Program-made: the position numbers and the translations under genes
Notes under the pieces: generated by a model
The model's database searches: none
What the model was told of the DNA's origin: nothing
Seen by the model: the letters and a program-made list of their open reading frames with translations, nothing else
Source of the DNA: an uncultured Vampirovibrionales bacterium
Lineage (GTDB): Bacteria > Cyanobacteriota > Vampirovibrionia > Vampirovibrionales > Vampirovibrionaceae
Assembly (NCBI GenBank): GCA_964387265.1
Contig: CAYLWC010000003.1
Location: 43,468 to 107,467, forward strand
Direction of reading: 5' to 3'
Length of the DNA stretch: 64,000 nt
In this document: in pieces, positions 1 to 64,000 of the stretch
Layout: each line of letters opens with the position of its first letter
How positions within the stretch are numbered: position 1 is the stretch's first letter

Positions 1-707
1 ACCCGGATCTGGTGGTGTGTACCGGGGATGTGATTGCCGAAGGTAGTCAGTATCTGGATGAGGTGACTTATCTGTTAAAACAGATCAAGGCGCGCCATGG
101 TAAGCTGGCCTGTCTGGGCAACCATGATTATTCCGATGGCAAGGGAAGTTTGGGCGTCCGGTTGGCCTTGAAAAAAGCCGGATTCGATGTTCTGGTCAAT
201 GACAGCGTGACCTTGACCTTGGAACATCAGCAACTTTGTCTGGCCGGGACCGATGACTTGTTACTGGGCCGTCAATGCCTTAAAACCACCGCTCAGCGTC
301 TCGGGGAAGGGAAAACAACGGTTTTATTAAGTCACAATCCGGAAAATTTTACGGCCATGGCGGGGTTCAAGCCGGATCTGGTGTTGTCTGGGCATACCCA
401 CGGGGGACAGGTCCATCTGCCCGGTAGGTTCCACCATCGGTTTTTTAAGTCACCCTATATCGCCGGGTTGTATCAGCTTGCCAAGAGCCATCTCTACGTA
501 AACCGGGGACTGGGTTCCGCCGTGTTAATCCGTCATCTGGGAGAGCGGCGGCTTTCAATTCCTACCCCACGCTGGGCGGTTCGACCGGAAATTAGCGTGT
601 TTACCCTACTCAATCCGAAATTACTGCCCCAGCCGGATTCAACGGTGGTTCGTCTGGAACCGGCCGGATTAGCGGATATATCAGATCGATCCGTGGCGGT
701 GAGTTAA
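1..707 (+). CDS. Calcineurin-like metallophosphoesterase (YaeI/YkuE-like), 5' end outside the window
   Basis: The ORF runs from the window edge, starting with PDLVVCTGDV, so the gene begins upstream. GNHD and GHTHGGQ metallophosphatase motifs are present. Confidence 0.8.
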   Translation, partial: PDLVVCTGDVIAEGSQYLDEVTYLLKQIKARHGKLACLGNHDYSDGKGSLGVRLALKKAGFDVLVNDSVTLTLEHQQLCLAGTDDLLLGRQCLKTTAQRLGEGKTTVLLSHNPENFTAMAGFKPDLVLSGHTHGGQVHLPGRFHHRFFKSPYIAGLYQLAKSHLYVNRGLGSAVLIRHLGERRLSIPTPRWAVRPEISVFTLLNPKLLPQPDSTVVRLEPAGLADISDRSVAVS

Positions 708-964
708 CGGCTTTCTGGATGTTTAGGAGGCCGCAGCCGGTGCCTGAAAAACTCCCGATCTTGACGGGTGCCCTTCCCATCACCAGCGGCTCGATGGGCG
801 GCAATCAGACCTCGTTCTCGAGCGTCCAGATAGCTGGCCAAGGCCCGTAAGGCGTCACTCATCGTTTCTCCCCGTCCAGCAACAGTTTCTAGCCCGCTTA
901 ATGTCGCATACCATCCATCGTCCTGTCTGACGACCTCAACCTGAAATTTTTCCATGAAACGCAT
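704..964 (-). CDS. HicB-like (UPF0150) antitoxin-fold protein, orphan
   Basis: N-terminal MEKFQVEVVRQDDGWYATLSGLETVAGRGETMSDALRAL matches the HicB/UPF0150 fold pattern. The C-terminal tail overlaps the end of the phosphoesterase on the opposite strand. No HicA-like ORF lies adjacent. Confidence 0.4.
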   Translation of the reverse strand: MRFMEKFQVEVVRQDDGWYATLSGLETVAGRGETMSDALRALASYLDARERGLIAAHRAAGDGKGTRQDREFFRHRLRPPKHPESR

Positions 965-1079
965 CCAATCTGGTATCCTGCTTTAAACAGTGTAGGGAAT
1001 TTTGGACGACAATAAAATTACCCAACTGGGGATGATTTCCGGGTTTCAAGATTGTTTCCAGGCTGATCCGCGTAGCGGC

Positions 1080-1544
1080 TTAAAGGGAACAATGGCCGCC
1101 TTGCTTGAGATGGTATTTTTGGTGATACTCCTCAGCCCGGTAAAATTCGGAGGCAGGTGTAATGTCTGTCATGATGGGTTTGGGAAATCGCGCGGAAGCC
1201 AATTCTTTGGACCATTTTGCCATCTCGGCCTGCTCGGGAGTATGGAAGAAAATAACCGATCGATACTGCCTTCCGATATCCCAGCCCTGCCGGTTGAGTT
1301 GGGTGGGATCATGCACTTGCCAAAACACTGAAAGCAGCTGATCGTAAGAAATTTGTCGGGGATCAAAAGTCACCTGAACCACTTCGGCATGACCGGTTTG
1401 ATCGGTACAGACTTCCTGGTAGGTGGGATTGGCGGTTGTTCCCCCCATATATCCTACAGCGGTTTCCTCTACACCGGGCAGATTCATAAAGGCATCTTCG
1501 ACGCCCCAGAAACAACCGGCTCCAAAGGTGGCCTTTTCGCTCAT
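1080..1544 (-). CDS. msrA: Peptide methionine sulfoxide reductase MsrA
   Basis: GAGCFWG catalytic motif. The internal ATG at 1544 has an AGGAGT Shine-Dalgarno 6 nt upstream, so the longer 205 aa ORF is a 5' over-extension. Confidence 0.9.
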
Positions 1545-1812
1545 TGATGTGACTCCTGATGTTTTAAAGGATTGGGTGGATTTGCTGTGATCTCTTGTGA
1601 TCTCCCGTGTTATATCCCCATAATAGCAAATTGGGGGTAAATTTTGGAGCAAAGTTTTGAGGGGGTGGGTTGTTGGCTGATCACTCAGGTAAGCCACCTG
1701 GCTAAATTTTCCCCCAAAGGCTTTACGGCGTCATGGGTTTGTCACACGATGCAGTGGATAACGTTCATACACCGCATCAGGAAAACAGATCAGTCGGTAG
1801 AGGGTATATTCT

Positions 1813-2931
1813 ATGGAGTTTGAGCAGCTTGTTCCGGACTTTCAACCCATTCCGTTCCCTGGGCCATTGTGGCTGCTGAAGCTGCTATTGATTGCCGGGT
1901 TCTATGGGCATGCCCTGCCCATGAACGTGGCCTTGATGGGGGGGCTGGTGGCTGGTGTGTTTATATTGACGGGCCAGCAAAAGGAACATGCGTATGCCCT
2001 TCGGTTAGGAAACACACTGGCGTTTTCCCTGCCGTTTTTTGTGTCTTTTGCAATCACCATGGGTATTGTGCCGCTGTTGTTTCTACAATTGGTCTACGGG
2101 CCACTATTTTACACCTCATCAGTGATTATGGCCGTCCCCTGGCTGTTGGTGATTTTTTTACTGCTCAGCGGTTATTACGGGTATTACGTGTTTGGCTATC
2201 AACGCCAGCGTCTGGCGGGGCGAGGCCCATGGTTCCTGCTGGCGATAGGTGTTGTGTTTATGGCCATCGCCTTTATGTTCAGCAACAACATGACCTTGAT
2301 GCTGACCCCAGATCGCTGGTTTGGCCTATACCATCACAGTCCTTCCGGCTTAAATCTGAATTGGGAGGAACCCCAGCTAATCCCCCGTTATGTGCATTTT
2401 ATAGTGGCGGCGGTGGCGGTGACGGGCTTAACCATTGGTACGTTTGGTCTATACTGGCACCCCCGCGAGCGGGAATATGGAAAGTGGCTGATTTCCACAG
2501 GGGCGGCGATTTTTCTGCTGGCTACCTTGCTTCAGTTTCCGGTGGGGATCTGGTTTATGCTGAGCTTGCCACATGACATCATGATGAATTTCCTGGGACG
2601 GGAGTTTTGGGGGACCGGGCTGCTGACCATGTCCATGGTGTTGGATGTTCTGGCGTTAGGGACCATGGTACTAGCTATGCGGAATGGCAGCCCCCGTCCG
2701 TTTCAGATCGGTATGGCGGCGTCCCTGATAGTTATTTTTCTGATGGTGGGGATGCGGCACATGCTCCGGGTGTATTACACCCAGGGGTTTTTTCAGCCGG
2801 AGGCCATGGCGGTTGAAACCCAGTTGATTCCGCTAGTCGCCTTTTTGCTTGGGTTGCTGGTGTTGGTGGGATACCTGATTTGGCTGCTTAAAATCACCTG
2901 GCAAGCGTTTCACTTACCACGTTCATTGTAG
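1813..2931 (+). CDS. Cytochrome bd subunit I-like (CydA-like, Q-loop-less 'bd-like') membrane protein, paralog 1
   Basis: About 8 TM segments. His in GFYGHALP is at the position of the CydA heme b558 ligand. It shares the MTLMLTPDRW motif with the downstream paralog (ITFMLTPGGW), matching E. coli CydA WILVANGWMQNP. GAGGG RBS. Confidence 0.6.
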   Translation: MEFEQLVPDFQPIPFPGPLWLLKLLLIAGFYGHALPMNVALMGGLVAGVFILTGQQKEHAYALRLGNTLAFSLPFFVSFAITMGIVPLLFLQLVYGPLFYTSSVIMAVPWLLVIFLLLSGYYGYYVFGYQRQRLAGRGPWFLLAIGVVFMAIAFMFSNNMTLMLTPDRWFGLYHHSPSGLNLNWEEPQLIPRYVHFIVAAVAVTGLTIGTFGLYWHPREREYGKWLISTGAAIFLLATLLQFPVGIWFMLSLPHDIMMNFLGREFWGTGLLTMSMVLDVLALGTMVLAMRNGSPRPFQIGMAASLIVIFLMVGMRHMLRVYYTQGFFQPEAMAVETQLIPLVAFLLGLLVLVGYLIWLLKITWQAFHLPRSL

Positions 2932-2960
2932 AGTGCGTCAAGAGAAGGGGGAGAAAATCC

Positions 2961-3440
2961 ATGTCTGCCGCGTCACCCAAACAACCTGGTTGGCCTTCTG
3001 GAAAGCCGGTGGAACGCCGAAATTTTCTGACCATTCTGGTGTCCGTGTTCGCGGCGCTTTGGGGCCTGATGACGCTGTATCCCATTTATCGGTATTTAAG
3101 GCCTCCCAAGGAGGATATGGCGGAAAGTACGGTTACGACGGTCATAGTCGGGGCGGCTGCTGATATTCCGGTGGGTAGCGGGCAGAATTTTCAGTTTGGC
3201 AATATCCCGGCCATCCTGACGCACCCGACGGAAACGGAATTTTATGCTTTTAACGCCATTTGTACCCATCTGGGATGTACCGTTCGGTTTCGCCCGGACA
3301 TGGATCGGATCTGGTGTGCCTGCCATGGAGGAATCTATGATCCGGTAACGGGCCGTGTTTTGGCGGGCCCCCCACCCCGCCCGCTGGCGAAACTAAAGGC
3401 AGAGGTGATCAATGATAATGTTGTGGTTTCTCGAGCGTAG
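2961..3440 (+). CDS. Rieske [2Fe-2S] iron-sulfur subunit of a bc/b6f-type complex (Tat-exported)
   Basis: RRNFL twin-arginine motif plus TM anchor. Box I CTHLGC and box II CACHGG. Strong GGGGGAG RBS. Confidence 0.9.
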   Translation: MSAASPKQPGWPSGKPVERRNFLTILVSVFAALWGLMTLYPIYRYLRPPKEDMAESTVTTVIVGAAADIPVGSGQNFQFGNIPAILTHPTETEFYAFNAICTHLGCTVRFRPDMDRIWCACHGGIYDPVTGRVLAGPPPRPLAKLKAEVINDNVVVSRA

Positions 3441-3454
3441 GGGAGGGACTCATC

Positions 3455-4531
3455 ATGACCTCTCCAGTTGAGCGTTTGTACCAGTGGCTGGATACCCGGC
3501 TGGATTTGGAAAGCTACCGGCGGTTTGCCGAGAATAAATGGGTGCCCATGCATCACCAATCGGCCTGGTATTACATGGGCGGGATTGTGCTGATACTCCT
3601 GCTGATTCAGGTGTTGACCGGGTTGTTGCTCATGGTCTATTACGTGCCGGAGATTAAATCAGCCTATACCAGCATCTTAAAAATTAATTCCCAGATTGAT
3701 TTTGGATGGTTTATTCGCTCGCTTCATAGTTGGGGTGCCAATTTAATGATTTTGGCGTTGTTCTTGCACATGTTTAGCACATATTTTATGAAGGCCTACC
3801 GCCCTCCCCGAGAAATTACCTGGCTGACCGGGCTTGTTTTATTGTTGATTTCGGTTGGATTTGGCTTTACTGGTTATTTATTGCCATGGAATGAAGTCTC
3901 GTTTTTTGCCACAAAAATTGGGGTGGATATTACGGCGCAAACCCCTGTTATTGGGGAGACACTGGCTTTTTTACTGCGTGGAGGGCTGGATTTAAACCAG
4001 AATACGTTGTCTCGGTTTTTTGCCATTCACGTGATTCTTCTACCCCTGGCAACCTTGCCGGTATTGGGACTGCACATATGGCTAGTGCAGTTGCATGGGA
4101 TGTCCGAGCCGGAGTCTCTTCAGAAACTGCCTCCTGAAAAGCGCTCTTATGAAAAGTTTTCTCCGACGTTTGTCTTAAAAGATGTGATGGTCTGGATTCT
4201 GGTGGTCAATGTGCTGGCGATTCTGGTATCGCTATACCCTTGGGATGTGGGCATAGAAGCCAATCCCTTTGCTCCCGCACCGATAGGCATTAAACCGGAA
4301 TGGTATTTTCTGGCCATGTTTCAGGTGTTAAAACTCATTCCGCCTTATGTGCTGTTTCTGGAAGGAGAGCAGTTTGGGATTCTGCTATTTACTTTGTTGG
4401 GCTTGCTGTTTGCCTTGATCCCTTTTTGGGATCGGGGGATTTCGGCGCTTCGGGCTAAACTAGCCACAGGGTTTGGCTGGGTGATTCTGGTGCTGTTTAT
4501 TGTTTTTACGATCTGGGGGTGGGTCTCATGA
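3455..4531 (+). CDS. Cytochrome b6/subunit IV fusion (cytochrome b of a b6f-type complex)
   Basis: Paired His in helix B (LHSWGANLMILALFLHMF) and helix D (AIHVILLP...GLHIWL). PEWYFL motif of subunit IV. 358 aa is consistent with a fused b6 plus SUIV. Confidence 0.9.
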   Translation: MTSPVERLYQWLDTRLDLESYRRFAENKWVPMHHQSAWYYMGGIVLILLLIQVLTGLLLMVYYVPEIKSAYTSILKINSQIDFGWFIRSLHSWGANLMILALFLHMFSTYFMKAYRPPREITWLTGLVLLLISVGFGFTGYLLPWNEVSFFATKIGVDITAQTPVIGETLAFLLRGGLDLNQNTLSRFFAIHVILLPLATLPVLGLHIWLVQLHGMSEPESLQKLPPEKRSYEKFSPTFVLKDVMVWILVVNVLAILVSLYPWDVGIEANPFAPAPIGIKPEWYFLAMFQVLKLIPPYVLFLEGEQFGILLFTLLGLLFALIPFWDRGISALRAKLATGFGWVILVLFIVFTIWGWVS

Positions 4532-5895
4532 ATTATCCACTGTGGGATGTGCCCTACTTGGGTATCAGCTGGGTGATTGGCATTATTTCCATTGTCCATA
4601 TTTATGTCTCTCATTTTGCCGTGGGAGGCGGTATGTTCCTCGCTATTACGGAAAATATCGCTTATAAAAGGAACGATCAGCGGATGTATGATTACCTGAA
4701 AACCCACTCCCTGTTTTTCTTGCTGCTGACTACGGTATTTGGCGCCGTCACCGGACCGGGCATCTGGTGGGCCATCAGTCTGGGCAGCCCCAATGGAACT
4801 CAGGTGCTGATTCAGAATTTTACCTGGTTTTGGTCTTTGGAATATCTGGCCTTTGCCGCGGAAATCGCCACGATATTTGTCTATTACTATACCTGGGAGC
4901 GCATGTCTCGGGAACTTCACCTGAAACTGGCCTGGCTGTATTTTGCCATTTCAATTGCCACGCTGGTGATTATTAACGGTATTATTACCTTTATGCTGAC
5001 ACCGGGGGGCTGGCTGGAAAGCCGTAATATTTTCGAAGGCTTCTTCAACCCTACCTATTGGCCATCGAACTTTCTTCGCTTATTGATTATGTTTGGGATT
5101 GCGGGTATGTATGCGCTGATTACCGCATCCCGATTGCGAGACCAGGATTTTCGATCCTACATGCTCCGTTATTCGGCCAAGTGGCTGTTACCCATCTTTT
5201 TTCTCGGCCCCATTGTTGGACTCTGGTATTTTTATAACGTGCCCCAGGCGGCGATTGATACCATCTTTACAGGGATACATGCCTCTGGGGTGGGGAATTT
5301 TTCCATTCTGGCCAGGGTGGTCTACTTAAGCCTGTTTCTTTCCGGCACGATTCTGGTGTTTGCTTTTGTGGGGCCGTATCTCAACCCCAGGGGGTTTTCC
5401 TTTTATACGGCCATTGCCTTTATGCTCTGCGGCCTGGTGGTAACAGGAATGTCCGAATGGACCCGTGAGCTGCTGAGAAAGCCCTATGTGGTCTATGGGT
5501 TTATGTATTCCAATGGCATTTTAAAAGAGCGCGTGCCGGAGATTAACCGCGTGGGGTTTCTTAAATCGGCCAATTGGGCGCGACAGTCGCAAATATCAGG
5601 TCGAATGGAAGCCGGTGAGTTGATGTTTCGCTTCCAATGCATGTCTTGTCATACCCGAGTCGGGTATCGGGGAATAGATAAACTGCTGGCTGGACGGGAC
5701 CCGGAAGGGATCCGGGGCCTGTTGGCCTTGCTTCGGGAAACCGATCCGGCTCAAAACCCATATTCCGGTATTATGCCGCCCTTGCTAGGCAACGATGAGG
5801 AAGTGGAGGCCCTAGCCGTGTATTTGGATACATTGAACGGCAAGGATGCAACAGACAATTCGGTTACAGAGTCGGCGGCCCCAACCACGGAATGA
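4528..5895 (+). CDS. CydA-like (bd-like) membrane protein fused to a C-terminal monoheme cytochrome c domain, paralog 2
   Basis: ATGA overlap with the cytochrome b stop. N-terminal IVHIYVSHFAVGGGMF resembles CydA helix 1 with a heme-ligand His, plus conserved Glu pair SLEYLAFAAE. C-terminal soluble domain has a single CMSCH heme-binding site. Confidence 0.65.
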   Translation: MNYPLWDVPYLGISWVIGIISIVHIYVSHFAVGGGMFLAITENIAYKRNDQRMYDYLKTHSLFFLLLTTVFGAVTGPGIWWAISLGSPNGTQVLIQNFTWFWSLEYLAFAAEIATIFVYYYTWERMSRELHLKLAWLYFAISIATLVIINGIITFMLTPGGWLESRNIFEGFFNPTYWPSNFLRLLIMFGIAGMYALITASRLRDQDFRSYMLRYSAKWLLPIFFLGPIVGLWYFYNVPQAAIDTIFTGIHASGVGNFSILARVVYLSLFLSGTILVFAFVGPYLNPRGFSFYTAIAFMLCGLVVTGMSEWTRELLRKPYVVYGFMYSNGILKERVPEINRVGFLKSANWARQSQISGRMEAGELMFRFQCMSCHTRVGYRGIDKLLAGRDPEGIRGLLALLRETDPAQNPYSGIMPPLLGNDEEVEALAVYLDTLNGKDATDNSVTESAAPTTE

Positions 5896-5924
5896 CGCCC
5901 AGATTTCGAATATCCACCGGACAA

Positions 5925-5968
5925 AAAAACAAAAAAATTCGCCCCGATATAAAGCGGGGCGAATTCAT
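5925..5968 (-). terminator. Intrinsic terminator for sodC (probably bidirectional, also closing the respiratory operon)
   Basis: Perfect 11 bp inverted repeat AATTCGCCCCG/CGGGGCGAATT with an 8 nt loop. A-tract on one side gives a U-run on the minus-strand transcript. Confidence 0.6.
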
Positions 5969-5990
5969 GATTTCTATTATCAATGGCTGC

Positions 5991-6512
5991 TTACTGAATC
6001 ACGGCGCAGGCAATTCTTCCACCCGCATCCCCAGCGGGTTGGGAGACGTAGTCATCGGCTTTGGCATGAATAACCAATGCGGAGCCGTTTTCATCCAGTA
6101 GGCCATGAGGCCCGTCATCCAGTGTCACATGGCTTGCTAGGACGTCCAGAGTTAACTTACCGTCGGCGTTCACATACACGTTGGGGAGATCACCGGCGTG
6201 ATACCCGCCTTCCACTTTATACCCATGGGCATGGCCTTGTGGGTTGTAGTGTCCTCCGGCAGAGGCGAAGTCTGGAGGCGTACAAGTCCCGGTTTCATGA
6301 ATATGAAACGCATGCCAGCCTTCCGGGAGGTTTTGCAGCTCCGCCTGAATCAATACGCCGTTTGGGGTTGCCTTCAGGGCGGCGGTTCCAATGGATTCAC
6401 CCTGCACGTTGATAAACGTGGCGGTGTGCTTCTGGCACTCAGCCAAAACGTTTGCCGTCACAACGCCCAGCGCCAAAACAATCGCAGAAGCAAGAGCAAG
6501 CTTGTATTTCAT
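5991..6512 (-). CDS. sodC: Cu/Zn superoxide dismutase, periplasmic
   Basis: Signal peptide MKYKLALASAIVLALGVVTA. Cu/Zn-SOD motifs HAFHIHETGTC, GGHYNP and GGRIACAVI. The 237 aa ORF is trimmed to the internal Met at 6512. Confidence 0.9.
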   Translation of the reverse strand: MKYKLALASAIVLALGVVTANVLAECQKHTATFINVQGESIGTAALKATPNGVLIQAELQNLPEGWHAFHIHETGTCTPPDFASAGGHYNPQGHAHGYKVEGGYHAGDLPNVYVNADGKLTLDVLASHVTLDDGPHGLLDENGSALVIHAKADDYVSQPAGDAGGRIACAVIQ

Positions 6513-6895
6513 TGTCTCATCCCCATCATAAACGGAACAGATTGTCTCCCCATTGTAAGCCAAAAACCTGAATTCCCCAACCCGGATGCCTACCGATGTT
6601 TCCACAGACCTTGCCCCAGTCAAAGCGGCAGGCTGATCTCGACAGTACAACAAATGGGGTGATTTTTTGGAAAGCCGGGCCAGATGTTCTGCCTGTGTAT
6701 GCAAGTGGGTCTATCCAATGGTGCTGTTGGATCGCGTTAGACAGGTTGCTAAGTGAAGGCTACCCATCTATCTAATTGCCAAAAAGGTTGTCAATCATTA
6801 AACTCTTGAACTGGTGCACCCGAGATTCGGATGAGATCGGGAAAGCAAGCCCCGGTATCAGCCACCGGTATCTACCAATGGAAGAGGGGGTACAT

Positions 6896-7342
6896 ATGGA
6901 AGAGTTAAAAAGACGGTCACACCCGGCATTGGTCCACTTTCCCATAACACTGTTTCCAATCAGTCTGGTGTTTTTGCTGCTTTTTTACGGAACCGGGAAT
7001 CCGTTTTTCTTTATGGCCAGCTATTGGTGCTTTATGTTTGGAGTGATCTCGGTCATTCCTGTTGCCTTGACCGGTCTGCATGATATGAAGCGACTCAAGC
7101 ATGTCTCAGAGCAAGGGCATCGCTTGATGAATCTGCATCTGAAAAATGGTGTTTTTATCACGGTATTGAGCCTGCTTCTTGGCTTTTTCTTCCTCTGGCA
7201 GCCGCCTTACCATCGGGAAGGTCTCTTTTTCTTTTATACGGCCAGCTTGGTCCTGTTGTCCATTCTGGTGATGGTGCAGGGTTATGTGGCTGCCCGAATG
7301 ATTTACGGATTTCACCTGGGGGTAGAGGGGGATACCCGGTAA
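6896..7342 (+). CDS. DUF2231-like small integral membrane protein
   Basis: Four predicted TM helices. HPALVHFPI motif. ATG at 6896 preceded by GAGGGGG. Confidence 0.5.
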   Translation: MEELKRRSHPALVHFPITLFPISLVFLLLFYGTGNPFFFMASYWCFMFGVISVIPVALTGLHDMKRLKHVSEQGHRLMNLHLKNGVFITVLSLLLGFFFLWQPPYHREGLFFFYTASLVLLSILVMVQGYVAARMIYGFHLGVEGDTR

Positions 7343-7612
7343 CCCGCTAAAACACACAACATGAATTCAGCGGCCTGAAGTAAGCGGGTCGCTGATTGGG
7401 CGAACTGAAACGGCTAGAGATGTCCCCTGGTGTCTTCCAGCTTATCCCGTTCATAGCGGGCATTTCTGCGTGTGGGTTTGAGGGTGGGATGGTAAGAAAA
7501 TAATTGTCTTTGTAAATAAATGTAAATATAAAAGGGATTTCGATCAAATATCCGAAGTATATATTTTTTATTTAAGCGTAGGGATGTTAAACAAAAAATG
7601 AGGGATAAAGGT

Positions 7613-10189
7613 ATGGCTATCAATTCGTCTTTTACGCTTTTAAACACTTTTCAAACCGGCAGTCTGATGCAATCTGCCAGCGCCGCCCAAACGGCTGCTT
7701 CTGTTTCTGTTGCCTCCGATGTGTTTGAGCTGAGCTCGGATCAACGTTGGGTGACCTGGAACAAGAACACCCGGCCCGACAAAATTGCTTATAAGGGCAA
7801 TATCTATGAGTATGAAAAAACCCAAGACGACGGGACGTTAAGATACTATGCGATTAATGCCAACAAATTACCGCAAGGGTCCCGCCGCCTGCGTATTAGC
7901 TTTACCGGTGATACCCGAAAAGCTGTGATTGGCTATGAAACCGAACGGGTCCAAGTAGGTACCGAGCAGGTTCAAATTGGGACCGAACAGGTTCAGGTCG
8001 GTACCAAGCAAGTCCAAACTGGAACCGAACTGGTCATTACCGGATATAACCAGGTTCAGACTGGAACCGAGCAGGTCCAGGTTGGAACCGAAAGTGTATT
8101 AACAGGTTATAAACAGGTTCAGGTCGGTACTGAGCAATTCCTGAAAGGGTATGAACAAGTTCAAGTAGGAACTGAGCAGGTTCAGGTAGGCACCGAGCAA
8201 GTGCAGGTGGGTACCGAACAGGTTCAAGTCGGTGAGCGCATTGTGGGTTATAACACCATCACCGAACAAGTTTCCCTTAAGCTCAGCCGCGAGCTGGATG
8301 GACGTGAAAACGCCGGTGCCATTGGGGATATGCTGAATCGAGGCACCCAACAGTTATCCGATGCCAATCAGTTCTTTTCAGGTGACAAGTTCAACATTTA
8401 CAAAGTCAGCAATTTGCTTGGCGAGGACAACCAGGCTATTTCCGGGGAAATCGACCCGCTGAGCGATATCAAATGCGCCGATGATATGTATGTGGCCGGG
8501 GATCCCCTGGTTGGCGGCAAGGGCAATAATTATGCCCCCGTGGATGTGAACCCGCAAACCGGTTACCTGACCATGTTTGAGGATGGCGCGGACAATGGAC
8601 GCAAAATTACGATTAACGCCCATGCCGATATTATCAACCCGGACGGCAACAAGGCCTTTACGGAATACGGGTTCGTGATTCAGGATGATAACCTGGAGAA
8701 AACCAAGGCGGTGTTATCCGGTGGGAAGCTGACCATTACCGCACCGAATGGCCAAACCCGGACCTTGCTGCCTGGTGAAGAGTATGTGATAGGCAATAGC
8801 GCCGACCCAACCGCCAAGTTCTACTATGCCAGTGTACCGGGCGGGGAAAATGGTGCCAACGAGCAACGTCTGATTTTTGAATCCTATGAAAAGCCCAGCC
8901 AGGCTGTGATTGATGAACTGGTGGCGAAAGGTATGGACCCCGTCCAGGCTGCGGCTTACCGGGCTAAAACCCAAGCTAGCTTTGGCTTCCGAGTGCCGGA
9001 TGGTCAGGGTTCCTACAGAATGTCTGCCGGGGTGGGCGCAGGAAACGCCTTATCAACCACCTCAAATGGTGTAAAAACATACTACGACGCTCACTTTAAC
9101 GAAGCCAACTGTCAGGATATCTGCTTTGACAAAGTGACCTACGAGCCGATTAAAGAGCCGGTATACGAAAACCGCCCGATCTATGGCGAACGTCCGGTAT
9201 ACGAACAGCGCCCTGTATACGAGAACCGTCCGATCTATGGCGAACGTCCAGTGTACGAACAGCGCCCTGTGTACGAGAACCGTCCGGTGTATGAAGATCG
9301 CCCGGTTTATGAGCAATGCCCCGTCTACGAAGAGCGGCCGGTATATGAAGATCGCCCGATTTATGAGCAATGCCCCATCTACGAAGAGCGGCCGGTGTAT
9401 GAAGAGTGTCCGATTTATGAAGAGCGGCCCATCTACAAAGAAAAGCCCGTCTATGAAGATCGCCAGAAGCCAATTTACGGGAAAGAATATAAAATTAAGC
9501 CCTCATTGGCCTCCCCGCTGGTCCTGGATCTGGATGGCGACGGCATCACCACCACCGATGTAAGCAAAGTGATTGATATTGATGGTGATGGCATCTTGGA
9601 TAAGTCGGCCTGGTTTGGTCCTCGTGAAGGGGTCCTGGCCTTCGACGCCAACCGGAATGGTCGGATTGACCTCAACGGCCTGGAACTCTTTGGGAACCAC
9701 AGTGACGTTGATGGTGATGGAAAACCTGATAACCACGAGAACGGTTTTGATGCCCTGAAGGCCTTTGCGGCCCGTCATCTGGGCCAGGCAGCCGTAGCCG
9801 ATAACCAACTGGATGCCGCTGAACTTCAGGCCCTGGAAAACCAAGCCGGTCTGCGGATGGTTGTAGGCAACCAGGTGCACAAGGTTTCCAGCTTCGGTAT
9901 TAACCAGATCAACCTGAATTATCAGGAAACCAACATTCAGGATCAGTTTGGGAACGAAACCCGTCAGGTATCCAGCTTCAAGCGGACCCTGAGCAACGGC
10001 CAGACTGTTACCCGGGATATCAATGATATCTGGTTGGTTAACACCCCAATGGATACCCAGCCACAGTCTGTGAATAAGCCTGCTCAGAGCCGGGCTCCCC
10101 AGCAACAACAGCCGATGGCTTTCGGGAACCTCTTCCAGCAGTTGTTTAATCTGTTCCAGCAATTGTTGATGCAGATGTCCCGGATGTAA
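7613..10189 (+). CDS. Large repeat-containing, probably secreted/surface calcium-binding protein (VQVGTEQ heptads, RPVYE hexads, DxDGDG loops, Gln-rich C-terminus)
   Basis: ATG at 7613 after a GAGGGA RBS and a 270 bp AT-rich leader. Tandem 21 bp and 18 bp DNA repeats encode the peptide repeats. Three DLDGDG/DIDGDG/DVDGDG motifs. Confidence 0.75.
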   Translation: MAINSSFTLLNTFQTGSLMQSASAAQTAASVSVASDVFELSSDQRWVTWNKNTRPDKIAYKGNIYEYEKTQDDGTLRYYAINANKLPQGSRRLRISFTGDTRKAVIGYETERVQVGTEQVQIGTEQVQVGTKQVQTGTELVITGYNQVQTGTEQVQVGTESVLTGYKQVQVGTEQFLKGYEQVQVGTEQVQVGTEQVQVGTEQVQVGERIVGYNTITEQVSLKLSRELDGRENAGAIGDMLNRGTQQLSDANQFFSGDKFNIYKVSNLLGEDNQAISGEIDPLSDIKCADDMYVAGDPLVGGKGNNYAPVDVNPQTGYLTMFEDGADNGRKITINAHADIINPDGNKAFTEYGFVIQDDNLEKTKAVLSGGKLTITAPNGQTRTLLPGEEYVIGNSADPTAKFYYASVPGGENGANEQRLIFESYEKPSQAVIDELVAKGMDPVQAAAYRAKTQASFGFRVPDGQGSYRMSAGVGAGNALSTTSNGVKTYYDAHFNEANCQDICFDKVTYEPIKEPVYENRPIYGERPVYEQRPVYENRPIYGERPVYEQRPVYENRPVYEDRPVYEQCPVYEERPVYEDRPIYEQCPIYEERPVYEECPIYEERPIYKEKPVYEDRQKPIYGKEYKIKPSLASPLVLDLDGDGITTTDVSKVIDIDGDGILDKSAWFGPREGVLAFDANRNGRIDLNGLELFGNHSDVDGDGKPDNHENGFDALKAFAARHLGQAAVADNQLDAAELQALENQAGLRMVVGNQVHKVSSFGINQINLNYQETNIQDQFGNETRQVSSFKRTLSNGQTVTRDINDIWLVNTPMDTQPQSVNKPAQSRAPQQQQPMAFGNLFQQLFNLFQQLLMQMSRM

Positions 10190-10216
10190 TCCACAAACTT
10201 CAGTGAGATCAGTAGG

Positions 10217-10252
10217 TGATACGGTGGTGCTTCGGCGCCACCGTTTTAATCT
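10217..10252 (+). terminator. Intrinsic terminator after the repeat-protein gene
   Basis: ACGGTGGTGC-TTCG-GCGCCACCGT hairpin followed by TTTTAATCT. Confidence 0.55.
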
Positions 10253-11385
10253 GTGGGCTTTATAGAAGACGAGATCATTTGTCCCGCTGCCTGTTCCAGC
10301 GTGCCAATGGCTTCCTGATAACTGCTGAGGGCTTGATCATACTTTTTCCGAAGTTCCAGGCGCATCAGAAGATCTTGATGGGTAAAAGACGTTTTTTTGG
10401 CTTGAGCAGACGCAAACAGGAACGGTTGATATTGCGCCATGATCTGCTGCTGAACCTCCAATTGCTTCAGGGCTTGTCGAATCTCAAGTTCCCTCTGGCG
10501 TTCCTGGGATTGACGAGCAGTCTGTAATTGGGCTTGCCGTGTTTTGGCGGCCCGTATTTCTCCTTGTTGCCGGTTAAACAAGGGAATTTCCATGGCGGCG
10601 ATGATAAAGGCATTGATATCAGTGGTATCACCAAAGACCATGTCCGGCCCGGCAGCCAGTATTAAATTGGGGATGCGTTCCGCCTGGGCGGCTTTGACTT
10701 CCGCTTCCGCCAGCCGAAGTGTCAGGGGTTTTGCAGGACGCCCAGCAACTGTAAAGTCAGCCTTGGAGTAAATATCAACTGGCGGATGGAGAAGCTGCCA
10801 CGGTGTCTCCAGGGGCTGGCCCAGCAGATAGTTTAACTGATACTGGGCCTGCTCGGCGTCTGTCTGGGACAGGAGATATTGCCGGTTCAGTTCCGCAAGC
10901 TGCAGTTTTTCTTTTACTGTCTGTACTGTATGGGGCAAAGATGGGGGATGCGTTTTAAACTGTTGAAAAACCAGAAGGCGTTGCTGAGCAATGTAGAGTT
11001 GGGTATAGGCCCGGCGAACCTGATGTCGAATTGTGAGTTGATGCTGTTGGTGGGCGTGTTGGGCTTGCTCTTTTTTAATCTGGGCGATTTCAAGGCGATG
11101 CTTTCGTTTTCCTCCCAGGGGGATGGTTTGTTCAATGCCGATTCGATAGGTGTCTTCCGCAATTCCGTTGTCACTGAGCAAAACAGGATTGGGAAAGGCT
11201 TTGGCTTTCAGGATTTCAGCGTCTGCAATGGCGGTATCAAAGTGGGTCATTTCTAAATCCGGGTTGTGCAATAAGGCCAGCTGAAACGCCCGCTCCAGGC
11301 TGAGCGGTTGTTGAGCGTACCCAGTTGAGGCCCCCCACAGAAGACATAGTAGCATGCATGTAAATAGCATAGATCCGTGTTTCAC
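10246..11385 (-). CDS. Outer membrane efflux protein (TolC/OEP family)
   Basis: Signal peptide, ERAFQLALLHNPDL OEP signature, coiled-coil-rich alpha-barrel repeats. Confidence 0.8.
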   Translation of the reverse strand: MKHGSMLFTCMLLCLLWGASTGYAQQPLSLERAFQLALLHNPDLEMTHFDTAIADAEILKAKAFPNPVLLSDNGIAEDTYRIGIEQTIPLGGKRKHRLEIAQIKKEQAQHAHQQHQLTIRHQVRRAYTQLYIAQQRLLVFQQFKTHPPSLPHTVQTVKEKLQLAELNRQYLLSQTDAEQAQYQLNYLLGQPLETPWQLLHPPVDIYSKADFTVAGRPAKPLTLRLAEAEVKAAQAERIPNLILAAGPDMVFGDTTDINAFIIAAMEIPLFNRQQGEIRAAKTRQAQLQTARQSQERQRELEIRQALKQLEVQQQIMAQYQPFLFASAQAKKTSFTHQDLLMRLELRKKYDQALSSYQEAIGTLEQAAGQMISSSIKPTD

Positions 11386-11483
11386 CGGAAAGCCCCTCGA
11401 TGTAGCGATTACTTTGATAGGCCCTTTCTACCACGGAGAAAAGGCTGAAACAAGGTACAAATGGCTAAGATTGTGAAGGTTCT

Positions 11484-13040
11484 CTAGGGCTTTTTATTAT
11501 GCCAGACTACGCTGTAGAGATCATGGCGGCGGTCTTTGATGTTCATGACCGTGCCGGAATTGCGGGCCTTAAATAAGCTCCCCAGCCGGAGATCGGCAAA
11601 GGCAACCATTTCCACATTGGGGGTGGTATCAGCGGCGATGCCGTCTCGGGAGAAATAAAAGTCACAAGGCGTCAGAATACAGCTTTGGGCGTATTGGATG
11701 TCCATATTGTACACCCTGGGCAGGTTCCCTACATTTCCCGACATGACCACGTAGCACTGGTTCTCAACGGCCCTGGCTTGGGCCGAATACCGGACTCGTA
11801 AATACCCTTGACGCTCATCGGTGCAGAAGGGGACAAACAAAATATTAGCCCCCTGGTCAATTAAATGGCGAGCCAACTCCGGGAACTCGCAGTCATAACA
11901 AATTAAGACGCCCACTGGACCACAATCGGTATCAATGACATTCAACTGATCCCCGCCCTCGATATTCCACCAGTAGCGCTCACTGGGTGTGGGGTGGATT
12001 TTCGGCTGTTCATGCACGGAACCATCTCTGAGGCAGATAAAGGTAATATTTTGAATTGCCCCGCCCTTTACTTTCGTGGGATGGGATCCGGCGATGATAT
12101 TTACGTTATATTTGATGGCTAGACGTTTAAAGAGTTCTTTAATCTGATCGGTATACTCGGTGAGACGGTCAATGGCTTTTTCTGGCGGAAGCGGATCGTT
12201 TTCAATGGAAAGCAATTGCAAGGTAAAGAGTTCCGGGAAGACCACAAAATCCGATTCATAATCAGAAACGACATCCACAAAATAGGTTACAATCTGTTCA
12301 AACTCTTCAAAAGAACTAATTTTCCGTTGCTCATACTGGACCGTGGCCAGGCGGATTGAATCTGGGGTCCGGTTAGAACGATGCTCTCTTAATTGGGCAT
12401 CATGGGGGATTTCGGGATTCCGCCAAAGCATGTGGGTGGCATACCCCAGAGATTCTTTATCACTGGGCATGTAGTTTTCCAGAATGCCAATCACTTCAAA
12501 ATCTTGTTTAATTTGGAAAGTCAGAATCGGGTCCCGAATTTTTCGTGCCTGAACCTGCTCAATATAATTTTCAACGGTTCCAGCTTTTTTGATTCGGCTA
12601 TGGAGCAGCGGTAAGCGTCCGCCAAAAACAATGCCTTTCAGCCGCAGGTTCTGGCAGAGGTTTTTCCGTTCCCGGTAAAACCGCTCACCGATCCGTAACC
12701 CCCGATAATCTTCATCCACAAAGACTTCCATGCCATAGAGATAATCCCCATCCGGCAGGTGGGTGGTTCCATAGCCATTGCCGGTAATTTCCCGCCAGTT
12801 GTGTTTGCTGAAGGCCATCTTTTCCGTAACCCGGATGGATGCGCAATAGCCTACCACATCGCCCTCATAAATGGCTACAAATTGGCCTTCAGGGAAATTA
12901 TTGATCTGCCCCCGCAAGACTGGCTTGGAATAGGGGGGGATATTCTTGTAGACTTTTTCGGAGAGGGCTTGAATCTGATCAATATCTGAGGTTTTTGCGT
13001 TTCGAATGGTCAGGACAGGCTTTTTACCCGTTTTTTTCAT
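11484..13040 (-). CDS. Bifunctional GNAT N-acetyltransferase / carbon-nitrogen hydrolase (nitrilase superfamily) protein
   Basis: N-terminal GNAT region (YRGLRIGERF). C-terminal CN-hydrolase with catalytic-triad context FPELF...K...LICYDCEFPE. Confidence 0.8.
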   Translation of the reverse strand: MKKTGKKPVLTIRNAKTSDIDQIQALSEKVYKNIPPYSKPVLRGQINNFPEGQFVAIYEGDVVGYCASIRVTEKMAFSKHNWREITGNGYGTTHLPDGDYLYGMEVFVDEDYRGLRIGERFYRERKNLCQNLRLKGIVFGGRLPLLHSRIKKAGTVENYIEQVQARKIRDPILTFQIKQDFEVIGILENYMPSDKESLGYATHMLWRNPEIPHDAQLREHRSNRTPDSIRLATVQYEQRKISSFEEFEQIVTYFVDVVSDYESDFVVFPELFTLQLLSIENDPLPPEKAIDRLTEYTDQIKELFKRLAIKYNVNIIAGSHPTKVKGGAIQNITFICLRDGSVHEQPKIHPTPSERYWWNIEGGDQLNVIDTDCGPVGVLICYDCEFPELARHLIDQGANILFVPFCTDERQGYLRVRYSAQARAVENQCYVVMSGNVGNLPRVYNMDIQYAQSCILTPCDFYFSRDGIAADTTPNVEMVAFADLRLGSLFKARNSGTVMNIKDRRHDLYSVVWHNKKP

Positions 13041-13084
13041 GGCGATTCCTTTAAGTTTTTAATGCTTTGGCATGTTTTATGGGG

Positions 13085-13696
13085 CTAAAGGGCTTTGAGC
13101 CAAAAGGCCAGTGTGTGTTCTTGCTCAATGATAGAGCCATCGGGTTGGATGGTGGGCCACTGGTAATATATTAACAAATCCTTCCGTTGCTGAAAGCCCA
13201 TGGACTGCCAATAAGGGGCTGGATCATAATACACGTCGGGCCGTTGGGGATCTTGTTCTGGTTTCAGTATGGCAGCAAAACAGACGGTTTGATATCCCAG
13301 ACTTTTGGCATAACTTTCTCGCAGTCGGTAAAACTGCTTGGCGATACCTTGTCCCCGGTAACGGGGCTTCACCAGAATCTCGCTGTAGTAAAACACGGTT
13401 TCAGGGACAATGCCATGATCGGAAAATAATGAAGCCGCTCCTTCCAGAATATCGGCTTCGCTCTGTAACGGTAAGGCGGTGGCTACCCCAATGATCTGAT
13501 CGTGATCCGTATCTGTGGCGATGAGAACAAGAGCATGTGTTTCTGTCAGAAATCCTTGAAGGTAATGTTGTTCATACGTCAAATTCCCTTTGTAGAGGTA
13601 GGGGTACTCCTGAAACACCTCAATCCGCATGGTGGCGATGTCTGGAATATAACCAGCGATTTGTGGGTTTGGGATGTGCTGAACCTGGATGGTCAT
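13085..13696 (-). CDS. GNAT family N-acetyltransferase
   Basis: RYRGQGIAKQFY acetyl-CoA binding motif. Confidence 0.75.
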   Translation of the reverse strand: MTIQVQHIPNPQIAGYIPDIATMRIEVFQEYPYLYKGNLTYEQHYLQGFLTETHALVLIATDTDHDQIIGVATALPLQSEADILEGAASLFSDHGIVPETVFYYSEILVKPRYRGQGIAKQFYRLRESYAKSLGYQTVCFAAILKPEQDPQRPDVYYDPAPYWQSMGFQQRKDLLIYYQWPTIQPDGSIIEQEHTLAFWLKAL

Positions 13697-13705
13697 GGTT
13701 TTTCT

Positions 13706-15643
13706 TTATTCAGGATGGGTGCTTGGAGTTCTCTCCAATACCAATAATTCTTGGAATTGCGCGATGGCTTGATAGTGTTTTTGAAGATACTCTTGGATGC
13801 TTTGTTGTATGGGTGAGAAAAAAGGTTTGTGGGTTTGGGCCAGAATATAACGAACCTGATGCTTTTCAAGCGCTTGAATGATATCCGATCCGTCTGTGCC
13901 TCGGCTCAGATAGTGGTAATCGTACTTTGTCGGGTTGATGTGTTGTGTGAAATAGTATAGCTCCGCATAGGAATCCGCAAGAATATAGAGATCATCCGCG
14001 CGCTTGCTGAATTGCTGAATGAAAATTAAGGGCTGGGCGAGCTGCTCGTATTGATTTTTAGTCACGATAATCTGCTCCCGCTGGATGGGGAGTTGGTACT
14101 GGTAAGCGTGTAATGGATTCTGAACCCACTGTTGCCAATGGTCGGAGGTAAAAGAATAAGCGTTGAGAATACCCAAAGCCAGCCAATTCGATAAAATAAG
14201 CGCGACCCCAAATTTTCCGACAGTTTGTCCATGTTGCGCAAAAACAAAACAGAGATAAACCAGCAAGATGGCTAGGGGGGCAAAGTTGGTGGCAAAGTAG
14301 GGTGTGGCAAAGACCGGGTAGGTATTCCAGAAGCACAATATGCCATAAATGAGTAAATAGACGGCTAGCCAGGGATGCCGTGTGCTCTGCCTATCCTTTA
14401 GCTGGGGCCATATCAACAGCAATGTCCCAAACATAATCCAGATTGGCAGCTGGAGAAGGATGAGCCAAGAAACAAAATTCCACTGATGATAGTCTTGGAT
14501 CTGCAAAAGCAGATAGCACCATATCAGCAGAACGAGACAAGCAGCCCAGCGGATATTCTTGAGCCACAATAAACATCCGGCAACAGTTAACCCAATAAAA
14601 ACAGCGCTGTTTTTTCCCAGGGAAAGCATGTAGTCCTGGAAAAAAATATCCAGCAGAACCGATGGTACCCGAATGAGGCTGTTTTCAAGAAAATGCAGAG
14701 CCTCCCCTTGAAGGAGAAAAGGGATTAAATAGAGAAAAACTGTGAATGCCCCACCCAGCATAAAAACCTGAATATCTTTTGCAAACTGGCTGAAGCGGAA
14801 GGATGTTCGGGTCATTTGCCGGAAAATCATGTAAATGATCATCAGAACAGGCAGTAGATAAATCAGGAAAAGGTGCAATGACATGCTCTTGGAAAAAATC
14901 AGGAATGCGCTGAGCGGGATCAGAACAAGGAGGCTGTAGGCGTATAGTTGCCCCAGTCGGTGCATTCGAGAGGGTGATGGATGGGTGTGTGTGGGGTGTT
15001 GTAAGTGGGCCAACATGAGGATCAGGAAAAAACTGAACGCGGAGTAAAGCCCCACGGTTTGCTTCATCAAAAAGCTGATCCCAACCAGTACGCCAGCTCC
15101 AAGAAACCACCCCCACCGATGTCGAATGGAGCCATCTGAAAGTGGGCGAGTCCATACCAGAAAGGCGAAAAAGGAAAAAAATAAAGCATACCAATTGGCG
15201 CCGACAGCGGGATATAAAGACAGGGTTGTGGCCAGGACGAACAGTGTGGTTAGGTGAGCCCAGAAAGGGTTCATCAGTTTTTTGGCAAGATGAAACACGC
15301 TCAAGAGAAAAAGAACAATGAGACATAACAAGCCCACCCGGATCGAAAAAACGCTGGTGCCGAGAACTTTCAACCAGAGGGCGTTATAGAAAACCGTCCC
15401 GCCCAGGTAGGCGCAGATGTAATCTACATTGGGCAATAACCCCTGAAGCAGTCGCTCGGACTGCAAGGCAAACAGGCCTTCCTCATCCTGAAGGCCGACG
15501 CGGAACAGGGGTAAGAAATAACCCAGCGGCAGCAATACCCAAAGCAGGTAATGAAACCACGTAAGTATAGGGGTGACCCGTTGCTGGTGCCGTGAAAAAA
15601 ACTCTGGTAAACCCACAGAAAACGCCTTCCACTCAAAAAGCAT
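13706..15643 (-). CDS. Polytopic membrane glycosyltransferase, GT-C/GT39 (ArnT/PMT)-like
   Basis: More than 12 TM helices. N-terminal extracytoplasmic DEE loop and a roughly 190 aa C-terminal soluble domain. Family assignment is by architecture only. Confidence 0.5.
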   Translation of the reverse strand: MLFEWKAFSVGLPEFFSRHQQRVTPILTWFHYLLWVLLPLGYFLPLFRVGLQDEEGLFALQSERLLQGLLPNVDYICAYLGGTVFYNALWLKVLGTSVFSIRVGLLCLIVLFLLSVFHLAKKLMNPFWAHLTTLFVLATTLSLYPAVGANWYALFFSFFAFLVWTRPLSDGSIRHRWGWFLGAGVLVGISFLMKQTVGLYSAFSFFLILMLAHLQHPTHTHPSPSRMHRLGQLYAYSLLVLIPLSAFLIFSKSMSLHLFLIYLLPVLMIIYMIFRQMTRTSFRFSQFAKDIQVFMLGGAFTVFLYLIPFLLQGEALHFLENSLIRVPSVLLDIFFQDYMLSLGKNSAVFIGLTVAGCLLWLKNIRWAACLVLLIWCYLLLQIQDYHQWNFVSWLILLQLPIWIMFGTLLLIWPQLKDRQSTRHPWLAVYLLIYGILCFWNTYPVFATPYFATNFAPLAILLVYLCFVFAQHGQTVGKFGVALILSNWLALGILNAYSFTSDHWQQWVQNPLHAYQYQLPIQREQIIVTKNQYEQLAQPLIFIQQFSKRADDLYILADSYAELYYFTQHINPTKYDYHYLSRGTDGSDIIQALEKHQVRYILAQTHKPFFSPIQQSIQEYLQKHYQAIAQFQELLVLERTPSTHPE

Positions 15644-15680
15644 CTGTTTTCATTATACGGGGGCTATGCTATCGGGGCCA

Positions 15681-17435
15681 TTACCAGTGGGTCAAAAACG
15701 AGGCTTTCCAAAGCTGGTTGTTGGCAAGGTGCTGATGAAACTGGGCTTTTTCCGTCATCTGCTCTTTTGGGGTGAGTGCTTTCTCCTGGGTCAGCATGGT
15801 CAAGGTCGATTGAACGACCTGCTCGAGCGCTGTGTCTGGAAGCGGAAACAGGTCCAGTTGCAGGGATTCAATCAGGATATCCATCAAGGTTTCCGCTTGC
15901 TCATGCTGAAGGGCGTACTGAACTTGGGCCCGAATAAAGGGCACGTCAGGAGCCAGTCGCTGTTTCAGTTCCGGGTGGGTGCGGGTCAGTTCCAGGACTT
16001 TTTTATATTGCGAGCCATAACGATCCACAAGCTGCCGGACCACGTCGGTTTCAATCTGGTATTCCAAAGCAGCTTTGGGGACTTGTTCCTGCAGATAGGT
16101 GGGCCAATCCCGAATCTGGCGACTTCCAGGCAAAGGCCTGCGCAGGGTGGGGGATTTTTTTTGAATGGGGAGAACCGAGGTCAGTTGGTTCGCGACCTCA
16201 TCGGCTAAACTACGCTGGGTGGTTAATTTACCCCCGATGATATGGAAAACCCGGCTTTGATCTTTTTTCAGGATGATATGACGTCGGGTCACTTCTCGTG
16301 CGGATTTATCGCTTTTGGGAAGGGGGCGGAACCCGGCGTAAGCGGAAAGCACCTGATCCGGTGAGAGGTTCAATCCGGGAAAGCGCCGGTTGCTTGATTC
16401 CAACAGGTACTCTACCTCTTCCCATGTCGGGTAGGGGCTGGTCCATTCCTTGTCATCGGTGGTACCGATCAGCAGGTAGGGAGTGGCTTCCCCGTCTGAT
16501 TGAATGGGAAAAGGAATGATGAAAAACGGCCTGTCATCCACCGTGCTGGAATACATGGCATGCTTGAGCCCGAGTGTATTTTGAACCAGAATGTGGGTGC
16601 CTTTGGTAGGGCCCATCTGCGATTCTGGTTTCCACTGGGACTCGGTCGCCTCAATCACCTCATCCACCTTGGGACCTGCGGCATTGATGACGTACTTGGC
16701 TTTGACCTGATAGGTTTGTTGCGTCAGCAAATCTTTGAAGGTAATGATGGCATGATTCAGGTCCGGGTGTTCCTGGATTTTTACTACTTCGGCATGCCGA
16801 ATGGCATGAACCGGCTGCTTATCCGAATGTTGACTCAAAGCATCCTGGACCGTCTCAATGGTGAGTCGATCCGGGTAGGCTACCTGGGCGTCATAGTACA
16901 GGAACCCCCCCTTGAGCTTGCCTTGATCGGTCAGGCCTGGCGCTAAATCTTGGGTCAGCTCTTTTCGGCTTAAACTGCGGTGACGGGGCAAGCGGCTGGT
17001 CTTTTCCATGATGCCGGTAAACCAGTCATAAAGATTCAATCCGGCTTTCAGCTTCCACCGGGGATGCTTGTCCCCTTCATATACCGGCAGCATCATGCCA
17101 ATGGGGCGAATCAGGTGCTTGGCCAACCGGAGCATTTTTTGCACTTCCCGCCGAGACTCGTAGACCAGAGGTAAATCCAGGTATTCTAAATAACGCAATC
17201 CACCATGGTACAAGCGGGAATTGTTTCGGGTGGGGCGATTGGGCTCGGTTTTACCGATCATGGCAACCGAGGCTCCCCGAAGGGCCAGTTCTCGCAAGAG
17301 GGCACTCCCATTGGCGCCATCGCCAATGATCACCGTATCAAAGACATGGGTTTCCAGTTGTTGCGGAAAAACCCGAGGACGGCGTCCAAATAGCGGAGGT
17401 GAATTGGCGGGGAGTCTGTCCATACGCATGAGCAT
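15681..17435 (-). CDS. glpD: FAD-dependent glycerol-3-phosphate dehydrogenase (GlpD/GlpA family)
   Basis: FAD-binding VIIGDGANGSA and the NSRLYHGGLRYLE signature. The true start may be an internal Met a few codons downstream. Confidence 0.85.
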   Translation of the reverse strand: MLMRMDRLPANSPPLFGRRPRVFPQQLETHVFDTVIIGDGANGSALLRELALRGASVAMIGKTEPNRPTRNNSRLYHGGLRYLEYLDLPLVYESRREVQKMLRLAKHLIRPIGMMLPVYEGDKHPRWKLKAGLNLYDWFTGIMEKTSRLPRHRSLSRKELTQDLAPGLTDQGKLKGGFLYYDAQVAYPDRLTIETVQDALSQHSDKQPVHAIRHAEVVKIQEHPDLNHAIITFKDLLTQQTYQVKAKYVINAAGPKVDEVIEATESQWKPESQMGPTKGTHILVQNTLGLKHAMYSSTVDDRPFFIIPFPIQSDGEATPYLLIGTTDDKEWTSPYPTWEEVEYLLESSNRRFPGLNLSPDQVLSAYAGFRPLPKSDKSAREVTRRHIILKKDQSRVFHIIGGKLTTQRSLADEVANQLTSVLPIQKKSPTLRRPLPGSRQIRDWPTYLQEQVPKAALEYQIETDVVRQLVDRYGSQYKKVLELTRTHPELKQRLAPDVPFIRAQVQYALQHEQAETLMDILIESLQLDLFPLPDTALEQVVQSTLTMLTQEKALTPKEQMTEKAQFHQHLANNQLWKASFLTHW

Positions 17436-17562
17436 GACCTTGCTTCCAACAGAAAGAATTATAGCCCATCGTATTACAAAGGTCGGATGCAGGGGTGGGA
17501 TATTTTCGGATTGTAAACGGGTGAGACTGGATAGGGCAAGCGGTCTGATTTTCTAGAGAAAA

Positions 17563-18228
17563 CTAATCGGCTATCTGGCTTAAGTGTTTTCGATCCAGCA
17601 CATGGACCCGACTGCCCTCCACTTTAATAAGCCCTTCGCCGCTGAGTTTTTTAAACGATCTGGACAGCGTTTCGGGAATGGTGCCCAAAATGGCGGCCAG
17701 CGTTTTCTTCTGGATTTTAATCACCGCTTTATCAGGTGAGTTCTCACTGACGGAAAGCAGGTACTTGGCCAGCCGGGAATCGACGCTTCGGAGGGAAAGA
17801 TCTTCGATGAGCCCGCTAAACTTATGGAGCCGTTGGGCAAACACGCTGAGCATGTTCAAGGCAATATCCGGGTGCATTTTAACGAGCTGTTGAAAGCCAG
17901 ACCCCTGAATAGCCAAAATTTTGGTGGGCTGCGTACACAGGGCATTGGCAGGATATCTCGGAATCCCGCTAAAGATCGGGACTTCTGCAAAAATCTCGCC
18001 TGGCCCAAACAAGTGCAAGATCATCTCCTTGCCTTCTCGCGAGATTTTATAAATCTGCACCTGCCCCTCCAGCACGATATAAAAAGACGTTGCCTCCTCG
18101 CCTTCCCCAAAGATCATTTCTCCCGATTCATACTGGTGAGCGGAACTGACGCGTGCCAGTTGTTCCAATTGTTCAGGGGTGAGCAGGCGAAAGTAAAGCT
18201 GTCGTTTGAGCAGGTCTTGAATAGTCAT
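17563..18228 (-). CDS. Crp/Fnr family transcriptional regulator
   Basis: N-terminal cNMP-binding beta-barrel (IFGEGEEATSFYIVLEGQV). C-terminal HTH (TLAAILGTIPETLSRSFKKL). Confidence 0.85.
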   Translation of the reverse strand: MTIQDLLKRQLYFRLLTPEQLEQLARVSSAHQYESGEMIFGEGEEATSFYIVLEGQVQIYKISREGKEMILHLFGPGEIFAEVPIFSGIPRYPANALCTQPTKILAIQGSGFQQLVKMHPDIALNMLSVFAQRLHKFSGLIEDLSLRSVDSRLAKYLLSVSENSPDKAVIKIQKKTLAAILGTIPETLSRSFKKLSGEGLIKVEGSRVHVLDRKHLSQIAD

Positions 18229-18334
18229 TCCACAAAATCATGATTTAAAATACGGACAAACATTGGGGGATGATCCTGTTTGAAGAATCATCCTTTGATT
18301 ATAAATTGAATCCGGTTTCTGTATAGACCTGGTT

Positions 18335-18664
18335 TTAGGCGTGGATTTTAATCACCAGAAAAACGCAGTCGGTTTCAGCCTTAGCGCCATGGGGAGTGCC
18401 GGAAGGCATCTCAACAGAAGTACCCGGCTGCATGGTGTATTCTTCATCCCCGGCAGTAAACTGGGCCTTGCCCCGGAGCCAGATGACCAACACATGAGCG
18501 TCCGTCTTATGACAATTCAGCACTGTCTCTGCTTTCAGGGTGACTTGCTTGGTGATGACGTTGCCGACTTCTAACACGTTGGACAAGGTAGGTTTGTTCT
18601 CCTGAAACGTCGGTTTCTCTAAAAAGTTTCGATATGTAATGGATTGGGTTGCTGATGGGCTCAT
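18335..18664 (-). CDS. Cupin domain protein
   Basis: Cupin motifs around HKTDAHVLVIWLRG and SGTPHG. Confidence 0.6.
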   Translation of the reverse strand: MSPSATQSITYRNFLEKPTFQENKPTLSNVLEVGNVITKQVTLKAETVLNCHKTDAHVLVIWLRGKAQFTAGDEEYTMQPGTSVEMPSGTPHGAKAETDCVFLVIKIHA

Positions 18665-19102
18665 GGTTTCCTCCCTCCTTTAAATGGTGAATACCGACAT
18701 CATAGTCAGGTTGAGGGGTGGGTTGCATTGACTAAGATCAAGTGCGCTAAAAAAGAAGCCCGAAACCAGTGGGCTTCGGGCACTAAGGATGTGTTTATCC
18801 TTATGAATAAAGAAGTCTGATTATTGAGGGGTCATGTCTTTTTGGAGTCTGGAGAACGCCAATATGGATAAATTACTATGTATGTAATTTCAAATCAATG
18901 GGGTTTTTCAAAATATCTGGATCCATATCAATATCACTCCGTTTTACCGGTGATTCTATGGTTTTCTGCAAAGGCAAAGTGGCTTAGACAGCTCAGGAGC
19001 CCCAGGAGATTTAAGCGGATGGACTCGCCCGAGAACAGCCCGCCATTTGGATCCGTTTGTATAATAGGGGGCAACCGGGGGTCTAAAGGGAGGTAGCACA
19101 AT

Positions 19103-19801
19103 ATGCGGAGCTTGCGCTTCCATACGTTAAACCAGTGGGTAAGTCGGATAAAGGCTGATAACTTGATTCTGTTGTTATGGCTCTCCCTGCTGGCGTTCGC
19201 CCAAGTGACCTTCTATGTCATGATGGACTATGTCGTGATGGACAGTGAACTGTCTGGTTATGATCGGCTTATTGTTGATGGGGCGAGTCAGCTGGCATCT
19301 CCGTTGATGATCCTGTGCATGCTGTGGATTACCACGCTGGGATCCCCATACCTGGTTCTGGGAACGTCTGCCATACTATTTATTAGCTTTACTTTGGGGA
19401 GGCGATACCGGTCTGCCTTGCTTTTTCTGCTTAGTCCAGGGGGTGGCCTTTTTTTGACTGGGGTCATGAAAGATCTGATGGATCGAGCCCGTCCCATGAT
19501 CAGCCATCCCATCTACCAGGAAACAGGTTATAGTTTTCCCTCAGGCCATGCGACGGTGGCGGTCTGTTTTTACGGGTTGCTGATTTATTGGATCATCAGC
19601 TCGGCTGGCCGGCCGCTTGGATTACAAAAGCGGATGCTGGTAGGAGCGCTTTTCCTTTTAATTTTGGCGATTGGCGTTTCCAGGGTCTATCTGGGTGTCC
19701 ATTTTCCCTCGGATGTGCTGGGTGGATTTTATTTGGGGCTGTTTTGGCTGAGTTTTTGTCTCTGGCTGAGCAGAGGGTGGCTGCTTCAGAGGTTGTTGTG
19801 A
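19103..19801 (+). CDS. PAP2 family phosphatase (membrane)
   Basis: KDLMDRARP, PSGHA and SRVYLGVHFPSDV acid-phosphatase motifs. Multiple TM helices. Confidence 0.8.
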   Translation: MRSLRFHTLNQWVSRIKADNLILLLWLSLLAFAQVTFYVMMDYVVMDSELSGYDRLIVDGASQLASPLMILCMLWITTLGSPYLVLGTSAILFISFTLGRRYRSALLFLLSPGGGLFLTGVMKDLMDRARPMISHPIYQETGYSFPSGHATVAVCFYGLLIYWIISSAGRPLGLQKRMLVGALFLLILAIGVSRVYLGVHFPSDVLGGFYLGLFWLSFCLWLSRGWLLQRLL

Positions 19802-19912
19802 CTAACCAGCTGGGTAAAATTTATACCCGGTCTGCTGATTGCCTTTTTCGGATCTGCCCATAGTAAGGTAGAGGGGGATCTTTGGAATAAGACAAAAACA
19901 GAGAGGGAGGTT

Positions 19913-20269
19913 ATGATGTCGGAATTGGACCTGACGCCGGATTTGCAACAGATTGTCGGGTATTTTAATGAGATAAGCCCATTGACTGGCAAGGTGCGGC
20001 TGGAATTTTGCGTGAGGCGCCGGATTCCTGACAGCGATCTCAACAGCATTATTGAGGCATATCTGTATCCGTTGGATGAGGAGGCCAGACGATGTTTGGG
20101 GGATCAGCCATGGCTCCATATGCAAGTTATGGGAGATACCATTAACCCGGCCCTGATGAATTATGACTGGGTGCTTCATTTGAAAAAACCGTATTCTGGA
20201 CCGGGTCAAACGGGTATGTCAGAAATTTTGGAGGTTCATGTTGAGCAGGCGCGTTTATCTCATGTATAA
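19913..20269 (+). CDS. Hypothetical protein
   Basis: GAGGGAGG RBS 6 nt upstream. No recognisable domain. Confidence 0.5.
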   Translation: MMSELDLTPDLQQIVGYFNEISPLTGKVRLEFCVRRRIPDSDLNSIIEAYLYPLDEEARRCLGDQPWLHMQVMGDTINPALMNYDWVLHLKKPYSGPGQTGMSEILEVHVEQARLSHV

Positions 20270-20427
20270 ATTCGTTGTCCATGGCGCAGGTGCTTCTTTA
20301 GACAGTTTGATCATTGTCAAACGCCAGATTGGGGCCTAAAATAGAGCGAGTATTTACCAGGGCGGGAAAGGCCGAGCCAGGCCAATTGACCCTCATCTGG
20401 CGTGTGGAAGGAATCTTGGAGGGGGAA

Positions 20428-20847
20428 ATGATGAATAAGGATCAGTTTGTCAAGAAAGTTCAGGAATTGACCCATCTGCCGACTCGGGAAATGGCGGAAG
20501 AAGGGATGCAGATCGTGTTGAGCCTGCTGAGTCATCGGCTGACGCCGGAGGAGGCCAAGGATGTCGAATCTCAGCTCCCGACGGATATGAAAAGTATCTG
20601 GAACAGCGATACCTGGATCACCAATTTCTTGAGTATTTCACGGCAGGCTCAGTTGAAATATCGAAAAAAAGAAGAATTATATTCCCTGATCGACAACGAG
20701 TTAAGCAAGACCAATTTGCCCATTGGGGCAGAACATTTGGCACTGGCAGTTTTTCACGTGTTAAAAGAGCAGATCACGGAAGGGGAAATCCAGGATATTG
20801 CCGCTCAATTGCCCGAGGATATTGAAGAGGTCTGGCAGGTTGCTTAA
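20428..20847 (+). CDS. DUF2267-like protein
   Basis: Two tandem helical repeats with the EEA/Q-LP-D pattern typical of DUF2267. Start moved to ATG 20428 after a GGAGGGGGA RBS. Confidence 0.55.
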   Translation: MMNKDQFVKKVQELTHLPTREMAEEGMQIVLSLLSHRLTPEEAKDVESQLPTDMKSIWNSDTWITNFLSISRQAQLKYRKKEELYSLIDNELSKTNLPIGAEHLALAVFHVLKEQITEGEIQDIAAQLPEDIEEVWQVA

Positions 20848-21183
20848 ATGAAAGAAGGAGAAGGTGAGATGACACATGTGGTACAGGCAGAAATTTCCGT
20901 GGAGCCGATGGGAACCGAGTCAACCAGCATCAGTAATTTTGTAGCCGCCAGTGAAGACGTACTGCAGGATTACCCCGATGTTCGTTACCAGATTCATGCC
21001 ATGTCCACGGAGCTGGAAGGCGAGTTGCACCGGGTCTTTAAAGTGATCGAGCGGATGCATGAAGCCCCATTTCAACAGCAGGCCAAGCGAGTGGTAACCA
21101 CCATCCGCCTGGATGATCGCCGGGACCGGGAAAACTCCATGAAGCAAATGGTTAATAGTGTCCAGCAAAAGGCGCAACTATAA
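20848..21183 (+). CDS. MTH1187/YkoF (DUF77) family protein
   Basis: About 100 aa ferredoxin-like fold. Pattern V...I...P...S..S....VA.....L matches the YkoF/MTH1187 family. It directly abuts the previous stop. Confidence 0.5.
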   Translation: MKEGEGEMTHVVQAEISVEPMGTESTSISNFVAASEDVLQDYPDVRYQIHAMSTELEGELHRVFKVIERMHEAPFQQQAKRVVTTIRLDDRRDRENSMKQMVNSVQQKAQL

Positions 21184-21193
21184 AAAAGCCGAA

Positions 21194-21228
21194 AACAGGT
21201 GGCCTTCAAAGCCATCTGTTTTATTACC
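21194..21228 (+). terminator. Probable intrinsic terminator
   Basis: AACAGGTGGCC-TTCAAA-GCCATCTGTT hairpin (one mismatch) followed by TTATT. Confidence 0.4.
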
Positions 21229-21406
21229 TTTTGTTCCAATATTCATCTGAGACACCAATGATTTGGTACTCGCCTGCGATATCCGGGACATCACCTGGCC
21301 CATCGGTGGCTTCCAATGTGCCATATTGAGTGCGCCAGACCTCAGGTTTTCTTTTCTCCGTCGGCTTGCGCTCTTTTGTTTTTCGCTGTCGTGGTCCTTC
21401 TTTCAT
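21224..21406 (-). CDS. Small Lys/Arg-rich hypothetical protein
   Basis: 60 aa ORF with a GGGAGAA RBS, downstream of pip on the same strand. It may be spurious. Confidence 0.25.
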   Translation of the reverse strand: MKEGPRQRKTKERKPTEKRKPEVWRTQYGTLEATDGPGDVPDIAGEYQIIGVSDEYWNKR

Positions 21407-21488
21407 CCGTCAAATTCTCCCGGAGACGTCTGTACCGATGATAAAGGAGAATCTGAAGGCTTACCATTGAGCGTCTGGCTATCATGCT

Positions 21489-22451
21489 TTAGCCAACTGG
21501 TTGTCTGAGGGCTTTAAATTCTTCGGTTGCTGCAATCAGGGCGCTTAAAGTTCCCGGCTCATCGTAGGCGTGGCCAGCGTCGGCAATTAACTGGAAGTTG
21601 GCCTCAGGAAACACCTGGTACAGATCCCATGCGTTTTTGGCTGGGCAAATCACATCATAGCGGCCATGAATCAGCCAGGTGGGGATGTGGCGAATGCGAT
21701 CCACGCGCTTCAGTAATTGTTTAGGATCCTCGAAAAAGGCATTGTTCACAAAATAATGGCACTCAATCCGGGCCATGGCCAGGGCGTGCTGGGCTTCCTC
21801 AAAGTTGGAGATGACATCCAGATTAGGAAGGAGCTTACATGTGGTTCCTTCCCAGCGGCTCCAAGCCTGGGCCGCCTTAAGCCGGGTTTCCTCATTTGCG
21901 TCGGTTAAAAGCCGGTAATAGGCATGCACCATTTTATGACGCTCCGATGGGGATACCGGGGCGATGTATTCTTCCCAAAGGTCGGGGAAAATCCAGGAAC
22001 AGCCTTCCTGATAAAACCAATGAATTTCCTCGGGGCGACAGAGAAAAATACCCCGTAAAATCAGGCCGGATACACTACCCGGGTGGGTTTCGGCATAAGC
22101 CAACGCCAGCGTACTTCCCCATGAACCGCCAAAGACCAACCATTGCTCAATGCCCAGATGTTGCCTGATTTTTTCAATGTCCGCCACCAGATCCCAGGTT
22201 GTATTTTCTACCAGGCAGGCATGGGGTGTGCTGCGTCCGGCGCCTCGCTGATCAAAGAGGATAATCCGGTAGTGGGCCGGATCAAAAAGTCTGCGGTGAT
22301 TGGCTGAACAACCTCCACCAGGTCCGCCATGGAGAAAGACAACGGGTTCACCCTGTGGGTTGCCCACTTCTTCCACGTAGAGTTCATGAATATCGGAAAC
22401 CTTGAGTTGAAAAGTCCGATACGGCTCAATGGGGGGAAAGAGGGTGTGCAT
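21489..22451 (-). CDS. pip: Proline iminopeptidase (prolyl aminopeptidase)
   Basis: Alpha/beta hydrolase with VFLHGGPGGG and the GGSWGSTLALAYA nucleophile elbow, as in S33 Pip. Confidence 0.9.
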   Translation of the reverse strand: MHTLFPPIEPYRTFQLKVSDIHELYVEEVGNPQGEPVVFLHGGPGGGCSANHRRLFDPAHYRIILFDQRGAGRSTPHACLVENTTWDLVADIEKIRQHLGIEQWLVFGGSWGSTLALAYAETHPGSVSGLILRGIFLCRPEEIHWFYQEGCSWIFPDLWEEYIAPVSPSERHKMVHAYYRLLTDANEETRLKAAQAWSRWEGTTCKLLPNLDVISNFEEAQHALAMARIECHYFVNNAFFEDPKQLLKRVDRIRHIPTWLIHGRYDVICPAKNAWDLYQVFPEANFQLIADAGHAYDEPGTLSALIAATEEFKALRQPVG

Positions 22452-22518
22452 AAGATTGACCGGAGTTGCTGCCTGTACCGTTATTATACCGTTGTCCCGT
22501 CAATCTGGGGAAGCGCAA

Positions 22519-22725
22519 TTAGATGGGCCGCCTTCCGCGGGGAGTGTACCGGAGTCGCCAGTACAGCCCAGTTTCAAGCACTTCTGGAAAGATGTCTCCC
22601 TGATCCAGCAAGACTGTATCATGATCAGAGAGGCTCCCTTGCTCGTCGACGAGTTCGTAGACCCCGTGAATTGGCGCGGTATCACCAGGTTCAAACAGCT
22701 CTTGTTCTGTTTTTTGAAAAGGCAT
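22519..22725 (-). CDS. Small acidic hypothetical protein
   Basis: Internal ATG at 22725 with a GGAGAAG RBS. Lies upstream of pip on the same strand. Confidence 0.4.
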   Translation of the reverse strand: MPFQKTEQELFEPGDTAPIHGVYELVDEQGSLSDHDTVLLDQGDIFPEVLETGLYWRLRYTPRGRRPI

Positions 22726-22978
22726 ACTGGCTTCTCCAACTCTTGAGCTTGCTATAGGCACGGTTTTGGATCAACCATTGTTGGCTGTTCTTCTATTTTA
22801 AAGCTTCTCCAGGGTTTGACTATTGGATAGGTGGCTATTTTCACATCTCCATCTGTCTGCCTGAAAAACATGAAGGTGTTTGCGTGTCCGGGAGAGTTTG
22901 ATACGATGACGAGGAAACCCGCCTAAAGATCAGGCTGGCAGTCACAGATCAGCATCAGAAACAGGAAAGGTTGGCGTC

Positions 22979-25468
22979 ATGTCGGACGGGGTATCCGGGG
23001 CAGATCATCAGGAAATGGACCAAAAATCCGATTCATCAAAAGAAGCCGGATCATGTTGCCATCATTCGCAGTTCACGGGGACGCATCGGGATCCGGTGTG
23101 CGGGATGAACGTGGAGGAAAGCCCGCTGCAATGGCAATATCAAGGAACAACCTATTATTTTTGTCGCCAGGGCTGTCTGGAGACCTTTAAGACTGACCCA
23201 AAACGGTATCTGAACCCCCAAACTGATGCTCAGACCTCAGCGACGGGCAAGTACATTTGTCCCATGTGCCCAGGGGTGGAGCAAGAAGGTCCGGGGAGTT
23301 GTCCCAAGTGCGGCATGGCTTTGGAACCCGAGCACCCGGTGGCGGCTCAGGAAAAAATGGAATATTATTGCCCCATGCACCCGGAAGTGGTCAGCGATCA
23401 ACCGGGAACTTGCCCCAAGTGTGGGATGGCCCTGGAACCTCGGCAAATTATGGTTGAGGAGGAAGAAAGCCCGGAGCTGAAAGACATGACCCGTCGGTTC
23501 TGGGTGTGCCTGGTCTTAACGGTTCCTGTTCTGGTGATTGCCATGGGGCACATGATTCCGGGGATGCAGGGGCTGGGTGCGGATCCGGTCTTTCGCTGGA
23601 TCGAGCTGATTTTGGCGACCCCGGTGGTTTTGTGGGGAGCCTGGCCGTTTTTCCAACGAGGGTGGGCTTCGCTTGTTAATAAGAGCCTGAATATGTTTAC
23701 CCTGATTGCCCTGGGGGTCGGAGTATCGTATTTATACAGTGTGGTGGCGGTGTTCATCCCGCAAGTTTTCCCCCCGGCCTTTCGGGATGAAGCCGGACAA
23801 GTCGGGGTTTACTTTGAAGCGGCAGCGGTCATTACCACGCTGGTATTGCTGGGGCAGGTGCTGGAATTGCGTGCTCGGGGGCAGACCAGCAGGGCGATTA
23901 AAGAATTGCTGGGGCTAGCGCCCAAAACCGCTCGTCTGGTCAAAGACGATGGTTCTGAAGAGGATATCCCTCTGGCCGAAGTTCGGCCCGGACAACATCT
24001 GCGGGTTCGTCCGGGGGAAAAAGTGCCGGTGGATGGAAAGGTTGTGGACGGGGCCAGCCAGGTGGATGAATCCATGATGACCGGCGAGCCGGTACCTGTG
24101 GAAAAACATCCGGGAGATCCGGTCACAGGTGGGACGGTGAACGGGACCGGTAGTCTGGTGATGGTGGCTGAGCGAGTGGGAAGTGATACGCTGCTGGCTC
24201 AAATTGTGTCCATGGTGAGTGAGGCCCAGCGGAGTCGGGCACCGATTCAACGGGTGGCGGATATGGCTGCCGCTTACTTTGTCCCGGCGGTTGTTCTGAT
24301 TGCGATTCTCACTTTTATGATATGGGCGATGATGGGGCCACCGCCCCAGATGGCGTATGCCATCGTCAATGCGGTGGCAGTGCTGATTATTGCCTGTCCC
24401 TGCGCTTTGGGGCTTGCCACTCCCATGTCGATTATGGTGGGAACAGGTCGGGGGGCCCAGGTCGGAGTCTTGGTCAAAAACGCCGAGACGCTGGAAGTCA
24501 TGGAAAAGGTGGATACGCTGGTGGTGGATAAAACCGGGACGCTGACAGAGGGAAAACCCAAACTTGTTACGGCGGAGGCGGCGCCTGGGTTTGAAGAGCA
24601 AACGCTCCTCAGGCTGGTGGCCTCACTGGAACGGGGCAGTGAGCATCCACTTGCGGCAGCCATTGTCCAGGGGGCGGAAGAGTGGGGCGTGACCTTTGCG
24701 CAGGTGGAAGATTTCCAATCAGTAACGGGTAAGGGGGCCATGGGGCGTGTGGAAGGGAAGCAAATCGCCGTGGGGAACAAGGCGTTGATGGAAGCCCAGA
24801 GTGTCCCGTTGGGCGATATAGAGCCCCGAGCGGAGGCGCTCCGGCAGGATGGGCAAACGGTTATGTTGGTGGCCATTGATGGTCAGCTGGCCGGCCTCAT
24901 TGGTGTGATGGATCCCATTAAGGCCTCAACCCCGGATGCGATTCGTAAACTTCATGAAGAGGGCCTGGAAATTATCATGATGACCGGGGATAACCGGACC
25001 ACGGCAGAGGTGGTGGCCCGGAAGCTCGGGATTGATCAGGTGGAAGCTGATGTGTTACCCGAGCACAAGGCTGATGTGGTAAAGCGCCTGCAAGCCAAGA
25101 GACGTGTCGTGGCCATGGCGGGAGATGGGATTAACGATGCCCCGGCCTTGGCCCAGGCCCAGGTGGGGATTGCCATGGGGACCGGAACCGATGTGGCCAT
25201 GGAAAGCGCTGGAATTACTTTGTTGAAAGGGGACCTACAAGGGATCGTCAAAGCCCGGCGGCTCAGTCAGGCGACCATGCGCAATATCCGCCAGAACTTA
25301 TTTTTTGCCTTTATTTATAACAGCTTGGGTGTCCCCATTGCCGCGGGGGTTCTTTATCCGTTTCTGGGGATTTTGCTCAGTCCGATGATTGCGGCGGCGG
25401 CCATGAGTTTTAGTTCTGTGTCGGTGATTGGGAACGCCCTTCGCCTACGCACTATAAAGCTATCATAG
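22979..25468 (+). CDS. copA: Copper-translocating P1B-type ATPase with N-terminal TRASH/YHS plus two CPMxP...CPKCGM metal-binding modules
   Basis: CPC transmembrane metal site ([10 protein letters not shown]). DKTGTLT phosphorylation motif. TGDN and GDGINDAP motifs. N-terminal YHS-like DPVCGMNV...YYFCRQGC. Confidence 0.9.
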
Positions 25469-26297
25469 GTTTTTTAAGAAATTCCAAGGCCAATTGGTTA
25501 AATTCGTCGGGTTTCTCCAGGGCGATCACATGGCGTCCATTGGGAATGGCCTTGACCTCGCAAGGGGCTCCCAGATGATCGCAGATATATTGGTAGTATT
25601 CCCGAGGGGTGGGATCATCCTGTCCGTGAATAATAATGGCAGGAGCCTTAATTTGATCGAGCTTCCCAACATAAGGTGGATAAGACAGTTCTATGGTAAT
25701 CAGAATCACCGCTCTGGGGTCGACTTTGGATTGGACATTCACTAGCAGGTCATAACAACCGTAGGTTTGCATGCCGATTTTGTTGACGATGAGCGCGGCC
25801 TTGCGCTGGCCCAGCAGGGCAAACAAGGAAGAAAGGGTAAGCAGATATACGCCGATGGCCATCATGAGGGGCCATGCCTGGGGATGATAGGGCGGTTTTA
25901 GCCCTCCGACGGGGCCTTGTAATACCAGAGAGAGTACCTGTTCCGGGTGCCAGCAGCCAAAGGTAAGCGCTACCGCGCAACCCAGCGATAATCCCATCAA
26001 GTGGGCCTTTTTAATATCCAGGTGATCCATAAACTCTTGGAGCACCTGGGCATACGTGGTAATGGTATAAGGGGATTTTCGATCCGACTTGCCATGGCCG
26101 GGATAGTCAAAGAGGTAGACCTCAAACTCCTGGGTGAAGGCCTCAATTTGAGGGGCCCAAATGACTGTGGCGGAGGCGAGTCCGTGTAGCATAATCAGGG
26201 CGGGTTTTCCTTTGCCCGGCTCTTTGCCGTGGACTTCATAGTAAATATTTACATCTTGTGAGGTTTTAAAAAAACTCATGGTTCCCGATGGGCTCAC
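25452..26297 (-). CDS. Alpha/beta-fold hydrolase
   Basis: HGLASA oxyanion region and GLSLGC nucleophile elbow. Convergent 17 bp overlap with copA. Confidence 0.75.
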
Positions 26298-26394
26298 TCC
26301 TACTTGTATTGTAGCCTAGCTAGATCCTTTTTCCCAGCTTTTTATATACCCTAAGGCTGTTTTTAAAATAAAACGCTTCTGTTACAGTGGTTTT

Positions 26395-27105
26395 ATGGGA
26401 TCCGTTTTATCCATTCCAACAGACTGGCTTTATCCCGGCTCTTTTCAGGAGGCGGGGGAAGTGCAGCGCCAGTTGGCAAAACAGGTGATTCGAGCAGACC
26501 AACTGCCCAAGCCCCTCTCGAAACTCAAAACCGTTGCCGGGGCCGACATTAGCAACAACTGGAGAGATCCATCGCAAATCATTTATGCGGCCCTGGTTGT
26601 GCTGGACTATTCCAGCTTGCGGGTTTTAGAAAAAAGTCCGGCTCACATGAAAGCTCCCCTCCATTACCAACCGGGCTTTTTAGCGTTTCGGGAAGTTCCG
26701 GTGCTAGTAGAAGCCTATCAGGCCCTTGAGCGAAAACCGGATGTGATTTTAGTCGATGGCCATGGCATTAGTCATCCCCGAGGTTTGGGGATTGCCAGTC
26801 ATTTGGGGGTCTTGCTTGATTGCCCCACCATTGGGGTAGCCAAATCCATTCTGATAGGAAAACCTGAAGGGGAATTGGGGCCGGATCCAGGTGAACAAGT
26901 CCCTTTAATGTGGAAGGGGCAACACATTGCCCAGGTCCTGAGGACCCGTAAGCGCTCTAACCCGTTGTATATCTCGATTGGACACAAAGTGTCTTTGGAA
27001 ACGGCAGTTGAGATTGTTCAAACCTGTCTGATAGGTTATCGCCTCCCCGAGCCCACTCGTCAGGCCCATCTGGCCGCCAATGCGTTTCGAAAGGCAATGA
27101 TATAG
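26395..27105 (+). CDS. nfi: Endonuclease V (deoxyinosine 3' endonuclease)
   Basis: GADIS, YQPGFLAFRE and VDGHGISHPRGLGIASHLG motifs conserved in Nfi. Confidence 0.85.
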   Translation: MGSVLSIPTDWLYPGSFQEAGEVQRQLAKQVIRADQLPKPLSKLKTVAGADISNNWRDPSQIIYAALVVLDYSSLRVLEKSPAHMKAPLHYQPGFLAFREVPVLVEAYQALERKPDVILVDGHGISHPRGLGIASHLGVLLDCPTIGVAKSILIGKPEGELGPDPGEQVPLMWKGQHIAQVLRTRKRSNPLYISIGHKVSLETAVEIVQTCLIGYRLPEPTRQAHLAANAFRKAMI

Positions 27106-27165
27106 TCCCGGAGCGTTAAAATAGGCAATGTTTCATGAGCGGATGTTTTTATTGTATATAGAAGC

Positions 27166-28176
27166 GTGATGAGGTGTATATCCATGTGGCGTCTAATCTC
27201 CTGCGGGCTTGCACTATTGGTGCTGGTCTCCCTGAACCTTACGGCCCAAAGCCAAGATAATGCGTACTTTCCTTCTGACAACTTTTTCCGTAGCCGGAAT
27301 ACATTGCCTGACTCCCAGTTGGATTTTACCGATGACACGCAGGAATCCTGTTGCGCCGATGACGCGCCAGTTGTAGACCCCAACGCCCCCACTGGATCCT
27401 CGTTTAAAGCGGAGAACCCCTCGTACACCGATTACGGCAACGATCCCAAGCTGGTGGAATGCGAAAAAATGCAGGGCTTATCGGCTGTGGGGCAAATGGG
27501 GGAAGCGCCGGTTCAGGTGAATGTGGCCCATAACCTGCCTATTAAATCCAACAGCACCAACGTGTCTGTGAAGAAAAAAGCGGAGTTTTATACCGACCCC
27601 CGTCGGAACCTGACGACCAGCTTCCATATTTCTACCCAGGGTGGGGCCAGTCTGGTGCAACTACAAGATGTGACCCATTACTCAGTGTGTATGGGCCGGG
27701 GCGGAAACAGTCTCCGGGTTCATAATACCGATAATGGCTCGATCTTGACTTATAACGGGAATGATCATGTGGTTCTTGGAGGAAACAACACCAACATGCT
27801 CACCCGAACCGGGGCTGGGGATGACGTCATTGAAATAGCCCAGACTGTGACGCAACCTAGTGGTTGGAAAGCCAATAGCATGTTTAAAACCGCGATCAGC
27901 GGGAGTGATGGTGTGGATACTCTGGTAATTAACGCCACACCTCCCGGAACCAAGTGGTGTCATATCGGGGGATACACCCTGTTTGGTGAGTACTTTTACG
28001 TGGTGGAATTCGCATTGCCTCCCAGCGCAACGGAAGGCCCCCGTCGCCAGAGGATGAGCATTGGCCAATCCGTGGAGTATGTGGTTTTTAAGGGTCGGAA
28101 ATATGCGACCCGAGAGTTTTTAGCCCATGGAACGCCCTTTGAGGTTGCCGGGTTCTTCAGTGACCGGAGTTTCTAG
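27166..28176 (+). CDS. Secreted hypothetical protein
   Basis: Signal peptide (LISCGLALLVLVSLNLTAQS). Thr/Gly/Asn-rich beta-type sequence. No assignable domain. Confidence 0.5.
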   Translation: MMRCISMWRLISCGLALLVLVSLNLTAQSQDNAYFPSDNFFRSRNTLPDSQLDFTDDTQESCCADDAPVVDPNAPTGSSFKAENPSYTDYGNDPKLVECEKMQGLSAVGQMGEAPVQVNVAHNLPIKSNSTNVSVKKKAEFYTDPRRNLTTSFHISTQGGASLVQLQDVTHYSVCMGRGGNSLRVHNTDNGSILTYNGNDHVVLGGNNTNMLTRTGAGDDVIEIAQTVTQPSGWKANSMFKTAISGSDGVDTLVINATPPGTKWCHIGGYTLFGEYFYVVEFALPPSATEGPRRQRMSIGQSVEYVVFKGRKYATREFLAHGTPFEVAGFFSDRSF

Positions 28177-30701
28177 CGCGCGGTCTTATTCAGGGCTTTG
28201 CTTGATTTTGCGCTTTGCAAGCCGTCCAGTCCGTAAATTTGAATCGGTTCGCTGAAACCCTTGATGTTGGTTTTTCCCAAATCACGGACTTCGCTCCACT
28301 CCTGAACGCTCAGGTAGGTGTTTTCGCTGATGATAATATCGGCATCGACGTGACGGGTGAGGGTTTCCAGACGAGAGCCCAAGTTGACCGAAGAGCCCAT
28401 GACCGTAAAGTTCTTAATGTCATCGGAGCCAAAGTTGCCAACAAACATGGTGCCTGTACTGATGCCAATCCCATGCTTGAGCTGAGGTTTCCCTTCTTTG
28501 GCCCATTTTTGGTTTAATTCATCAAGCGCCAGTTGCATTTCAAGGGCAGCCCGGCAAGCCATTTCCGCATGGTTGGGCATGGCCGTGGGGGCGCCAAAGA
28601 AGGCCATCAGGGCATCCCCCATGTATTTGTCGTATGTTCCGCCATTTCGAAGTACTGCTTTGGTCATGGCGTTAAAGTACTCGTTGAGCTGCTGTACAAT
28701 CAGCTCAGGCTCGGCGTTTTCAAATTGGGGGGTAAAATTATGAATGTCTGAAAACAAGACCGTAAGTTCTTTTCGGGCCCCGTTCAGGTCGCTCATGGCG
28801 GTATTGGGATTATCCAGAATCTGATCCATAAGCTGGGGAGAAACGTACTTTGAAAAGATATTGGTGAGCAGACGTTTTTCCCGGTCCTGAATGTAATAAC
28901 GGTAGACCAATCCGCCCATTAGAGAAAAGCCAAAAAACAGGGTTGGCCAGATGAGTGGGATCCAGAGCGCTTCCAGATCAAAAATCATAAAGTTATAAAG
29001 CCAGAACAGGATGGCTCCGGCCAGGCCTGCAATCAATCCTAAATACAGCCGTGGGATAAAGACAACGGAATAGACAATAAAGCACGATACGGCTAAGACA
29101 ATGGCAAGCGTGAGCAGAAATGGGGACTTTTGAACAAACTTTTGATCATGTAAAAACATATCCATCACCGTGGCCATGTATTCCGGTCCATAGGTGATGC
29201 TGCCCATAGGGGTTCGGTGAATATCTTTGACCGTTTCTCCATAGATGACGATCTTGCCCTTCAAAGATAACATGCCGCTTTCCGGGACACCGGGAATGCG
29301 ATACAGAGAGGGGGTAAAGTTATTGGGGCTATCCATCTTGACCAGGATATCCTTGACGGAGATAAATCGATATAGATGGCCGTAGCCCAGCTGGCTGTTA
29401 GCCGTATCAGAGCGGATGGATGAGAATTCCTCATAACTCAGGGGGAGTCCCGCCTCTTCAAATTGTTTCTTGACAAGCAGCGCCGGGTTCCGCCAATTGA
29501 CGATGACATTACGACCATCCACCAGGTTGATTTGCCGTTCTCCCAGGTAAAGCGATTGAGGCGTGTATCGAAAAGGCGGGTTCCCTAAAATATCCAGCAC
29601 CGGGCTTATGGGCAACATAGAGAAAAACTGGCCGTTATAGGACTTATAAAAGACCGGGACCTTACGCAAGTAGGCATCCTCGTCATAGTCAATGGAGGAA
29701 ATACCAAAGCCCTTGGCATGTTGGATAAACCGGGTTTCAAGCGGGTTGATCCAGCAATAACTGAAGTTGTTTTCCGCTTCCAGGGTTGGGAGCTCCTGAA
29801 AATAAAATGGAATGGCGCTTCTGCTGATCAGATCCAGATACTTCGGCTGATCGCTATACATGGCTTGATACATTTTCTGAAGGCAGATTTTACCGTAGCC
29901 TTCCACCAGCGGATTATTTTCTGCGCTGAACATGACCTGTTGAGGACTGGAAGGCCGATACAGTAACGTATCTGGAGGCATTTGCGTTCGACACAGGCTG
30001 GACCAGATGTCCCGAAGGTTTCCAGGGCTCAGGGGCATGGTGAATTCCACGATAGAATAGGGCTGCTCCAGGCCCAACGTGTTGTATCCCATCTGGCAAC
30101 CCGGACCCATTTTCTGGAACAGTCTGGCCTGGGTCTTGAGGAAGGGGAAAAAGTATTCGCTGAAGATCGCATGCCGAAAATTGGTAATGACCCTGCCTTG
30201 ATCCGTGGTGTTTTGTTGAGCGAGAAAGTCCTTCATTTTGAGGCTGACCGGACTGGAAAGGTAGATGTTTCCCGCTTGCTGAATCACCTGCTCCAGCGGT
30301 GCGTCATTGTCCTCGCTTTGAGGCCAGGTTAATTCCACGTCCACCGCGATGGCCTTGACGCCTTGATCGGTCAGATACTGGAAAATCCGGGCCAGTTGTT
30401 TTCTGGGAAGGATGCGTCCGGTAATGCCGATTTCCGGGTGTCTGCCCACGTACTCATCTGTGGATTTGTCCAGGGCAACGACTACAATTTGATCGGAGGG
30501 TGTCAGATGGCTGGCGCGGTATCGGATGCGTTGATCCAGCAGCGCCAACTCCATGCGCTCAGCAATGGTTTGAATATTGTTGGAGTTGAGTCCAATGGTC
30601 AGGATGATCAGGCCGATAAAGCCCCATAGAAACAAGGGAAAGAACTTGAAAGCCACCAGGGGCTTTAGCCACTTCCGGCTTAAAAAACGTCGGATCTCCA
30701 T
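28173..30701 (-). CDS. CHASE2 sensor-containing class III adenylate/guanylate cyclase
   Basis: N-terminal TM, periplasmic CHASE2-like region, 3 to 4 TM, then a C-terminal cyclase homology domain (FSDIHNFT...YMGDALMAFFGAP...GIGISTGTMFVGNFGS). Confidence 0.85.
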   Translation of the reverse strand: MEIRRFLSRKWLKPLVAFKFFPLFLWGFIGLIILTIGLNSNNIQTIAERMELALLDQRIRYRASHLTPSDQIVVVALDKSTDEYVGRHPEIGITGRILPRKQLARIFQYLTDQGVKAIAVDVELTWPQSEDNDAPLEQVIQQAGNIYLSSPVSLKMKDFLAQQNTTDQGRVITNFRHAIFSEYFFPFLKTQARLFQKMGPGCQMGYNTLGLEQPYSIVEFTMPLSPGNLRDIWSSLCRTQMPPDTLLYRPSSPQQVMFSAENNPLVEGYGKICLQKMYQAMYSDQPKYLDLISRSAIPFYFQELPTLEAENNFSYCWINPLETRFIQHAKGFGISSIDYDEDAYLRKVPVFYKSYNGQFFSMLPISPVLDILGNPPFRYTPQSLYLGERQINLVDGRNVIVNWRNPALLVKKQFEEAGLPLSYEEFSSIRSDTANSQLGYGHLYRFISVKDILVKMDSPNNFTPSLYRIPGVPESGMLSLKGKIVIYGETVKDIHRTPMGSITYGPEYMATVMDMFLHDQKFVQKSPFLLTLAIVLAVSCFIVYSVVFIPRLYLGLIAGLAGAILFWLYNFMIFDLEALWIPLIWPTLFFGFSLMGGLVYRYYIQDREKRLLTNIFSKYVSPQLMDQILDNPNTAMSDLNGARKELTVLFSDIHNFTPQFENAEPELIVQQLNEYFNAMTKAVLRNGGTYDKYMGDALMAFFGAPTAMPNHAEMACRAALEMQLALDELNQKWAKEGKPQLKHGIGISTGTMFVGNFGSDDIKNFTVMGSSVNLGSRLETLTRHVDADIIISENTYLSVQEWSEVRDLGKTNIKGFSEPIQIYGLDGLQSAKSSKALNKTAR

Positions 30702-30757
30702 AATCCCTATTGTAAAGGAGCGTTGGAAAAAGGGGCTCCGTGATTTAACGGAGTTCT

Positions 30758-31672
30758 TTATTTCAACTGCTCAATACTACCGGCGGTTTCGTTGGTGATT
30801 TTGGGCACTTCTGGGGTGTTGATGGTTTGATCCGGTGGAGAGCCTGCGTAGTTGACGTAGCCGCCCCCGTTAGTAATATTGTGGTCAAAGGATAGGTAGC
30901 GATCCGCGCTCATTTTACTGATAAGGCCAGAGTAAATGTCGACATTATCCTTTAAAGACTGGTATTTGGCGCTGTCTGTGGTTTGCATGCCAGAAAGAGT
31001 GGCTTCAAACTCATTATAGGCGCTGGCCAGGTTGTTGGTTAGTGTGCGCAAAGCTTCGGTATCGTTAATGGCTATTTTTTTGCCATTGGCGTCGCGAAGT
31101 ACATTGCCGTATTCATCGGTGACGGTCTTCCACCAGCTGTTTTCTATTTCCAGCCTGTTTTCCTCTTCCGCAATGCTTCGGCCAATATCGGCCATCTGCT
31201 GGAGCATGGCGCTTAATTGAGGATCCAGTATCTCGCCATTGGCTTTTTCCCATTGTTCAATCAGGCGTTCCATGCTGCCCGCCAAGTATCGGGAGGTTTC
31301 GCTAATATCCCCCTGCACGCCTGCGGTCGCTGTCTCGCCCAACGAACTGGCGCCCATGGCACCGTATCCATCGGGGAAGGTGATTAAGGCTTGGCCGTTG
31401 GCGTCAATATAAATTTTGCTGGTGTTAATGATTCGTCCGGTTTCCGGGTTATATTGTGCATTGCTGGGAGAACCAGATAGTTTCCCTGTGGTTGGCCCGG
31501 CAACCAACGCTTTTCCCGGTAGACTGTTGGCGCCGGGAATGGTGTTCCCGAAGTTGGTGTTCAGTGTGTTCCCAAGGAGAAGAATTGCAGGAATAGCCGC
31601 CAATATGATAAGCGCGCCTACCAGTCCATATTCACCCAAACTTTGGCCATGGTGATATTGTTTATGAAACAT
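30758..31672 (-). CDS. Flp/Tad-type class III prepilin-leader protein with large C-terminal domain (paralog A)
   Basis: Start trimmed to MFHK at 31672 (AAGGA RBS). Leader HHG/QSLGEYGLVGALIILAAIP fits G/xxxxEY. About 300 aa Thr/Ser/Asn-rich domain. Conserved AYNEFEATLSGM and YSGLIS blocks shared with B and C. Confidence 0.6.
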   Translation of the reverse strand: MFHKQYHHGQSLGEYGLVGALIILAAIPAILLLGNTLNTNFGNTIPGANSLPGKALVAGPTTGKLSGSPSNAQYNPETGRIINTSKIYIDANGQALITFPDGYGAMGASSLGETATAGVQGDISETSRYLAGSMERLIEQWEKANGEILDPQLSAMLQQMADIGRSIAEEENRLEIENSWWKTVTDEYGNVLRDANGKKIAINDTEALRTLTNNLASAYNEFEATLSGMQTTDSAKYQSLKDNVDIYSGLISKMSADRYLSFDHNITNGGGYVNYAGSPPDQTINTPEVPKITNETAGSIEQLK

Positions 31673-31709
31673 AGGGTGGGTTCCTTTTTGTAGAGCTTTA
31701 CTTGGCGTT

Positions 31710-32630
31710 TTACCTGGAGCGGGTTCGATTTGCGCGATTTCCGGCTTTAGTGAATTGCTCCGCCGATGTTCCGATCCGATCAGAAGAGTGTCGGGTAACT
31801 TGTACTGCCTGCTCAGAGAGTTGGCTGACATTGGCAGGCTTGTAACCGACGAGGGCGCTTGATACCCCTGCTTCTGAATGATGGAAAGACATGTATTTAT
31901 GATAAGACACGTTGGAAATGACGCCTGAGTAGCCATATACAACTTCCTTAACCTCTGAGGGCGCATTGGGCATGCTGTATAGTTGGCTCATTACGTTATT
32001 GTAGGTTTCTGCGAAGCTTTTGGTTCTATTGACCAGGCCGTCTTTGCTGTTGAGTCGATTACCAAAGGAGGATGAATTAATACCGACATTTTGCATGTAG
32101 TTGTCCAGATAGGCTTCTTCCTTGGCAATGGCATGGCCCTTGTCATGGAGTTCTTTAATCATACCCACCACCCCAGGATCCAGTGGGTTTCCGTTCTCAT
32201 CTGTAAATTCTTCGACAAAGGTTAGCATTTGATTGGCCAGATCACTGCTGACTTCATCACCGCGGCTCCCGGCGGTGCTTTCCTCATGACCACCGCTGTT
32301 TAAGGAACTGGCATTGGGATAGGTCAACGTTTGGGTTGCAGGATCGTAGTATCCCCCGAATTTACCTGTCAGGTTACTGGTATCGGGTCCCGTGTTGTTA
32401 AGCGTCAATGGGTTTTCTTTGGTATAGCGAAGAGATCCCGCCGTTGGAGCGTTGCTTACCGCAACAGTTGAGCCTGATTTTCCGGTAGTTAGTATGCCAG
32501 CAATCGTGCCGCTGATTGTGCCGCCAAATCCGAATAGAACGGGTACGGCCAGTAATGCGACCAGGGCTCCGATGACAATATACTCATTAACCCCTTGTCC
32601 AGAGGAAAAAAGCGGCTTGTTCTTCTTCAT
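31710..32630 (-). CDS. Flp/Tad-type class III prepilin-leader protein with large C-terminal domain (paralog B)
   Basis: MKKNKPLFSSG/QGVNEYIVIGALVALLAVPV leader. TYNNVMSQLYSM and YSGVIS blocks. Confidence 0.6.
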   Translation of the reverse strand: MKKNKPLFSSGQGVNEYIVIGALVALLAVPVLFGFGGTISGTIAGILTTGKSGSTVAVSNAPTAGSLRYTKENPLTLNNTGPDTSNLTGKFGGYYDPATQTLTYPNASSLNSGGHEESTAGSRGDEVSSDLANQMLTFVEEFTDENGNPLDPGVVGMIKELHDKGHAIAKEEAYLDNYMQNVGINSSSFGNRLNSKDGLVNRTKSFAETYNNVMSQLYSMPNAPSEVKEVVYGYSGVISNVSYHKYMSFHHSEAGVSSALVGYKPANVSQLSEQAVQVTRHSSDRIGTSAEQFTKAGNRANRTRSR

Positions 32631-32732
32631 GGCTTGCTGTGCTTCCTTTATCTCAATCCAACTCTAATTAGTCTCTCATGAGGCTTTATTAATGGAATGA
32701 TTGTATCTGCAGTTTAGGCTTGTTGTTACTGC

Positions 32733-33551
32733 TTAACGTTTAACGTGTCGGACGACATCGGCTGTCTGTTCAAGACCTTCGGCAGCCTGACGGGTCATTT
32801 TGGTAACATCTCGATAATTCTTGACGTTTTGGAACTTTTCAACAGAGGGTGGGTTGCCGACGACTGGGACTTTGACCTTGTCAACGCTGTAAATGATTGC
32901 AGAGTTAACGGTTGTAATTACCCCTGAATAGTCGTCAATGGTTGATTTTAATTCGTCATAGTGCTGACCATTTGCGGTTTTGCTGAGTTGGGAAAGTTGT
33001 GAAGAAAGCTCATCGTAAGACGACTTGTAGTCCTTGCCCAGTTCAACCAATGTTTTGGTATCGTTGATGCTTCCGTCACTGCTCAATTTATCGTCCTGCA
33101 TGCGGCCGATTTCATGACCCCGCTCAGCTAAGGTATCAATTTTCTGAGCAAGATCCGGGGGAAGCGGTTCCCCTGTTTTTTCTTCCCAATCGCGGGCAAT
33201 GTTTTGTAACCGGGTGGCCAGTTCCTGGGTAACCCCGGATTCACCGGCGGTTTCGGTTTCACCATTGAAGCCGCTATAGGTGTAGGTCCCATCCGGGTTG
33301 TAAATCACTTTCCCCGCTTTGCCTGCGGTCATGCTCATCTTTTGGAAATAGGCTGCCCTTTCCGCAACGCCCGCTGGCAGGTTTGCTGCAGCGGCAGTAC
33401 TGTTCGTTTTCGAGAACATTTGGCTCATCTTGATGTTGATTTTTCCTCCAAGCAAGCCATACAGTGGGATTGCCGCAAGTAGCACGAGCGCACCCACAAC
33501 AATATATTCATTCAAACTTTGTCCTGATGTTTTTGAAATGGTCTGCATCAT
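32733..33551 (-). CDS. Flp/Tad-type class III prepilin-leader protein with large C-terminal domain (paralog C)
   Basis: MMQTISKTSG/QSLNEYIVVGALVLLAAIP leader. SYDELSSQLSQL and YSGVIT blocks. ORF trimmed to the internal Met. Confidence 0.6.
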   Translation of the reverse strand: MMQTISKTSGQSLNEYIVVGALVLLAAIPLYGLLGGKINIKMSQMFSKTNSTAAAANLPAGVAERAAYFQKMSMTAGKAGKVIYNPDGTYTYSGFNGETETAGESGVTQELATRLQNIARDWEEKTGEPLPPDLAQKIDTLAERGHEIGRMQDDKLSSDGSINDTKTLVELGKDYKSSYDELSSQLSQLSKTANGQHYDELKSTIDDYSGVITTVNSAIIYSVDKVKVPVVGNPPSVEKFQNVKNYRDVTKMTRQAAEGLEQTADVVRHVKR

Positions 33552-33756
33552 GATGTTTGTTTCTCTTCTTTTCCTATTACGCATGGTTTCGGCGGTTTAT
33601 TTATTTCGCTGAAGGATATCCGGGCTCTTTTGTTACAAATCAGTAACATTTAGGTAAAATGGGATCAAAAAAATAGGCCCATGCCCTGTTATGGTCGAGA
33701 CAAGCGCCTATTTTTTCCACTGAGCGATCTTATGGGATCAAAATAGAATGCAAAAG

Positions 33757-34350
33757 TTATTCCGGCTTGGTGGGTTTATCGTGACCTTTTAACTGAAGAC
33801 CGCTGTTCGTTTCTGCAATGCCCTGTTCCAGAAAATCCACTGGTGGTTTGTATGGGGTCCCTCGCAGTACCCGTTGCTGGATTTCATAACGGACCCTGGC
33901 TAGAAATTCCTCAACGTCCCGAGTTCCTCTGGAAATATAGAGCGTTGTAATTTCGGCCACATCTTCAATAGAGGGATCAGATTGAAACTGATAGCAGGAT
34001 TTAAGGTATTCCTGGATATAACTTACCAGCGACACGATGTGATCGGCCATAGAATCCTGGTTTTCTTCAGACAAAATATACAGGTAATTCATTGCTTTAT
34101 GAAGCTGTGGATTTTTGTCGTATTCCCTGCGCTTGTTTTTTGACTTGTGCAATCCCAATACCTTGTCAGCTCCCAGGGTTTTAAAGGAGTTGACCTTTTC
34201 ATTAACACAAAACTCCTTGTTAGCCAGGATCATAATACCCTCGCTCAAGATGGACTGAATTTCATCCGGCAGGATGATCATCAGTTTGACAGATTGGGAG
34301 AGTTTGGGATGCCGATCATACCAGCGTTTGGGGGGGACAAAGTTATTCAT
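33757..34350 (-). CDS. Hypothetical protein
   Basis: 197 aa, no TM and no recognisable domain. Upstream of the Flp-like cluster on the same strand. Confidence 0.5.
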   Translation of the reverse strand: MNNFVPPKRWYDRHPKLSQSVKLMIILPDEIQSILSEGIMILANKEFCVNEKVNSFKTLGADKVLGLHKSKNKRREYDKNPQLHKAMNYLYILSEENQDSMADHIVSLVSYIQEYLKSCYQFQSDPSIEDVAEITTLYISRGTRDVEEFLARVRYEIQQRVLRGTPYKPPVDFLEQGIAETNSGLQLKGHDKPTKPE

Positions 34351-34452
34351 TCAGCTAAAACCACCAGGCAAGGATTATACACCCATTGTACTCTACAATT
34401 TAGGACGTGAATCATTCAGATTGATGAGCTTTTCACTGGGATAAGTGCTTGA

Positions 34453-35256
34453 CTAAGCGTCCTGAATGTAAGCCTGCATGGTGCTAAGCGCATGCTCAGC
34501 CCGTTGGAGCTCCCGCCCGAGGTAAGCCGCATGATCCAGCCTGGAGATAATCCCTTGTTCAATGGCGGGAAAGTATAATTCGGCGGCGCGCTTGCCTTCG
34601 ATGATGGTTCCAAGAACGCCTTTATTATTATAGTGCTCCAGTATAATCCGGCTTCGGACGTGATCCACGTAGATAACAAAATACCCGCAGGGATCCAGCA
34701 CAATATGATCAGGCGCCTCTCCCTGAATGGGTTCGACCTGTTGGCTTGGGAGAAAGGCTTCTGCTGGGCCAGGCGCCTCAGCGCGACATTGACGGACTCG
34801 CTCCAGAACCTTTTCCACTTCATTGCACCCAACCATGTCGATCACGTCAACGTACTCCCGGAAATGGGCAATAGCCTCACTGGAAAGATTTTTAATAATG
34901 GGACGCTTCCCCTTGGCGCCGATAATTCGCCCGCTGGTATCAATGCCGTTTTTGGCCAAGGCCAGAAAAGATTGTCCCGGTAAGTGACCAATGGCCTGTT
35001 GTCCGTCCGTGCCGCAAAGCAAGATGAACCGGATGCTGGGGTTACTGAGGGCGTAACTGATAATTTGCTCAATCCCCAGGTTTTCTGTGTGCAATGACCC
35101 CACAACCACGCCCTGGAGTTCCTCTTCCTTCATCAGCTGATCCCGGAGCTCGTCATTGGTTAGTGTGCAGATGGCTAATGGTTGTGTATCCTGGGCCAAA
35201 TCGCCCAGAAACGACAGTTGGCGCTCATGGTGAGAGGGGGAGATGGGGTCAGACAT
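34453..35256 (-). CDS. MtrA-like (tetrahydromethanopterin S-methyltransferase subunit A homolog, corrinoid-binding) plus DUF4346 protein
   Basis: Recalled methanogen MtrA is collinear with TENLGIEQIISYALSNPSIRFILLCGTDGQQAIGHL...RIIGAKG (from memory: [36 protein letters not shown]...RIAGALG). A conserved His sits at the cobamide-ligand position. C-terminal DPCGYFVIYVD matches DUF4346. Confidence 0.55.
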   Translation of the reverse strand: MSDPISPSHHERQLSFLGDLAQDTQPLAICTLTNDELRDQLMKEEELQGVVVGSLHTENLGIEQIISYALSNPSIRFILLCGTDGQQAIGHLPGQSFLALAKNGIDTSGRIIGAKGKRPIIKNLSSEAIAHFREYVDVIDMVGCNEVEKVLERVRQCRAEAPGPAEAFLPSQQVEPIQGEAPDHIVLDPCGYFVIYVDHVRSRIILEHYNNKGVLGTIIEGKRAAELYFPAIEQGIISRLDHAAYLGRELQRAEHALSTMQAYIQDA

Positions 35257-35326
35257 TTAAAAAATCCTTTCTTACAGGGGTATCATACCGAAAGGAAGCT
35301 GTTTAGACCAGTGCCGCGTCATCAGA

Positions 35327-37360
35327 TTACGGGGTGACTGAAGGGGTGTTTTTCAGAGTGTGCCGATAATGCTCCAGCTTCCTCACCAAATCGGGATGGT
35401 GTTGAAGCACATCCGGCCTCTTGGCCTTCAAGGCGGTTAACAGAACTTCAGGAAGGTTGAGAGCTTCATTTCGGGTTAATTTTTCAAAGTAGTCCTGTTC
35501 AAACGTGTTGGATAGACGGAGTGACCAGTTTTGATCGCCGCCTGTTCCCGGCTTGTTGTATGTTTCCCGAATCCCGAAGAAGTCCGGGAAAAAGATTTGT
35601 ACGTGTTGGGAGGGGCTGGCAAAGAGTTCAGCCAGCTTTGCGACCAGAAAGCGGTGGGAATCTTGAAGCAGAGACTGTATGAAATTACCACGGGCATTTA
35701 CATCCGGCTCCAGATCTTCGGCTAGGTATTGGGCATGGGTTTGAGCCTGGCCGTTTTGCCATAGCCGATCGATCCAGTTTCTCAGGGGCTCATTATCATG
35801 GGTTCCCGCCATAACCCAATGCTTGGCCGGGACATTTTTTCCCCGATACAAATGATCCGGCTTCTGGGGATCCACAAACTGGGTTACGCGAACTCCGCTT
35901 AAATCCAGCTGTTCCAAGACCGCCTTGACCGGGTTGGTCAGGGTACCCAAGTCCTCACAGATAATGGCGTCTTTATCCAGTCCTTGTGCCTGGGCAGCCG
36001 CGATGACAATGTTCAGCAGATCTCCGTAACGCTGAACCTGCTCCGGGGTAAGGTGCTGGACTCGACGCTCATCATCCGGCCCGACGGCATGATTGAGGTT
36101 GCTCGGGTCAATTTTGCTGAAGGGATGAAGGTCTGGGTGTTCAGGGGACGAGAACAATCTGCCCGCGCCGGATTCCGGTCGGGGAGACTGCCCGGCACGA
36201 TAGACCCAAGGGTCGATAAGACCAATAATATGATCAATTCGCACACCGCCTGGATTTTCCAGAAAGATTTTCTCAAAAAGGGTTTTGAGCAATTCGCCAG
36301 CGGGACCGAGGCTGCCATCCGGCTGAAATAGCTTGGCAGGATCTAACACCGGGAAGCCCCACGCTTGCCCGTCTTGAGAAAAATAATCCGGGGGAGCCCC
36401 TAGCTTATAGCCGTCCAGAAACAACGCCTGGTAGGCCCAAACATCCCGATCGGAAAAGGCAACCTGACGATCGGCAATAAGATTCATGCCTGTCTGTCGG
36501 GCAAAAGCTTTCATCTCTTCTTTCTGAGCAAAGGCGATAAACTGGCAGAACTCGTAGAAGGCGATATCATCGGCATGTTGTGTCTTGATTTCCTGAATTC
36601 GGGCTTGAGTGGCCTGTTCTTCCTGGGCATTGCTAGGACTGTACAGGCGTTTATCCAGCTCACTGGGCCAGATGGGCCAGTAGTCGTTTTGGTGGTGAAT
36701 CGAAAGCGCCTCATACAGGCTATCCCGTTCCAGCCAGGCTTGGTTTTTCAGCCGGAACGCCTGGAAGTCGCGCTCCAGTTTATTAAGTGCGTCCACGTCC
36801 GTTTGGGGTAAGCGTTGCAAGTTCTGGCGCTTTTGCTGATAGGTCTGGAAGGATTCTCGTAACGCCCGTTCCTGCGCTCGGTAGATATAGCCGTAAGCGG
36901 TCCGAGGCTTACCGGCGTGGGGTGGCTGTTGGGGGGTATTGCGGACAATGTCATCCAGGGTCTGGGTACTTAAAATCCCAGCCCATTTGGGGTCATTCGC
37001 CAACATGGCCAGATCCACAAACAGAGGGTTGTTGGAAAAGGAGGTGCTAGTATAGGGGGAAGCGTCAATGGCCTTGGTTTTTCCTCCTGGACCTAGCTGA
37101 ACACTGTTAAATCCCATGGTTTTCAGAAAGTTAAACAGGCGTTTGGCCCCCTTTGAATTGGGGGAACCGATGCCGGTGTCTTCCCCCGGCTCTGACGGGA
37201 AGCTGGCCCCATGGATGATCATGGCCAGGTTCTTTTTACCCAGCAGACTTAAGGTGTCCTCAATGGTTTTTTGATACTCGCTCAGCTCGTTGGGTTGTAA
37301 GGCCCGGCCGAATTTTGCTTCGGGGGAGGTGGCTGAAATAGAGCTTGGGGTCGATGACAT
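35327..37360 (-). CDS. malQ: 4-alpha-glucanotransferase (amylomaltase, GH77)
   Basis: IHGASFPS...GIGSP N-terminal signature and GH77 catalytic blocks. Start placed at ATG 37360 with a CAGGAGCC RBS. Confidence 0.85.
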   Translation of the reverse strand: MSSTPSSISATSPEAKFGRALQPNELSEYQKTIEDTLSLLGKKNLAMIIHGASFPSEPGEDTGIGSPNSKGAKRLFNFLKTMGFNSVQLGPGGKTKAIDASPYTSTSFSNNPLFVDLAMLANDPKWAGILSTQTLDDIVRNTPQQPPHAGKPRTAYGYIYRAQERALRESFQTYQQKRQNLQRLPQTDVDALNKLERDFQAFRLKNQAWLERDSLYEALSIHHQNDYWPIWPSELDKRLYSPSNAQEEQATQARIQEIKTQHADDIAFYEFCQFIAFAQKEEMKAFARQTGMNLIADRQVAFSDRDVWAYQALFLDGYKLGAPPDYFSQDGQAWGFPVLDPAKLFQPDGSLGPAGELLKTLFEKIFLENPGGVRIDHIIGLIDPWVYRAGQSPRPESGAGRLFSSPEHPDLHPFSKIDPSNLNHAVGPDDERRVQHLTPEQVQRYGDLLNIVIAAAQAQGLDKDAIICEDLGTLTNPVKAVLEQLDLSGVRVTQFVDPQKPDHLYRGKNVPAKHWVMAGTHDNEPLRNWIDRLWQNGQAQTHAQYLAEDLEPDVNARGNFIQSLLQDSHRFLVAKLAELFASPSQHVQIFFPDFFGIRETYNKPGTGGDQNWSLRLSNTFEQDYFEKLTRNEALNLPEVLLTALKAKRPDVLQHHPDLVRKLEHYRHTLKNTPSVTP

Positions 37361-37428
37361 GGCAGGGCTCCTGAATATGGGGGGCAACGGTGATGTTAGC
37401 ATTGGTTTAATTTTTCTCTGTAATTACC

Positions 37429-38043
37429 TTAATGCAGGGGGATAGAAGGTTCTGAGCCACTAGATACGGTGGGTGTTTGGGGGGATGGTTTACTCAGGGA
37501 TTTCCAAAGGGCAATTGCCATCAGAGTTAAGCCTATTCCCATACCGATGTGGGCCGTGCCGTATACGATATGGCGAAGAATAGCGATGCCAAAAAAGTAA
37601 TTCTGCTCAATGATAGCAAAGTCAGTTTCTCCAAACCGGACGGAGAGGAGGAAATGGTAGCCTTTATATAACATCAGGAACACGCTGAGGGCGGCCCCAG
37701 ACAGATACAACCTGCTGCCCCACCGGAGCAACTTTTCAGATGCCGGTGATTTTCCCAGGCAGAGCCCCAGGTAACACATCCAGCAGATGATCATGGGGAT
37801 GAGCGTCCCGATGAGAAACACGTGTCCATGGAGCAAGGCCAGGTGAATCACTGTTTCTAGATGTAGGCCAGGGGCCAAATCGGCGTAAGTCGCCTTTTTA
37901 GCGGATTCTTGAAATAAAATCCCCGACAAAAGGGCAATGAAAATCATGATCAGGGCAAAGCGCATCATGCGCTGAAAGAATGTGGGATAGTGGGAAGGCA
38001 GGTGAATGGCCATGGCATGCTGGACTCTCTTGTTAAAGGGCAC
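37429..38043 (-). CDS. Hypothetical integral membrane protein
   Basis: Five to six TM helices and a Ser/Pro-rich C-terminus. No assignable family. Confidence 0.5.
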   Translation of the reverse strand: MPFNKRVQHAMAIHLPSHYPTFFQRMMRFALIMIFIALLSGILFQESAKKATYADLAPGLHLETVIHLALLHGHVFLIGTLIPMIICWMCYLGLCLGKSPASEKLLRWGSRLYLSGAALSVFLMLYKGYHFLLSVRFGETDFAIIEQNYFFGIAILRHIVYGTAHIGMGIGLTLMAIALWKSLSKPSPQTPTVSSGSEPSIPLH

Positions 38044-38228
38044 CGTTTCTATCCCTTATTGTCCATGCTCAAGGAGAGGAATACCAACGTTTTATTGTGT
38101 TGGCCGGAGAAACTTGGGGTGCATGAATTGATGCTTGGACTTTTTTCGTCTCTGCGCTATAACTGCTTCAAAGAGAGATTAACCGATGTTGATCGGTGTA
38201 TTGTTTAATTATTTAAGGGGATAATTGT

Positions 38229-38846
38229 ATGCGAGTGAATTCCGCACCCACTGTTTTTCCGGGTAACAAGATCGGCAGCAGCGAGGTCGGCAGCAAGGTC
38301 GCAAACCCTGCTACAGCGCAGCAACCAGTTCTGGCAACCAAGTCCAATCAGGCAGAAGGGGATCAGGTTCTGTTCACTGGCTTGAAAGATGACTTGAAGG
38401 CAAAATGGGCTGCTTTCAGAGCTGAGCTGAGCCCTGGGGACGCCCCGGAAGCAGCGCTTCAACGGCAAAAGCAGCGGGAAGCCGCTTTGGAATTGCAGCG
38501 GGTTCAGCAACGCCACCGGACGCTGGTTGTCGCCAATGCTGAGGCTAATGTTTACGCTCAACAAGCAAAGCGTGTACTGCAAAAAGGGATAGCGGCTCTG
38601 GAAAAGGCAGTTCAGCAATCTCAGGAAGCTGAAAATCGGGCTGATCAGATTCGGACCAACGCCGGGGTTACCCTGTCTGAAATTGATCAGGCACACCAGG
38701 CTGAGTTAGACGCGCTGCAGGAGCAGGCTAAAATGTTGACCGAGCAATCCAAAAAACTCTCCCAAGCCTTGGTGGGCGATGACTCTACCAAGCGTGAGAT
38801 TGCAAAAGCCCAAGAAACCCTGAAGCAACTGAAGGGTGAAAAGTAA
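38229..38846 (+). CDS. Coiled-coil hypothetical protein
   Basis: AAGGGG RBS. Ala/Gln/Glu-rich heptad-like sequence throughout. Confidence 0.5.
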   Translation: MRVNSAPTVFPGNKIGSSEVGSKVANPATAQQPVLATKSNQAEGDQVLFTGLKDDLKAKWAAFRAELSPGDAPEAALQRQKQREAALELQRVQQRHRTLVVANAEANVYAQQAKRVLQKGIAALEKAVQQSQEAENRADQIRTNAGVTLSEIDQAHQAELDALQEQAKMLTEQSKKLSQALVGDDSTKREIAKAQETLKQLKGEK

Positions 38847-38913
38847 ACCCGCTTTCTGACAAAATCAACATCCAGGTGAGCCGTCACCTGGATGTTTTGA
38901 TGAGGGGGAACAG

Positions 38914-39768
38914 GTGATGTCATTCTTGAACCAGGAGGGGAATCGGCCCGAATCGAAGTGGCGCCAAAGACTTTATACGATCATCTTTGAATCCGACACC
39001 TCGGAGGGGAAACTGTTTGATTTAATCCTGCTGGCACTGATTCTAATCAGCGTTCTGGCCGTCATGCTGGAAACCGTTCAGGCTATCCATAACGTGTATG
39101 GGCAAGGGTTTTACCTCTTTGAGTGGATGATTACCCTGTTATTTACTGTGGAGTATGGGTTTCGCATTTTGGCGGTTCGAGATCCCTCTCGGTACGTGCT
39201 GAGCTTTTTTGGGGTGGTGGATTTATTGGCCATCCTCCCAACGTACCTGAGCCTGATTATCCCAGGGAGCCAATATTTGTTGGTGATTCGGGTTCTCAGG
39301 CTGCTTCGGGTCTTTCGGGTGTTGAAGCTGACCCGTTACATGGGTGAGGCCAATGTTTTGATGATGGCGTTACGGGCCAGTAGCGTCAAAATTACCGTAT
39401 TCCTGTTTGGCGTCTTAACGATTGTGATTATTGTGGGGGCCTTGATGTACTTGGTTGAAGGCCCTGAACATGGCTTTGTCAATATTCCGATCAGTGTGTA
39501 CTGGGCCATTGTGACCCTGACAACGGTTGGTTTTGGGGATATTACGCCAGGGACTCCTTTGGGTAGAATGCTGGCTTCTATGGTCATGATTTTAGGGTAT
39601 GGCATTATCGCTGTGCCGACCGGGATTGTGTCGGTGGAACTGGCCCAGGCAACCCGAATAGCGGCTGAGCACATAATGTGTTCCGCATGCGGAAAAACCG
39701 GCCTGGGAAAAGACGCAAGTTACTGCATGTATTGCGGAGAATCCATGGCAGGGCCTTCCGTCCATTGA
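38914..39768 (+). CDS. Voltage-gated cation (K+-type) channel with C-terminal zinc-ribbon
   Basis: S4 sensor RVLRLLRVFRVLKLTRY. Pore helix and TTVGFGD filter. C-terminal CSACG...CMYCG. Confidence 0.8.
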   Translation: MMSFLNQEGNRPESKWRQRLYTIIFESDTSEGKLFDLILLALILISVLAVMLETVQAIHNVYGQGFYLFEWMITLLFTVEYGFRILAVRDPSRYVLSFFGVVDLLAILPTYLSLIIPGSQYLLVIRVLRLLRVFRVLKLTRYMGEANVLMMALRASSVKITVFLFGVLTIVIIVGALMYLVEGPEHGFVNIPISVYWAIVTLTTVGFGDITPGTPLGRMLASMVMILGYGIIAVPTGIVSVELAQATRIAAEHIMCSACGKTGLGKDASYCMYCGESMAGPSVH

Positions 39769-39808
39769 AAAAACGGCTTTTTAATGTGTTAAAGCCTGTT
39801 TCATCTGG

Positions 39809-41485
39809 CTATCCGGTTTGCATCTTGTTGAGCTGATCAGCACTTAACTGCGCCTCGGTCGCGGAAATATCGGATAAAGCTTCATCAAACGTCTTGATGC
39901 TCCCTCGGCTGATTGGGATATGGGTAAACACTCCAAACTCTTTCAAGGTCTCCTGGACTTCATTGGTCATATTCACCAGGTACACGGTGCACCTGCGCTC
40001 GTTAAATTGGCGGAGTGCGTCTTCCAGCGCGTAAACGCCGGACTGATCCACCAACGGGACTGTTGCCATATGCAGGATGATATAAGGATACTCGTACATT
40101 TTGGGGAGGGCTTCATTAAAGTTCTTGACCTCCCCGAAAAACAGGGGGCCATTGAATTGATACACATATGTTTTTTCCAAAGCGGAAGGCGGCACGATAT
40201 CCCCACGCCCGCCATACCATTTGTCAATCCATTTTTTTAAGCTGCCATGCTTGGAAAAGTGCGTATCACTAAGCTTTTTCATAAACAGGATGCTGGCCAG
40301 CGCCATCCCGATTCCGACGGCAATAATCAGATCCGCAAACACCGTCAGGGCCAGAACGGTTATTTTGACAGCGACATCTGACTTGGATGCCTGGCGCAGG
40401 TTCTTCATGCTGCGATAATCCATAATGGAAATCCCGACAAAGATCAGGATTCCGGCTAGACAGGCCAGCGGAATCTGTTCCACCAACCCGCTGAGCCCCA
40501 GCATGATGGATAGCAGGATAAGCCCATGAATAATGCCTGAAAGTTGCGTTCTGCCACCACTTTTAATGTTAATCAACGTGCGCATGTTGGCGCCAGCGCC
40601 AGGCAAGCCACCAATCAAGCCGGATGCGGCGTTACCGATCCCTTGCCCGATCAGCTCCAGGGTGGTGTTGTGGCGGATATTCAAGACACGGTCCACCATT
40701 ACGGAAGCCAGCAGCGCGTCAATCGAGCCCAACAGGGCTAACACAACCGCTGTATGTATGACCAACGGGAATTCGGAAACCTGGAGGGTTGGCCAATGAA
40801 ATTCCGGCAACCCCGTGGGAATGCCCTCAATGCGGGGAATATCAAAACCCAGGACATAGGCCAGTCCTGTACCGATGATCAGGGCAACCAGCGGGGAAGG
40901 GACTAGCTTGATGAAGCGAGGCAACAGGTAAATGACCACAAGCGTCGTTACGCCGACTATCAAAGCTTGCGGATTGATGTTAACCAGCGCGCCGGGGAAA
41001 GCCAGCAGTGCCTCAAAGGGCTTGCTGACACTGGGATGACCCAGCAAGGGAAGGAGTTGCAGGCTGATGATAATAACGCCAATGCCGGTCATAAAGCCTG
41101 AGATAACGGGATACGGGATGTAGTGGATGATCTGTCCGCCACGGAAAATCCCCAGCAATACCTGGAAAAGCCCGGCAACAACAATGGCTGTGAAGAGAAT
41201 GTTGGGGTTATGCCCCATCGCTGAAGCCGTGGCGATCATCCCTGCGGCCACGACCGTCATCGGGCCAGTGGGGCCGGAAATTTGTCCAGGCGTTCCACCA
41301 AACAGGGAAGCAAAAATACCGCAGGCAATCGCGCCGTACACGCCAGCGGCAGCGCCCATCCCCGAAACCTCTCCAAACGCCAACGCAAGAGGCAGGGCGA
41401 CGATAGCCGCCACGATCCCGCCGGTCAGGTCACCAGGAATGTTAGAAAAATATCGTTGTTTGATAGTCGCAGCCAAATCAGCCAT
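39809..41485 (-). CDS. SulP family anion (sulfate/bicarbonate) permease with STAS domain
   Basis: SulP TM core (GPTGPMTVV, GGLPGAGANMRT) plus a C-terminal STAS domain. Start at ATG 41485 with GAGAGAAAG upstream. Confidence 0.9.
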   Translation of the reverse strand: MADLAATIKQRYFSNIPGDLTGGIVAAIVALPLALAFGEVSGMGAAAGVYGAIACGIFASLFGGTPGQISGPTGPMTVVAAGMIATASAMGHNPNILFTAIVVAGLFQVLLGIFRGGQIIHYIPYPVISGFMTGIGVIIISLQLLPLLGHPSVSKPFEALLAFPGALVNINPQALIVGVTTLVVIYLLPRFIKLVPSPLVALIIGTGLAYVLGFDIPRIEGIPTGLPEFHWPTLQVSEFPLVIHTAVVLALLGSIDALLASVMVDRVLNIRHNTTLELIGQGIGNAASGLIGGLPGAGANMRTLINIKSGGRTQLSGIIHGLILLSIMLGLSGLVEQIPLACLAGILIFVGISIMDYRSMKNLRQASKSDVAVKITVLALTVFADLIIAVGIGMALASILFMKKLSDTHFSKHGSLKKWIDKWYGGRGDIVPPSALEKTYVYQFNGPLFFGEVKNFNEALPKMYEYPYIILHMATVPLVDQSGVYALEDALRQFNERRCTVYLVNMTNEVQETLKEFGVFTHIPISRGSIKTFDEALSDISATEAQLSADQLNKMQTG

Positions 41486-41828
41486 CAGGGTCTTTCTCTC
41501 AATACACTTGAACACTTGATACCTAATAGTATGGCAGAGTTATCCTGAACGCGCTATGAGGATTATTCTATGATGCTCTGATTGTGCTATCAAGGTGTGG
41601 AATTAGACGAGGAGATAGGAGGAGAGGTTATTTTATAGGCTCTATTGCCAAATAGAGGTCTGTGAAGTGATGAAAGAATAGGTTGCGGGCTTTTTAAGCC
41701 AGAACACGTCCGTCTATCTGCCGCAAATCAAAGATCTCGGACTCGGGATGCTAAAAATCTGACGCTGCGCTGCTTTCCCCCATTTCGCCACGGCCCTCTG
41801 TTGGGGTGCGCTTGCATGCGGATTTGCT

Positions 41829-44800
41829 CTAGGGGTAGCTGGGCAGATAACTTGGCAGGTAGGGGGTGTCAATTTCAAAGAGGTGGAAACGGCCTGGCCC
41901 CAGGTCTACCTTCAATTGGTTTTCACCACGGATAAAGTGACTGGAGCGGCCGTACGGCAAGGATAAATCTTTCAAGGATTGAGTCTGACGGAACCCTGGA
42001 ATATGAAGGGTATTGCTATGACGAGCATTTACATCTTTATTGGCAACCACCAGCAAAGTTTTACCATTGAGATGTCGGGCGAAAGCAATGATCTGGTTGT
42101 TTTCCGCGTTTTGTACCGGGACGGGGATAAACAGACCTTTGCTCAGAACATCCTGGTACTGTTTCCGGGTAGATAACATATGCTTGAGGAAGATTCCAAT
42201 TTCTGGATGGTTTCCTTTCGGGCGCTTGGCGAAGTTAAAAATGTCGAAATGTCCTGAAAAACCTGTTGTAAAACCATCTAAAATATAAGGGTTGGTCAAG
42301 GGCTGCGTTGCCATTAGGCCCGAGGCGAGGAAGGACATAGTGGTGCCTCCATTGGTCATCAGGGCCGGATCATCATGGGTGAGGAAGGAGCCGATAAAGG
42401 ATTTTCCGCTCCCTGCCCGGTTAAACATCTGATAGCCATCTTTCAGGTATTGCATATACTCATTGGCGTTGCGCATCTTATGGAAGATGTGGAATTGGCC
42501 ATAGATGGAATCAAACCCACTTTTCAGCAGTCCTTCCGGGACGTCCCGGGGGATATTTTCCATGGGGGAGGCGTCCTCCTCGGTGTAGCTTTCAGCCAGC
42601 CACCCCAGGTGTGGGTACTTGCTTGTAAAGTGTTGCCAGAACCACAGGGGCCGAGCGCGGGCTACATCGACCCGAAAGCCATCCACTCCGACTTTATTGA
42701 CCATCAAGTCAAAAAAGTCTGCATAGTATTTCACCAGGGCCGGGTTGGTTTCAAACATGGCAATATCAATCCAGTTGGCCGGCGTTTTCAGGTTTCCGTT
42801 TCGATCCCTGGCAATCAGGTCCGGGCGGGCTTGGGCCAGATCAATGGAGGCGCAACTGGGGACATCTGCCATCACATGAATCCCTCGCTTATGCGCTTCC
42901 TGAACAAAAATACGGGCTTCATCCAGAACACTGAGCCTATTCCCTGGTGTATCATATTCTGGGTTGAGTTCCAGGTATGAGGCCGGGGCATAGACACTAC
43001 CCGCTTCCCCGAGACGTTTTTGATCTCCAGGTGGGTGGATGGGAAGAAGGTGAATAGTATTCACGCCCAGGTCTTTCAGTTCATCCAGTTTGGAAATGGC
43101 CGAGAGAAACGACCCGCTTTCCCCATGGTTAAATGAGATACGGCCATCGTTATTCTTGTCTTCGGCGCCAAACGTCCGAAGATGCAAAGCGTAGATAACG
43201 GCCTGGTTATTTTTAAAGAGATTTTTGAGTTGGTTTTGCCACGGATAAGGCGGACGTGGGGGCATGGACTGCATAACCGGCGTAGGCTGTATGACCCGGC
43301 TTGCGGGCTGGGAGGGATAAGATCCGTAATAAGGTCTATAATAAGGGTTTATTCCAATTCCAGGAGTGGTTGTAAACGGTCGTTGCGGAATGGCGCTAGG
43401 CTGACTCCAGCCAAACTTGGGCTGTGATGTTGGCGGAGGAGTGGCGGCGGGTTGATTTGTGGCGGGTTTTGGCGCCCCACGACGGCCCACGAAAAATTGG
43501 GTATACAACATGGTTGCCAGTAGCATGCCACCACCCAGATAGCCAATAATTCTTTTTTGCCAGAGTGTTCTGAGTTTGGTGTCTTTGAGGGCGCTCAGCA
43601 AATGCTGGCTTGGGGAAGCGCCCAGTCGGTTAAAGGCTTTGCCAAACTGGCCCTGGTTAATCAATTGGCGGGCTTCCTGGTATAACTGCTCGTTACCCGC
43701 CAGTTTCTTGGCTTGTTCCACTTGCCCCTTTTCTACCAGGCTTTGGATCTCTGGTAGCCCAGGCTTATCCATTAGCGCCTTGAGTGTTTGAACAGTGGGT
43801 TTACCCTTATCAAGTTCTTGGAGAAGAGCCTCGTAATGGCTGACCGTTGCCCTGGCGTTTGTGATTCGCTCTTCAATCAGTTGTTGTGCATTGGCGTGTA
43901 TTGACTTATCCAGCTGAATCCCCTGTTTTTTGAGAAGTACAGACGCTTCTTCGGATAAATGGCTCAGGAAAACCCGTTGTTTTTTTAGGTATTGTTGCAG
44001 CTCCTGACGCCGAGAAGCCTGCTCAGCTTGCCCCAGGGTTTCAAAGTGGCTCAAAAGCGTTTTCTTTTGTTCATGAGCCGGGGCGTTGACAATATCCTGT
44101 ATACTAAACGCAGTATTAAGGCCGGTTTTATTAACCATGTTGACCCCAAAACCTTTCCACCATTGGGAAATCTTGGAGTTTGGAATCTCTCCCACCAGCT
44201 GCCTGACATGGTGTTGGACGTGGTGGGTGAGTTTTTGAGGATCCCGGGTATGGGAGGCCCGGAAAAAGTGGTACATGGTATTCATCCGGTTTAAAAGGTG
44301 GATTGTCGGTTGTTGTAATTGGTCACAAAGTAGCCCTGAAATCACTGGTGTGGCAGGGCCTGCAACCAACATCCACCAGGTCTTGGACTGGGTGGCAATT
44401 TCCCGAATGCGTTCTTCCGTAATTTCTCGGCGGTTGGGGAGATGGCGAGGTATTTTCAGTTTGTCAGCGATACGAATAATCTCATAATCTGGTATCAGGT
44501 GCAGGGGGAGGTACTTGGGATCCTTGTAGAGATTATGTCGTTCCTTGTTGGTGTTGATATAGTCTTGATTCAGGTTCACGCCGGTACGACCCCGAACCAG
44601 TCCATTAATAATTTTGGGGGTGGCGGCCATGGCGCCAAACCAACTTAGAAAACCCAGATATTCCCCAACGCCAAAGACGCGCCGAGTCAGGCCAAACGTT
44701 GCCAGGGTCGCTATGCCCAGACCGGCTCCTCTCTTCAGATTATCATCCAGGATGGCCAGATTGTTATCGCTGATGGGCTTTGGGCCAATGTCGGTTAGCG

Positions 44801-44909
44801 TGGAGGCCACGCGGAGCTGCGTACTGGCAAAATCCTTGAACGTTTTGGGTGGGGCCAGGTGAGCATAGGGAGGAGACACGTTACTTTGGGAGGAGGTCAG
44901 GAAGGTCAT
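41829..44909 (-). CDS. Membrane-anchored GH13 alpha-amylase fused to an uncharacterised N-terminal (about 470 aa) domain
   Basis: C-terminal GH13 catalytic domain with GVDGFRVDVA (nucleophile), WLAESYTEE (acid/base) and FLTHDDP. TM helix IIGYLGGGMLLATMLY and a Pro-rich linker. The N-domain is homologous to the upstream 351 aa protein. Confidence 0.8.
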   Translation of the reverse strand: MTFLTSSQSNVSPPYAHLAPPKTFKDFASTQLRVASTLTDIGPKPISDNNLAILDDNLKRGAGLGIATLATFGLTRRVFGVGEYLGFLSWFGAMAATPKIINGLVRGRTGVNLNQDYINTNKERHNLYKDPKYLPLHLIPDYEIIRIADKLKIPRHLPNRREITEERIREIATQSKTWWMLVAGPATPVISGLLCDQLQQPTIHLLNRMNTMYHFFRASHTRDPQKLTHHVQHHVRQLVGEIPNSKISQWWKGFGVNMVNKTGLNTAFSIQDIVNAPAHEQKKTLLSHFETLGQAEQASRRQELQQYLKKQRVFLSHLSEEASVLLKKQGIQLDKSIHANAQQLIEERITNARATVSHYEALLQELDKGKPTVQTLKALMDKPGLPEIQSLVEKGQVEQAKKLAGNEQLYQEARQLINQGQFGKAFNRLGASPSQHLLSALKDTKLRTLWQKRIIGYLGGGMLLATMLYTQFFVGRRGAPKPATNQPAATPPPTSQPKFGWSQPSAIPQRPFTTTPGIGINPYYRPYYGSYPSQPASRVIQPTPVMQSMPPRPPYPWQNQLKNLFKNNQAVIYALHLRTFGAEDKNNDGRISFNHGESGSFLSAISKLDELKDLGVNTIHLLPIHPPGDQKRLGEAGSVYAPASYLELNPEYDTPGNRLSVLDEARIFVQEAHKRGIHVMADVPSCASIDLAQARPDLIARDRNGNLKTPANWIDIAMFETNPALVKYYADFFDLMVNKVGVDGFRVDVARARPLWFWQHFTSKYPHLGWLAESYTEEDASPMENIPRDVPEGLLKSGFDSIYGQFHIFHKMRNANEYMQYLKDGYQMFNRAGSGKSFIGSFLTHDDPALMTNGGTTMSFLASGLMATQPLTNPYILDGFTTGFSGHFDIFNFAKRPKGNHPEIGIFLKHMLSTRKQYQDVLSKGLFIPVPVQNAENNQIIAFARHLNGKTLLVVANKDVNARHSNTLHIPGFRQTQSLKDLSLPYGRSSHFIRGENQLKVDLGPGRFHLFEIDTPYLPSYLPSYP

Positions 44910-45964
44910 CAGCTCCGTCCTCCCTGCGCGCTAAGGAACTTTTGAAACACCGAAGGTCGGAATGGATCGATTGTACCGTTTTTTCCGGCCAGGTACATCG
45001 GTGGGGGGGATTGATAATTCTTCTTTTCCAAGACCCTGAACATTTGGGCAAAGCCCAAGGCAGCGCCCACACCCAGAACACCCAAGACGCTTTTCCGAAG
45101 TCGAGGGGCCGCTTCCTTGGCGTGACCACTCAAGCGATCCCGAAGTCCGGTCTCCACTTGACTGTAAAGAACGGTTCCGGCATTTTTGACCCTGTTGGCA
45201 ACGTCCCCGGCTTCGGCGCCAAAGAGGGTCTTCTTGAGGATGTCTTGTCCACCGAGCAGGCGAGCCCAGGCGTCGCTTCGGGCGATATAGCCCGCACTAA
45301 CCGCCGCCAGCAGGTTCCCCAATAAGAGCTTAATAGCCCGAGAGGAACTGACCACGGAATTGAGTTGTTCCTGTACCGCCCCTTTGTGATCGGCCACACC
45401 AGGGGGGAGGCCCATTTTCTCCTGGATTTCCCGGAATTGTTTGTTGTTTAAAAGTTCATATTTGGGGAAATCCGCACTGGCGAATATTTTTTCAATGGAG
45501 CCATCGGGTTTTTTGTAGAGTGCGTTGAGATCGACCCCGTATCGCCATTTATAGACCTTATTGACCATGCTGTTAATCAGATGAATGCTGGTGTAGTACA
45601 AACCCACCCCGATACCTTGCCGCAATGCGGTCACTTTCCCGCCGCTGCCTGCGGCCATAAAACTTAGGGTCAGGACCGTGCCGCCCAGGTAATAGGGAAT
45701 GGTGGTGGTTCGCATGAAATCCGAAAAACTGAACGAGGGATCCCCCTTTAGTCCTTTATAGACACTTTGGGGGAGTTTGATAAAAGTATTTTTCGCGTGA
45801 AATAAGAGTTTTTCAACGGGGGAAAGCTGAATCTGCTTATCTTTGGGGAGCTTGGTAGGGTCAATGTAGGAGGGTGTAAGATCAAGGGAATAGACCGGCA
45901 TGGTCTGCTGGCGGTGGGCCGGAAATGGCGTTGGGATAGTGGCTTTGAATGTTACAGGATCCAC
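44909..45964 (-). CDS. Membrane protein paralogous to the N-terminal domain of the adjacent GH13 fusion
   Basis: GTG start with a GAGGGG RBS. Stop overlaps the downstream ATG (ATGA coupling). Conserved blocks YGVDLNALY/TGVNLNQDY and DFPKYELL/LIPDYEII. Confidence 0.6.
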   Translation of the reverse strand: MDPVTFKATIPTPFPAHRQQTMPVYSLDLTPSYIDPTKLPKDKQIQLSPVEKLLFHAKNTFIKLPQSVYKGLKGDPSFSFSDFMRTTTIPYYLGGTVLTLSFMAAGSGGKVTALRQGIGVGLYYTSIHLINSMVNKVYKWRYGVDLNALYKKPDGSIEKIFASADFPKYELLNNKQFREIQEKMGLPPGVADHKGAVQEQLNSVVSSSRAIKLLLGNLLAAVSAGYIARSDAWARLLGGQDILKKTLFGAEAGDVANRVKNAGTVLYSQVETGLRDRLSGHAKEAAPRLRKSVLGVLGVGAALGFAQMFRVLEKKNYQSPPPMYLAGKNGTIDPFRPSVFQKFLSAQGGRS

Positions 45965-46440
45965 AACTGTGTTATCCCCTCGTGTTGGTCATATTAATGC
46001 CCTACAAGGTTTCAGACTGTATAGCGCTAACAACAGAAGAAAGATGGTCAATTTCTGAATGTGATCAATTGATTCAAAAATAGCGTATTTGTTACAGGGG
46101 TTGTTTTTTAAAGGAATCAAACAATTAGAACAATGAGGTTGTCCTGGGACGACGTTCTGGTGAGTTTGCCTATATAAGCATAAAGGGGGAATTGCATGAA
46201 GAGGTTGCTGTAAAATATATATGTACTTGATATCTCTTCCTGTAGCGTTTTGTAATAAATGGGGTATTTCCCGAATGTCGGCAGTATAATGCCAGGCAAA
46301 CAGGGATTCTGACCTTTTACTCTCAACGGACTGAAGCCACGACTCATAGAGAGCTGGTCAAGACCATGATGTCCTGTCGGTTTTAGATCGCATTCGATCG
46401 CAACTTTTGAAATTGATGATCTTTCATATCAGGAAAGGAA

Positions 46441-49400
46441 ATGGTGAAAGAAATACCCATGTTGGGAGTTCACTGGAACAATCAATTGCGGTCCCCTGTC
46501 CGGTTTTCCGGGTACCGGCTGACGCCGTCCGGGAATGCCCAGTTGTATCTGCCCGGCCATGAAAAGTCCCGAGTCCAGGCGGATGTGATTTTTCCTGACG
46601 GTAAAAAGGATGTGGTCCAGTTTAACCGGGATGGCCAATACTGGCGCGCCAAGCGAGAGCTGCCTCTGGGCAGTCTGTATCAGATCCAGGTGGATGGAAA
46701 ACCCGAACTGGATTTGTTGGAAACCCGCGAGTTTTGTAACAAAGCCTATAATGTAACTTCGCCCCTGGAACGAACGGCTCCGAAGAAAAGCGTGGTGATT
46801 GCCGATCTGTTTCAAAATGGCGCCGTTGCCGATGAGTGTCTGCGGGCTTACCAAAAAACAGGCATCCCGGCTCGCAACCACTTTAATGACTTTGGTGGGG
46901 ATGAACGGGGCCTGAAATCCCTGGTGCCTCTGTTGCAGGAGGCCGGATATTCGGCGCTGCTCTTTAAACCTTTTATTGGTGGGGATAATTTATCTTCCCA
47001 TGGCTATTGGACCGTGGATCCCTTTGCCCTGAATAAAAGTTTTTCCAACAAGAAGGCGTTTAAAAACTCGCTGAACCTGCTGTTAAAGTCTGGGATGAAG
47101 CCATTTGCAGATGGCGCCTTTGTTAATCAGGGATTAAACGGGATTCAATACCTGGCCAATCTTCATTATGGATTCCGCTCTCCCTTTTGGGATTGGTTTA
47201 CTTTTGAGGAAACCAATCAAAAAGGGCAGTCTCAGTATCCACGAAACGCATATGAAGGGATGACCCTGGGAATCCTTCCTACCAAAACCGATCCGATGTC
47301 CCGTATCCGCTTTGTGGATTATGACCGGTTCGATATTCGGGTGCTGAACGATCCGGCGCAACCTGAATATAGCCCTAAAAAACCGACATTTATAGAACTG
47401 TTTAACCCGCAAACTGCTGATCAACTGCTCCCTCAGACAAATCGGGATGGAAAGATTCTGAGCAGTGAGGATTCCGTGCAGACCTACCGTTTCCCAGTCC
47501 CGGTCAAAGAGCTGATGGAAAAACAGGAGCGGCTTGAGCAATTAAAGAAAGCCCCGGATTATACGGATCGGACCCGGAAGCAACTGCTGAGCGAGTGGAA
47601 GCAGTTTCGCCTGGGTCCACCGGCTGAAGATGATTCCAGCCTGAAGTGGGATGGCCAGATTGATGTGGCCAAAATGAACATGCGGAACCCGGAAGTCCAG
47701 AAGTTTGTGGAAGATTCCATGGTGTACTGGACCCGCTTTGTCAAAAACACCTATACTGAAACCGTGGCAAGCGCCTTACAGAAAGCCCGGCTGAAATACC
47801 CGGACAAGTCGCCGCTGGAACTGGTTCAGCAGATTACCGCCACCACACCCCAGGATGCCAGGATGCCGGGGAAGGTGTTACCACCCATTGATTTCCCCCA
47901 ATTGGAAACCCTGACGGAAGCGGATGTTGAAAAAGCCCTTACTTCAGCCGTATTGTCCGATACGAAGCAGCCAGGCCATGCGTTGGCAGAAACCATCTTG
48001 AAGCAATATCCCTTGCCTGTATTGCCGATGCCCCCTTTGTTCAAAGCCGCCTTGACTTATCCAGAGCTGGCCAAGGCGCTAAGCCGACCTGCCGCCCCCT
48101 GGTTGATGCAGGTTATTGATTTTGCCTTTAAACCGCTGAAAATGCTGGCGGAGGTGGCGCCCAAATGGCGACGCCATATCGATTCATGGGTCGATTTTGT
48201 GTTTGAGAAGCTGAAACAATTCTCATTTGAGGGAATGCTTGCCAATAAACTGGAAAGGAGCATTCAGCATCTCTCGAGAGACGCTCAGCAAAAGCTTCGA
48301 TCCCAACCTGTTCGGGAATTGATTACGGAAACCGTTGCCCAGACGCTCTACCTGCAACTGTTAACCGGGCAAACCAGTACAGTCCCTGATAACGTGGAAG
48401 AAGGTTTTTACCGGACGGTGCCGGATTATATCGCGCAAGCGGATCCCCAGACCGCCGCCAATCTTCTTCCCCGTTTTCTGAAGGACCGGCTAAAAGCCTT
48501 AAAGACCAATCAAATCGCCCAATTGATTGAGAGGCAACTCCGGGATCTCGAGCCGGATATGGTTGCGGTGGCGTCCGCGGTGTTGGATAAACGGGAATTT
48601 GGCCTGAACTGGCGGATTGATGCCGCCAAGGACGTGGGAGACATGGACCTGGTACGGAACGCCCCGGCTGACAAACGAAAAGATCTCTTCAGGCAGGAAA
48701 TGAGTTTTGTTGAGGGTTTTTGGAAACAACGGGGTGAGGCCATTCGTAATGTTTCCCCGAAAACTGCGATTATCGCGGAATTAACGGACTTTGAAGCCTT
48801 GTCCGATGACAGCACCGCTCGGAATATCTCCCGTCGGCTGTTTGATGTGTTTAATGGCATTCCCAACATGCGATACATGTATAGTTCTTTGGCCAAGGCG
48901 GTGCACATGGTTCAGAATCCCGCAGAATTTGGCGGCGATTTACAGATGAAGCCTTCGGGTTTCCTGAATGAAGTCAAGGGAATGAGCCAAAGCGTGCCGT
49001 TGCCTGCACTGCGTCAGTACCAGAACATGAGCTCCAGCCATGACTACCCGACGGCCAGCCATACGTTCCTGATGAATCCCGATATTTTTAATATGGATTA
49101 TATCCGCTGGTGGGGTATTCAAGAGTACTTTAATGAAGCGGTCAGCGAGCTGCTGACCAAGCCCGGATTCCAGCGGGAACGGGAGCTACTCAGGCGTGAA
49201 GGGGTTGAGAACTTAAAAGAAATCTTTGCCACATTAAACACGGCGGCGGAGAAAGCCCATCAGCAAAAACAGTTTTCCCCGTCTGTACAGAATTACTTCT
49301 CCAAGGGCAGTAAGCAACGGGAAGAGCCTGTGCCGCTGGATGCCAAACAGAACTTTGTGGATGAGTTGTTTACGCTGGTCACACCGCAACAGTTGGGGGT

Positions 49401-50397
49401 AGACCCCAGGACGTTTAACGCGTTACGGACGGTCCTCTCCGATAGAATATTGGAGCCCAGCGAGGCGCGCGCCATGCGAGGTGTGATTCAAAACGGCATG
49501 CTGCGCTTTGATTGGACCGGGTATGCCAGGGCCATCAATACACAAGTCCCTCCAAAGCAGCTTCAAGAGGGTTTCTTTTCCCTGTTTTCAGAAGCCATCC
49601 AACGATGCGTGCAAGAGTATGGCAGTCACTTTGGGTATCAGCCCCTTTATGAGGCGCTACATCATGTGCTGGAGAATCTGGATGATACGGCCCTGAAGCA
49701 GCTGATACCGGGGGAAGCTCCTACCAGCCTGGTAAAACAGACCCTGCATGAGCAGTTGTTTGATCAGCTGCAAAAGCCCGTGTTGGAGGATAAGTTCTTG
49801 AGAAAAGTGGCCTTACAGGTGGGTGTGCCCGGTAATCCTTCGATTTATGAAATCGTACCACAGGGTGGTAGTGAGAGCCGCAAAAATAAATACGTACAGA
49901 ACCGTCCCCTGATACGGTACGACTGGCTGAAGGAAAGGCCGCTGTATCAGGATTATCATCAAAAGCTTTCCAGGCTGCTTCACTTACGAAAGCAAGTGCC
50001 GGTGCTCAATGATGGGATTGTGTTGCCGCTTCAAACGCAAGATGTGGATGGGATCGTGCCGCTGGTTCGGGATAATGGGCGGGAACAAGCCATTATGCTG
50101 GTGAACACAGGAAAACCCTCGTTGCCGGAAGATTACCCCCACTGGCGGAATCTGACCGGGAATGATGCTCAGTATCCCGAAATCCAAACGACCCAAAAGG
50201 TCAAAAAGAACTTCAAGTTGAACCTCTCTGCGATACAGCCGCAACCGGAAAAAACAGTGTACCGGGATGTGGAAACCGGGGAACGGTTTAAAGTGGATAA
50301 AAACTACCAGCTGGTCTCTCTGGATAACCCCGGACGGGGCATGGACATCGAGGTCTACCGCTGTCTGGTTCGAGAAGACGTGGCGGGAAATAGCTAG
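46441..50397 (+). CDS. Giant (1318 aa) highly divergent GH13-like alpha-amylase-family protein with large insertions
   Basis: AGGAAAGGAAATGG RBS. N-terminal GGDERGLKSL...FKPF...HGYWTVDPFALN and FADGAFVNQG resemble GH13 regions. SSSHDYP resembles region IV. C-terminal LRKQVPVLNDG...LVNTG resembles the amylase C-domain. Confidence 0.65.
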   Translation: MVKEIPMLGVHWNNQLRSPVRFSGYRLTPSGNAQLYLPGHEKSRVQADVIFPDGKKDVVQFNRDGQYWRAKRELPLGSLYQIQVDGKPELDLLETREFCNKAYNVTSPLERTAPKKSVVIADLFQNGAVADECLRAYQKTGIPARNHFNDFGGDERGLKSLVPLLQEAGYSALLFKPFIGGDNLSSHGYWTVDPFALNKSFSNKKAFKNSLNLLLKSGMKPFADGAFVNQGLNGIQYLANLHYGFRSPFWDWFTFEETNQKGQSQYPRNAYEGMTLGILPTKTDPMSRIRFVDYDRFDIRVLNDPAQPEYSPKKPTFIELFNPQTADQLLPQTNRDGKILSSEDSVQTYRFPVPVKELMEKQERLEQLKKAPDYTDRTRKQLLSEWKQFRLGPPAEDDSSLKWDGQIDVAKMNMRNPEVQKFVEDSMVYWTRFVKNTYTETVASALQKARLKYPDKSPLELVQQITATTPQDARMPGKVLPPIDFPQLETLTEADVEKALTSAVLSDTKQPGHALAETILKQYPLPVLPMPPLFKAALTYPELAKALSRPAAPWLMQVIDFAFKPLKMLAEVAPKWRRHIDSWVDFVFEKLKQFSFEGMLANKLERSIQHLSRDAQQKLRSQPVRELITETVAQTLYLQLLTGQTSTVPDNVEEGFYRTVPDYIAQADPQTAANLLPRFLKDRLKALKTNQIAQLIERQLRDLEPDMVAVASAVLDKREFGLNWRIDAAKDVGDMDLVRNAPADKRKDLFRQEMSFVEGFWKQRGEAIRNVSPKTAIIAELTDFEALSDDSTARNISRRLFDVFNGIPNMRYMYSSLAKAVHMVQNPAEFGGDLQMKPSGFLNEVKGMSQSVPLPALRQYQNMSSSHDYPTASHTFLMNPDIFNMDYIRWWGIQEYFNEAVSELLTKPGFQRERELLRREGVENLKEIFATLNTAAEKAHQQKQFSPSVQNYFSKGSKQREEPVPLDAKQNFVDELFTLVTPQQLGVDPRTFNALRTVLSDRILEPSEARAMRGVIQNGMLRFDWTGYARAINTQVPPKQLQEGFFSLFSEAIQRCVQEYGSHFGYQPLYEALHHVLENLDDTALKQLIPGEAPTSLVKQTLHEQLFDQLQKPVLEDKFLRKVALQVGVPGNPSIYEIVPQGGSESRKNKYVQNRPLIRYDWLKERPLYQDYHQKLSRLLHLRKQVPVLNDGIVLPLQTQDVDGIVPLVRDNGREQAIMLVNTGKPSLPEDYPHWRNLTGNDAQYPEIQTTQKVKKNFKLNLSAIQPQPEKTVYRDVETGERFKVDKNYQLVSLDNPGRGMDIEVYRCLVREDVAGNS

Positions 50398-50466
50398 TGG
50401 GTCAATTTATTTTTGGGGATGTTTTTGTTTAGATAAACCAAGCACATGCATGGGAGATAACGCAAG

Positions 50467-51807
50467 ATGGCACAAGGCACCATGGTGGATTCCATCACCT
50501 CAACGACCGCCGAATCGACGTACGGCTCGCAGAAGGCAACGACCGCTGTTCGTCGGATGTCGATGCTCCAGCTCTTGAATTTAAGTATCGGCTTTTTGGG
50601 CATTCAGTTTGCCTGGGCCATCCAGATGGGACAGATGAGCCCGTTATTAGAGCGCTTGGGCTCTGACCCCCAGTGGATTGGGATTATCTCCTGCGCGGGC
50701 CCTGTGACCGGGGTGCTGGTTCAGCCGATTATCGGGTCCTTGAGTGATCAATCCAAAATTGCCTTTGGCCGCCGTCGCCCCTTCTTGCTGGCCGGAATGA
50801 TCTGTACGATTTTAAGCTTGATCCTGATGCCCAACTCCACCGAACTCTGGATGGCCGCGGTGCTACTCTGGATTCTGGATGCCAGCATCAACGTTTCTCA
50901 AGGCCCCTACCGGGCGATGATTTCCGATGTGGTGCCGAAAGCCCAGCAAGCGACGGCCTTTTCTCTCACCAGCCTGACTATTGGGCTGGGGTCAGTCATT
51001 GCTTTCCTCATTGGCTTTGCCATTAACTCTATGCACAACCTGTTTTATTTGGGGGCCAGCGCCATGCTGGTGGCCATGATGTGGACGATTTTAACCACCA
51101 AGGAAGAAAACCCCAAGCTGCTGGCGCTCAGCGGGGAGCAGGCCACGGAATCTACCGGGAATTTCTTTATCAACATGTTTAAAGGCATTTTCTCGATGCC
51201 GAAAGAAGGCTTAAAGCTCTGCCTGGCCCATAGCTTTACCTGGTTCGGCCTGATGTGCCTGTTTGTCTTTTTCTCGGTCTACGTGCCTCATCATGTCTTT
51301 GGCGCCGCCGATTCCAGTAGCGAGCTGTATCAGAAGGCCGTTCAGTGGGGGTCTATCTGTTATGCCGTCTTGAACGCCGTATGCTTTCTCTTCTCTTTCG
51401 CCATCAGCAAGCTCTGCGCCCTGACTTCCAAAAAAGCGGTCCATACGTTCGGTTTGCTGTGTATGGCTGGCAGCATGCTGGGGATGTTTTATATTTCTAC
51501 CCCAGAGATGGCAATGGTCCTGATGGGCCTGATGGGGATTGGCTGGGCGACATCGCTCTCGATTCCCTTTGCCCTGCTCTCGGAGCATATCCCCAACGGC
51601 AAAGAAGGGGTGTTGCAAGGGACCTTTAATATCTTTGTGGCCGCCCCTGGGGTGATTAGCAGTCTGGTTGTAGGGAACATCGTTCAGGCCTATGACGGCA
51701 ACTATGCGGTGGCCATGGTGATTGGCGGAGGCTCCATGCTGGTGGCGGCGCTGCTCCTGCAATTTGTCAAGGAAGCCCGTCAGGAAAAAGCCCCACTTAT
51801 CGCCTAG
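50467..51807 (+). CDS. MFS transporter of the GPH/sucrose-transporter (SLC45/SUT-like) family
   Basis: LLNLSIGFLGIQFAWAIQ...GPVTGVLVQPIIGSLSDQ...FGRRRPFLLAG closely parallels plant SUT and SLC45 N-terminal motifs. 12 TM. Confidence 0.8.
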   Translation: MAQGTMVDSITSTTAESTYGSQKATTAVRRMSMLQLLNLSIGFLGIQFAWAIQMGQMSPLLERLGSDPQWIGIISCAGPVTGVLVQPIIGSLSDQSKIAFGRRRPFLLAGMICTILSLILMPNSTELWMAAVLLWILDASINVSQGPYRAMISDVVPKAQQATAFSLTSLTIGLGSVIAFLIGFAINSMHNLFYLGASAMLVAMMWTILTTKEENPKLLALSGEQATESTGNFFINMFKGIFSMPKEGLKLCLAHSFTWFGLMCLFVFFSVYVPHHVFGAADSSSELYQKAVQWGSICYAVLNAVCFLFSFAISKLCALTSKKAVHTFGLLCMAGSMLGMFYISTPEMAMVLMGLMGIGWATSLSIPFALLSEHIPNGKEGVLQGTFNIFVAAPGVISSLVVGNIVQAYDGNYAVAMVIGGGSMLVAALLLQFVKEARQEKAPLIA

Positions 51808-51871
51808 AGGGCATTTGGTTTAAGCCCCCTCCCAACAAAGGTAAGGAGTGTCTGCGCTTTCAGGGTGGTTC

Positions 51872-52082
51872 GTCATTCCCGCGAAAGCGGTCCTCGGCCG
51901 TTGGCGAGTTTACGAGCCTTACGGCTGTGGATCAGGTGATGCGCGGGAATATACTCTGGGTGGGCATTTATAGACCCCCCCCTATGAAAAAACACTGTCA
52001 TTCCTACGGAAATGGGAATCCATTCCGCCTGATAGCCAACTAGCTTCTCTGTAAAATGGATTCCCGCTTTCGCGGGAATGAC
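51872..52082. repeat. MITE-like element with perfect 19 bp terminal inverted repeats and internal degenerate copies
   Basis: GTCATTCCCGCGAAAGCGG at 51872-51890 is the exact reverse complement of CCGCTTTCGCGGGAATGAC at 52064-52082. Partial copies at 51941-51952 and 51998-52029. Confidence 0.55.
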
Positions 52083-52179
52083 AGAAGAAAGGCAGGCGTG
52101 AGAAGGGGGGTGGGCATGGTCAGGGACATGGGAACGCCAGGGGCGCGTTGAGTGGGGTGGCAAGTTGTGTCTGCGTCAA

Positions 52180-54333
52180 TTAAACCGCTTGAATCACCTG
52201 GATGATCTGAACGCGCCAGCTTTCGCCGGGGGCCAGATCCAGCTTCCAGTTGGGATACAAGGCGGTGGATTGAAAGACCTTTTCAAACCCGGCTTCCGAT
52301 TGGGAAACCGTCTCAATTGGGAAGCGCCACAGATCTGTCGGGGTGCTGAATCGCAGTTGGTAATCAATTCCCATCCACTCGTCTTTCAAGCCAATGGCGG
52401 AAACCTGCTTCAGGGTCCCTTTTGAGGCCATTTTCTTGCTTCTGAGTACGGGCGGGGCTTCTTCTAAAACCGCTGTCCCACCGGCAGGAACGGTATTGGT
52501 ATCCGGCTCCGGCAGATAAAAATAGCGATCTGGCGCATCGGGGGCCAGCATATTCACGTTAAATTCCGGGGCGAACCACAGAGACACCACTTCCGTGGAA
52601 TCATTGGTGAGGGTGTAATCAATGGTGGTGGTAGCGCTATCCACCTCCACGGTGAGCCGCTTTTGGACGGTGACCGGGTGGGCTTTTCCATTTATCACCA
52701 CATCTCCGGTCCGGGTGAGGGTGACCTGATTGCCCTCATGCTGGGTCTCATAGGGCTGGTTGATAAATTGCCCCTGTTCTTCGTATTCCACATTAAACAA
52801 AGCATCCAGCGTGGTGTCTGGCCCCAGGAAGTGATCCAGCAAGCTGCCCCGGCGGTGCCAATCGTACCGCAGAAGCTTTTCCAGCCCTTTTTCTTTGACC
52901 ACCACCCGCTCATGGATATTTTTGACCGATCCGTCATCGTCATCCTCATGCAGTGCCAGGTGCAATTTGTCATGGTAAGACTCATACCGCCGGGCCAGGG
53001 TATCCAGTAGGTTAAAGTGCCGGGGACGGAAGTCTAATTCAAAGAGCATGCCCCCTTCAGCGGGATCTAGGTATAAATTTTGGGTGTCTGATTCCACCAG
53101 GACTTCGGCCTGGCCGTCACAGTCGAGATCCCGTTCTTTCATTGTAAAGAATGAATCTCCCCGCAAGACGGTGTCGGCTAAATTTTCCGCCTGGATCAAA
53201 TGCTGGTAGTTGGCGGTTCTTAAATTGGTTAAATACAAGCCGCCGAAGACGCCATGCCAGAAAATATCGTTAGATTGCCCCTGCCAGAGGTGATCCAGCG
53301 CCTCGGTCTTTTTCGGGCCTTCCGGCATCTTGCGGACTTTTTCGCTGACATACAGCATTTTCTTTTGCACGTTATTCGATTCCGGGTATTTCACCAGAAA
53401 ATGCCGCCAGAACCCCCCCCGGACAAAGCGTTGATTGGCTTCCGGGGTGTCTTTGAGAAATTGCTCAAAGGGGTTAATATGTTTCGCTGGCAAGGCCCAT
53501 TCCAGCATCTCGCTATAACTGGCCGTCGGCAAGTAAATCCGGCCAAAAGAGGGGACGTTTTGCACGTATTGCGATGGGGTGATGGTCTTGATCACCTCGT
53601 CGTTTTGTTCCAGGGCCGTAAAGAATTTATCCAGCCATTTTTCCGTATAAACGGCTTTATAAGTCCCCGGCCAGACGCCAAACTTCTCTCCGTCATCAAA
53701 ATAAATCCCGGCCCGTTCTCCGCTCTCTGTGGCCTGCTGAATGAGGTAATCCACCACCTCTTGCGGTTTGGCATAGGGGATCATGTAACGCAATTGCTTG
53801 CTAACCGGGAAGATGTCCACCATTTGGCCCATTTCTTCGGAGGTATAGCGGCCCAGCAGCTCTTCATCGTCCAGCCCCACTGAGTTAAAATGGGCGTCAT
53901 CCACGCAGAGGTATTTCACCCCGGCTTCTGCCAGGAATTTTACCAAATGGGGCTCCCAGACTCTTTCGGCTAGCCACATACCTTTTGGCGTTTGCCCGGT
54001 GAGTTCTTTCACCCGGTTCGTCAGCTTTTGAATCTGCCCCACTTTGTCTTTATCGGGAATAATGGGCAAAATCGGCTCATAAAACCCGCCAGTAAACATC
54101 TCGACTTGGCCCCGATCCACCAGGCGCTTGAGCTGCTCAATGAGTTCCGGGTGCTTCTCGGCAATCCAGTCCAGCAGGTAGCCGGTGTAATGCACGCTCA
54201 TCCCAATCCTGGGGTGGGCTTCCAGCACGTCTAAAAAGGGCTTATAGCACTTTTGATACGCATCCTCAATCACATGATCCCAGTTATCCACAGGCTGATG
54301 ATTATGAACACCCAGAAGCAGGTTGATGGTCAT
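52180..54333 (-). CDS. Glycoside hydrolase family 57 (alpha-amylase/4-alpha-glucanotransferase/branching-type)
   Basis: N-terminal GVHNHQP plus HYTGYLLDW...EMFTGGFYEPIL...WLAERVWEP, diagnostic for GH57. Confidence 0.85.
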   Translation of the reverse strand: MTINLLLGVHNHQPVDNWDHVIEDAYQKCYKPFLDVLEAHPRIGMSVHYTGYLLDWIAEKHPELIEQLKRLVDRGQVEMFTGGFYEPILPIIPDKDKVGQIQKLTNRVKELTGQTPKGMWLAERVWEPHLVKFLAEAGVKYLCVDDAHFNSVGLDDEELLGRYTSEEMGQMVDIFPVSKQLRYMIPYAKPQEVVDYLIQQATESGERAGIYFDDGEKFGVWPGTYKAVYTEKWLDKFFTALEQNDEVIKTITPSQYVQNVPSFGRIYLPTASYSEMLEWALPAKHINPFEQFLKDTPEANQRFVRGGFWRHFLVKYPESNNVQKKMLYVSEKVRKMPEGPKKTEALDHLWQGQSNDIFWHGVFGGLYLTNLRTANYQHLIQAENLADTVLRGDSFFTMKERDLDCDGQAEVLVESDTQNLYLDPAEGGMLFELDFRPRHFNLLDTLARRYESYHDKLHLALHEDDDDGSVKNIHERVVVKEKGLEKLLRYDWHRRGSLLDHFLGPDTTLDALFNVEYEEQGQFINQPYETQHEGNQVTLTRTGDVVINGKAHPVTVQKRLTVEVDSATTTIDYTLTNDSTEVVSLWFAPEFNVNMLAPDAPDRYFYLPEPDTNTVPAGGTAVLEEAPPVLRSKKMASKGTLKQVSAIGLKDEWMGIDYQLRFSTPTDLWRFPIETVSQSEAGFEKVFQSTALYPNWKLDLAPGESWRVQIIQVIQAV

Positions 54334-54400
54334 AGGGCGGGTTCCTTTTCTAAGACGAGAGCATGGGAATCACAGTAGCACAGTGGCAGAGGCGGCTCAA

Positions 54401-55492
54401 TCAGATTTCCAGCAAGCTTAAAATGATTTCCAGGAGGATCAGGATGACAATCACAAACTCTAAGGTCTGGCTCTGAGCGGAACGCAAGCGATCCGTGACC
54501 AGGTTATACAGGTTATCAATAATATCCAGCTTGCGGGAGATGGCCTGTTCCCACTCATGCATATAAAAACGCTCGGAAGCCGCTTTATGAACCCGCGCCA
54601 AATACAGATCCCCAATGAGCTTCAGCGCGTTTTCCACCCGCTCTGTCACCAGGGACGACTCAATCCGAAGTTCTGCCAGCTCGTTCATGGTTTTGCGGTA
54701 TGGGGAGTACAAGGGAATAAACCAGGGAGCCTGCTTATACAGGATGTCTTCATACTCATCAACCCGATTATCCAGTTGGCTGTCAATATATCGGTACTCT
54801 AAAAGCTCGACGTTTAGCAGTTCTAACACGCTTAACGTATCGGCGTAATTGGTATCGTAGACAATGGCGGTGTTCCAATCGATGATCACTAGATCATTCT
54901 CATAGTATGAGAGGGTTTTGGCTAGGGCTTCCTTTTGCTGATCCAGGTTCAGTGGGCTGGTATCAAAGCGCAGTACCTGGGCCATGGTGGCCCCGTAGCG
55001 CTCCCGGAGGTCCATGGCATTAATAGGGCCCTCTATGGGAGTATCCAGTTGCTCCAGGACAAAAATATAATAATCTTCAATGAGGTTGGCGATATGGGGG
55101 CGGCTGATGGCCTTCTGGATGTTCTGGAAGAGGTTTTCCACTTGTTGCTTGGCATGATCTTCCAAATCGGCCTGATAAAGTCGCTCGCTGAACTGGGGGA
55201 GTGCTTCCAACGGCACCTGATCTAGGGGCCACCGATAAGAAATACTGACGGCGCCAAAATCATAGACGGTGGCGTAGATTTGTCCCTTGACCCCAAAGGG
55301 CGTCTCGATTTCCCCTAGAAATAACACTTGCGGGGCGGTCTGGTATTGTAGGTAGGTAGGGGTTTGCTTTTTCCGGGAGATCGGTTGGACTGGTAGGGAG
55401 GAAATATATAGAGGGACCTGATCCAGGGCAATTTCGTAGCCAATATCAAAGGCGAAATAGGCAATCGCTTGTCCTTTAACAATTTGAGGCAT
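54401..55492 (-). CDS. Hypothetical protein with C-terminal TM anchor (possibly RMD1/DUF155-like)
   Basis: ATG at 55492 with an AAGGAGGG RBS. About 340 aa soluble domain plus a terminal hydrophobic helix LEFVIVILILLEIILSLL. Confidence 0.45.
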   Translation of the reverse strand: MPQIVKGQAIAYFAFDIGYEIALDQVPLYISSLPVQPISRKKQTPTYLQYQTAPQVLFLGEIETPFGVKGQIYATVYDFGAVSISYRWPLDQVPLEALPQFSERLYQADLEDHAKQQVENLFQNIQKAISRPHIANLIEDYYIFVLEQLDTPIEGPINAMDLRERYGATMAQVLRFDTSPLNLDQQKEALAKTLSYYENDLVIIDWNTAIVYDTNYADTLSVLELLNVELLEYRYIDSQLDNRVDEYEDILYKQAPWFIPLYSPYRKTMNELAELRIESSLVTERVENALKLIGDLYLARVHKAASERFYMHEWEQAISRKLDIIDNLYNLVTDRLRSAQSQTLEFVIVILILLEIILSLLEI

Positions 55493-55567
55493 CAACCCTC
55501 CTTGACGTGGCGGTATATATTTTATCATACCAAGGATCCAGATAAATAACGGCTGAGCCGGTTAAAA

Positions 55568-55593
55568 GTTGAGTCATAAATGAGTCATAAAAT
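55568..55593. promoter_or_regulatory. Tandem direct repeat TGAGTCATAAA x2 in a divergent promoter region
   Basis: Two adjacent 11 bp copies, each containing the near-palindrome TGAGTCA, lie between divergently oriented genes. Confidence 0.35.
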
Positions 55594-55658
55594 AGTTGAG
55601 AATGTTGGAAACTTCTCGTATGGTAATACCAGGTGACGACAGTATAAAGGTATTTGTG

Positions 55659-57176
55659 ATGTTTCCCTTTGTTCGAGCTTTTCAACGCGTCATTATTGCG
55701 GTCGCTTTGTCCTTTGTTTGTGTTGGGGCAGCCTTTGCCGGAGAGCTGGTTCAGGTAACCTTGTTACAGCTCAATGATGTCTATCAACTTACCCCGGTAG
55801 ACAAGGGTAAACGAGGTGGCTTTGCTCGGGTCGCGACGCTGGTGAAGCAAATTGAGGAGAAAAATCCTCACGTGGTCATGGTACTGGGTGGGGATACCTT
55901 GTCCCCTTCGGTAGCCTCTAAAATCTTTCAGGGGAAGCACATGATTGAGGGTTGGAATGCTCTGGGCCTGGATTATGCGGTGTTGGGCAATCACGAATTC
56001 GACTTTGGCCCGGAAGTATTGAAGCAAAGGATGGGTGAGTCCAAGTTTACCTGGCTGGGGGCGAATGTTCTGGAATCGGGTAAGCCCCTTGGTAAAATGC
56101 CTCCGTATGTCATTCGGGAATTTGATGGCGTGAAGGTGGGCTTTATTGGGCTTTTAACACCAGATACCACAGAGCTTTCCGATACGGGCCCCAATGTGAC
56201 GATCCAGGATCCAGTCAAGACCGCCAGTCGCTTGGTTCGAACAATGAAAGCCCAGGGCGTGCATGTCATTGTGGCCCTGACCCATTTATCGATGCCGGAA
56301 GATAAAAAACTGGCAAAAAAAGTTCCGGTGGATTTGATTCTAGGTGGCCATGAGCATACGTTGCTTCATTCCCATGCGGGCAAAACCCCTATCCTGAAGA
56401 TGGGTTCCGATGCCCGGAATCTGGGAAAAATTGTCTTGAACATTGATTCCGATAGCCAGAAGCTGGAAAGCATTGACTGGGAAGTGATTCCTGTTACAGA
56501 TGTTGTTGCGGACGACCCAACCATGGCGGCTATGGTGGCCAAGTTTGAGGAAACACTGAATACGGAACTGGGACAGTCTATTGGAGAAACCAAGGTCGAA
56601 CTCAATGCCTTGCAGGTGGATAACCGCTCCCGTGAAACCAACCTGGGGAACCTGGTGGCGGATGCCTACCGGGCAGGGACGGATGCCGATGTGGCCTTGG
56701 TTAATGGGGGATCTATCCGGTCTAATTCAACTTACGGGCCGGGACCCTTGACTCGGCGGGATGTGCTATCGATTTTGCCCTTTGAAAACCCGGTGGTGAC
56801 CGTGGCGCTGAAAGGGAAAGTGTTGAAAGCCGCCCTGGAAAATGGGGTTAGCCGCCTGGAAGGGGAAGAAGCCGGTCGCTTCCCCCATGTATCTGGGATG
56901 AAGTTTACATATGATCCGAACCAGCCGGTGGGGAGTCGGATTCAGGAAGTTTGGATTGGGAAAAAGCCTCTGGAAGATGAGAGAACCTATATTCTCTCGA
57001 CCAGTGCCTATCTTCTGGATGGTGGAGATGGCTACTCGGTGTTTAAAGGACAGGTAGAAACCTTGATTAACCCCCAAGAAGCACCCAAGGAAGCGGATTT
57101 GGTCATTACTGCAATCCAGAAGGCCAAAACCATCGCCCCCAAAGAAGAAGGCCGTAGCCGGCCATCAGTGCGGTGA
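55659..57176 (+). CDS. Bifunctional metallophosphatase/5'-nucleotidase (UshA-like), secreted
   Basis: Signal peptide MFPFVRAFQRVIIAVALSFVCVGAAFA. N-terminal metallophosphatase motifs (GDTLS, GNHEFD). C-terminal 5'-nucleotidase domain. Confidence 0.85.
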   Translation: MFPFVRAFQRVIIAVALSFVCVGAAFAGELVQVTLLQLNDVYQLTPVDKGKRGGFARVATLVKQIEEKNPHVVMVLGGDTLSPSVASKIFQGKHMIEGWNALGLDYAVLGNHEFDFGPEVLKQRMGESKFTWLGANVLESGKPLGKMPPYVIREFDGVKVGFIGLLTPDTTELSDTGPNVTIQDPVKTASRLVRTMKAQGVHVIVALTHLSMPEDKKLAKKVPVDLILGGHEHTLLHSHAGKTPILKMGSDARNLGKIVLNIDSDSQKLESIDWEVIPVTDVVADDPTMAAMVAKFEETLNTELGQSIGETKVELNALQVDNRSRETNLGNLVADAYRAGTDADVALVNGGSIRSNSTYGPGPLTRRDVLSILPFENPVVTVALKGKVLKAALENGVSRLEGEEAGRFPHVSGMKFTYDPNQPVGSRIQEVWIGKKPLEDERTYILSTSAYLLDGGDGYSVFKGQVETLINPQEAPKEADLVITAIQKAKTIAPKEEGRSRPSVR

Positions 57177-57647
57177 TTACTTCATCAAAGCGGGTGCGTT
57201 CATAAAAAAGCTGTGAATGCGCCATTGACCATCTTGACGAATCAGGTTTAAGAGCAGCACCCCGTTGCCCTTTGCAAACTCGGCACGGGCCTTGTACTTG
57301 GCGGTGACCTTCTGTCCTTCTGGGGAGTTTTCAACCTGTACTGTCCCGGTTGAGCCCAGATATTTTTGAAGGGGCCCCAATTTAAGAGAAAAACGTTGAC
57401 ACATGGATTGAAAGACCGTCCGAGGGGTGGCAGATAATAGTTCAGTGCTGGCATTGCTGAGGAGCACGTTGGCGTCCCAGCCAGCAGCGAGTTGGGGAAC
57501 CAGGGTATCCACATACAGCTTGCTTTCTTCCTCGTATCCGGGTTTGGCGGGTTGTTGGAAAGTCTGCCAGCCAAAGCCCACAATCAGAACCAGGAGGAGC
57601 AGTCCAAAAGTTATTCCCATCACCCGCTTGTTTTGTGACGTCATCAC
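57177..57647 (-). CDS. Hypothetical membrane-anchored protein
   Basis: N-terminal TM (ITFGLLLLVLIVGFGW) and about 120 aa periplasmic domain. Its stop abuts the convergent 5'-nucleotidase stop. Confidence 0.5.
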   Translation of the reverse strand: MMTSQNKRVMGITFGLLLLVLIVGFGWQTFQQPAKPGYEEESKLYVDTLVPQLAAGWDANVLLSNASTELLSATPRTVFQSMCQRFSLKLGPLQKYLGSTGTVQVENSPEGQKVTAKYKARAEFAKGNGVLLLNLIRQDGQWRIHSFFMNAPALMK

Positions 57648-57718
57648 GTATGTTTCCTAATCTCTCTTTGATGTACGTTTTATGGTAGCGGTGGCATCAT
57701 CGGAGTGCAAGGGATGAT

Positions 57719-58231
57719 CTAGGTGTGTCCTTGAATTCGACGCATGAGTTCTTCCGGCGAGGCTGGGGGGGCGGCGCCACTGCGAACCGGCAAGATGACA
57801 GCATCCAGTTGGGTTTCCGGGGGTAAGGGGAAATTACGCCAGTTCAGGGAAAGTCGGCATACAGGGTCGGGGGTTAACGCCTCAATGCGGCCAGACTTGT
57901 AGAATTTAATATCGGTCCCCAACTCACACGGGAGCCCTCCAGTGCGGGAAAGATAATCCCGCGCGTTTAAATACCATTGATACCAGTTTACCGTCCCTCT
58001 TTCGGCTTCAATGGCCGCATCCAAAGTTTTGACAGACCCTTGAAGTACCAGGGGCTTTTTTGAGGGTGGGCTGGTTGGCGTGGATGCGTTGGATTCATCG
58101 GAATGAGGAAACAGCGGCGGGAGCGATGGCTCAGTATCCAGTTGCTGGGCTGAGGCCATGGTGGCCAGCAGGATCACGGGTAGGACAAGCGGCAGGATAA
58201 GCAGGCTGGTGAGTTGTCTGGCAAGTCTCAT
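57719..58231 (-). CDS. Secreted hypothetical protein
   Basis: Start at ATG 58231 (AGGAAA RBS) gives signal peptide MRLARQLTSLLILPLVLPVILLATMASA. Pro/Ser-rich linker. Confidence 0.5.
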   Translation of the reverse strand: MRLARQLTSLLILPLVLPVILLATMASAQQLDTEPSLPPLFPHSDESNASTPTSPPSKKPLVLQGSVKTLDAAIEAERGTVNWYQWYLNARDYLSRTGGLPCELGTDIKFYKSGRIEALTPDPVCRLSLNWRNFPLPPETQLDAVILPVRSGAAPPASPEELMRRIQGHT

Positions 58232-58447
58232 GACGCGTTTTCCTATTTTGAACCCCGGATGATTTTTATTATAGTCCTTGGCGCAGGTGCTTTCATGCTC
58301 CATCAGCAGGATTCTAGACTTTTATCTCGCCTGAAAAGACACACCCATGGATATCGTCCATGTAGATGATGGAAGTGTTATATATGTAATATATATTAAA
58401 AATATCCATAGGCTGTCTTCCTCAACTACTCAACAAATGCTCATTCT

Positions 58448-58480
58448 AAGCCACTGCCTCCAGTCAGTGGCTTTTTTATT
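58448..58480 (+). terminator. Strong intrinsic terminator-like hairpin (plus orientation), downstream of dnaE
   Basis: AAGCCACTG-CCTCCAGT-CAGTGGCTT perfect 9 bp stem followed by TTTTTTATT. Preceded by about 150 bp of AT-rich non-coding DNA. Confidence 0.55.
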
Positions 58481-58507
58481 GGGTGCCACCAATCAACTCA
58501 GAATTCT

Positions 58508-61500
58508 TTATCCCACCTTGAGTTGGCCGGAAAAGTGGCTTTCCAGCATATGCTTGAGCTGATCCTGGTTTCCATTGACCCAGAAGCGGGGGCCGGTCTT
58601 AATGCGGGTGCCGTCTTTAAAATTGAGAATCACCGGGTTCTGGCCGCGATTTTTAGCCAGAATCTCCCCAATAAAGGCCACGTCCTCAAATTTGGGAATC
58701 ACCTCAAAGAAAATATTCATCAGCTGCACTTCCTGAATGGGGCGAATCTCTGAAACCACCACGCTGTAGGATTCCGAATCATCCCCCCGGAACTGCAACC
58801 GCCCACAGACCAAGACTTTTTGTCCTTCGGCCAGATCCATCTCCCGCTCCTGGAGTTTGCCAATCATGTCGCTGAACATGACAAATTCCACGTTGGAGGT
58901 GAGATCCTCCACCACCCCGATCCAGATGGGCCGGTTGGTTTTGGTGATCTTCTTTTGCAGGCTGGAAACCAGCCCACCAATCACTACTTCCGTCCCATCG
59001 GCGGTCTCTTTTAGTTCATTGGCCGTATGGGTGACCATTAACGGGAGGGTATCCACCACGTTATCCAGCGGGTGAGAGCTAACATAAAAGCCTAAAAGCT
59101 GCTTTTCATGCTGCTGGATCTCATCATCGGGATATTCTTCCGGCGACCCGTTTAAAACCAGCCCGCCAAAGTCGCTGCCTCCACCCCCTAGAGCCTGAAA
59201 CAGGCTCACTTGCCCGGTGAGCTTCTGCTCTTGCAGGTGCCCGGCATGACTAATGAGTTTTTCCACGTTGTCAAACAGCTGTTTGCGGGAAATCTCAAAC
59301 TGAGAAAACGCCCCGCAGAGAATCAGGCTTTCCAGCGTCTTTCGGTTCAAGACTTTGGGGTCCACCCGATCGAGAAAATCCTCCATGGAGGTAAAAGGGG
59401 TGTCTTTTCGGGCCTCAATAATGGTTTCTACGACCCCCACACCCACGTTCTTGACGGAGGCCAGTCCAAAGCGGATGGCCCCGCCTTCCACCGAGGTGTC
59501 GGGGGTGAAATCCACCCCGGACTTGTTAATATCTGGCGGCAACACTTGGATGCCCAGCTTCCGGGCGGTCAAAATATAAAACTGGATTTTATCCAGGTCA
59601 TTGCGCACACTGGACAGTAGCGCCGATAAATACTCTACCGGGTAATGGGCCTTGAGATAGGCTGTTTGATACGCGACCAGGGCATAAGCCGCTGAGTGGG
59701 ACCGGTTGAAGCAGTACGCCGCAAACTCTGACATGGTGTCAAATAGCTCATTGGCCAGCGCTTCATCAACGCCATTCTTCACGGAACCCGCGATAAAGCC
59801 GTCTCGTTCCTTGGCCATGACCTCGGCCTTCTTTTTCCCCATGGCACGCCGCAGCAAATCGGCTTGCCCCAGGGTATACCCAGCCAGGCTTTGAGCGATC
59901 TGCATGATCTGCTCCTGGTACACAATGGTCCCATAAGTGTCTTTCAGGATGGGCTCCAGCGCCGGGTGCTTGTATTCTACTTGCGCGCGGCCATGTTTGC
60001 GGTCCACAAACTGCTTAACCATCCCGGAATTCAAGGGGCCTGGACGATACAAAGCCACCAGGGCGCCAATGTCCTCAAACACCGAGGGCTTCAGATCCCG
60101 AACCAGCGTCTTCATCCCGCCCGATTCCAGCTGGAAGACCCCATCGGTTTCCCCCGTAGAGAGCAGTTCATAGACGGGCGCGTCATCCAGGGGCAGGTGG
60201 CGGATATCCAGGGTTTCCCCTTTGGTTTCCCGTGCCAGCTGGACGGTGTTCTCAATAATGGTGAGGTTCCGAAGGCCCAGGAAGTCCATCTTCAGGAGGC
60301 CCAGCTTTTCCAGATCACCCATGGGGAACTGGGAAACAATATGTCCTTCCTTGGAATTCTGAACCGGCACCACTTCGGTAAGTGGGTCTTTGGAAATCAC
60401 CACCCCTGCCGCATGAACCCCCACGTTGCAGGCGGTACCTTCCAGCTTGAGCGCCAGATCCACCAGTTCTTTCACCTTGGGATCGCTGTCATAGACCTTA
60501 CGAAGCTCCATCCCGTCTTCCAGAGCCTCTTTCAGCTTGGTGCCCGGAGTTTGGGGAATCATCTTAGCCAGCTTGTCGCTTTCGGCAAAGGGGATTTCCA
60601 TCACCCGCGCCACGGCTTTCAGGGCGGCCCGTGCGGCAAGGGTACCAAAGGTGATGATCTGGCAGACCTTATCCCGCCCGTAGCGCTCATTGACGTACTC
60701 AATGACCTTTTCCCGGTTCTCAATGCAAAAATCAATATCAATATCGGGCATGCTCACCCGTTCTGGGTTCAAAAAGCGCTCAAACAGCAAATTATGCTCA
60801 ATGGGGTCAATATCGGTAATGCCCAGGGTATAAGCCACCAGGCTCCCAGCGGCGGAGCCCCGGCCCGGCCCCACCGGAATATTATTCTCTCGGGCGTAAT
60901 TGATAAAATCCCAGACAATCAAAAAATAGGCGGGGAAACCCATCTGGTTGATAATCCCCAGCTCATACTCCATCCGTTCCAGCACGTCCGGGGTGGTGTT
61001 GGGGTAGCGTTCCGGGAGGTAGGATTCCACCAGGCGTCTTAGTTCCTGCTCGGCAGTGACGCCTTCTGGCAGGAGGTAATTGGGGAGAATCGATTTCCCC
61101 TGAGGCAACTCCAGGTTGATCTTGTCGGCAATCACCAGGGTATTCTCCAGCGCCCGCTCCACAACGTCCCGATCCAGGTGCTGGAACAGCGCTGCCATCT
61201 GATCGCCGTTTTTAATGTAATACTCGGGTCCATAGACATCCCGCCGGGTGGAATCATTGAGGGATTGCCCGTTTTGCATACAGAGCAAGATGTCATGCAT
61301 CTGTTTGTCGGTCGGGTAAGAAAAATGGCTGTCGTTGGTAGCGACCAGCTCAATATCCAGCTCCTTGGCAATCCGCACCGCTTCGGCGCTGAAGCGGAAT
61401 TCCGCTTCTTTCCCGTGATCATTAATCTCTATATAGAGATCTTCCCCAAAAATGTCTTTCAGAAAGCGGGCCCGGTCTCGGGCTTCTTCCATATTCCCCC

Positions 61501-61954
61501 GTAATACCGCTCGGGCCAGGGGACCTGAGAGGCAACCCGTGAGGGCCACCAGTCCTTCTGAGTATTGTTTCACCAGATCCCAGTTGCAGCGGGGCTTGTA
61601 ATAAAACCCTTCCAGCTGGCCAATGGAGACCAGCTTACAGAGGTTTTTGTATCCGGTCAGATCTTTGGCCAACAAGACCAAGTGATGAAGCGGCTGCCGG
61701 CTGTTTCGATCGGTAATATCCCCATCGACGACATACAGATCACACCCAATAATGGGCTTGATGCCTGCGGCTTTGGCGGCATTGTACAGTTCCACGGCCC
61801 CGTACATCACCCCATGATCGGTAATGGCCACGGCGGGCATGTTGTTTTCCTGGGCGATACTGATGAGCTCGGGAATCTTGGTGCCCCCATCCAGTAAGCT
61901 GTAATGGGTGTGCACATGCAGGGGGACAAAAGGTCGGATGGTTTGCTCGCTCAT
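58508..61954 (-). CDS. dnaE: DNA polymerase III alpha subunit
   Basis: N-terminal PHP domain (FVPLHVHTHYSLLDG) and polymerase core motifs (GRGSAAGSLVAYTLGITD, PDIDIDF). 1148 aa. Confidence 0.95.
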   Translation of the reverse strand: MSEQTIRPFVPLHVHTHYSLLDGGTKIPELISIAQENNMPAVAITDHGVMYGAVELYNAAKAAGIKPIIGCDLYVVDGDITDRNSRQPLHHLVLLAKDLTGYKNLCKLVSIGQLEGFYYKPRCNWDLVKQYSEGLVALTGCLSGPLARAVLRGNMEEARDRARFLKDIFGEDLYIEINDHGKEAEFRFSAEAVRIAKELDIELVATNDSHFSYPTDKQMHDILLCMQNGQSLNDSTRRDVYGPEYYIKNGDQMAALFQHLDRDVVERALENTLVIADKINLELPQGKSILPNYLLPEGVTAEQELRRLVESYLPERYPNTTPDVLERMEYELGIINQMGFPAYFLIVWDFINYARENNIPVGPGRGSAAGSLVAYTLGITDIDPIEHNLLFERFLNPERVSMPDIDIDFCIENREKVIEYVNERYGRDKVCQIITFGTLAARAALKAVARVMEIPFAESDKLAKMIPQTPGTKLKEALEDGMELRKVYDSDPKVKELVDLALKLEGTACNVGVHAAGVVISKDPLTEVVPVQNSKEGHIVSQFPMGDLEKLGLLKMDFLGLRNLTIIENTVQLARETKGETLDIRHLPLDDAPVYELLSTGETDGVFQLESGGMKTLVRDLKPSVFEDIGALVALYRPGPLNSGMVKQFVDRKHGRAQVEYKHPALEPILKDTYGTIVYQEQIMQIAQSLAGYTLGQADLLRRAMGKKKAEVMAKERDGFIAGSVKNGVDEALANELFDTMSEFAAYCFNRSHSAAYALVAYQTAYLKAHYPVEYLSALLSSVRNDLDKIQFYILTARKLGIQVLPPDINKSGVDFTPDTSVEGGAIRFGLASVKNVGVGVVETIIEARKDTPFTSMEDFLDRVDPKVLNRKTLESLILCGAFSQFEISRKQLFDNVEKLISHAGHLQEQKLTGQVSLFQALGGGGSDFGGLVLNGSPEEYPDDEIQQHEKQLLGFYVSSHPLDNVVDTLPLMVTHTANELKETADGTEVVIGGLVSSLQKKITKTNRPIWIGVVEDLTSNVEFVMFSDMIGKLQEREMDLAEGQKVLVCGRLQFRGDDSESYSVVVSEIRPIQEVQLMNIFFEVIPKFEDVAFIGEILAKNRGQNPVILNFKDGTRIKTGPRFWVNGNQDQLKHMLESHFSGQLKVG

Positions 61955-62086
61955 CTGTTAATACCGTTTCAAAGTAGACTCTCTAACCGTTTGACAGGGC
62001 GGCCTGATATTATTGTCCCACTGCCAGGAGGGTCCGTAAAGCAAAAGCGCTTGTACGTGAAGCCCGTACTTAACAGGGTACCTGAA

Positions 62087-63778
62087 TTACCGATCGGCCT
62101 GGCTGATGTTATAGGCGGCGTTCAGCATGCCCAGTACAAAGAGCAGGCTGGCGTTGTTCACAATATTGGGCTCATTGACGCTGGGGGCTTTATAGGTATC
62201 TACGTAGCTTCTGGGACCCGCGCCTTGGGGAACGTCAGGCTCTGTTGAAAACTGGTTGGGGCCTGATACCAGATAGCCTGGTAGGATTTTCCCGCTGACG
62301 ACCATCATTTGATGATGTGGACTGGTGACCGGATTCGAGCCAACGCCCGTGACATAGGTTTTAGCGAGAGGGTTTAATCCAAACAGGTAATATACGGTTT
62401 TCGTAGCCGCATCCCGATATTTCGCTTCATTGGTTAGCTGAAACGCCGATAGCAACAGGGCTGCCTGCTCGGTTAACTGGCCGTTGGAGTTCCAGGTGTA
62501 TTGGGTAAAGCCAGCTCCGTAGGGGTCTTTTTGAATCCGTGTGGTTAAGCGATCCGCAAATTGAGTGATTTTCTGCCGGATAGAACGCCGGGCATCTTCG
62601 TCTGGATTGGGTGCATACAAGGTGTAATCCAGTAAGGCCAGTATACCGGGATTGCCGTAGGGGGATAAGGCCAGCGGGGTGTTTTTATAATGCGTTAAAA
62701 AGAACTGATGATATTTGTCTTTACCGGTTGCGATATAGAGCTCGGAAGCGGCCCAGAGGCGATACGGCAGATCGCTTTCCGTAATCGGACGTTTGGCCAG
62801 GAAATTCCAGCTGTCTTCGGCGGTCCGAAGGGCTTTGATCATGTACCCCATGTCTTTTACCCGGAAACTCCGGCTGGTCATGGCCAGAGTGGCGGCGGTG
62901 GCTGCGGTATCTTGAGTTGTCACTTCTCCCAGATACCGGGGACGGGTATCTTTATTGGGCATGATTCTATCGACGGCCCCTTGGCTGTAGACTTTTTGGT
63001 ACACGCCACCATCTTCCCGCTGCATGGCTCTCAGCCAATTCAGGCCCGCTTTCACTTCATGCAGGTAATCAGGGACCAGTCCTACCCACTGCTCTTGATA
63101 TGGATAATCGAGCTTGAAGTACTGGAATGCCTTGGGGACCCATTCATACAAAGACTGCATTCGGGCGGTGGCAAAGCTGGTGGCAATGACATGCTTATCA
63201 TACCCCCCGTCAGTGTACCATCCTCCAGCAGCATCCCGGTATTGTTCCGTTCCTGGCAGCAGGGCGTCATCCACATGGCTGGCCGGATGATAAAAATTGG
63301 AGATATAGTCTTCCACTTCCTGACCGCTCCGCTGAAAGTAGAAGGTCTTCATCACCGGTTTGACCAGGTCCCAGTATAGATACTGGGTTATTTTGATGGG
63401 TTCGGATTTAACCTCTGTGCCTTCCACCCGCAACTCGTATTGGCCAGGCTCTTTAAACTCGGAAAAGTCAACGATCAGGTTTCGATTTCCGGGGCCAGCT
63501 TGGTGTTGCGGACGAAAAGACTCAAACGTCTTGATTTTGTATAGGTCTTTCCCTTTAAAGAGCCCCAGGCGGTCGCTCCAGTTGGGGTCATGGAGGGCCA
63601 CTTTGATTGAGGTTCCCTCTGGAACATCTTCCAGAATGGCGATTTTGGGTGCATCAGGATGATACCCGATTTGAGACACCACAAACCGCATGGCTTCAGC
63701 CGGGGACACTCCCAAACACAGGCTTAAACAGCCCAGCAGGAGAAGCAAAAGGGGATTCTTGGAAAAACGCTGCCTCAT
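62087..63778 (-). CDS. Glycoside hydrolase family 9 endoglucanase with N-terminal Ig-like (CelD_N) domain, secreted
   Basis: Signal peptide MRQRFSKNPLLLLLLGCLSLCLGVSPAEA. DAAGGWYTDGGYDKH and later GH9 blocks. A TTG at 63820 is an alternative start. Confidence 0.85.
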   Translation of the reverse strand: MRQRFSKNPLLLLLLGCLSLCLGVSPAEAMRFVVSQIGYHPDAPKIAILEDVPEGTSIKVALHDPNWSDRLGLFKGKDLYKIKTFESFRPQHQAGPGNRNLIVDFSEFKEPGQYELRVEGTEVKSEPIKITQYLYWDLVKPVMKTFYFQRSGQEVEDYISNFYHPASHVDDALLPGTEQYRDAAGGWYTDGGYDKHVIATSFATARMQSLYEWVPKAFQYFKLDYPYQEQWVGLVPDYLHEVKAGLNWLRAMQREDGGVYQKVYSQGAVDRIMPNKDTRPRYLGEVTTQDTAATAATLAMTSRSFRVKDMGYMIKALRTAEDSWNFLAKRPITESDLPYRLWAASELYIATGKDKYHQFFLTHYKNTPLALSPYGNPGILALLDYTLYAPNPDEDARRSIRQKITQFADRLTTRIQKDPYGAGFTQYTWNSNGQLTEQAALLLSAFQLTNEAKYRDAATKTVYYLFGLNPLAKTYVTGVGSNPVTSPHHQMMVVSGKILPGYLVSGPNQFSTEPDVPQGAGPRSYVDTYKAPSVNEPNIVNNASLLFVLGMLNAAYNISQADR

Positions 63779-63866
63779 GGGTTTTATGATAGCCAAGGCC
63801 AGCAGTAGAGTAAAGCGCAAGCGTAAAACATAAACTTTTTGTTACCCCCACGTCCGGCTTGAATGG

Positions 63867-64000
63867 TTAAATGGCGGGCTGGATCTCGCTGAAAAGCTGG
63901 ACGGTGAGATCCTCGGAGCAGCGGGCGTTATGAAGCGCATGGCGAGCGTAACGTACAATCGTGTCGGCGTCTGCCTTGGGGTCATCCGGCATGGGGTAAC
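63867..64000 (-). CDS. 3' end of an unidentified gene running off the window
   Basis: Open frame from the window edge to TAA at 63867-63869 (...ADADTIVRYARHALHNARCSEDLTVQLFSEIQPAI). No domain call possible. Confidence 0.3.
   Translation of the reverse strand, partial: YPMPDDPKADADTIVRYARHALHNARCSEDLTVQLFSEIQPAI

Follow-up and report, generated by a model that had tools for sequence, protein, structure and literature searches.

A conserved four-gene cassette of Vampirovibrionia, linking Rieske/cytochrome b genes to an OR-C-type bd pair, is a candidate copper-free quinol:oxygen oxidoreductase

Actinobacterial bcc-aa3 unites a Rieske/cytochrome b module with a terminal oxidase, a bound c-type heme bridging the two without soluble cytochrome c. 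The same kind of module is encoded with a terminal oxidase, also with a bound c-type heme as the bridge, in the petBC-cbb3 operons of Melainabacteria. Both systems have a heme-copper oxidase and carry the bridging heme on a complex III subunit. Within the cytochrome bd superfamily, canonical CydAB(X) (qOR1-3; PDB 6rko, 5ir6, 7d5i) has a Q-loop, heme b558 ligands, CydB and CydX. Members of the OR-C branch have no quinol site, bear the CxxCH heme c site of subunit I in a C-terminal stretch that lies in the periplasm beyond 8 TM helices, and are predicted to be cytochrome c-dependent O2 reductases (Murali et al. 2021); their a and b genes are described as adjacent, and their donor is presumed to be a free cytochrome c. 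Rieske or pet genes go unmentioned in connection with OR-C in that paper and its supplements. OR-N1 and OR-N5a/b, for which quinol is the predicted donor, are encoded with petA/petB/petD, and for the Nitrospira CIII_1/bd-like gene region a supercomplex of complex III with the bd-like oxidase has been suggested; linkage of a bd-like oxidase to Rieske/cytochrome b genes thus has precedent. The subunit composition of OR-N and its reduction of O2 were still described as unconfirmed in the literature of 2024. One Melainabacteria genome has been mentioned in passing as having cydA beside b6 genes.

Here we describe an operon in a window of 64,000 nucleotides from an uncultured Vampirovibrionales bacterium (GCA_964387265.1 CAYLWC010000003.1:43468-107467; positions are counted from its first nucleotide). 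Four co-directional genes, g1-g4, occupy positions 1813-5895, all on the + strand. An earlier note on this DNA had given their order as CydA-like protein, Rieske protein, fused cytochrome b6/subunit IV and a second CydA-like protein, and this order is borne out by the ORFs and by profile searches. The features of the locus are as follows.

1698..1812, + strand: 5' intergenic region between the divergent msrA and g1, with a Shine-Dalgarno GAGGG at 1800-1804
1813-2931, + strand: g1, a 372 aa, 9-helix CydA-fold membrane protein
2961-3440, + strand: g2, a 159 aa Rieske 2Fe-2S protein (Pfam Rieske, 1.6e-11)
3455-4531, + strand: g3, a 358 aa fused cytochrome b6-like/subunit IV-like protein
4528-5895, + strand: g4, a 455 aa bd-family subunit I of OR-C1a type with 8 TM helices
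5524..5835, + strand: C-terminal monoheme cytochrome c domain of g4 (aa 333-436), periplasmic, helical and located after TM8 in the model
5935..5966, no strand assigned: GC-rich hairpin of 11-12 bp from a terminator scan, between the convergent g4 and sodC

The gaps between g1 and g2 and between g2 and g3 are 29 nt and 14 nt, the first of them one less than the 30 bp given previously and the second as given, and the reported overlap of the g3 stop and the g4 start is present as ATGA at 4528-4531. Each of the four starts is preceded by a purine-rich Shine-Dalgarno stretch. In our preferred reading, which we hold at a probability of about 0.6, the four genes together specify a copper-free quinol:oxygen oxidoreductase, self-contained and made of two modules, that has never been purified; to our knowledge, no OR-C or OR-N member has been purified or assayed either. 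The first module would be a Rieske/cytochrome b quinol oxidase (g2 + g3), b6-like and lacking a dedicated cytochrome f or c1. The second would be an OR-C-type bd oxidase in which the catalytic g4 (OR-C1a) is joined by its remote paralogue g1 (OR-C1b) in the place of CydB.

The N-terminus of g2 holds a Tat-type RRNFL motif and one TM anchor, and its closest solved structures are b6f-type Rieske proteins (8hn2_A, 7e-18). All 29 cassette copies retain the cluster ligands C101, H103, C106, C119, C121 and H122, together with the heme-b histidines (H91, H105, H192 and H207) and the PEWY Qo motif of g3. Since g3 carries both Cytochrome_B (PF00033, 3e-48) and Cytochrom_B_C (PF00032, 6e-8), it is a fused b6/subunit IV protein. 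Its score against the NCBIfam cytochrome b6 model, 232 bits, is under the 325-bit cut-off, and its top PDB match is cytochrome b6 (6rqf_I, 6.8e-54). Thirteen residues separate H91 from H105, and 14 separate H192 from H207; H-x14-H spacing in helix D is a mark of b6. In the alignment to 6rqf_I, Tyr40 of g3 falls on the heme-cn Cys35 of spinach/cyanobacterial b6, and the residue is Tyr in 29/29 cassette copies. The label 'b6f-type' therefore suits the module in part. It shares with the b6f complex (PetB/PetD/PetC/PetA) the closest solved structures, the H-x14-H spacing, PEWY and a Tat-type Rieske protein, but b6 and subunit IV are fused in 358 aa and a tyrosine replaces the heme-cn cysteine. A look at the locus neighbourhood revealed no cytochrome f (PetA) or b6f small subunits in or beside the operon.

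The second module is built around g4, which scores 37.3 bits with Pfam Cyt_bd_oxida_I (PF01654; cut-off 26.2) over profile positions 5-230 of 418 only, its sequence match to CydA being confined to the first four helices. No variation occurs among 46 homologues at the heme ligand H24, at the proton-channel glutamates E105 and E112, or at W80, Y119, Y120 and H131, and very little at Y121. For helices 5-8, sequence does not allow single residues to be equated with those of CydA (E314 of g4 with E445 of E. coli, for instance), and the same 46 homologues have no conserved His there, the H186/M393-type heme b558 ligands being missing. The link between helices 6 and 7 is short in the AlphaFold models of both g4 and g1, in agreement with the earlier description of the two bd-like proteins as having no Q-loop. 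With neither a conserved helix 5-8 His for heme b558 nor a Q-loop, g4 therefore cannot draw electrons from quinol like CydA.

Beyond TM8, g4 continues into the cytochrome c domain, with CMSCH at aa 371-375 (nt 5638-5652). C371, C374, H375, M416 and P417 are invariant in the 46 homologues, M416 likely being the axial Met of the heme c. Matches of PF13442 and PF00034 to this domain are weak in g4 and above cut-off in homologues. The domain carries the sole c-type heme of the operon, and the fused cytochrome c would be the obvious substitute for cytochrome f/c1. It had been missing from the earlier note.

Homologues of g4 are annotated 'cytochrome ubiquinol oxidase subunit I', the genome paper of V. 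chlorellavorus names 'a bd-type quinol' oxidase, and PF01654 is above its cut-off, all of which would suit an ordinary quinol-oxidising cytochrome bd subunit I beside an unrelated bc-type complex. We regard this as highly improbable: it is contradicted by the missing quinol and b558 elements (no Q-loop, no H186/M393 equivalents), by a CydA match limited to four helices, by 8 helices as against 9, by the fused cytochrome c and by the partner, since the conserved neighbour is g1 and no CydB-like gene lies beside g4. The Q-loop, heme b558 ligands, CydB and CydX of canonical CydAB(X) are absent here; electrons are proposed to enter instead via the fused cytochrome c, and the subunit that accompanies g4 resembles CydA more than CydB.

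This partner, g1, matches no Pfam or NCBIfam model and lacks both CxxCH and the proton-channel glutamates. The CydA/CydB helical fold is found in the AlphaFold models of both members of the pair (9 helices in g1, 8 in g4). To call the two 'clear paralogs', as had been done, is an overstatement at a BLASTP E value of 0.24, but a remote kinship is upheld by hhalign comparison of their family profiles (probability 96%, E 2.6e-9, 283 columns). The MLTP(D/G)xW block said to be common to both is real (TLMLTPDRW in g1, TFMLTPGGW in g4), and the N-terminal heme-ligand His region is likewise shared, H33 of g1 falling in the profile alignment on H24 of g4, the equivalent of H21 in Geobacillus CydA and H19 in E. 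coli. The CydA-like identity of the flanking proteins thus stands, for g4 through PF01654 and for g1 through its family profile to g4 and the CydA fold. NrfD/PsrC-type subunits (e.g. ACIII ActC/ActF) were not the best structural or sequence match of either protein. In the g1 family, H33 is invariant, H195 is nearly invariant and position 316 is His in the majority. R315-H316-x2-R319 of g1 falls in the profile alignment on R313-E314-x2-R317 of g4, which resembles the E445-x2-R448 heme site of CydA. H195 lies where a ligand of heme b558 type would be expected.

Judged by conserved residues and gene neighbourhoods, g4 and g1 fall within the cytochrome bd superfamily with OR-C1a and OR-C1b, respectively, and not with Nitrospira OR-N. 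The OR-C1a reference (Table S6 of Murali et al. 2021) lists H24, W80, E105, E112, Y119, Y121 and H131, together with F183 and no M393; g4 has conserved residues at the same numbers, lacks a quinol site and carries a CxxCH domain at its C-terminus after 8 TM helices. OR-C1b entries are annotated 'hypothetical', contain 0 CxxCH, share an operon with OR-C1a and occur in the same phyla and gene orders as g1. By taxa, gene order and these 0-heme entries we tentatively assign g1 to the heme-c-less OR-C1b type, as a putative pseudo-subunit II partner of g4, a likeness of context and not of direct comparison to the sequences of Murali et al. 2021. The previous comparison with Nitrospira-type proteins is accordingly retained for 'bd-like' and dropped for the branch. 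OR-N1/OR-N5 and the Nitrospira region resemble the operon in encoding a bd-like a/b pair with Rieske and cytochrome b. However, OR-N proteins have 10 (N5) or 14 (N1) helices, no fused heme c, W118/N120 and, in OR-N5a, an H186 equivalent, whereas g4 has 8 helices, CxxCH, Y119/Y121 and no H186 equivalent; their phyla (Nitrospirota, Nitrospinota, Chloroflexota, Rubrobacter) differ as well. From OR-C as described, the operon differs by the Rieske and cytochrome b genes that separate g1 from g4. Unlike bcc-aa3 and petBC-cbb3, it encodes an oxidase of the copper-free bd superfamily and has the bridging heme c on the oxidase subunit.

Under the two-module reading, quinol would be oxidised at the PEWY Qo site. 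One electron would pass to the Tat-exported Rieske cluster and from there to the periplasmic C-terminal heme c of g4 in its role as replacement for cytochrome f/c1, and would then reach the high-spin heme held by H24 within the first four g4 helices. O2 would be reduced there, with protons arriving via the E105/E112 channel, and the second electron would be recycled via hemes bL and bH in a Q cycle. Two steps of this scheme, the acceptance of electrons from the Rieske centre by the fused heme c and the use of O2 as the acceptor of g1/g4, we infer.

Sulfate reducers, too, commonly encode the g4/g1 family, and it may therefore have substrates besides O2. It is conceivable, although quite unlikely in our view, that g1/g4 is not an oxygen reductase at all and serves another acceptor (NO, nitrite, peroxide), or is mainly a heme-bearing membrane module that acts as the c-type cytochrome otherwise lacking from the Rieske/cytochrome b complex and hands electrons to a partner in the periplasm. 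O2 reduction by OR-C/OR-N is so far predicted only, heme b558 ligands are absent, the family has many members, carrying up to 8 hemes c, in anaerobic Desulfobacterota, and H33, H195 and the majority His 316 of g1 could hold extra cofactors. Against such a role, H24 and both proton-channel glutamates of g4 are invariant, as in oxygen-reducing CydA, and the Vampirovibrionia hosts are predicted to be microaerobic respirers. The genes that flank the operon in the window, msrA and sodC, also fit an oxic setting, although neither flank is conserved in other loci.

A synteny search confirmed that the four-gene order is conserved: g1-Rieske-cytochrome b-g4 is present in 26/27 Vampirovibrionia-type (Melainabacteria) loci. 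In 18/24 scored loci, and also in the window, the stop of cytochrome b shares an ATGA with the start of g4. Across 27 loci the cassette has no conserved neighbour, whether a cytochrome c, f or c1 gene or any other. Of the composite quinol-oxidising complex suggested earlier, the parts and the conserved gene order have thus been recovered; a single complex of all four proteins is what we infer from the synteny, the translational coupling and the lack of a cytochrome c1/f.

Homologues of g1 and g4 share one operon in 74/74 informative loci of many phyla. Outside Vampirovibrionia the two genes are directly adjacent, whereas here two genes lie between them; in one case (P0368) they are fused into a single 798-aa protein. 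In neighbour-joining trees the cassette copies form one clade for g1 and one for g4. An unlikely alternative is that the modules are co-transcribed and form no stable complex, the Rieske/cytochrome b proteins reducing a cytochrome c, diffusible or membrane-tethered, whose gene lies elsewhere and the OR-C oxidase oxidising this carrier via its fused heme c, as it would have to in the phyla that encode it alone. This would agree with the prediction by Murali et al. of cytochrome c as the donor, with the stand-alone g4/g1 operons, having no Rieske/cytochrome b nearby, of Acidobacteriota, Bacteroidota, Ignavibacteria, Desulfobacterota and others, and with a locus inside the cassette clade (L021) in which g1 and g4 are adjacent without Rieske/cytochrome b. 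However, it leaves the Rieske/cytochrome b proteins with no c1/f-type partner in the cassette or its conserved surroundings, and Rieske/cytochrome b genes inserted between the oxidase genes, with a conserved ATGA leading into g4, are hard to explain for independent enzymes. Occurrence of the pair alone in L021 and in all other phyla does mean that the oxidase module is not strictly dependent on a Rieske/cytochrome b donor.

The two-module oxidoreductase can tentatively be extended to an obligate copper-free 'bc-bd' supercomplex of a type never isolated, with the fused cytochrome c standing for f/c1, so that Q-cycle proton translocation would add to bd-type charge separation, and with g1 perhaps binding extra cofactors, an extension we find possible but doubtful. 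With residues H33, H195 and R315-H316-x2-R319, g1 may do more than serve as an inert CydB-like scaffold and may bind such cofactors. Among non-photosynthetic bacteria, the hosts stand nearest to the oxygenic cyanobacteria; if the reading is true, a b6-like complex without cytochrome f would bear on the origin of the b6f complex and of aerobic respiration in this lineage.

The operon promoter presumably lies within 1698..1812, where a promoter scan gave no convincing match to the sigma-70 consensus. At the other end, the hairpin at 5935..5966 is likely a bidirectional terminator that closes the operon.

ORF calling places four co-directional genes at 1813-5895 of the window, and the coordinates, gene order and ATGA overlap of the operon described in the earlier note are all correct. 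The start of the fourth gene, g4, was set at the ATG that gives a product beginning with MNYP, the conserved N-terminus of its family.

Features of the operon
1813-2931, g1, 372 aa, CydA-fold protein
2961-3440, g2, 159 aa, Rieske protein
3455-4531, g3, 358 aa, fused cytochrome b6/subunit IV
4528-5895, g4, 455 aa, CydA-like protein with heme c domain
5935-5966, GC-rich hairpin between g4 and the convergent sodC

The spacer between g2 and g3 is 14 nt, as first reported, and that between g1 and g2 is 29 nt rather than 30; the stop of g3 and the start of g4 share the ATGA overlap, and a purine-rich Shine-Dalgarno stretch precedes all four starts. A promoter scan returned fewer sites than in shuffled sequences and none within the 5' intergenic region, and tRNA and Rfam scans of the window gave no match. 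No other respiratory gene was found among 30 further ORFs of the window, which codes elsewhere for DnaE, glucan-degrading enzymes, transporters and regulators.

The two middle genes encode the full set of residues that quinol oxidation and a Q cycle require. The g2 product is a Rieske protein (Pfam 1.6e-11) with an RRNFL Tat-type motif, a single membrane anchor and the CTHLGC and CACHGG cluster boxes; its closest solved structures are b6f-type Rieske proteins. The g3 product is a fused cytochrome b6/subunit IV (PF00033, 3e-48; PF00032, 6e-8), the N-terminal half of which matches cytochrome b6 of solved b6f complexes (6.8e-54) better than bc1 cytochromes b (~1e-45). Its heme-b ligands are two histidine pairs, H91/H105 separated by 13 residues and H192/H207 by 14, and this spacing is characteristic of b6. 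The Qo motif is PEWY, and Tyr40 aligns to Cys35 of b6, the heme cn-binding residue. Across 29 copies of the cassette (the gene order g1-Rieske-cytochrome b-g4) there is no variation in the four histidines, PEWY, Tyr40 or any of the six Rieske cluster ligands. The homologue search with cytochrome b returned cassette-type orthologues only, including neither outgroups nor the paralogue that lies beside cbb3 genes in Melainabacteria. Judged by these residues, g2 and g3 are a working b6-like Rieske/cytochrome b module and not a b6f complex. The latter was ruled out by the fusion of b6 with subunit IV, by the replacement of the heme-cn cysteine by tyrosine and by the lack of a nearby cytochrome f; neither cytochrome c1 nor cytochrome f is encoded in the cassette, and the module scores below the NCBIfam cut-offs for both PetB and PetC. 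Of the initial description as "b6f-type", the b6 likeness is therefore kept and the b6f complex is not.

In Pfam, the g4 product scores above threshold as a cytochrome bd subunit I, with a match that covers only the first 230 of 418 profile positions; against PDB sequences, only residues 21-163 align to the Geobacillus CydA (2.3e-8). An alignment of 46 homologues shows H24, W80, E105, E112, Y119, Y120, H131, C371, C374, H375 and M416 to be invariant. H24 aligns to H21 of Geobacillus and H19 of E. coli, and E105/E112 align to E. coli E99/E107, allowing for a single-residue deletion that is usual in non-qOR1 enzymes. The final ~100 residues are a monoheme class-I cytochrome c domain, which the earlier note overlooked and which carries the sole c-type heme of the cassette. 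In the AlphaFold model (pLDDT 84) eight membrane helices precede this domain. Since the N-terminus of CydA lies outside, eight helices would place the heme c domain in the periplasm.

Helices 5-8 of g4 have no conserved histidine, and thus the heme b558 ligands H186/M393, which in CydA take electrons from quinol (Murali et al. 2021), are absent. The lack of a Q-loop, noted from the outset, was borne out for g4 by both the homologue alignment and the model. That g4 is an ordinary quinol bd oxidase, as its Pfam match alone might suggest, is highly improbable, because the Q-loop, the b558 ligands and CydB are all missing, and on these grounds the canonical enzyme was rejected. Relative to CydA, the oxidase module has lost the elements of quinol entry and gained a heme c.

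The partner subunit g1 has no match in Pfam or NCBIfam, and searches of PDB sequences with the single sequence or a profile gave nothing meaningful. The earlier note had called g1 and g4 clear paralogs. Paralogy holds, since the two family profiles align over 283 columns (hhalign 96%, E 2.6e-9), but it is remote rather than clear, with a BLASTP comparison that is not significant (E = 0.24). The profile alignment pairs H33 of g1 with H24 of g4 and TLMLTPDRW with TFMLTPGGW, so that the MLTP(D/G)xW block is indeed common to both proteins. The model of g1 is very confident (pLDDT 93.8) and has nine helices. The two channel glutamates are lacking; H33, R192, R315 and R319 are invariant, H195 is nearly so, and position 316 is His in the majority of sequences. 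Relatives of g1 recovered by an exhaustive profile search fall into 2,493 clusters at 50% identity (728 with E ≤ 1e-30), and no Pfam model covers this large family. In one of its members, P0368 (798 aa), an OR-C1a-like and a g1-like protein are joined in a single chain, which supports the view that g1- and g4-type proteins work together. Two other fusions were observed in the family: P0288 carries a Tll0287-like domain, and P0369 carries CusF and SCO1/SenC copper-chaperone domains. The latter is curious given the supposedly copper-free nature of this oxidase family, and it recalls the copper site once proposed for a Nitrospira bd-like oxidase.

Murali, Gennis and Hemp (2021) divide the bd superfamily into qOR, OR-C and OR-N. 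OR-C proteins have no quinol site, eight helices and a C-terminal heme c extension, and the genes for OR-C1a and OR-C1b are adjacent. The reference residues of OR-C1a are H24, E105, E112, S145, H131, Y119, Y121 and W80, with H186, M393 and E445 absent (Murali et al. 2021). Seven of these residues were compared (H24, W80, E105, E112, Y119, Y121 and H131), and all seven are found in g4 with identical numbering, Y121 being nearly invariant; the three absences fit g4 as well, with a possible exception for E445 (see below). The OR-C1b list of Murali et al. contains many "hypothetical proteins" without heme c encoded beside OR-C1a genes, for example in Hydrogenobacter thermophilus, Desulfovibrio vulgaris DP4, Thermocrinis and Granulicella. 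We scanned one genome per species for g1 relatives, found at least 555 and analyzed the best 80 loci. A g4 homologue, with 1, 2 or 8 CxxCH motifs, was present in the same operon at all 74 loci not interrupted by a contig end. Among these best 80 loci, g4 precedes g1 in Acidobacteriota, Bacteroidota, Ignavibacteria, Calditrichia, Zixibacteria and Armatimonadota, and g1 comes first in Desulfobacterota. These orders match those of Murali et al., where a precedes b in Hydrogenobacter thermophilus and b precedes a in Desulfovibrio vulgaris, and the taxa with g1/g4 pairs overlap their OR-C lists. From the residues, the gene orders and the shared taxa we therefore assign g4 to OR-C1a and place g1, by gene context rather than by sequence comparison, with the OR-C1b proteins that lack heme c. 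Membership in OR-N5 or OR-N1 was ruled out by the number of helices, the heme c and the diagnostic residues; the flanking proteins belong to OR-C and not to the Nitrospira-type OR-N, which corrects the earlier note's reference to bd-like oxidases of Nitrospira-type genomes. Two Bacteroidota-type loci (L038:3403-7131 and L040:3392-7101) have two tandem bd-like genes, both with a cytochrome c domain, ahead of a g1-like gene, a three-gene version of OR-C.

Additional heme ligands may be present in helices 5-8. The outer end of helix 8 of g4 carries an invariant R313-E314-x2-R317-K-P, which resembles E445-Y-G-R448-Q-P-W of E. coli CydA, so that E314 may be an equivalent of E445 missed in the alignment of Murali et al. 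The profile alignment sets R315-H316-x2-R319 of g1 on R313-E314-x2-R317 of g4, and in the g1 model H195 lies at the outer end of helix 5, the location of H186 in CydA. Alignment by hhalign (local, global and low-threshold) of the g4 profile to the single E. coli CydA sequence reached helices 1-4 only, and that of the g1 profile gave nothing credible; the E314/E445 and H195/H186 equivalences are thus suggested by motif and topology. Were these equivalences to hold, g4 would retain a second heme ligand scored as absent in Murali's table, and g1 might bind heme as well.

Rieske and cytochrome b genes lie between g1 and g4, in the order seen here, at 26/27 Vampirovibrionia-type loci, which span Vampirovibrionales, Obscuribacterales, Caenarcaniphilales and unnamed Melainabacteria, so that the synteny sought by the earlier note exists. 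The ATGA overlap of cytochrome b and g4 recurs at 18 of 24 scored loci in addition to the window. No genes around the cassette are conserved, the flanks varying by locus. In neighbour-joining, midpoint-rooted trees of g4 and of g1, cassette copies form a single clade with a sole intruder, L021:2079-4689 (Caenarcaniphilales MAG RE-15aug16-7), where g1 and g4 are adjacent and the Rieske/cytochrome b genes are missing. Both of its proteins nest within the cassette clade, and the locus has either lost the two genes secondarily or been misassembled. Every named homologue of g1, g3 or g4 with >55% identity belongs to Vampirovibrio, Obscuribacter, Melainabacteria or doubtfully labelled MAGs, and on these names the window is assigned to Vampirovibrionia. 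Several cassette MAGs (among them L006, L023, L025 and L026) were submitted as Gammaproteobacteria, Proteobacteria or Oculatellaceae/Coleofasciculaceae cyanobacteria. These labels are probably wrong, since the proteins encoded by the cassettes group with Vampirovibrionia; a cassette in a photosynthetic cyanobacterium would be notable, if true.

The simplest reading is one assembly of all four proteins, to which we give a probability of roughly 0.6. In such an assembly the Qo site would oxidize quinol, the Rieske cluster would reduce the heme c on g4, and the electron would pass to a high-spin heme site in g4 (helices 1-4, at H24); this site would reduce O2, with protons supplied through the E105/E112 channel, and the second electron would be recycled via bL and bH. 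The role of g1 would be that of a structural stand-in for CydB. The identity and conservation of the parts are seen in the genes themselves; the complex, the transfer from Rieske cluster to heme c and O2 as substrate are what we infer. The two modules might instead be merely co-expressed and linked via a free cytochrome c, as would suit L021 and the g1/g4 pairs that stand alone in other phyla, where among the 80 loci none has Rieske/cytochrome b genes beside it and the neighbours are unrelated (regulators, a ZIP transporter, a multiheme cytochrome). We consider this arrangement unlikely. It is also improbable that the g1/g4 pair is not an oxygen reductase at all, a reading favoured by the common presence of the family in sulfate reducers and by the fact that no OR-C or OR-N enzyme has been assayed in the literature. 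With the four-protein assembly preferred, the composite quinol-oxidizing complex suggested from the gene order is supported as an interpretation, its assembly and O2 reduction staying conditional; the underlying observation is confirmed, given the corrections on OR-C, heme c, the b6-like module and remote paralogy.

Related systems have been described. A highly expressed region of Nitrospira moscoviensis brings together complex III, two bd-like oxidases and cytochromes c, and a supercomplex was proposed. Bd-like oxidases of OR-N1 and OR-N5 are likewise described with Rieske/cytochrome b genes, and the OR-N precedent limits the surprise for bioenergetics specialists. In Melainabacteria, petB/petC adjoining cbb3 genes were described as a complex III/IV combination. 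The supplementary note on genome BJ4A mentions, uninterpreted, "another" cydA directly upstream of a second cytochrome b6 gene set, and the V. chlorellavorus paper lists just "a bd-type quinol" oxidase. A full-text search, with most subscription journals (Soo et al. 2017 included) outside its range, returned no paper linking OR-C to Rieske/cytochrome b and no description of this four-gene cassette. The protein families and the design principle are known; the combination and the lineage were not previously described.

Cytochrome bd oxidases are known as simple quinol oxidases that conserve little energy. If our reading is true, electrons in Vampirovibrionia reach a bd-type O2 site by way of a Q cycle in the Rieske/cytochrome b module and then the cytochrome c fused to g4. 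Q-cycle proton translocation would be combined with charge separation at the bd-type site, in an oxidase that has high affinity, needs no copper and yields more protons. This would also explain how a b6-like complex operates without cytochrome f in these bacteria. Because these hosts are sister to the oxygenic cyanobacteria, the cassette bears on the assembly of aerobic respiration in the phylum. The common annotation of g4 homologues in these genomes as "ubiquinol oxidase subunit I" is corrected, and a name and a fold are supplied for the large unannotated g1 family. Since no OR-C or OR-N enzyme in the literature has been purified, the compact four-gene cassette lends itself to heterologous expression and cryo-EM, and it is a candidate, open to testing, for a bc-bd respiratory complex of a kind never yet isolated, in the cyanobacterial sister lineage.

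The local setting of the operon in this genome is an oxidative-stress neighbourhood, whose msrA, sodC and DUF2231 flanks are not kept in the 26 other cassette loci. Two further genes lie less than 20 kb from the operon, and a long ORF carries repeats.

Genes around the operon
1080-1697 (-), msrA, methionine sulfoxide reductase, divergent, upstream
5991-6704 (-), sodC, Cu/Zn superoxide dismutase
6776-7342 (+), DUF2231 membrane protein
7598-10189 (+), 863-aa ORF with two internal repeat arrays and no Pfam match
17563-18228 (-), Crp/Fnr-type regulator
22979-25468 (+), heavy-metal P-type ATPase with YHS and HMBD metal-binding domains

One array of the 863-aa ORF (7939-8226) consists of 21/42/63-nt units coding GTEQVQV-like heptads, and the other (9158-9459) of 18/54-nt units coding RPVYE(N/Q/D)-like hexapeptides; the product may be a surface or secreted repeat protein.

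Follow-up and report, generated by a model that had tools for sequence, protein, structure and literature searches.

Matched heptad and hexad repeat arrays, a predicted VWD-like middle domain and a Ser-Pro SPM-like domain in a single protein of an uncultured Vampirovibrionales bacterium

The window analyzed here, a stretch of 64,000 nucleotides from an uncultured Vampirovibrionales bacterium (contig CAYLWC010000003.1), carries on its forward strand a gene for an 858-residue protein. Its features are as follows, with positions counted from the first nucleotide of the window.

7490..7612, forward strand: AT-rich leader that includes the ribosome-binding site GAGGGA (7600-7605); GC 0.35-0.375 against ~0.51 for the whole window
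7613..10189, forward strand: coding sequence of the 858-aa protein, stop codon included
7613..7717, forward strand: disordered polar N-terminus (MAINSS..., aa 1-35, pLDDT ~23), a candidate non-Sec export signal
7718..7921, forward strand: small beta-rich N-terminal domain (aa 36-103, four strands, pLDDT 53-78)
7922..8263, forward strand: heptad array, consensus VQVGTEQ, ~14-16 units (aa 104-217; Tandem Repeats Finder and in-register reading)
8264..9145, forward strand: family-defining middle domain (aa 218-511), a short helical subdomain followed by a predicted VWD-like beta sandwich
8498..8506, forward strand: invariant Gly-Asp-Pro (G296-D297-P298) at the start of the VWD-like sandwich (alignments A1 and A3)
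9146..9487, forward strand: hexad array, consensus RP(V/I)YE(E/Q/D/N), ~17-18 units (aa 512-625), three of them with Cys for Arg
9512..10048, forward strand: SPM-like domain, predicted to bind calcium (aa 634-812; phmmer, Foldseek, PF26745)
9512-9517, forward strand: S634-P635 junction at the start of the SPM-like domain (LAS/PLVLDLDGDG, the slash marking the junction)
10049..10186, forward strand: disordered Pro/Gln-rich linker, then an amphipathic Q/L/M/F helix at aa 840-856 (aa 813-858; AlphaFold2)
10221..10254, forward strand: terminator-like hairpin with T-rich tail, common to the convergent OEP gene

The open reading frame (7598..10189, forward strand) spans 863 residues; a start at the ATG at 7613, which GAGGGA precedes and which agrees with the M-x-I-N beginning of the family, gives 858. 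An identical protein, P0001, is known from one 125.9-kb contig only. Of the 270-bp AT-rich leader reported in the first-pass annotation, the length holds (intergenic 7343-7612), but marked AT-richness is confined to approximately 7490-7600, and a promoter scan of the forward strand returned nothing above chance. The terminator also reported there was found as a hairpin at 10221-10244 with a 10-bp stem containing seven G-C pairs, followed by TTTAATCTGT; it lies between the gene and the adjoining one, a solitary convergent TolC-like OEP gene (10246-11385). The gene has its own AT-rich leader and a terminator, as first reported, and is its own transcription unit.

Residues 1-35 contain no Lys or Arg, no basic n-region and no hydrophobic h-region, and are modeled by AlphaFold2 as disordered, in agreement with the earlier statement that no Sec signal is obvious. 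A family N-terminal motif, M-x-[IV]-N-(N/S/T)-N, recurs across paralog groups. The small N-terminal domain (aa 36-103) is kept in groups G1 and G2, with P55 and Y78 as conserved columns. At the other end, the Gln-rich tail, FGNLFQQLFNLFQQLLMQMSRM, is present as described, and equivalent tails occur on G1, G2 and G3 paralogs. As a general sorting tag it found no support among 437 ORFs in 404 kb of Vampirovibrionales DNA, a small and biased sample in which only family members carry it. Nor did the C-terminal 350 residues, for which a search for T1SS or T9SS secretion signals had been suggested, return anything from NCBIfam except a spurious transaldolase match (E 0.028), and the whole protein gave nothing above cut-off in Pfam and NCBIfam. 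RTX nonapeptide repeats (GGxGxDxUx) are absent from the protein, both as HemolysinCabind matches and by regular expression, and the window has no gene for an ABC transporter or membrane-fusion protein, only the solitary OEP gene. The protein is probably exported by a non-Sec route.

Two different short tandem repeats had been described in the protein, and both arrays were recovered by Tandem Repeats Finder and by in-register reading. In the DNA, the heptads appear as 21-bp (also 42- and 63-bp) arrays at 7939-8226 and the hexads as 18-bp arrays at 9158-9459, the latter with a 54-bp superperiod (83% matches). The approximately 13 heptads first counted correspond to 13 clean copies (aa 113-210), five of them exactly VQVGTEQ, with 2-3 degenerate units flanking them; the approximately 17 (E/D)RP(V/I)YE hexads, some with Cys for Arg, correspond to 17-18 units (aa 515-622) with Cys at C569, C587 and C599. 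Similarity of the heptads to known repeats is sub-threshold for LbR_Ice_bind (PF21300; E 7.6e-4, 20 bits against a cut-off of 30) and weak for the BpaC left-handed beta-roll (7o23; E 9.7e-4), while the hexads have a sub-threshold Pfam match to LED_rpt. In the AlphaFold2 monomer each array is a long hairpin folded on itself, with the heptads not paired with the hexads, at a pLDDT of 35-70. A PHROG search matches the hexads to phrog_5070 and phrog_7964, both of unknown function. Together with the occurrence of the repeat pair in P0059 and P0061, which have matches to tail-fibre or virion proteins, and in a Devosia carrier labelled Peptidase S74, this might suggest a phage tail-fibre-like gene or a prophage remnant. 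These PHROG matches, however, cover the repeats only, neither the window nor five related loci contain phage genes, all being housekeeping chromosome, and the GC of the gene equals that of the window. A phage origin was therefore rejected and seems scarcely conceivable.

At the DNA level the repeat units of this gene are old. Units of identical peptide sequence have a DNA identity of only ~0.80-0.83, and exact repeats reach at most 19-20 nt. This implies that the gene is not an obvious slipped-strand hotspot, contrary to the remark in the first-pass annotation that its units are prone to such change. The length variation predicted alongside is borne out among relatives: unit numbers run from 4 to ~49, and Vampirovibrio chlorellavorus sequences that are otherwise 99.9-100% identical are separated by clean indels of 15 heptad and 5 hexad units. 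Repeat number thus varies in the family, and the SPM match described below accounts for the last quarter of the protein only. It could be argued from this range, from the indels and from the exact DNA repeats of at least 59 nt in V. chlorellavorus that slipped-strand copy-number changes rapidly switch or tune the protein between strains, as at a contingency locus. But the low identity between units argues otherwise for the gene itself, every unit is a multiple of three, so that no frame switching would result, the V. chlorellavorus indels could be due to short-read assembly collapse, and a metagenome scan for strain-level relatives of the gene returned none. We consider such a role very improbable.

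The heptad and hexad arrays do not vary independently: they contain the same or nearly the same number of units, in a 1:1 relation. Among 23 Vampirovibrionales members, the spans of the two arrays correlate with r=0.93 (p=1e-10, with phylogeny ignored) at a ratio of 1.16, close to 7/6, and periodicity counts are equal in 11 of the 23 (permutation P<1e-4, kinship not taken into account). For these, a detector of G/7 and Y-F/6 periodicity was used, its counts being taken as unit counts, because autocorrelation split some Vampirovibrionales arrays, including the heptads of the protein under study. In 21 unrelated carriers from other phyla, for which the autocorrelation detector served, unit counts correlate with r=0.96 and a median ratio of 1.00, again in statistics that ignore phylogeny. 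The protein's own counts are roughly equal, at 13 and 16 or 16 and 18 depending on the detector. The arrays always enclose a domain or a short loop, and either order of heptads and hexads occurs. P0007 and P0009 (~4+4 units), P0064 (~6+6 units, around a short loop) and P0059 are naturally short members. On the strength of equal unit numbers across both relatives and unrelated carriers, we argue that the arrays pair, apparently forming a single stalk of variable length that is tipped by the VWD-like head. Since the heptad/hexad pair is also present in a dynamin-like GTPase, presumably cytoplasmic, the stalk alone is no sign of an extracellular location.

The domain enclosed by the arrays is predicted by a confident model (AlphaFold2 pLDDT 91.8, pTM 0.89) to have a divergent VWD-like fold. 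It contains an invariant Gly-Asp-Pro and is the conserved core of the family, being 45-67% identical over 28 aligned relatives. The first-pass annotation had overlooked it. The lead came only via structure prediction and Foldseek, in which the MUC2 and MUC5AC D assemblies are the top matches (prob 0.90-0.99, but E ~3e-3 and a query TM of only ~0.27). A PDB profile search with the middle-domain alignment returned nothing, and Pfam VWD (PF00094) does not match the protein at E<=1. By hhalign, the domain does align with the VWD module of the paralogs (E 6e-5, probability 65%), such that AGDP falls on WGDPH; that module in turn matches the VWD domains of FCGBP with an E-value of 3.5e-15. A-G-D-P is invariant in 28/28 aligned relatives, whereas the neighboring positions vary. 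The residue that follows is Leu in this protein, which therefore lacks the GDPH autocleavage motif; it is His in some orthologs and G, V, Q, E, I, F, K, T or W in other relatives. This raises the question of whether the working event is autocleavage at D297-P298, as at the GDPH sites of mucins, FCGBP and RGM, which would leave two associated fragments with either a stabilized domain or a reactive anhydride and is compatible with a stalk. The invariance of A-G-D-P, the full GDPH of some orthologs and the location of the motif between the first and second sandwich strands, as in VWD domains (PMC10880436), all point in this direction. However, His is not conserved, an H-to-N mutant of FCGBP D10 remains uncleaved (PMC10880436), Pfam VWD does not match this protein, and the fold match is weak in TM terms. 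Cleavage at this site is possible, if unlikely.

The SPM-like domain is homologous to the self-processing module of FrpC. A phmmer comparison with FrpC SPM (6sjw_A) gives an E-value of 2.5e-10 over aa 635-799, the alignment beginning exactly at P635, the equivalent of FrpC P415. Foldseek against 6sjw/6sjx agrees (E 1.4e-8, prob 1.00, target TM 0.68, 29% identity), the domain is modeled at pLDDT 80-94, and PF26745 (SPM) is precomputed for P0001. The three DxDGDG loops noticed earlier are present (DLDGDG at aa 639-644, DIDGDG at 655-660 and DVDGDG at 697-702), but DANRNGRIDLNGLE, an EF-hand-like fourth loop whose counterpart in the alignment with FrpC is D462-E474, had been missed. Homology to FrpC upholds the calcium character of the loops and not their likeness to dockerin, thrombospondin type 3 or canonical EF-hand sites; Pfam and NCBIfam profiles of these kinds have no match at E<=1, and the loops are part of the SPM-fold domain. 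Kept from FrpC are the D419/D421/D423/G424 site, W451, the D462-E474 loop, L475/G477, G491 and the D579-equivalent. Lost are the D499-D511 and D521-E532 EF-hand-like loops and W519, so that of the four EF-hand-like sites of FrpC two are kept and two lost, with two new DxDGDG loops in this protein.

The scissile Asp-Pro of FrpC (D414-P415) is Ser-Pro here. FrpC clip-and-link chemistry requires the Asp side chain (PMC7078468), and cleavage is abolished in D414A (PMC7846742). With Ser in place of Asp no aspartic anhydride can form, which excludes FrpC-type clip-and-link. The junction is Ser-Pro in 9/9 close orthologs and Cys-Pro or Thr-Pro in two distant ones. Beyond the family, among the best 150 of 13,574 SPM-like matches, the residue before Pro is Ser in 117/150 nearest representatives, with Thr, Cys and Asp as rare alternatives. 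Judged by these alignments, Ser-Pro proves to be the usual junction in a subclass of C-terminal SPM-like domains that is large, non-RTX and so far undescribed; literature searches returned no publication on SPM domains with Ser-Pro, on the LED repeat or on the family of this protein.

Such conservation could mean that the domain is still self-processing, either through an N-to-O acyl shift by the Ser hydroxyl (Thr or Cys in relatives) under calcium strain or through water attack on a twisted amide, and the C-terminal domain would then shed a stalk-and-head passenger of 633 aa. Conservation at the junction residue almost equals that of the Pro, its rare replacements are all nucleophilic or competent for an acyl shift, the FrpC SPM fold is built to strain the junction bond (PMC7078468), and paralogs have genuine self-cleaving Asp-Pro modules in the corresponding position. 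But the five-membered anhydride of SPM chemistry is impossible with Ser, and the D414A mutant is dead (PMC7846742). An acyl shift, moreover, would break the bond before Ser and not Ser-Pro, no catalytic base is evident, and W519 and two of the four FrpC EF-hand-like sites are gone. Ser, Thr and Asp are also classic formers of Asx/ST-turns before Pro, which permits a purely structural reading. Self-processing of this domain is, in our view, distinctly improbable. Its extension to the whole Ser-Pro (rarely Thr/Cys-Pro) class, as a second, undescribed calcium-triggered self-processing module that releases a passenger outside the cell by a hydroxyl or thiol nucleophile, is likewise a long shot.

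Only Vampirovibrionales were found to have the family, at 2-3 paralogs per genome; V. chlorellavorus NCIMB 11383 is among the carriers. To our knowledge, Vampirovibrionales are the only predatory lineage among the cyanobacteria. The paralogs exchange calcium/Asp-Pro modules, having VWD-GDPH or MIIA (DUF1521) where this protein has the SPM-like module. For instance, DUF1521 (PF07481) occurs in P0018, P0019 and P0036, although its profile does not match the protein itself, and the paralog modules pass the Pfam cut-offs for DUF1521 and VWD (for VWD, 28.2 bits against 22.9). Such modules are known from secreted proteins that fold on calcium (PMC6506597). No paralog was detected within the window by tblastn with each part of the protein. 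Likewise, neither the window nor five related loci show a secretion system, chaperone or conserved partner beside the gene, and no synteny or operon partners are conserved over the five loci.

Taken at face value, the fact that over 40 family members lack any Sec or Tat signal would make this an intracellular scaffold or cytoskeleton-like protein, its calcium-type loops being relics. The lack of secretion genes nearby, the repeat pair in a dynamin-like GTPase and two paralog loci close to cell-wall or division genes (e.g. Mur ligases, SepF) agree with that. Nevertheless, SPM, VWD and MIIA modules are all known from exported proteins only, and the acidic loops are conserved under selection. In addition, the Ser-Pro-class SPM proteins, more than 100 in number, are mostly signal-less as well, which fits non-Sec export better than it fits 100 cytoplasmic calcium proteins. 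An intracellular role is therefore quite unlikely. Tentatively, and with slightly less than even confidence, we instead favor a modular non-Sec protein with a stalk-and-head build, probably exported to the surface or the exterior of a predatory Vampirovibrionales cell.

Such a surface protein might work as follows. In the low-calcium cytosol, the SPM-like domain would remain unfolded, and the chain, which has no signal peptide, would leave by a non-Sec route. A type-I-like route is the most economical guess, because a calcium-folding domain, a linker and a C-terminal amphipathic helix mirror type I substrates, although export through a flagellar type III or a type IV system is also conceivable. 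Outside, calcium would occupy the DLDGDG site, the EF-hand-like loop and probably the two extra DxDGDG loops, causing the SPM-like domain to fold and to act as a calcium-dependent folding or anchoring base without FrpC-type clip-and-link. Heptads and hexads would pair unit for unit into one beta-rich stalk, whose length would be fixed by the number of units (~16 in this protein, 4 to ~49 in relatives). The VWD-like domain would then sit at the distal tip, with the N-terminal domain, the SPM-like domain and the C-terminal helix together at the base. With its invariant Gly-Asp-Pro, the head would be the working end and would most likely bind prey or matrix, perhaps during attachment to algal prey. 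A calcium-stabilized surface or adhesion stalk is thus the function we infer, and its use for adhesion in predation is a conjecture. The pad by which V. chlorellavorus attaches to Chlorella is of unknown composition (PMC4451040), and the specificity of the family to Vampirovibrionales makes its members concrete candidates for that pad.

The domains assembled here are of known kinds, and the protein is a new variation on them. The SPM fold proves separable from clip-and-link chemistry, and the Ser-Pro class, apparently unexamined so far, bears on the purpose of SPM domains and on NeissLock-type engineering, for which it might offer natural uncleavable calcium switches. The 1:1 match of 7- and 6-residue repeats, which holds across phyla and from 4 to ~49 units, is a simple rule open to testing and points to an undescribed two-array beta stalk, possibly a molecular ruler.

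Compared with known systems, the closest relation is to the SPM of FrpC and ApxIVA (PF26745; 6sjw, 6sjx). For ~175 residues, counted from the shared Pro, sequence and fold are homologous; both modules have the DxDxDG calcium site at the N-terminal end, W451, one of the EF-hand-like loops and the Asp-hydrophobic strand at the C-terminal end, and by precedent the domain would be disordered without calcium. They differ in that Ser replaces Asp before the Pro, which precludes anhydride and isopeptide chemistry, in the loss of two EF-hand-like loops and W519, in the gain of two extra DxDGDG loops, and in context: here the domain lies near the C-terminus of a non-RTX protein, with no RTX repeats after it, in a predator of the cyanobacterial lineage. 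The middle domain shares with the VWD GDPH domains of FCGBP, MUC2, MUC5AC and RGM/hemojuvelin a predicted beta-sandwich match and a Gly-Asp-Pro between the first two strands, and paralogs of the same genomes contain a clear VWD module with WGDPH; unlike those domains, it lacks a Pfam VWD match, C8/TIL partners and a disulphide framework, has Leu for His and possesses an extra N-terminal helical subdomain. The MIIA/DUF1521 modules of the type III effectors NopE1/NopE2 and of VIC_001052 follow the same logic, with no Sec signal and a module that folds on calcium. In the paralogs MIIA takes the position of the hexads and SPM-like domain, but it is absent from this protein, and NopE1, NopE2 and VIC_001052 are exported by injectisomes, of which we know no report from Vampirovibrionales. 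By analogy, repeat-extended adhesins (trimeric autotransporters such as BpaC/YadA; RTX adhesins such as LapA/MpIBP) would share the head-on-stalk plan, the length-variable repeat extender and calcium-dependent folding outside the cell, and the heptads weakly resemble left-handed beta-roll repeats; the protein has no autotransporter anchor, Ig-like extender domains or RTX block. Its stalk apparently consists of two distinct arrays within a single chain, with their units matched 1:1, an arrangement for which we know of no described precedent and for which literature searches likewise found none.

Tandem Repeats Finder and an in-register reading of the translation both recover the two repeat arrays reported in the first-pass annotation of the repeat-protein gene. 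ATG 7613, which lies within an ORF listed at 7598..10189 on the + strand, has the ribosome-binding-site-like GAGGGA ahead of it at 7600-7605, and the resulting MAINSS N-terminus agrees with the M-x-[IV]-N start in all relatives, so the 858-residue reading stands; the Gln-rich tail is likewise present in the translated ORF. The AT-rich leader proposed for the gene holds for positions ~7490-7600, where AT-richness is strong, but not for the rest of the upstream intergenic region. The features of the gene and its 3' flank are as follows.

7613-10189 (+), repeat-protein gene, 858 residues
7939-8226, 21-bp arrays with superperiods of 42 and 63 bp (Tandem Repeats Finder)
9158-9459, 18-bp arrays with a superperiod of 54 bp, 83% matches (Tandem Repeats Finder)
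9512-9517, codons of the Ser-Pro junction, S634-P635
10221-10244, hairpin with a 10-bp stem, 3' of the stop codon and common to the repeat-protein gene and the convergent gene
10246-11385 (-), convergent TolC-like OEP gene

The first array comprises 13 clean in-register heptads (aa 113-210), of which five read exactly VQVGTEQ, with degenerate units at its edges, and the second comprises 17-18 hexads of the form RP(V/I)YE(x) (aa 515-622), Cys replacing Arg in three; the array spans are 112 and 110 residues. ORFs of 100-126 aa over the hexad array (9062-9563, both strands, other frames) are not genes, being by-products of stop-free periodic sequence.

The two repeat types form a matched pair well beyond this gene: heptads and hexads are found together, in equal numbers of units, in otherwise unrelated proteins from outside the window (P0045-P0067). 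Devosia and Xanthobacteraceae proteins of 480-630 aa have hexads, a ~120-aa domain and then heptads, the reverse of the query order; a dynamin-like GTPase (P0064) has six heptads, a short loop and six hexads; and both types also occur in P0059 and P0061, which are virion or tail proteins of phage-like character. Among 23 Vampirovibrionales orthologs and paralogs, scored with a periodicity detector that needs no motif (Gly at 7-residue and Tyr/Phe at 6-residue spacing), the array spans correlate (r=0.93, p=1e-10, statistics that ignore phylogeny), and the median heptad/hexad span ratio is 1.16, near 7/6. Periodicity counts, a proxy for unit number, are equal in 11/23 of these sequences and within one in 15/23 (permutation control, P<1e-4), with pairs such as 4/4, 6/6, 9/9, 12/12, 16/16, 18/18, 28/28, 34/34, 40/40 and 48/49. 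An autocorrelation detector applied to non-Vampirovibrionales carriers (n=21) gives unit counts with r=0.96 and p=4e-12, again ignoring phylogeny, a median unit ratio of 1.00 and a mean absolute difference of 0.9 units. In the query, the counts are only roughly equal.

Because the arrays match in units and not in residues, this 1:1 stoichiometry argues for a layered structure with a shared axial step, one heptad and one hexad to each. Candidate arrangements are a stack of two beta meanders and a pair of beta rolls set side by side; a plain extended ribbon of two strands is the poorer fit. Since the arrays flank the core domain, their pairing would put this VWD-like domain at the tip, and the N-terminal domain, SPM-like domain and C-terminal helix would meet at the base. 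The AlphaFold2 monomer instead has each array folding on itself, at pLDDT 35-70. We infer with moderate confidence that the arrays form one stalk with a VWD-like head at its tip. A matched heptad/hexad stalk of this kind looks undescribed, and it reaches well past the query gene.

Unit number ranges from 4 to ~49 among relatives, which bears out the earlier suggestion of length variation at the level of the family. Three sequences of a paralog lacking the SPM-like domain in V. chlorellavorus (L026, P0013 and P0014) agree at 99.9-100% of aligned residues but are separated by clean in-register indels that amount to 15 heptads (105 aa) and 5 hexads (30 aa). The arrays of this species are assembled from super-repeats of 35 aa and 30 aa that are nearly identical, and exact repeats in their DNA reach at least 59 nt; the indels are either true polymorphism or a product of collapse in short-read assembly. 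The suggestion of slippage-prone units does not extend to the query, where DNA identity between identical peptide units is 0.80-0.83 and exact repeats extend to 19-20 nt at most; this divergence marks the arrays as old and kept by protein-level selection, not a hot slippage tract. A homolog search and metagenome scan found no strain-level relative of the query gene.

The family is restricted in lineage. Scanning a single genome for each species returned 27 loci, most bearing the labels Vampirovibrio, Vampirovibrionales or Melainabacteria, including V. chlorellavorus NCIMB 11383, and a few from assemblies with other cyanobacterial labels. Some genomes hold two or three paralogs. Common to the paralogs are the M-x-[IV]-N motif at the N-terminus and an amphipathic C-terminal tail of Q/L/M/F preceded by a linker rich in Pro, Thr and Ala; in a minority (P0025, P0026, P0032, P0041, L005 and L029), Lys/Arg-rich ends (e.g. 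KKTKKAKRRRRKTQTNK) replace this tail. The tail was not found outside the family in 404 kb of sampled DNA. In the window and in related loci, the gene stands alone amid housekeeping genes. Its sole suggestive neighbour is the convergent OEP gene, which is short (379 aa), shares the hairpin at 10221-10244, and has no adjoining ABC transporter or membrane-fusion partner. Elsewhere in the window, a cluster of glucan-active enzymes (35327-37402, 41829-44909, 46441-50397, 50467-51807, 52180-54333 and 62087-63820) includes a GH77 4-alpha-glucanotransferase, alpha-amylase-like ORFs of 1026 and 1318 aa, an MFS sugar transporter and a GH57 enzyme. A GH9 cellulase with a CelD_N domain is encoded as well, and these genes might bear on the use of algal starch and cell wall as food. 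A CHASE2-domain adenylate/guanylate cyclase (28173-30701, -) and a CRP-family cNMP-binding regulator (17563-18228, -) may together make up a circuit for sensing cyclic nucleotides.

With 67 homologs mapped by BLAST, the conserved core of the family falls at aa ~215-505 (45-67% identity), and the homologs comprise full-length proteins with the SPM-like domain (G1), proteins without it (G2), and proteins with the core at the N-terminus followed by a WGDPH module (G3). In an alignment of 28 sequences A-G-D-P is invariant, and the next residue varies (Leu in the query; His, Gly, Val, Gln, Glu, Ile, Phe, Lys, Thr or Trp in others). A PDB sequence search with the core returned no match. Its AlphaFold2 model is confident (pLDDT 91.8, pTM 0.89), and the top Foldseek matches, the same on repeat, are MUC2 and MUC5AC D assemblies at probability 0.90-0.99, but with E ~3e-3 and query TM 0.27. 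The paralog WGDPH module, which matches FCGBP at E 3.5e-15 and exceeds the Pfam DUF1521 and VWD cut-offs, is a bona fide VWD domain. Under hhalign the core AGDP falls on the paralog WGDPH (E 6e-5, probability 65%), and in the core model it sits between sandwich strands 1 and 2, as the GDP motif of VWD domains lies between the first two strands (PMC10880436). As the core has neither a VWD profile match nor the His, we label it VWD-like and do not claim VWD membership. Canonical GDPH cleavage is doubtful in the query, since D-to-N and H-to-N mutants of FCGBP D10 are uncleaved (PMC10880436).

The three DxDGDG loops noted earlier are present, although their likeness to dockerin or TSP3 sites gives way to a different assignment. 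Pfam and NCBIfam gave nothing above cut-off for the query protein, with no dockerin, TSP3, EF-hand, RTX or sorting domain. The alignment to FrpC begins precisely at P635 (FrpC P415), the domain is modelled at pLDDT 80-94, and Foldseek matches the full-length AlphaFold2 model to the FrpC self-processing module (6sjw) with E 1.4e-8, probability 1.00, target TM 0.68 and 29% identity; the precomputed Pfam label on the query and its orthologs is PF26745, named SPM. Alignment, model and label identify the loops as EF-hand-like sites of an SPM-fold domain, as follows.

DLDGDG, equivalent to FrpC D419/D421/D423/G424
DANRNGRIDLNGLE, equivalent to the FrpC D462-E474 loop and overlooked in the first-pass annotation
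DIDGDG and DVDGDG, extra loops relative to FrpC

The FrpC D499-D511 and D521-E532 loops and W519 are absent from the query. By analogy with SPM and MIIA, extracellular calcium would fold this domain, a proposal we hold with moderate confidence.

In FrpC, calcium-induced folding puts strain on the D414-P415 bond, and the anhydride that results from attack of the Asp carboxylate on its own carbonyl goes on to cross-link to a lysine (PMC7078468); D414A loses both cleavage and ligation (PMC7846742). The query junction reads LAS|PLVLDLDGDG, with Ser-Pro in 9/9 close orthologs and Cys-Pro and Thr-Pro in two distant relatives. An exhaustive profile search with the query module retrieved 13,574 representatives at a threshold of E<=1e-3. 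In the 150 best of these, the junction Pro is preceded by Ser in 117, by Asp in 7, by Pro in 2, by Thr in 1 and by Ala in 1, with 26 further representatives falling outside the pattern used; a few Asp-Pro members thus share a subfamily with the Ser class. In Ser-class proteins, which mostly have no Sec-type N-terminus, the SPM-like domain is usually the most C-terminal (median 181 residues from junction to stop), closes with a D-[IV]-W-[HF] motif (P0069-P0213), and is accompanied by RTX-like repeats in only 2/114. Named members come from Gastranaerophilales and from Veronia (Vibrionaceae), whose protein also bears the PF26745 label. The bolder reading would make the Ser class an acyl-shift variant of self-processing. 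More soberly, Ser, Thr and Asp would be interchangeable turn formers before Pro, and the class a non-clipping calcium-folding domain. We are moderately confident that the query domain does not clip and link. The Ser-Pro class, which no paper found in our literature search treats, looks undescribed and extends well past the query gene.

V. chlorellavorus holds Chlorella by an attachment pad of unknown composition and possesses flagella and a VirB/D4-type system (PMC4451040). The Lys/Arg-rich paralog tails recall the C-terminal signals of VirB/D4 substrates, which carry positive charge. For the query, non-Sec export seems probable, again at moderate confidence; more speculatively, the route would be type-I-like and the head would bind the prey surface during predatory attachment. 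Like RTX/SPM proteins, the query would fold outside the cell under calcium control, although it has neither Asp-Pro nor RTX repeats. With repeat-extended adhesins it would have in common a head borne on a stalk of variable length, yet it lacks an autotransporter anchor, and the head itself is similar to a VWD domain but without the profile match or the His.

Follow-up and report, generated by a model that had tools for sequence, protein, structure and literature searches.

The locus described here is, from comparison with related loci, a rare derived form of a three-gene operon conserved across the class Vampirovibrionia (Melainabacteria), A-B-C, in which the genes B and C are fused. It lies in a stretch of 64,000 nucleotides (the window) from an uncultured Vampirovibrionales bacterium. 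A and B represent a so far undescribed family of accessory proteins, joined to a known kind of enzyme, the GH13 protein C. We tentatively propose, at a little under an even chance, that C is held at the cytoplasmic face by a membrane scaffold made of A and B. Oxygenic cyanobacteria have no closer non-photosynthetic relatives than Vampirovibrionia, among which are common inhabitants of the gut and a predator of algae; to our knowledge, almost nothing in this group has been studied experimentally. Two of the three products of the operon have no known relatives and the third is a GH13 protein lacking a widely conserved residue. Their study could define a new GH13 subfamily or specificity, as well as membrane scaffold or transport proteins of a new family, and could show how sugar uptake and alpha-glucan metabolism are coupled or how the starch of prey or of the host diet is attacked.

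The A-B-C operon and its fused form

Gene A (44909..45964; 351 aa, GTG start) is followed in the window by the fused gene B-C (41829..44909; 1026 aa, ATG start), which encodes B, a linker and a GH13 domain; both genes and all of their parts given below are on the minus strand. An ORF call reproduced the positions and lengths of the two genes given in the first-pass annotation, but not the four-base ATGA overlap reported there: the stop codon of A and the start codon of B-C have a single nucleotide in common, in TGATG (...AGC TGA TGA CC). A Shine-Dalgarno sequence, GGGAGGA, is located inside A, 9 nt 5' of the ATG of B-C. A protein 100% identical to A is present in a public collection (P0017) and the exact 1026 aa B-C protein is also called in an NCBI record (125,918 bp contig), the B-C fusion of the window coming from a single assembly. 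On its other side, A is separated from a divergent gene encoding a giant GH13 protein by 476 bp (45965..46440), presumed to be a shared promoter region. Promoter-like matches in this interval and terminator-like matches after the operon are not above shuffled expectation, the short repeats of the interval are unconvincing, and tRNA and Rfam scans of the window gave nothing.

The order A-B-C is kept in all 25 related loci: in 20/20 from Vampirovibrionales, Vampirovibrio chlorellavorus among them, and in 5/5 operons of low GC content whose flanks are unrelated. The latter are taken as Gastranaerophilales-type from the NCBI names of related A proteins (L024 comes from one of these). The gene ends overlap or abut, and the Shine-Dalgarno sequence of C lies within the last codons of B. 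Of the 17 loci checked, 16 have B and C as separate genes that abut, which rules out the fusion as the ancestral or defining architecture. Of the arrangement originally noticed, A followed by a fused B-C, the grouping of the three components is thus found elsewhere, but their fusion is rare. A B-C fusion with a different linker also occurs in a separate clade (P0001, P0002/L003, P0195 and P0197), and the fusion probably arose twice. As B and C are fused both in the window and in this clade, a Rosetta stone argument suggests a common compartment and function for the C-terminus of B and the N-terminus of C. The operon is intact in at least two orders, independently of its flanks, and is therefore likely to be important for carbohydrate economy. 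No description of it was found in the literature on glycogen, GH13 or amylase in Melainabacteria, Vampirovibrionales or Gastranaerophilales, or on membrane-anchored GH13, in keeping with the earlier statement that such an architecture is not known for glycogen or starch enzymes.

Proteins A and B, the GH13 domain and the neighbouring genes

Proteins A and B are all-helical. Four of the helices of A are hydrophobic, and a small beta-hairpin lies at its conserved GVDLN motif; the AF2 model of A has a pLDDT of 83.8 (>90 across most of the hydrophobic helices) and a pTM of 0.76. The most TM-like segment of A is its C-terminal hydrophobic helix (residues 288-314, 45023..45103; Kyte-Doolittle 1.66). 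The core of B (residues 17-183, 44361..44861) is followed by a helical spacer domain (residues 199-453, 43551..44315), which ranges in length from about 255 to about 1000 aa in homologs, and by a C-terminal hydrophobic helix, IIGYLGGGMLLATMLYTQFFVG (residues 454-475, 43485..43550). This putative membrane anchor directly precedes a Pro-rich linker (residues 476-560, 43230..43484), the counterpart of the low-complexity extension found at the N-terminus of C where C is free-standing. The linker and the hydrophobic segments initially noticed in B-C are present, the latter at 63-105, 177-198 and 454-475.

A pairwise BLASTP comparison of A and B gives an E value of 4e-4 and only 14% identity. Their family profiles align over 165 columns (hhalign probability 97.1%, E 5.3e-11), the region of A common to B (residues 43-216, 45317..45838) being matched to residues 17-183 of B. 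An independent alignment of Gastranaerophilales A-like proteins also matches B (93.7%, E 1.8e-7), and an HMM built from A only recovers B proteins among 1.84 billion representatives. On this profile evidence, A is a true, though distant, paralog of B over about the first 170 residues of the latter. The paralogy first claimed for the whole N-terminal region of about 470 aa is thus real, but it is distant and restricted to the N-terminal core. One motif pairing proposed in its support, DFPKYELL with LIPDYEII, was mis-registered, as DFPKYELL of A aligns with DPKYLPLHL of B in hhalign. The common core comprises the hydrophobic hairpin, the GVDLN beta-hairpin loop, a DFP(K/R) motif and the start of the third hydrophobic helix. 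Profile and fold searches with B and with A found no significant match in Pfam, NCBIfam, PDB sequences or PDB folds, and the module can still be called uncharacterised.

The catalytic domain of C and its C-terminal beta domain (residues 561-1026, 41829..43229) match Pfam PF00128 above the cut-off (E 2.8e-8) and PDB 4gkl over 363 residues (E 2.9e-23). Alignment with 4gkl locates the nucleophile D748 (42666-42668, in DGFRVDVA), the acid/base E773 (42591-42593, in WLAES) and the transition-state stabiliser D846 (42372-42374, in THDD). These residues are invariant in 18 orthologs at 56-67% identity. Region I is atypical (DVPSCAS, 42846-42866): it reads D[VIL]PS[CA]AS in 18/18 orthologs, the canonical Asn-His being replaced, typically by Ser-Cys. 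An Asn-His ending region I is a common feature of most GH13 subfamilies (PMC11239784). The domain, once described as fully motif-intact, therefore has its complete catalytic triad but not its region I, where the replacement is family-wide. C is best read as a divergent but catalytically equipped GH13 that may be active on alpha-glucan, as proposed, although the family-wide loss of the region I His suggests that it may not act on plain alpha-1,4-glucan. The analysis also supports the view that a non-catalytic paralog is co-expressed with this catalytically equipped GH13.

The divergent gene (46441..50397, plus strand) encodes a giant GH13 of 1318 aa (region I DGAFVNQ; D727, E780 and D868) that has no signal peptide and carries an insert of about 495 aa between regions I and II. 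Its family ranges from 1280 to 1500 aa; D/E/D is intact in 9 of 10 orthologs and the His is replaced in one. It is followed by an MFS transporter gene of the GPH sucrose/H+ symporter type (50467..51807, plus strand), whose product resembles TIGR01301 sucrose/H+ symporters (E 2.8e-33). The giant GH13 is linked to A-B-C in Vampirovibrionales only, where the linkage of the MFS gene is also kept.

Location of the enzyme and role of A and B

Simple sums on the Hessa scale range from +3.9 to +6.4 kcal/mol for all hydrophobic segments of A and B of the window, versus -3.4 to +2.9 kcal/mol for control TM helices of the same genome (MFS, SulP, K-channel), most of which are caught by a threshold of +3. 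The sum for the C-terminal helix of A is +4.4 kcal/mol in the window and lies between +0.75 and +4.6 elsewhere in the family. That for the C-terminal helix of B ranges from -0.4 to +3.9 kcal/mol across the family, and from -0.4 to +3.5 outside the window, overlapping the control helices. A hydrophobic segment is thus present where a TM helix had been placed before the GH13 domain, but it is only marginally hydrophobic in the window protein. As no segment of A or B of the window passes the threshold met by the controls, both proteins could be soluble or peripheral helical bundles, for example on glycogen granules, whose Gly/Ala-rich helices would form the buried core of a hetero-oligomer recruiting C. 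This appears quite unlikely, as the hydrophobic helices show no amphipathicity and contain many small-xxx-small motifs, and the C-terminal helix of B reaches -0.4 to +2.5 kcal/mol in many homologs. Furthermore, about five Lys/Arg in the 16 residues before this helix and the tail motifs GRDF(K/Q)P and GKxNxFNPDxY are conserved, as in membrane anchors. A and B are probably embedded in the membrane.

Concerning the side on which C would lie, free-standing C proteins carry only their low-complexity N-terminal extension, and inspection by eye and hydropathy of nine N-termini, all polar or Pro-rich, detected neither signal peptide nor TM segment. Together with the even number of hydrophobic helices (four) that precede GH13 in the fusion, this favours a cytoplasmic enzyme. 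The positive-inside rule, applied to family alignments, was uninformative, with basic residues on both sides of each helix. The suggestion initially made of a periplasmic GH13 passing glucan to the envelope receives no positive support, given the lack of signal peptide and TM in free-standing C.

If the C-terminal helix of B were the sole true TM segment (tail-anchor-like; N-in, C-out), the fused GH13 would lie outside the cytoplasm. The linker would then present GH13 in the periplasm or at the surface to digest starch or glycogen outside the cell, from algal prey or in the gut, with uptake of the products by the MFS transporter; A and B would anchor, and perhaps export, the signal-less enzyme. 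Somewhat unlikely overall, such an extracytoplasmic location agrees with the genuine-TM hydrophobicity of this helix family-wide, the other three being marginal, and with the succession of TM, Pro-rich linker and enzyme, a typical surface-display layout. If the anchor spans the membrane, the spacer and the enzyme are on opposite sides of it, and the four-fold variation in length of the B spacer would be odd in the periplasm and suits the cytoplasm better. The ecology fits as well, with the guts in which Gastranaerophilales live and the starch-storing Chlorella prey. V. chlorellavorus feeds on Chlorella (PMC4451040). However, the unfused C lacks a signal peptide and a TM segment wherever its N-terminus was read, so that a non-classical export route has to be invented. 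Moreover, the giant GH13 is also devoid of signal peptide, and an invariant free Cys near the active site, in region I, is more usual in cytoplasmic enzymes.

Alternatively, A and B could be a two-subunit, class-specific membrane machine of a new kind, which would serve a signal-less GH13 as channel, exporter or anchor and would move across the cytoplasmic membrane either the enzyme or the alpha-glucan that it synthesises or breaks down. This is unlikely, but, if true, it would be a new route of glucan or enzyme export in diderm bacteria, and the Ser-Cys region I would mark a new GH13 specificity.

A role in predation, in which A and B would be a bipartite alpha-pore-forming or translocator pair, inserting in the membranes of prey to deliver or position an enzyme that degrades starch, is highly improbable. 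As paralogous helical proteins that have weakly hydrophobic hairpins and share an operon, A and B recall the paralogous components of ClyA, Hbl and YaxAB, and the operon is present in the algal predator V. chlorellavorus. Insignificant echoes of these toxins were obtained with ClyA in Foldseek (rank 2, E 0.63, TM about 0.1-0.16) and with the Pfam family Bacillus_HBL for 1 of 15 B proteins (E 0.012). No significant structure or sequence match to any toxin family was found, ClyA/Hbl type included, nor any secretion signal. This role was not kept as the main reading, since gut Melainabacteria of the Gastranaerophilales type conserve the operon equally well; we know of no description of Gastranaerophilales as predatory.

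The membrane scaffold reading can be detailed as follows. Each of the two proteins combines a hydrophobic hairpin rich in Gly and Ala with a conserved beta-hairpin loop, a third hydrophobic helix and, at the C-terminus, a hydrophobic anchor helix. Together, A and B would make up a hetero-oligomeric scaffold integral to the membrane, and the cytoplasmic C-terminal end of this scaffold would keep C on the inside of the cell membrane. The docking of C would be non-covalent in most species, through its low-complexity N-terminal extension, whereas in the window genome the loss of the stop codon between B and C would have made the tether covalent. The adjacent second atypical GH13 and sucrose/maltose-type MFS symporter of Vampirovibrionales suggest that the likely job of the complex is the membrane-proximal processing of alpha-glucosides or malto-oligosaccharides after their import, or glycogen turnover at the membrane.

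Comparison with known systems

The best solved relative of C is 4gkl, the GH13_48 maltogenic amylase AmyB from Thermotoga neapolitana, followed by 3dhu, an amylase from Lactobacillus plantarum (E 9.9e-20). In both, as in C, the GH13 layout (A/B/C) is compact, Asp/Glu/Asp is catalytic and region II is of the GxR(V/C)DVA type. Unlike C, they are soluble and have neither A/B-type partners nor fusions. In GH13 subfamily 48, the residue just before the region II nucleophile is Cys in 81% and otherwise Ala, Val or Leu, region VII ends with Gly-Gln and region V with L-[DN] (PMC11239784). The residue before the nucleophile is Val in C of the window and Val, Ala or Cys in its orthologs, i.e. within the minority range of the subfamily. 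Region VII (NPYILDGF in the window) departs from it, with Gly-Phe (Tyr or Ile in a few orthologs) versus NGQ in 4gkl. For region V, the window has IAMF-E(T), the orthologs MF-(K/Q/E)-(N/D) and 4gkl F-D by pairwise alignment, in a register that is uncertain without a curated logo. The giant GH13 recalls enzymes of the neopullulanase/cyclomaltodextrinase type (TVAII, 1jf6), to which the N-terminal part of its barrel aligns up to region I (E 1e-8), and its regions II-IV with D/E/D are recognisable. It differs from them by its insert, its larger size and a Gln in place of the region I His.

The SLC3 proteins rBAT and 4F2hc also have a GH13-fold domain that is fixed to the membrane through a helix just N-terminal to it and works beside a membrane transporter. 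These eukaryotic heavy chains of heteromeric amino-acid transporters have an extracellular domain and a single TM segment and are disulfide-linked to an SLC7 permease; 4F2hc lacks the catalytic residues. In contrast, B-C has an intact catalytic triad, a multi-helix tether of 475 aa and a free paralog, A, and no sequence relationship to SLC3 appears among the PDB matches of C. SusG and lipoprotein pullulanases are likewise GH13 enzymes held at the membrane beside sugar uptake systems, but these carry a lipobox or signal peptide, leave the cytoplasm through Sec and work extracellularly, whereas C has no signal peptide and is accompanied by A and B, an unrelated and undescribed family.

Gene pair and core shared by A and B

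The gene pair reported in the first-pass annotation is real and requires minor corrections only. Gene A (44909..45964, minus strand) is a 351 aa ORF with a GTG start and GAGGGG upstream. It precedes an ORF of 1026 aa (41829..44909, minus strand, ATG start) in which a helical module of about 475 aa (B) is fused to a GH13 enzyme (C). The stop codon of A and the ATG of the B-C gene share one base as TGATG (junction AGC-TGA-TGA-CC), not the four-base ATGA first read, and a Shine-Dalgarno sequence, GGGAGGA, is located 9 nt upstream of this ATG; the arrangement does look translationally coupled. The B-C protein is made of a weakly conserved N-terminus, three hydrophobic helices (about residues 63-82, 78-105 and 177-198), a helical region (residues 199-453), a fourth hydrophobic helix (residues 454-475), a Pro-rich linker of 85 residues (476-560) and the GH13 domain (residues 561-1026).

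A had been proposed to be a paralog of the N-terminal region of the B-C protein, which was borne out for a shared core (A 43-216, B 17-183). In a pairwise BLASTP comparison, A matches the fusion protein weakly (E 4e-4, 14% identity). Profiles built from collected homologs (15 B-type and 38 A-type aligned sequences) match over these regions with a probability of 97.1% (E 5.3e-11, 165 columns), and an independent alignment of distant A-like proteins also matches B (93.7%, E 1.8e-7). Furthermore, an HMM built on A only and run against 1.84 billion representatives (238 clusters at E <= 1e-3) recovered B proteins, among them the homologous protein P0001 (E 1.6e-7). In the common core, a hydrophobic hairpin is followed by a loop, in which a conserved GV(D/N)LN...Y beta-hairpin is accompanied by a D(F)P(K/R)Y motif, and then by the beginning of a third hydrophobic helix. 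Both A and B end with a C-terminal hydrophobic helix, separated from the core by about 60 residues in A and by a 255-residue helical domain in B.

Neither A nor the B module has any match in Pfam or NCBIfam, no weak Pfam match recurs among the members of the A/B alignments, and comparison of both profiles with PDB sequences retrieved nothing but designed helices. The AF2 models are usable (pLDDT 83.8 and pTM 0.76 for A; pLDDT 71.5 and pTM 0.60 for B) and have no significant fold match in the PDB according to Foldseek (best E 0.53). The view that the module lies outside known families thus agrees with the searches of Pfam, NCBIfam and the PDB, by sequence and by structure.

Operon conservation and fusion history

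Every homolog with an organism label belongs to the non-photosynthetic cyanobacteria. When GTDB species genomes were scanned with the B alignment, 14 loci were detected, all from Vampirovibrionales, including that of the type strain Vampirovibrio chlorellavorus NCIMB 11383. The gene order A-B-C was found in 20/20 Vampirovibrionales loci, B and C being separate genes in 16 of the 17 that could be checked. The ends of unfused B (about 500-690 aa) and C (557-595 aa) genes overlap or abut, and the Shine-Dalgarno sequence of C is embedded in the final codons of B. At the B/C junctions of four related loci (L001 and L005-L007), a GGAGG ribosome-binding site of C lies within the last B codons. The conserved Pro-Gly-Gly tail of B proteins is probably due to the encoding of this GGAGG site there.

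The same A-B-C operon (A 342-376 aa, B 859-1012 aa, C 574-580 aa) also contains distant A-like proteins of low GC, a number of which bear the label Candidatus Gastranaerophilales; its flanking genes there are completely different from those in Vampirovibrionales. As judged from the gene order common to both groups, what is conserved, across two or more orders of the class, is an operon of three genes, and the window carries it in a rare form with B and C fused. Neither the operon nor the A/B family was found described in the literature, and the V. chlorellavorus genome paper treats glycoside hydrolases in general terms only (PMC4451040). The A-B-C architecture with its paralogous partner family is undescribed, C being a GH13 enzyme accompanied by a new family of accessory or anchoring proteins. 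The first interpretation, of a B-GH13 fusion with an upstream paralog as an architecture not known before, is partly right, but the fusion is derived from the three-gene operon and is not its defining form. It is very improbable that A and B are a predation-related pore-former or effector, as the operon is also conserved in Gastranaerophilales-type gut Melainabacteria and toxin similarity searches gave nothing significant.

In the low-GC loci L022-L026, a short motif of the (I/L)-x-N-Y-(A/L)-x-x-(L/V) type occurs both within about twelve residues of the B start and in the N-terminal extension of C, twice in the C proteins of L024 and of L025; it may act as a docking peptide. In two Gastranaerophilales-type loci (L023 6048-6560; L024 16033-19952), the genes directly after A-B-C encode EF-hand-like proteins of 170, 629 and 627 aa with faint Pfam matches.

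Further B-C fusions (P0001, P0002 from locus L003, P0195 and P0197) group in one clade of a neighbour-joining tree of GH13 domains (without bootstrap support), in which the window protein, whose fusion is known from one assembly, groups with unfused relatives. The linker of this clade is short and charged, and that of the window protein is Pro-rich and resembles the N-terminal extensions of free C. These separate positions and different linkers suggest that the B-C fusion likely arose twice independently.

The GH13 domain and neighbouring genes

The Pfam Alpha-amylase match of the GH13 domain is only partial (E 2.8e-8), and its many GH13 matches in NCBIfam are all sub-threshold. Among solved structures, 363 residues align with the maltogenic amylase AmyB of Thermotoga neapolitana (4gkl, E 2.9e-23); 3dhu also aligns, and both enzymes are members of GH13_48, a subfamily defined recently (PMC11239784). 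The domain had been called fully motif-intact. This holds for the catalytic residues D748 (DGFRVDVA), E773 (WLAES) and D846 (THDD), unchanged in 18 orthologs (56-67% identity), but is overstated for region I, which reads D[VIL]PS[CA]AS throughout the C family and lacks the typical Asn-His, in place of which the window protein has S685 and C686. Most GH13 subfamilies conserve the His of this pair (PMC11239784). Region VII of C ends with Gly-Phe, where GH13_48 has Gly-Gln. By these motifs, C is a catalytically equipped yet atypical GH13, nearest to GH13_48 without fitting it. Given the loss of this widely conserved His, its substrate may be other than ordinary alpha-1,4-glucan.

A giant GH13 gene and an MFS permease gene stand back-to-back with the operon in the window, and likewise in 12 of the 20 Vampirovibrionales loci. 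Five more divergent loci with a full upstream flank have neither gene within 10 kb; the remaining three are truncated upstream, and of these, two retain the beginning of the giant gene. The giant GH13 (46441..50397, plus strand; 1318 aa, 1278-1495 aa across ten Vampirovibrionales orthologs) carries D727, E780 and D868 in regions II-IV, intact in 9/10 orthologs (that of L005 has SPD in region IV). It has Gln for His in region I, about 495 residues inserted between regions I and II, and no signal peptide. The permease (50467..51807, plus strand) resembles GPH-family sucrose/H+ symporters (TIGR01301, E 2.8e-33, below the family cut-off); its relatives, about 60% identical, always adjoin a giant GH13.

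Near the operon, the window also encodes a GH77 4-alpha-glucanotransferase (35327-37402, minus strand), a GH57 of the amylase/4-alpha-glucanotransferase type with middle and C-terminal domains (52180-54333, minus strand) and a GH9 cellulase with a CelD_N domain (62087-63820, minus strand), none of which is conserved in related loci. A GT5/GT1 glycogen-synthase-like gene (917-959 aa), absent there in the window, lies directly 3' of the operon in two Vampirovibrio-type loci (L001 13633-16386 and L005 13752-16631, both minus strand). The linked GH13 and MFS genes, the nearby GH77 and GH57 and the GT5/GT1 gene of two relatives place the system, by gene neighbourhood, in alpha-glucan or alpha-glucoside metabolism.

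Elsewhere, the window encodes a 267 aa protein (34453-35256, minus strand), unexpected in a melainabacterium, with an MtrA-like domain (tetrahydromethanopterin S-methyltransferase subunit A, E 3.6e-34) and a pterin-binding DUF4346, a CHASE2-sensor adenylate/guanylate cyclase of 842 aa (28173-30701, minus strand) and a P-type heavy-metal ATPase with YHS and HMBD domains (22979-25468, plus strand). Six ORFs of 197-863 aa have no Pfam match at the thresholds used (7598-10189 and 38229-38846, plus strand; 30758-31966, 32733-33584, 33757-34350 and 54401-55528, minus strand).

Possible membrane layout and comparison with known systems

The hydrophobic helices of A and B are non-amphipathic, rich in small residues and kept across the family. 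On a simple Hessa-type insertion scale, those of the window range from +3.9 to +6.4 kcal/mol and none passes +3 kcal/mol, a threshold that recovers most transmembrane helices of the MFS, SulP and K-channel proteins of the window and none in three soluble enzymes. Across the family, the first three helices are marginal and the C-terminal one (-0.4 to +3.9) is within or near the control transmembrane range; positive-inside counts do not discriminate. With these values, A and B could instead form a helical scaffold outside the membrane, such as one on granules, which is improbable.

A and B have no signal peptide, and free-standing C proteins have neither signal peptide nor transmembrane segment, just a low-complexity extension. 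A fusion can be viable only if the end of B and the beginning of C share a compartment. On that basis it would be simplest to assume that all four helices cross the membrane, which would leave the helical spacer outside and keep the GH13 domain, the conserved loop and the N-terminus cytoplasmic. Alternatively, the last helix alone would span the membrane and GH13 would lie outside, a better fit to hydrophobicity and to the variable spacer length of B (255 to about 1000 aa). C would then be an extracytoplasmic, surface-displayed amylase, which is rather unlikely since the signal-less unfused C would need an unknown export route. The earlier suggestion that glucan is handed to or from the cell envelope, taken as a periplasmic hand-off, has no support.

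Taken as a whole, the system can tentatively be viewed as follows, a model that is possible rather than probable but the likeliest of those considered. A and B would assemble into a hetero-oligomeric membrane scaffold holding C at the cytoplasmic face. In Vampirovibrionales it would be adjoined by a second GH13 and a symporter of the disaccharide type, and imported alpha-glucosides, or glycogen, would be handled close to the membrane.

The GH13_48 maltogenic amylases are related to the catalytic domain of C and work in the same way, but C fails their region-VII signature, may fail a second one, and fails the general GH13 region-I signature. Membrane-tethered GH13 domains are known from SLC3 heavy chains and from lipoprotein amylases such as SusG; these domains are exported, and their anchors are unrelated.
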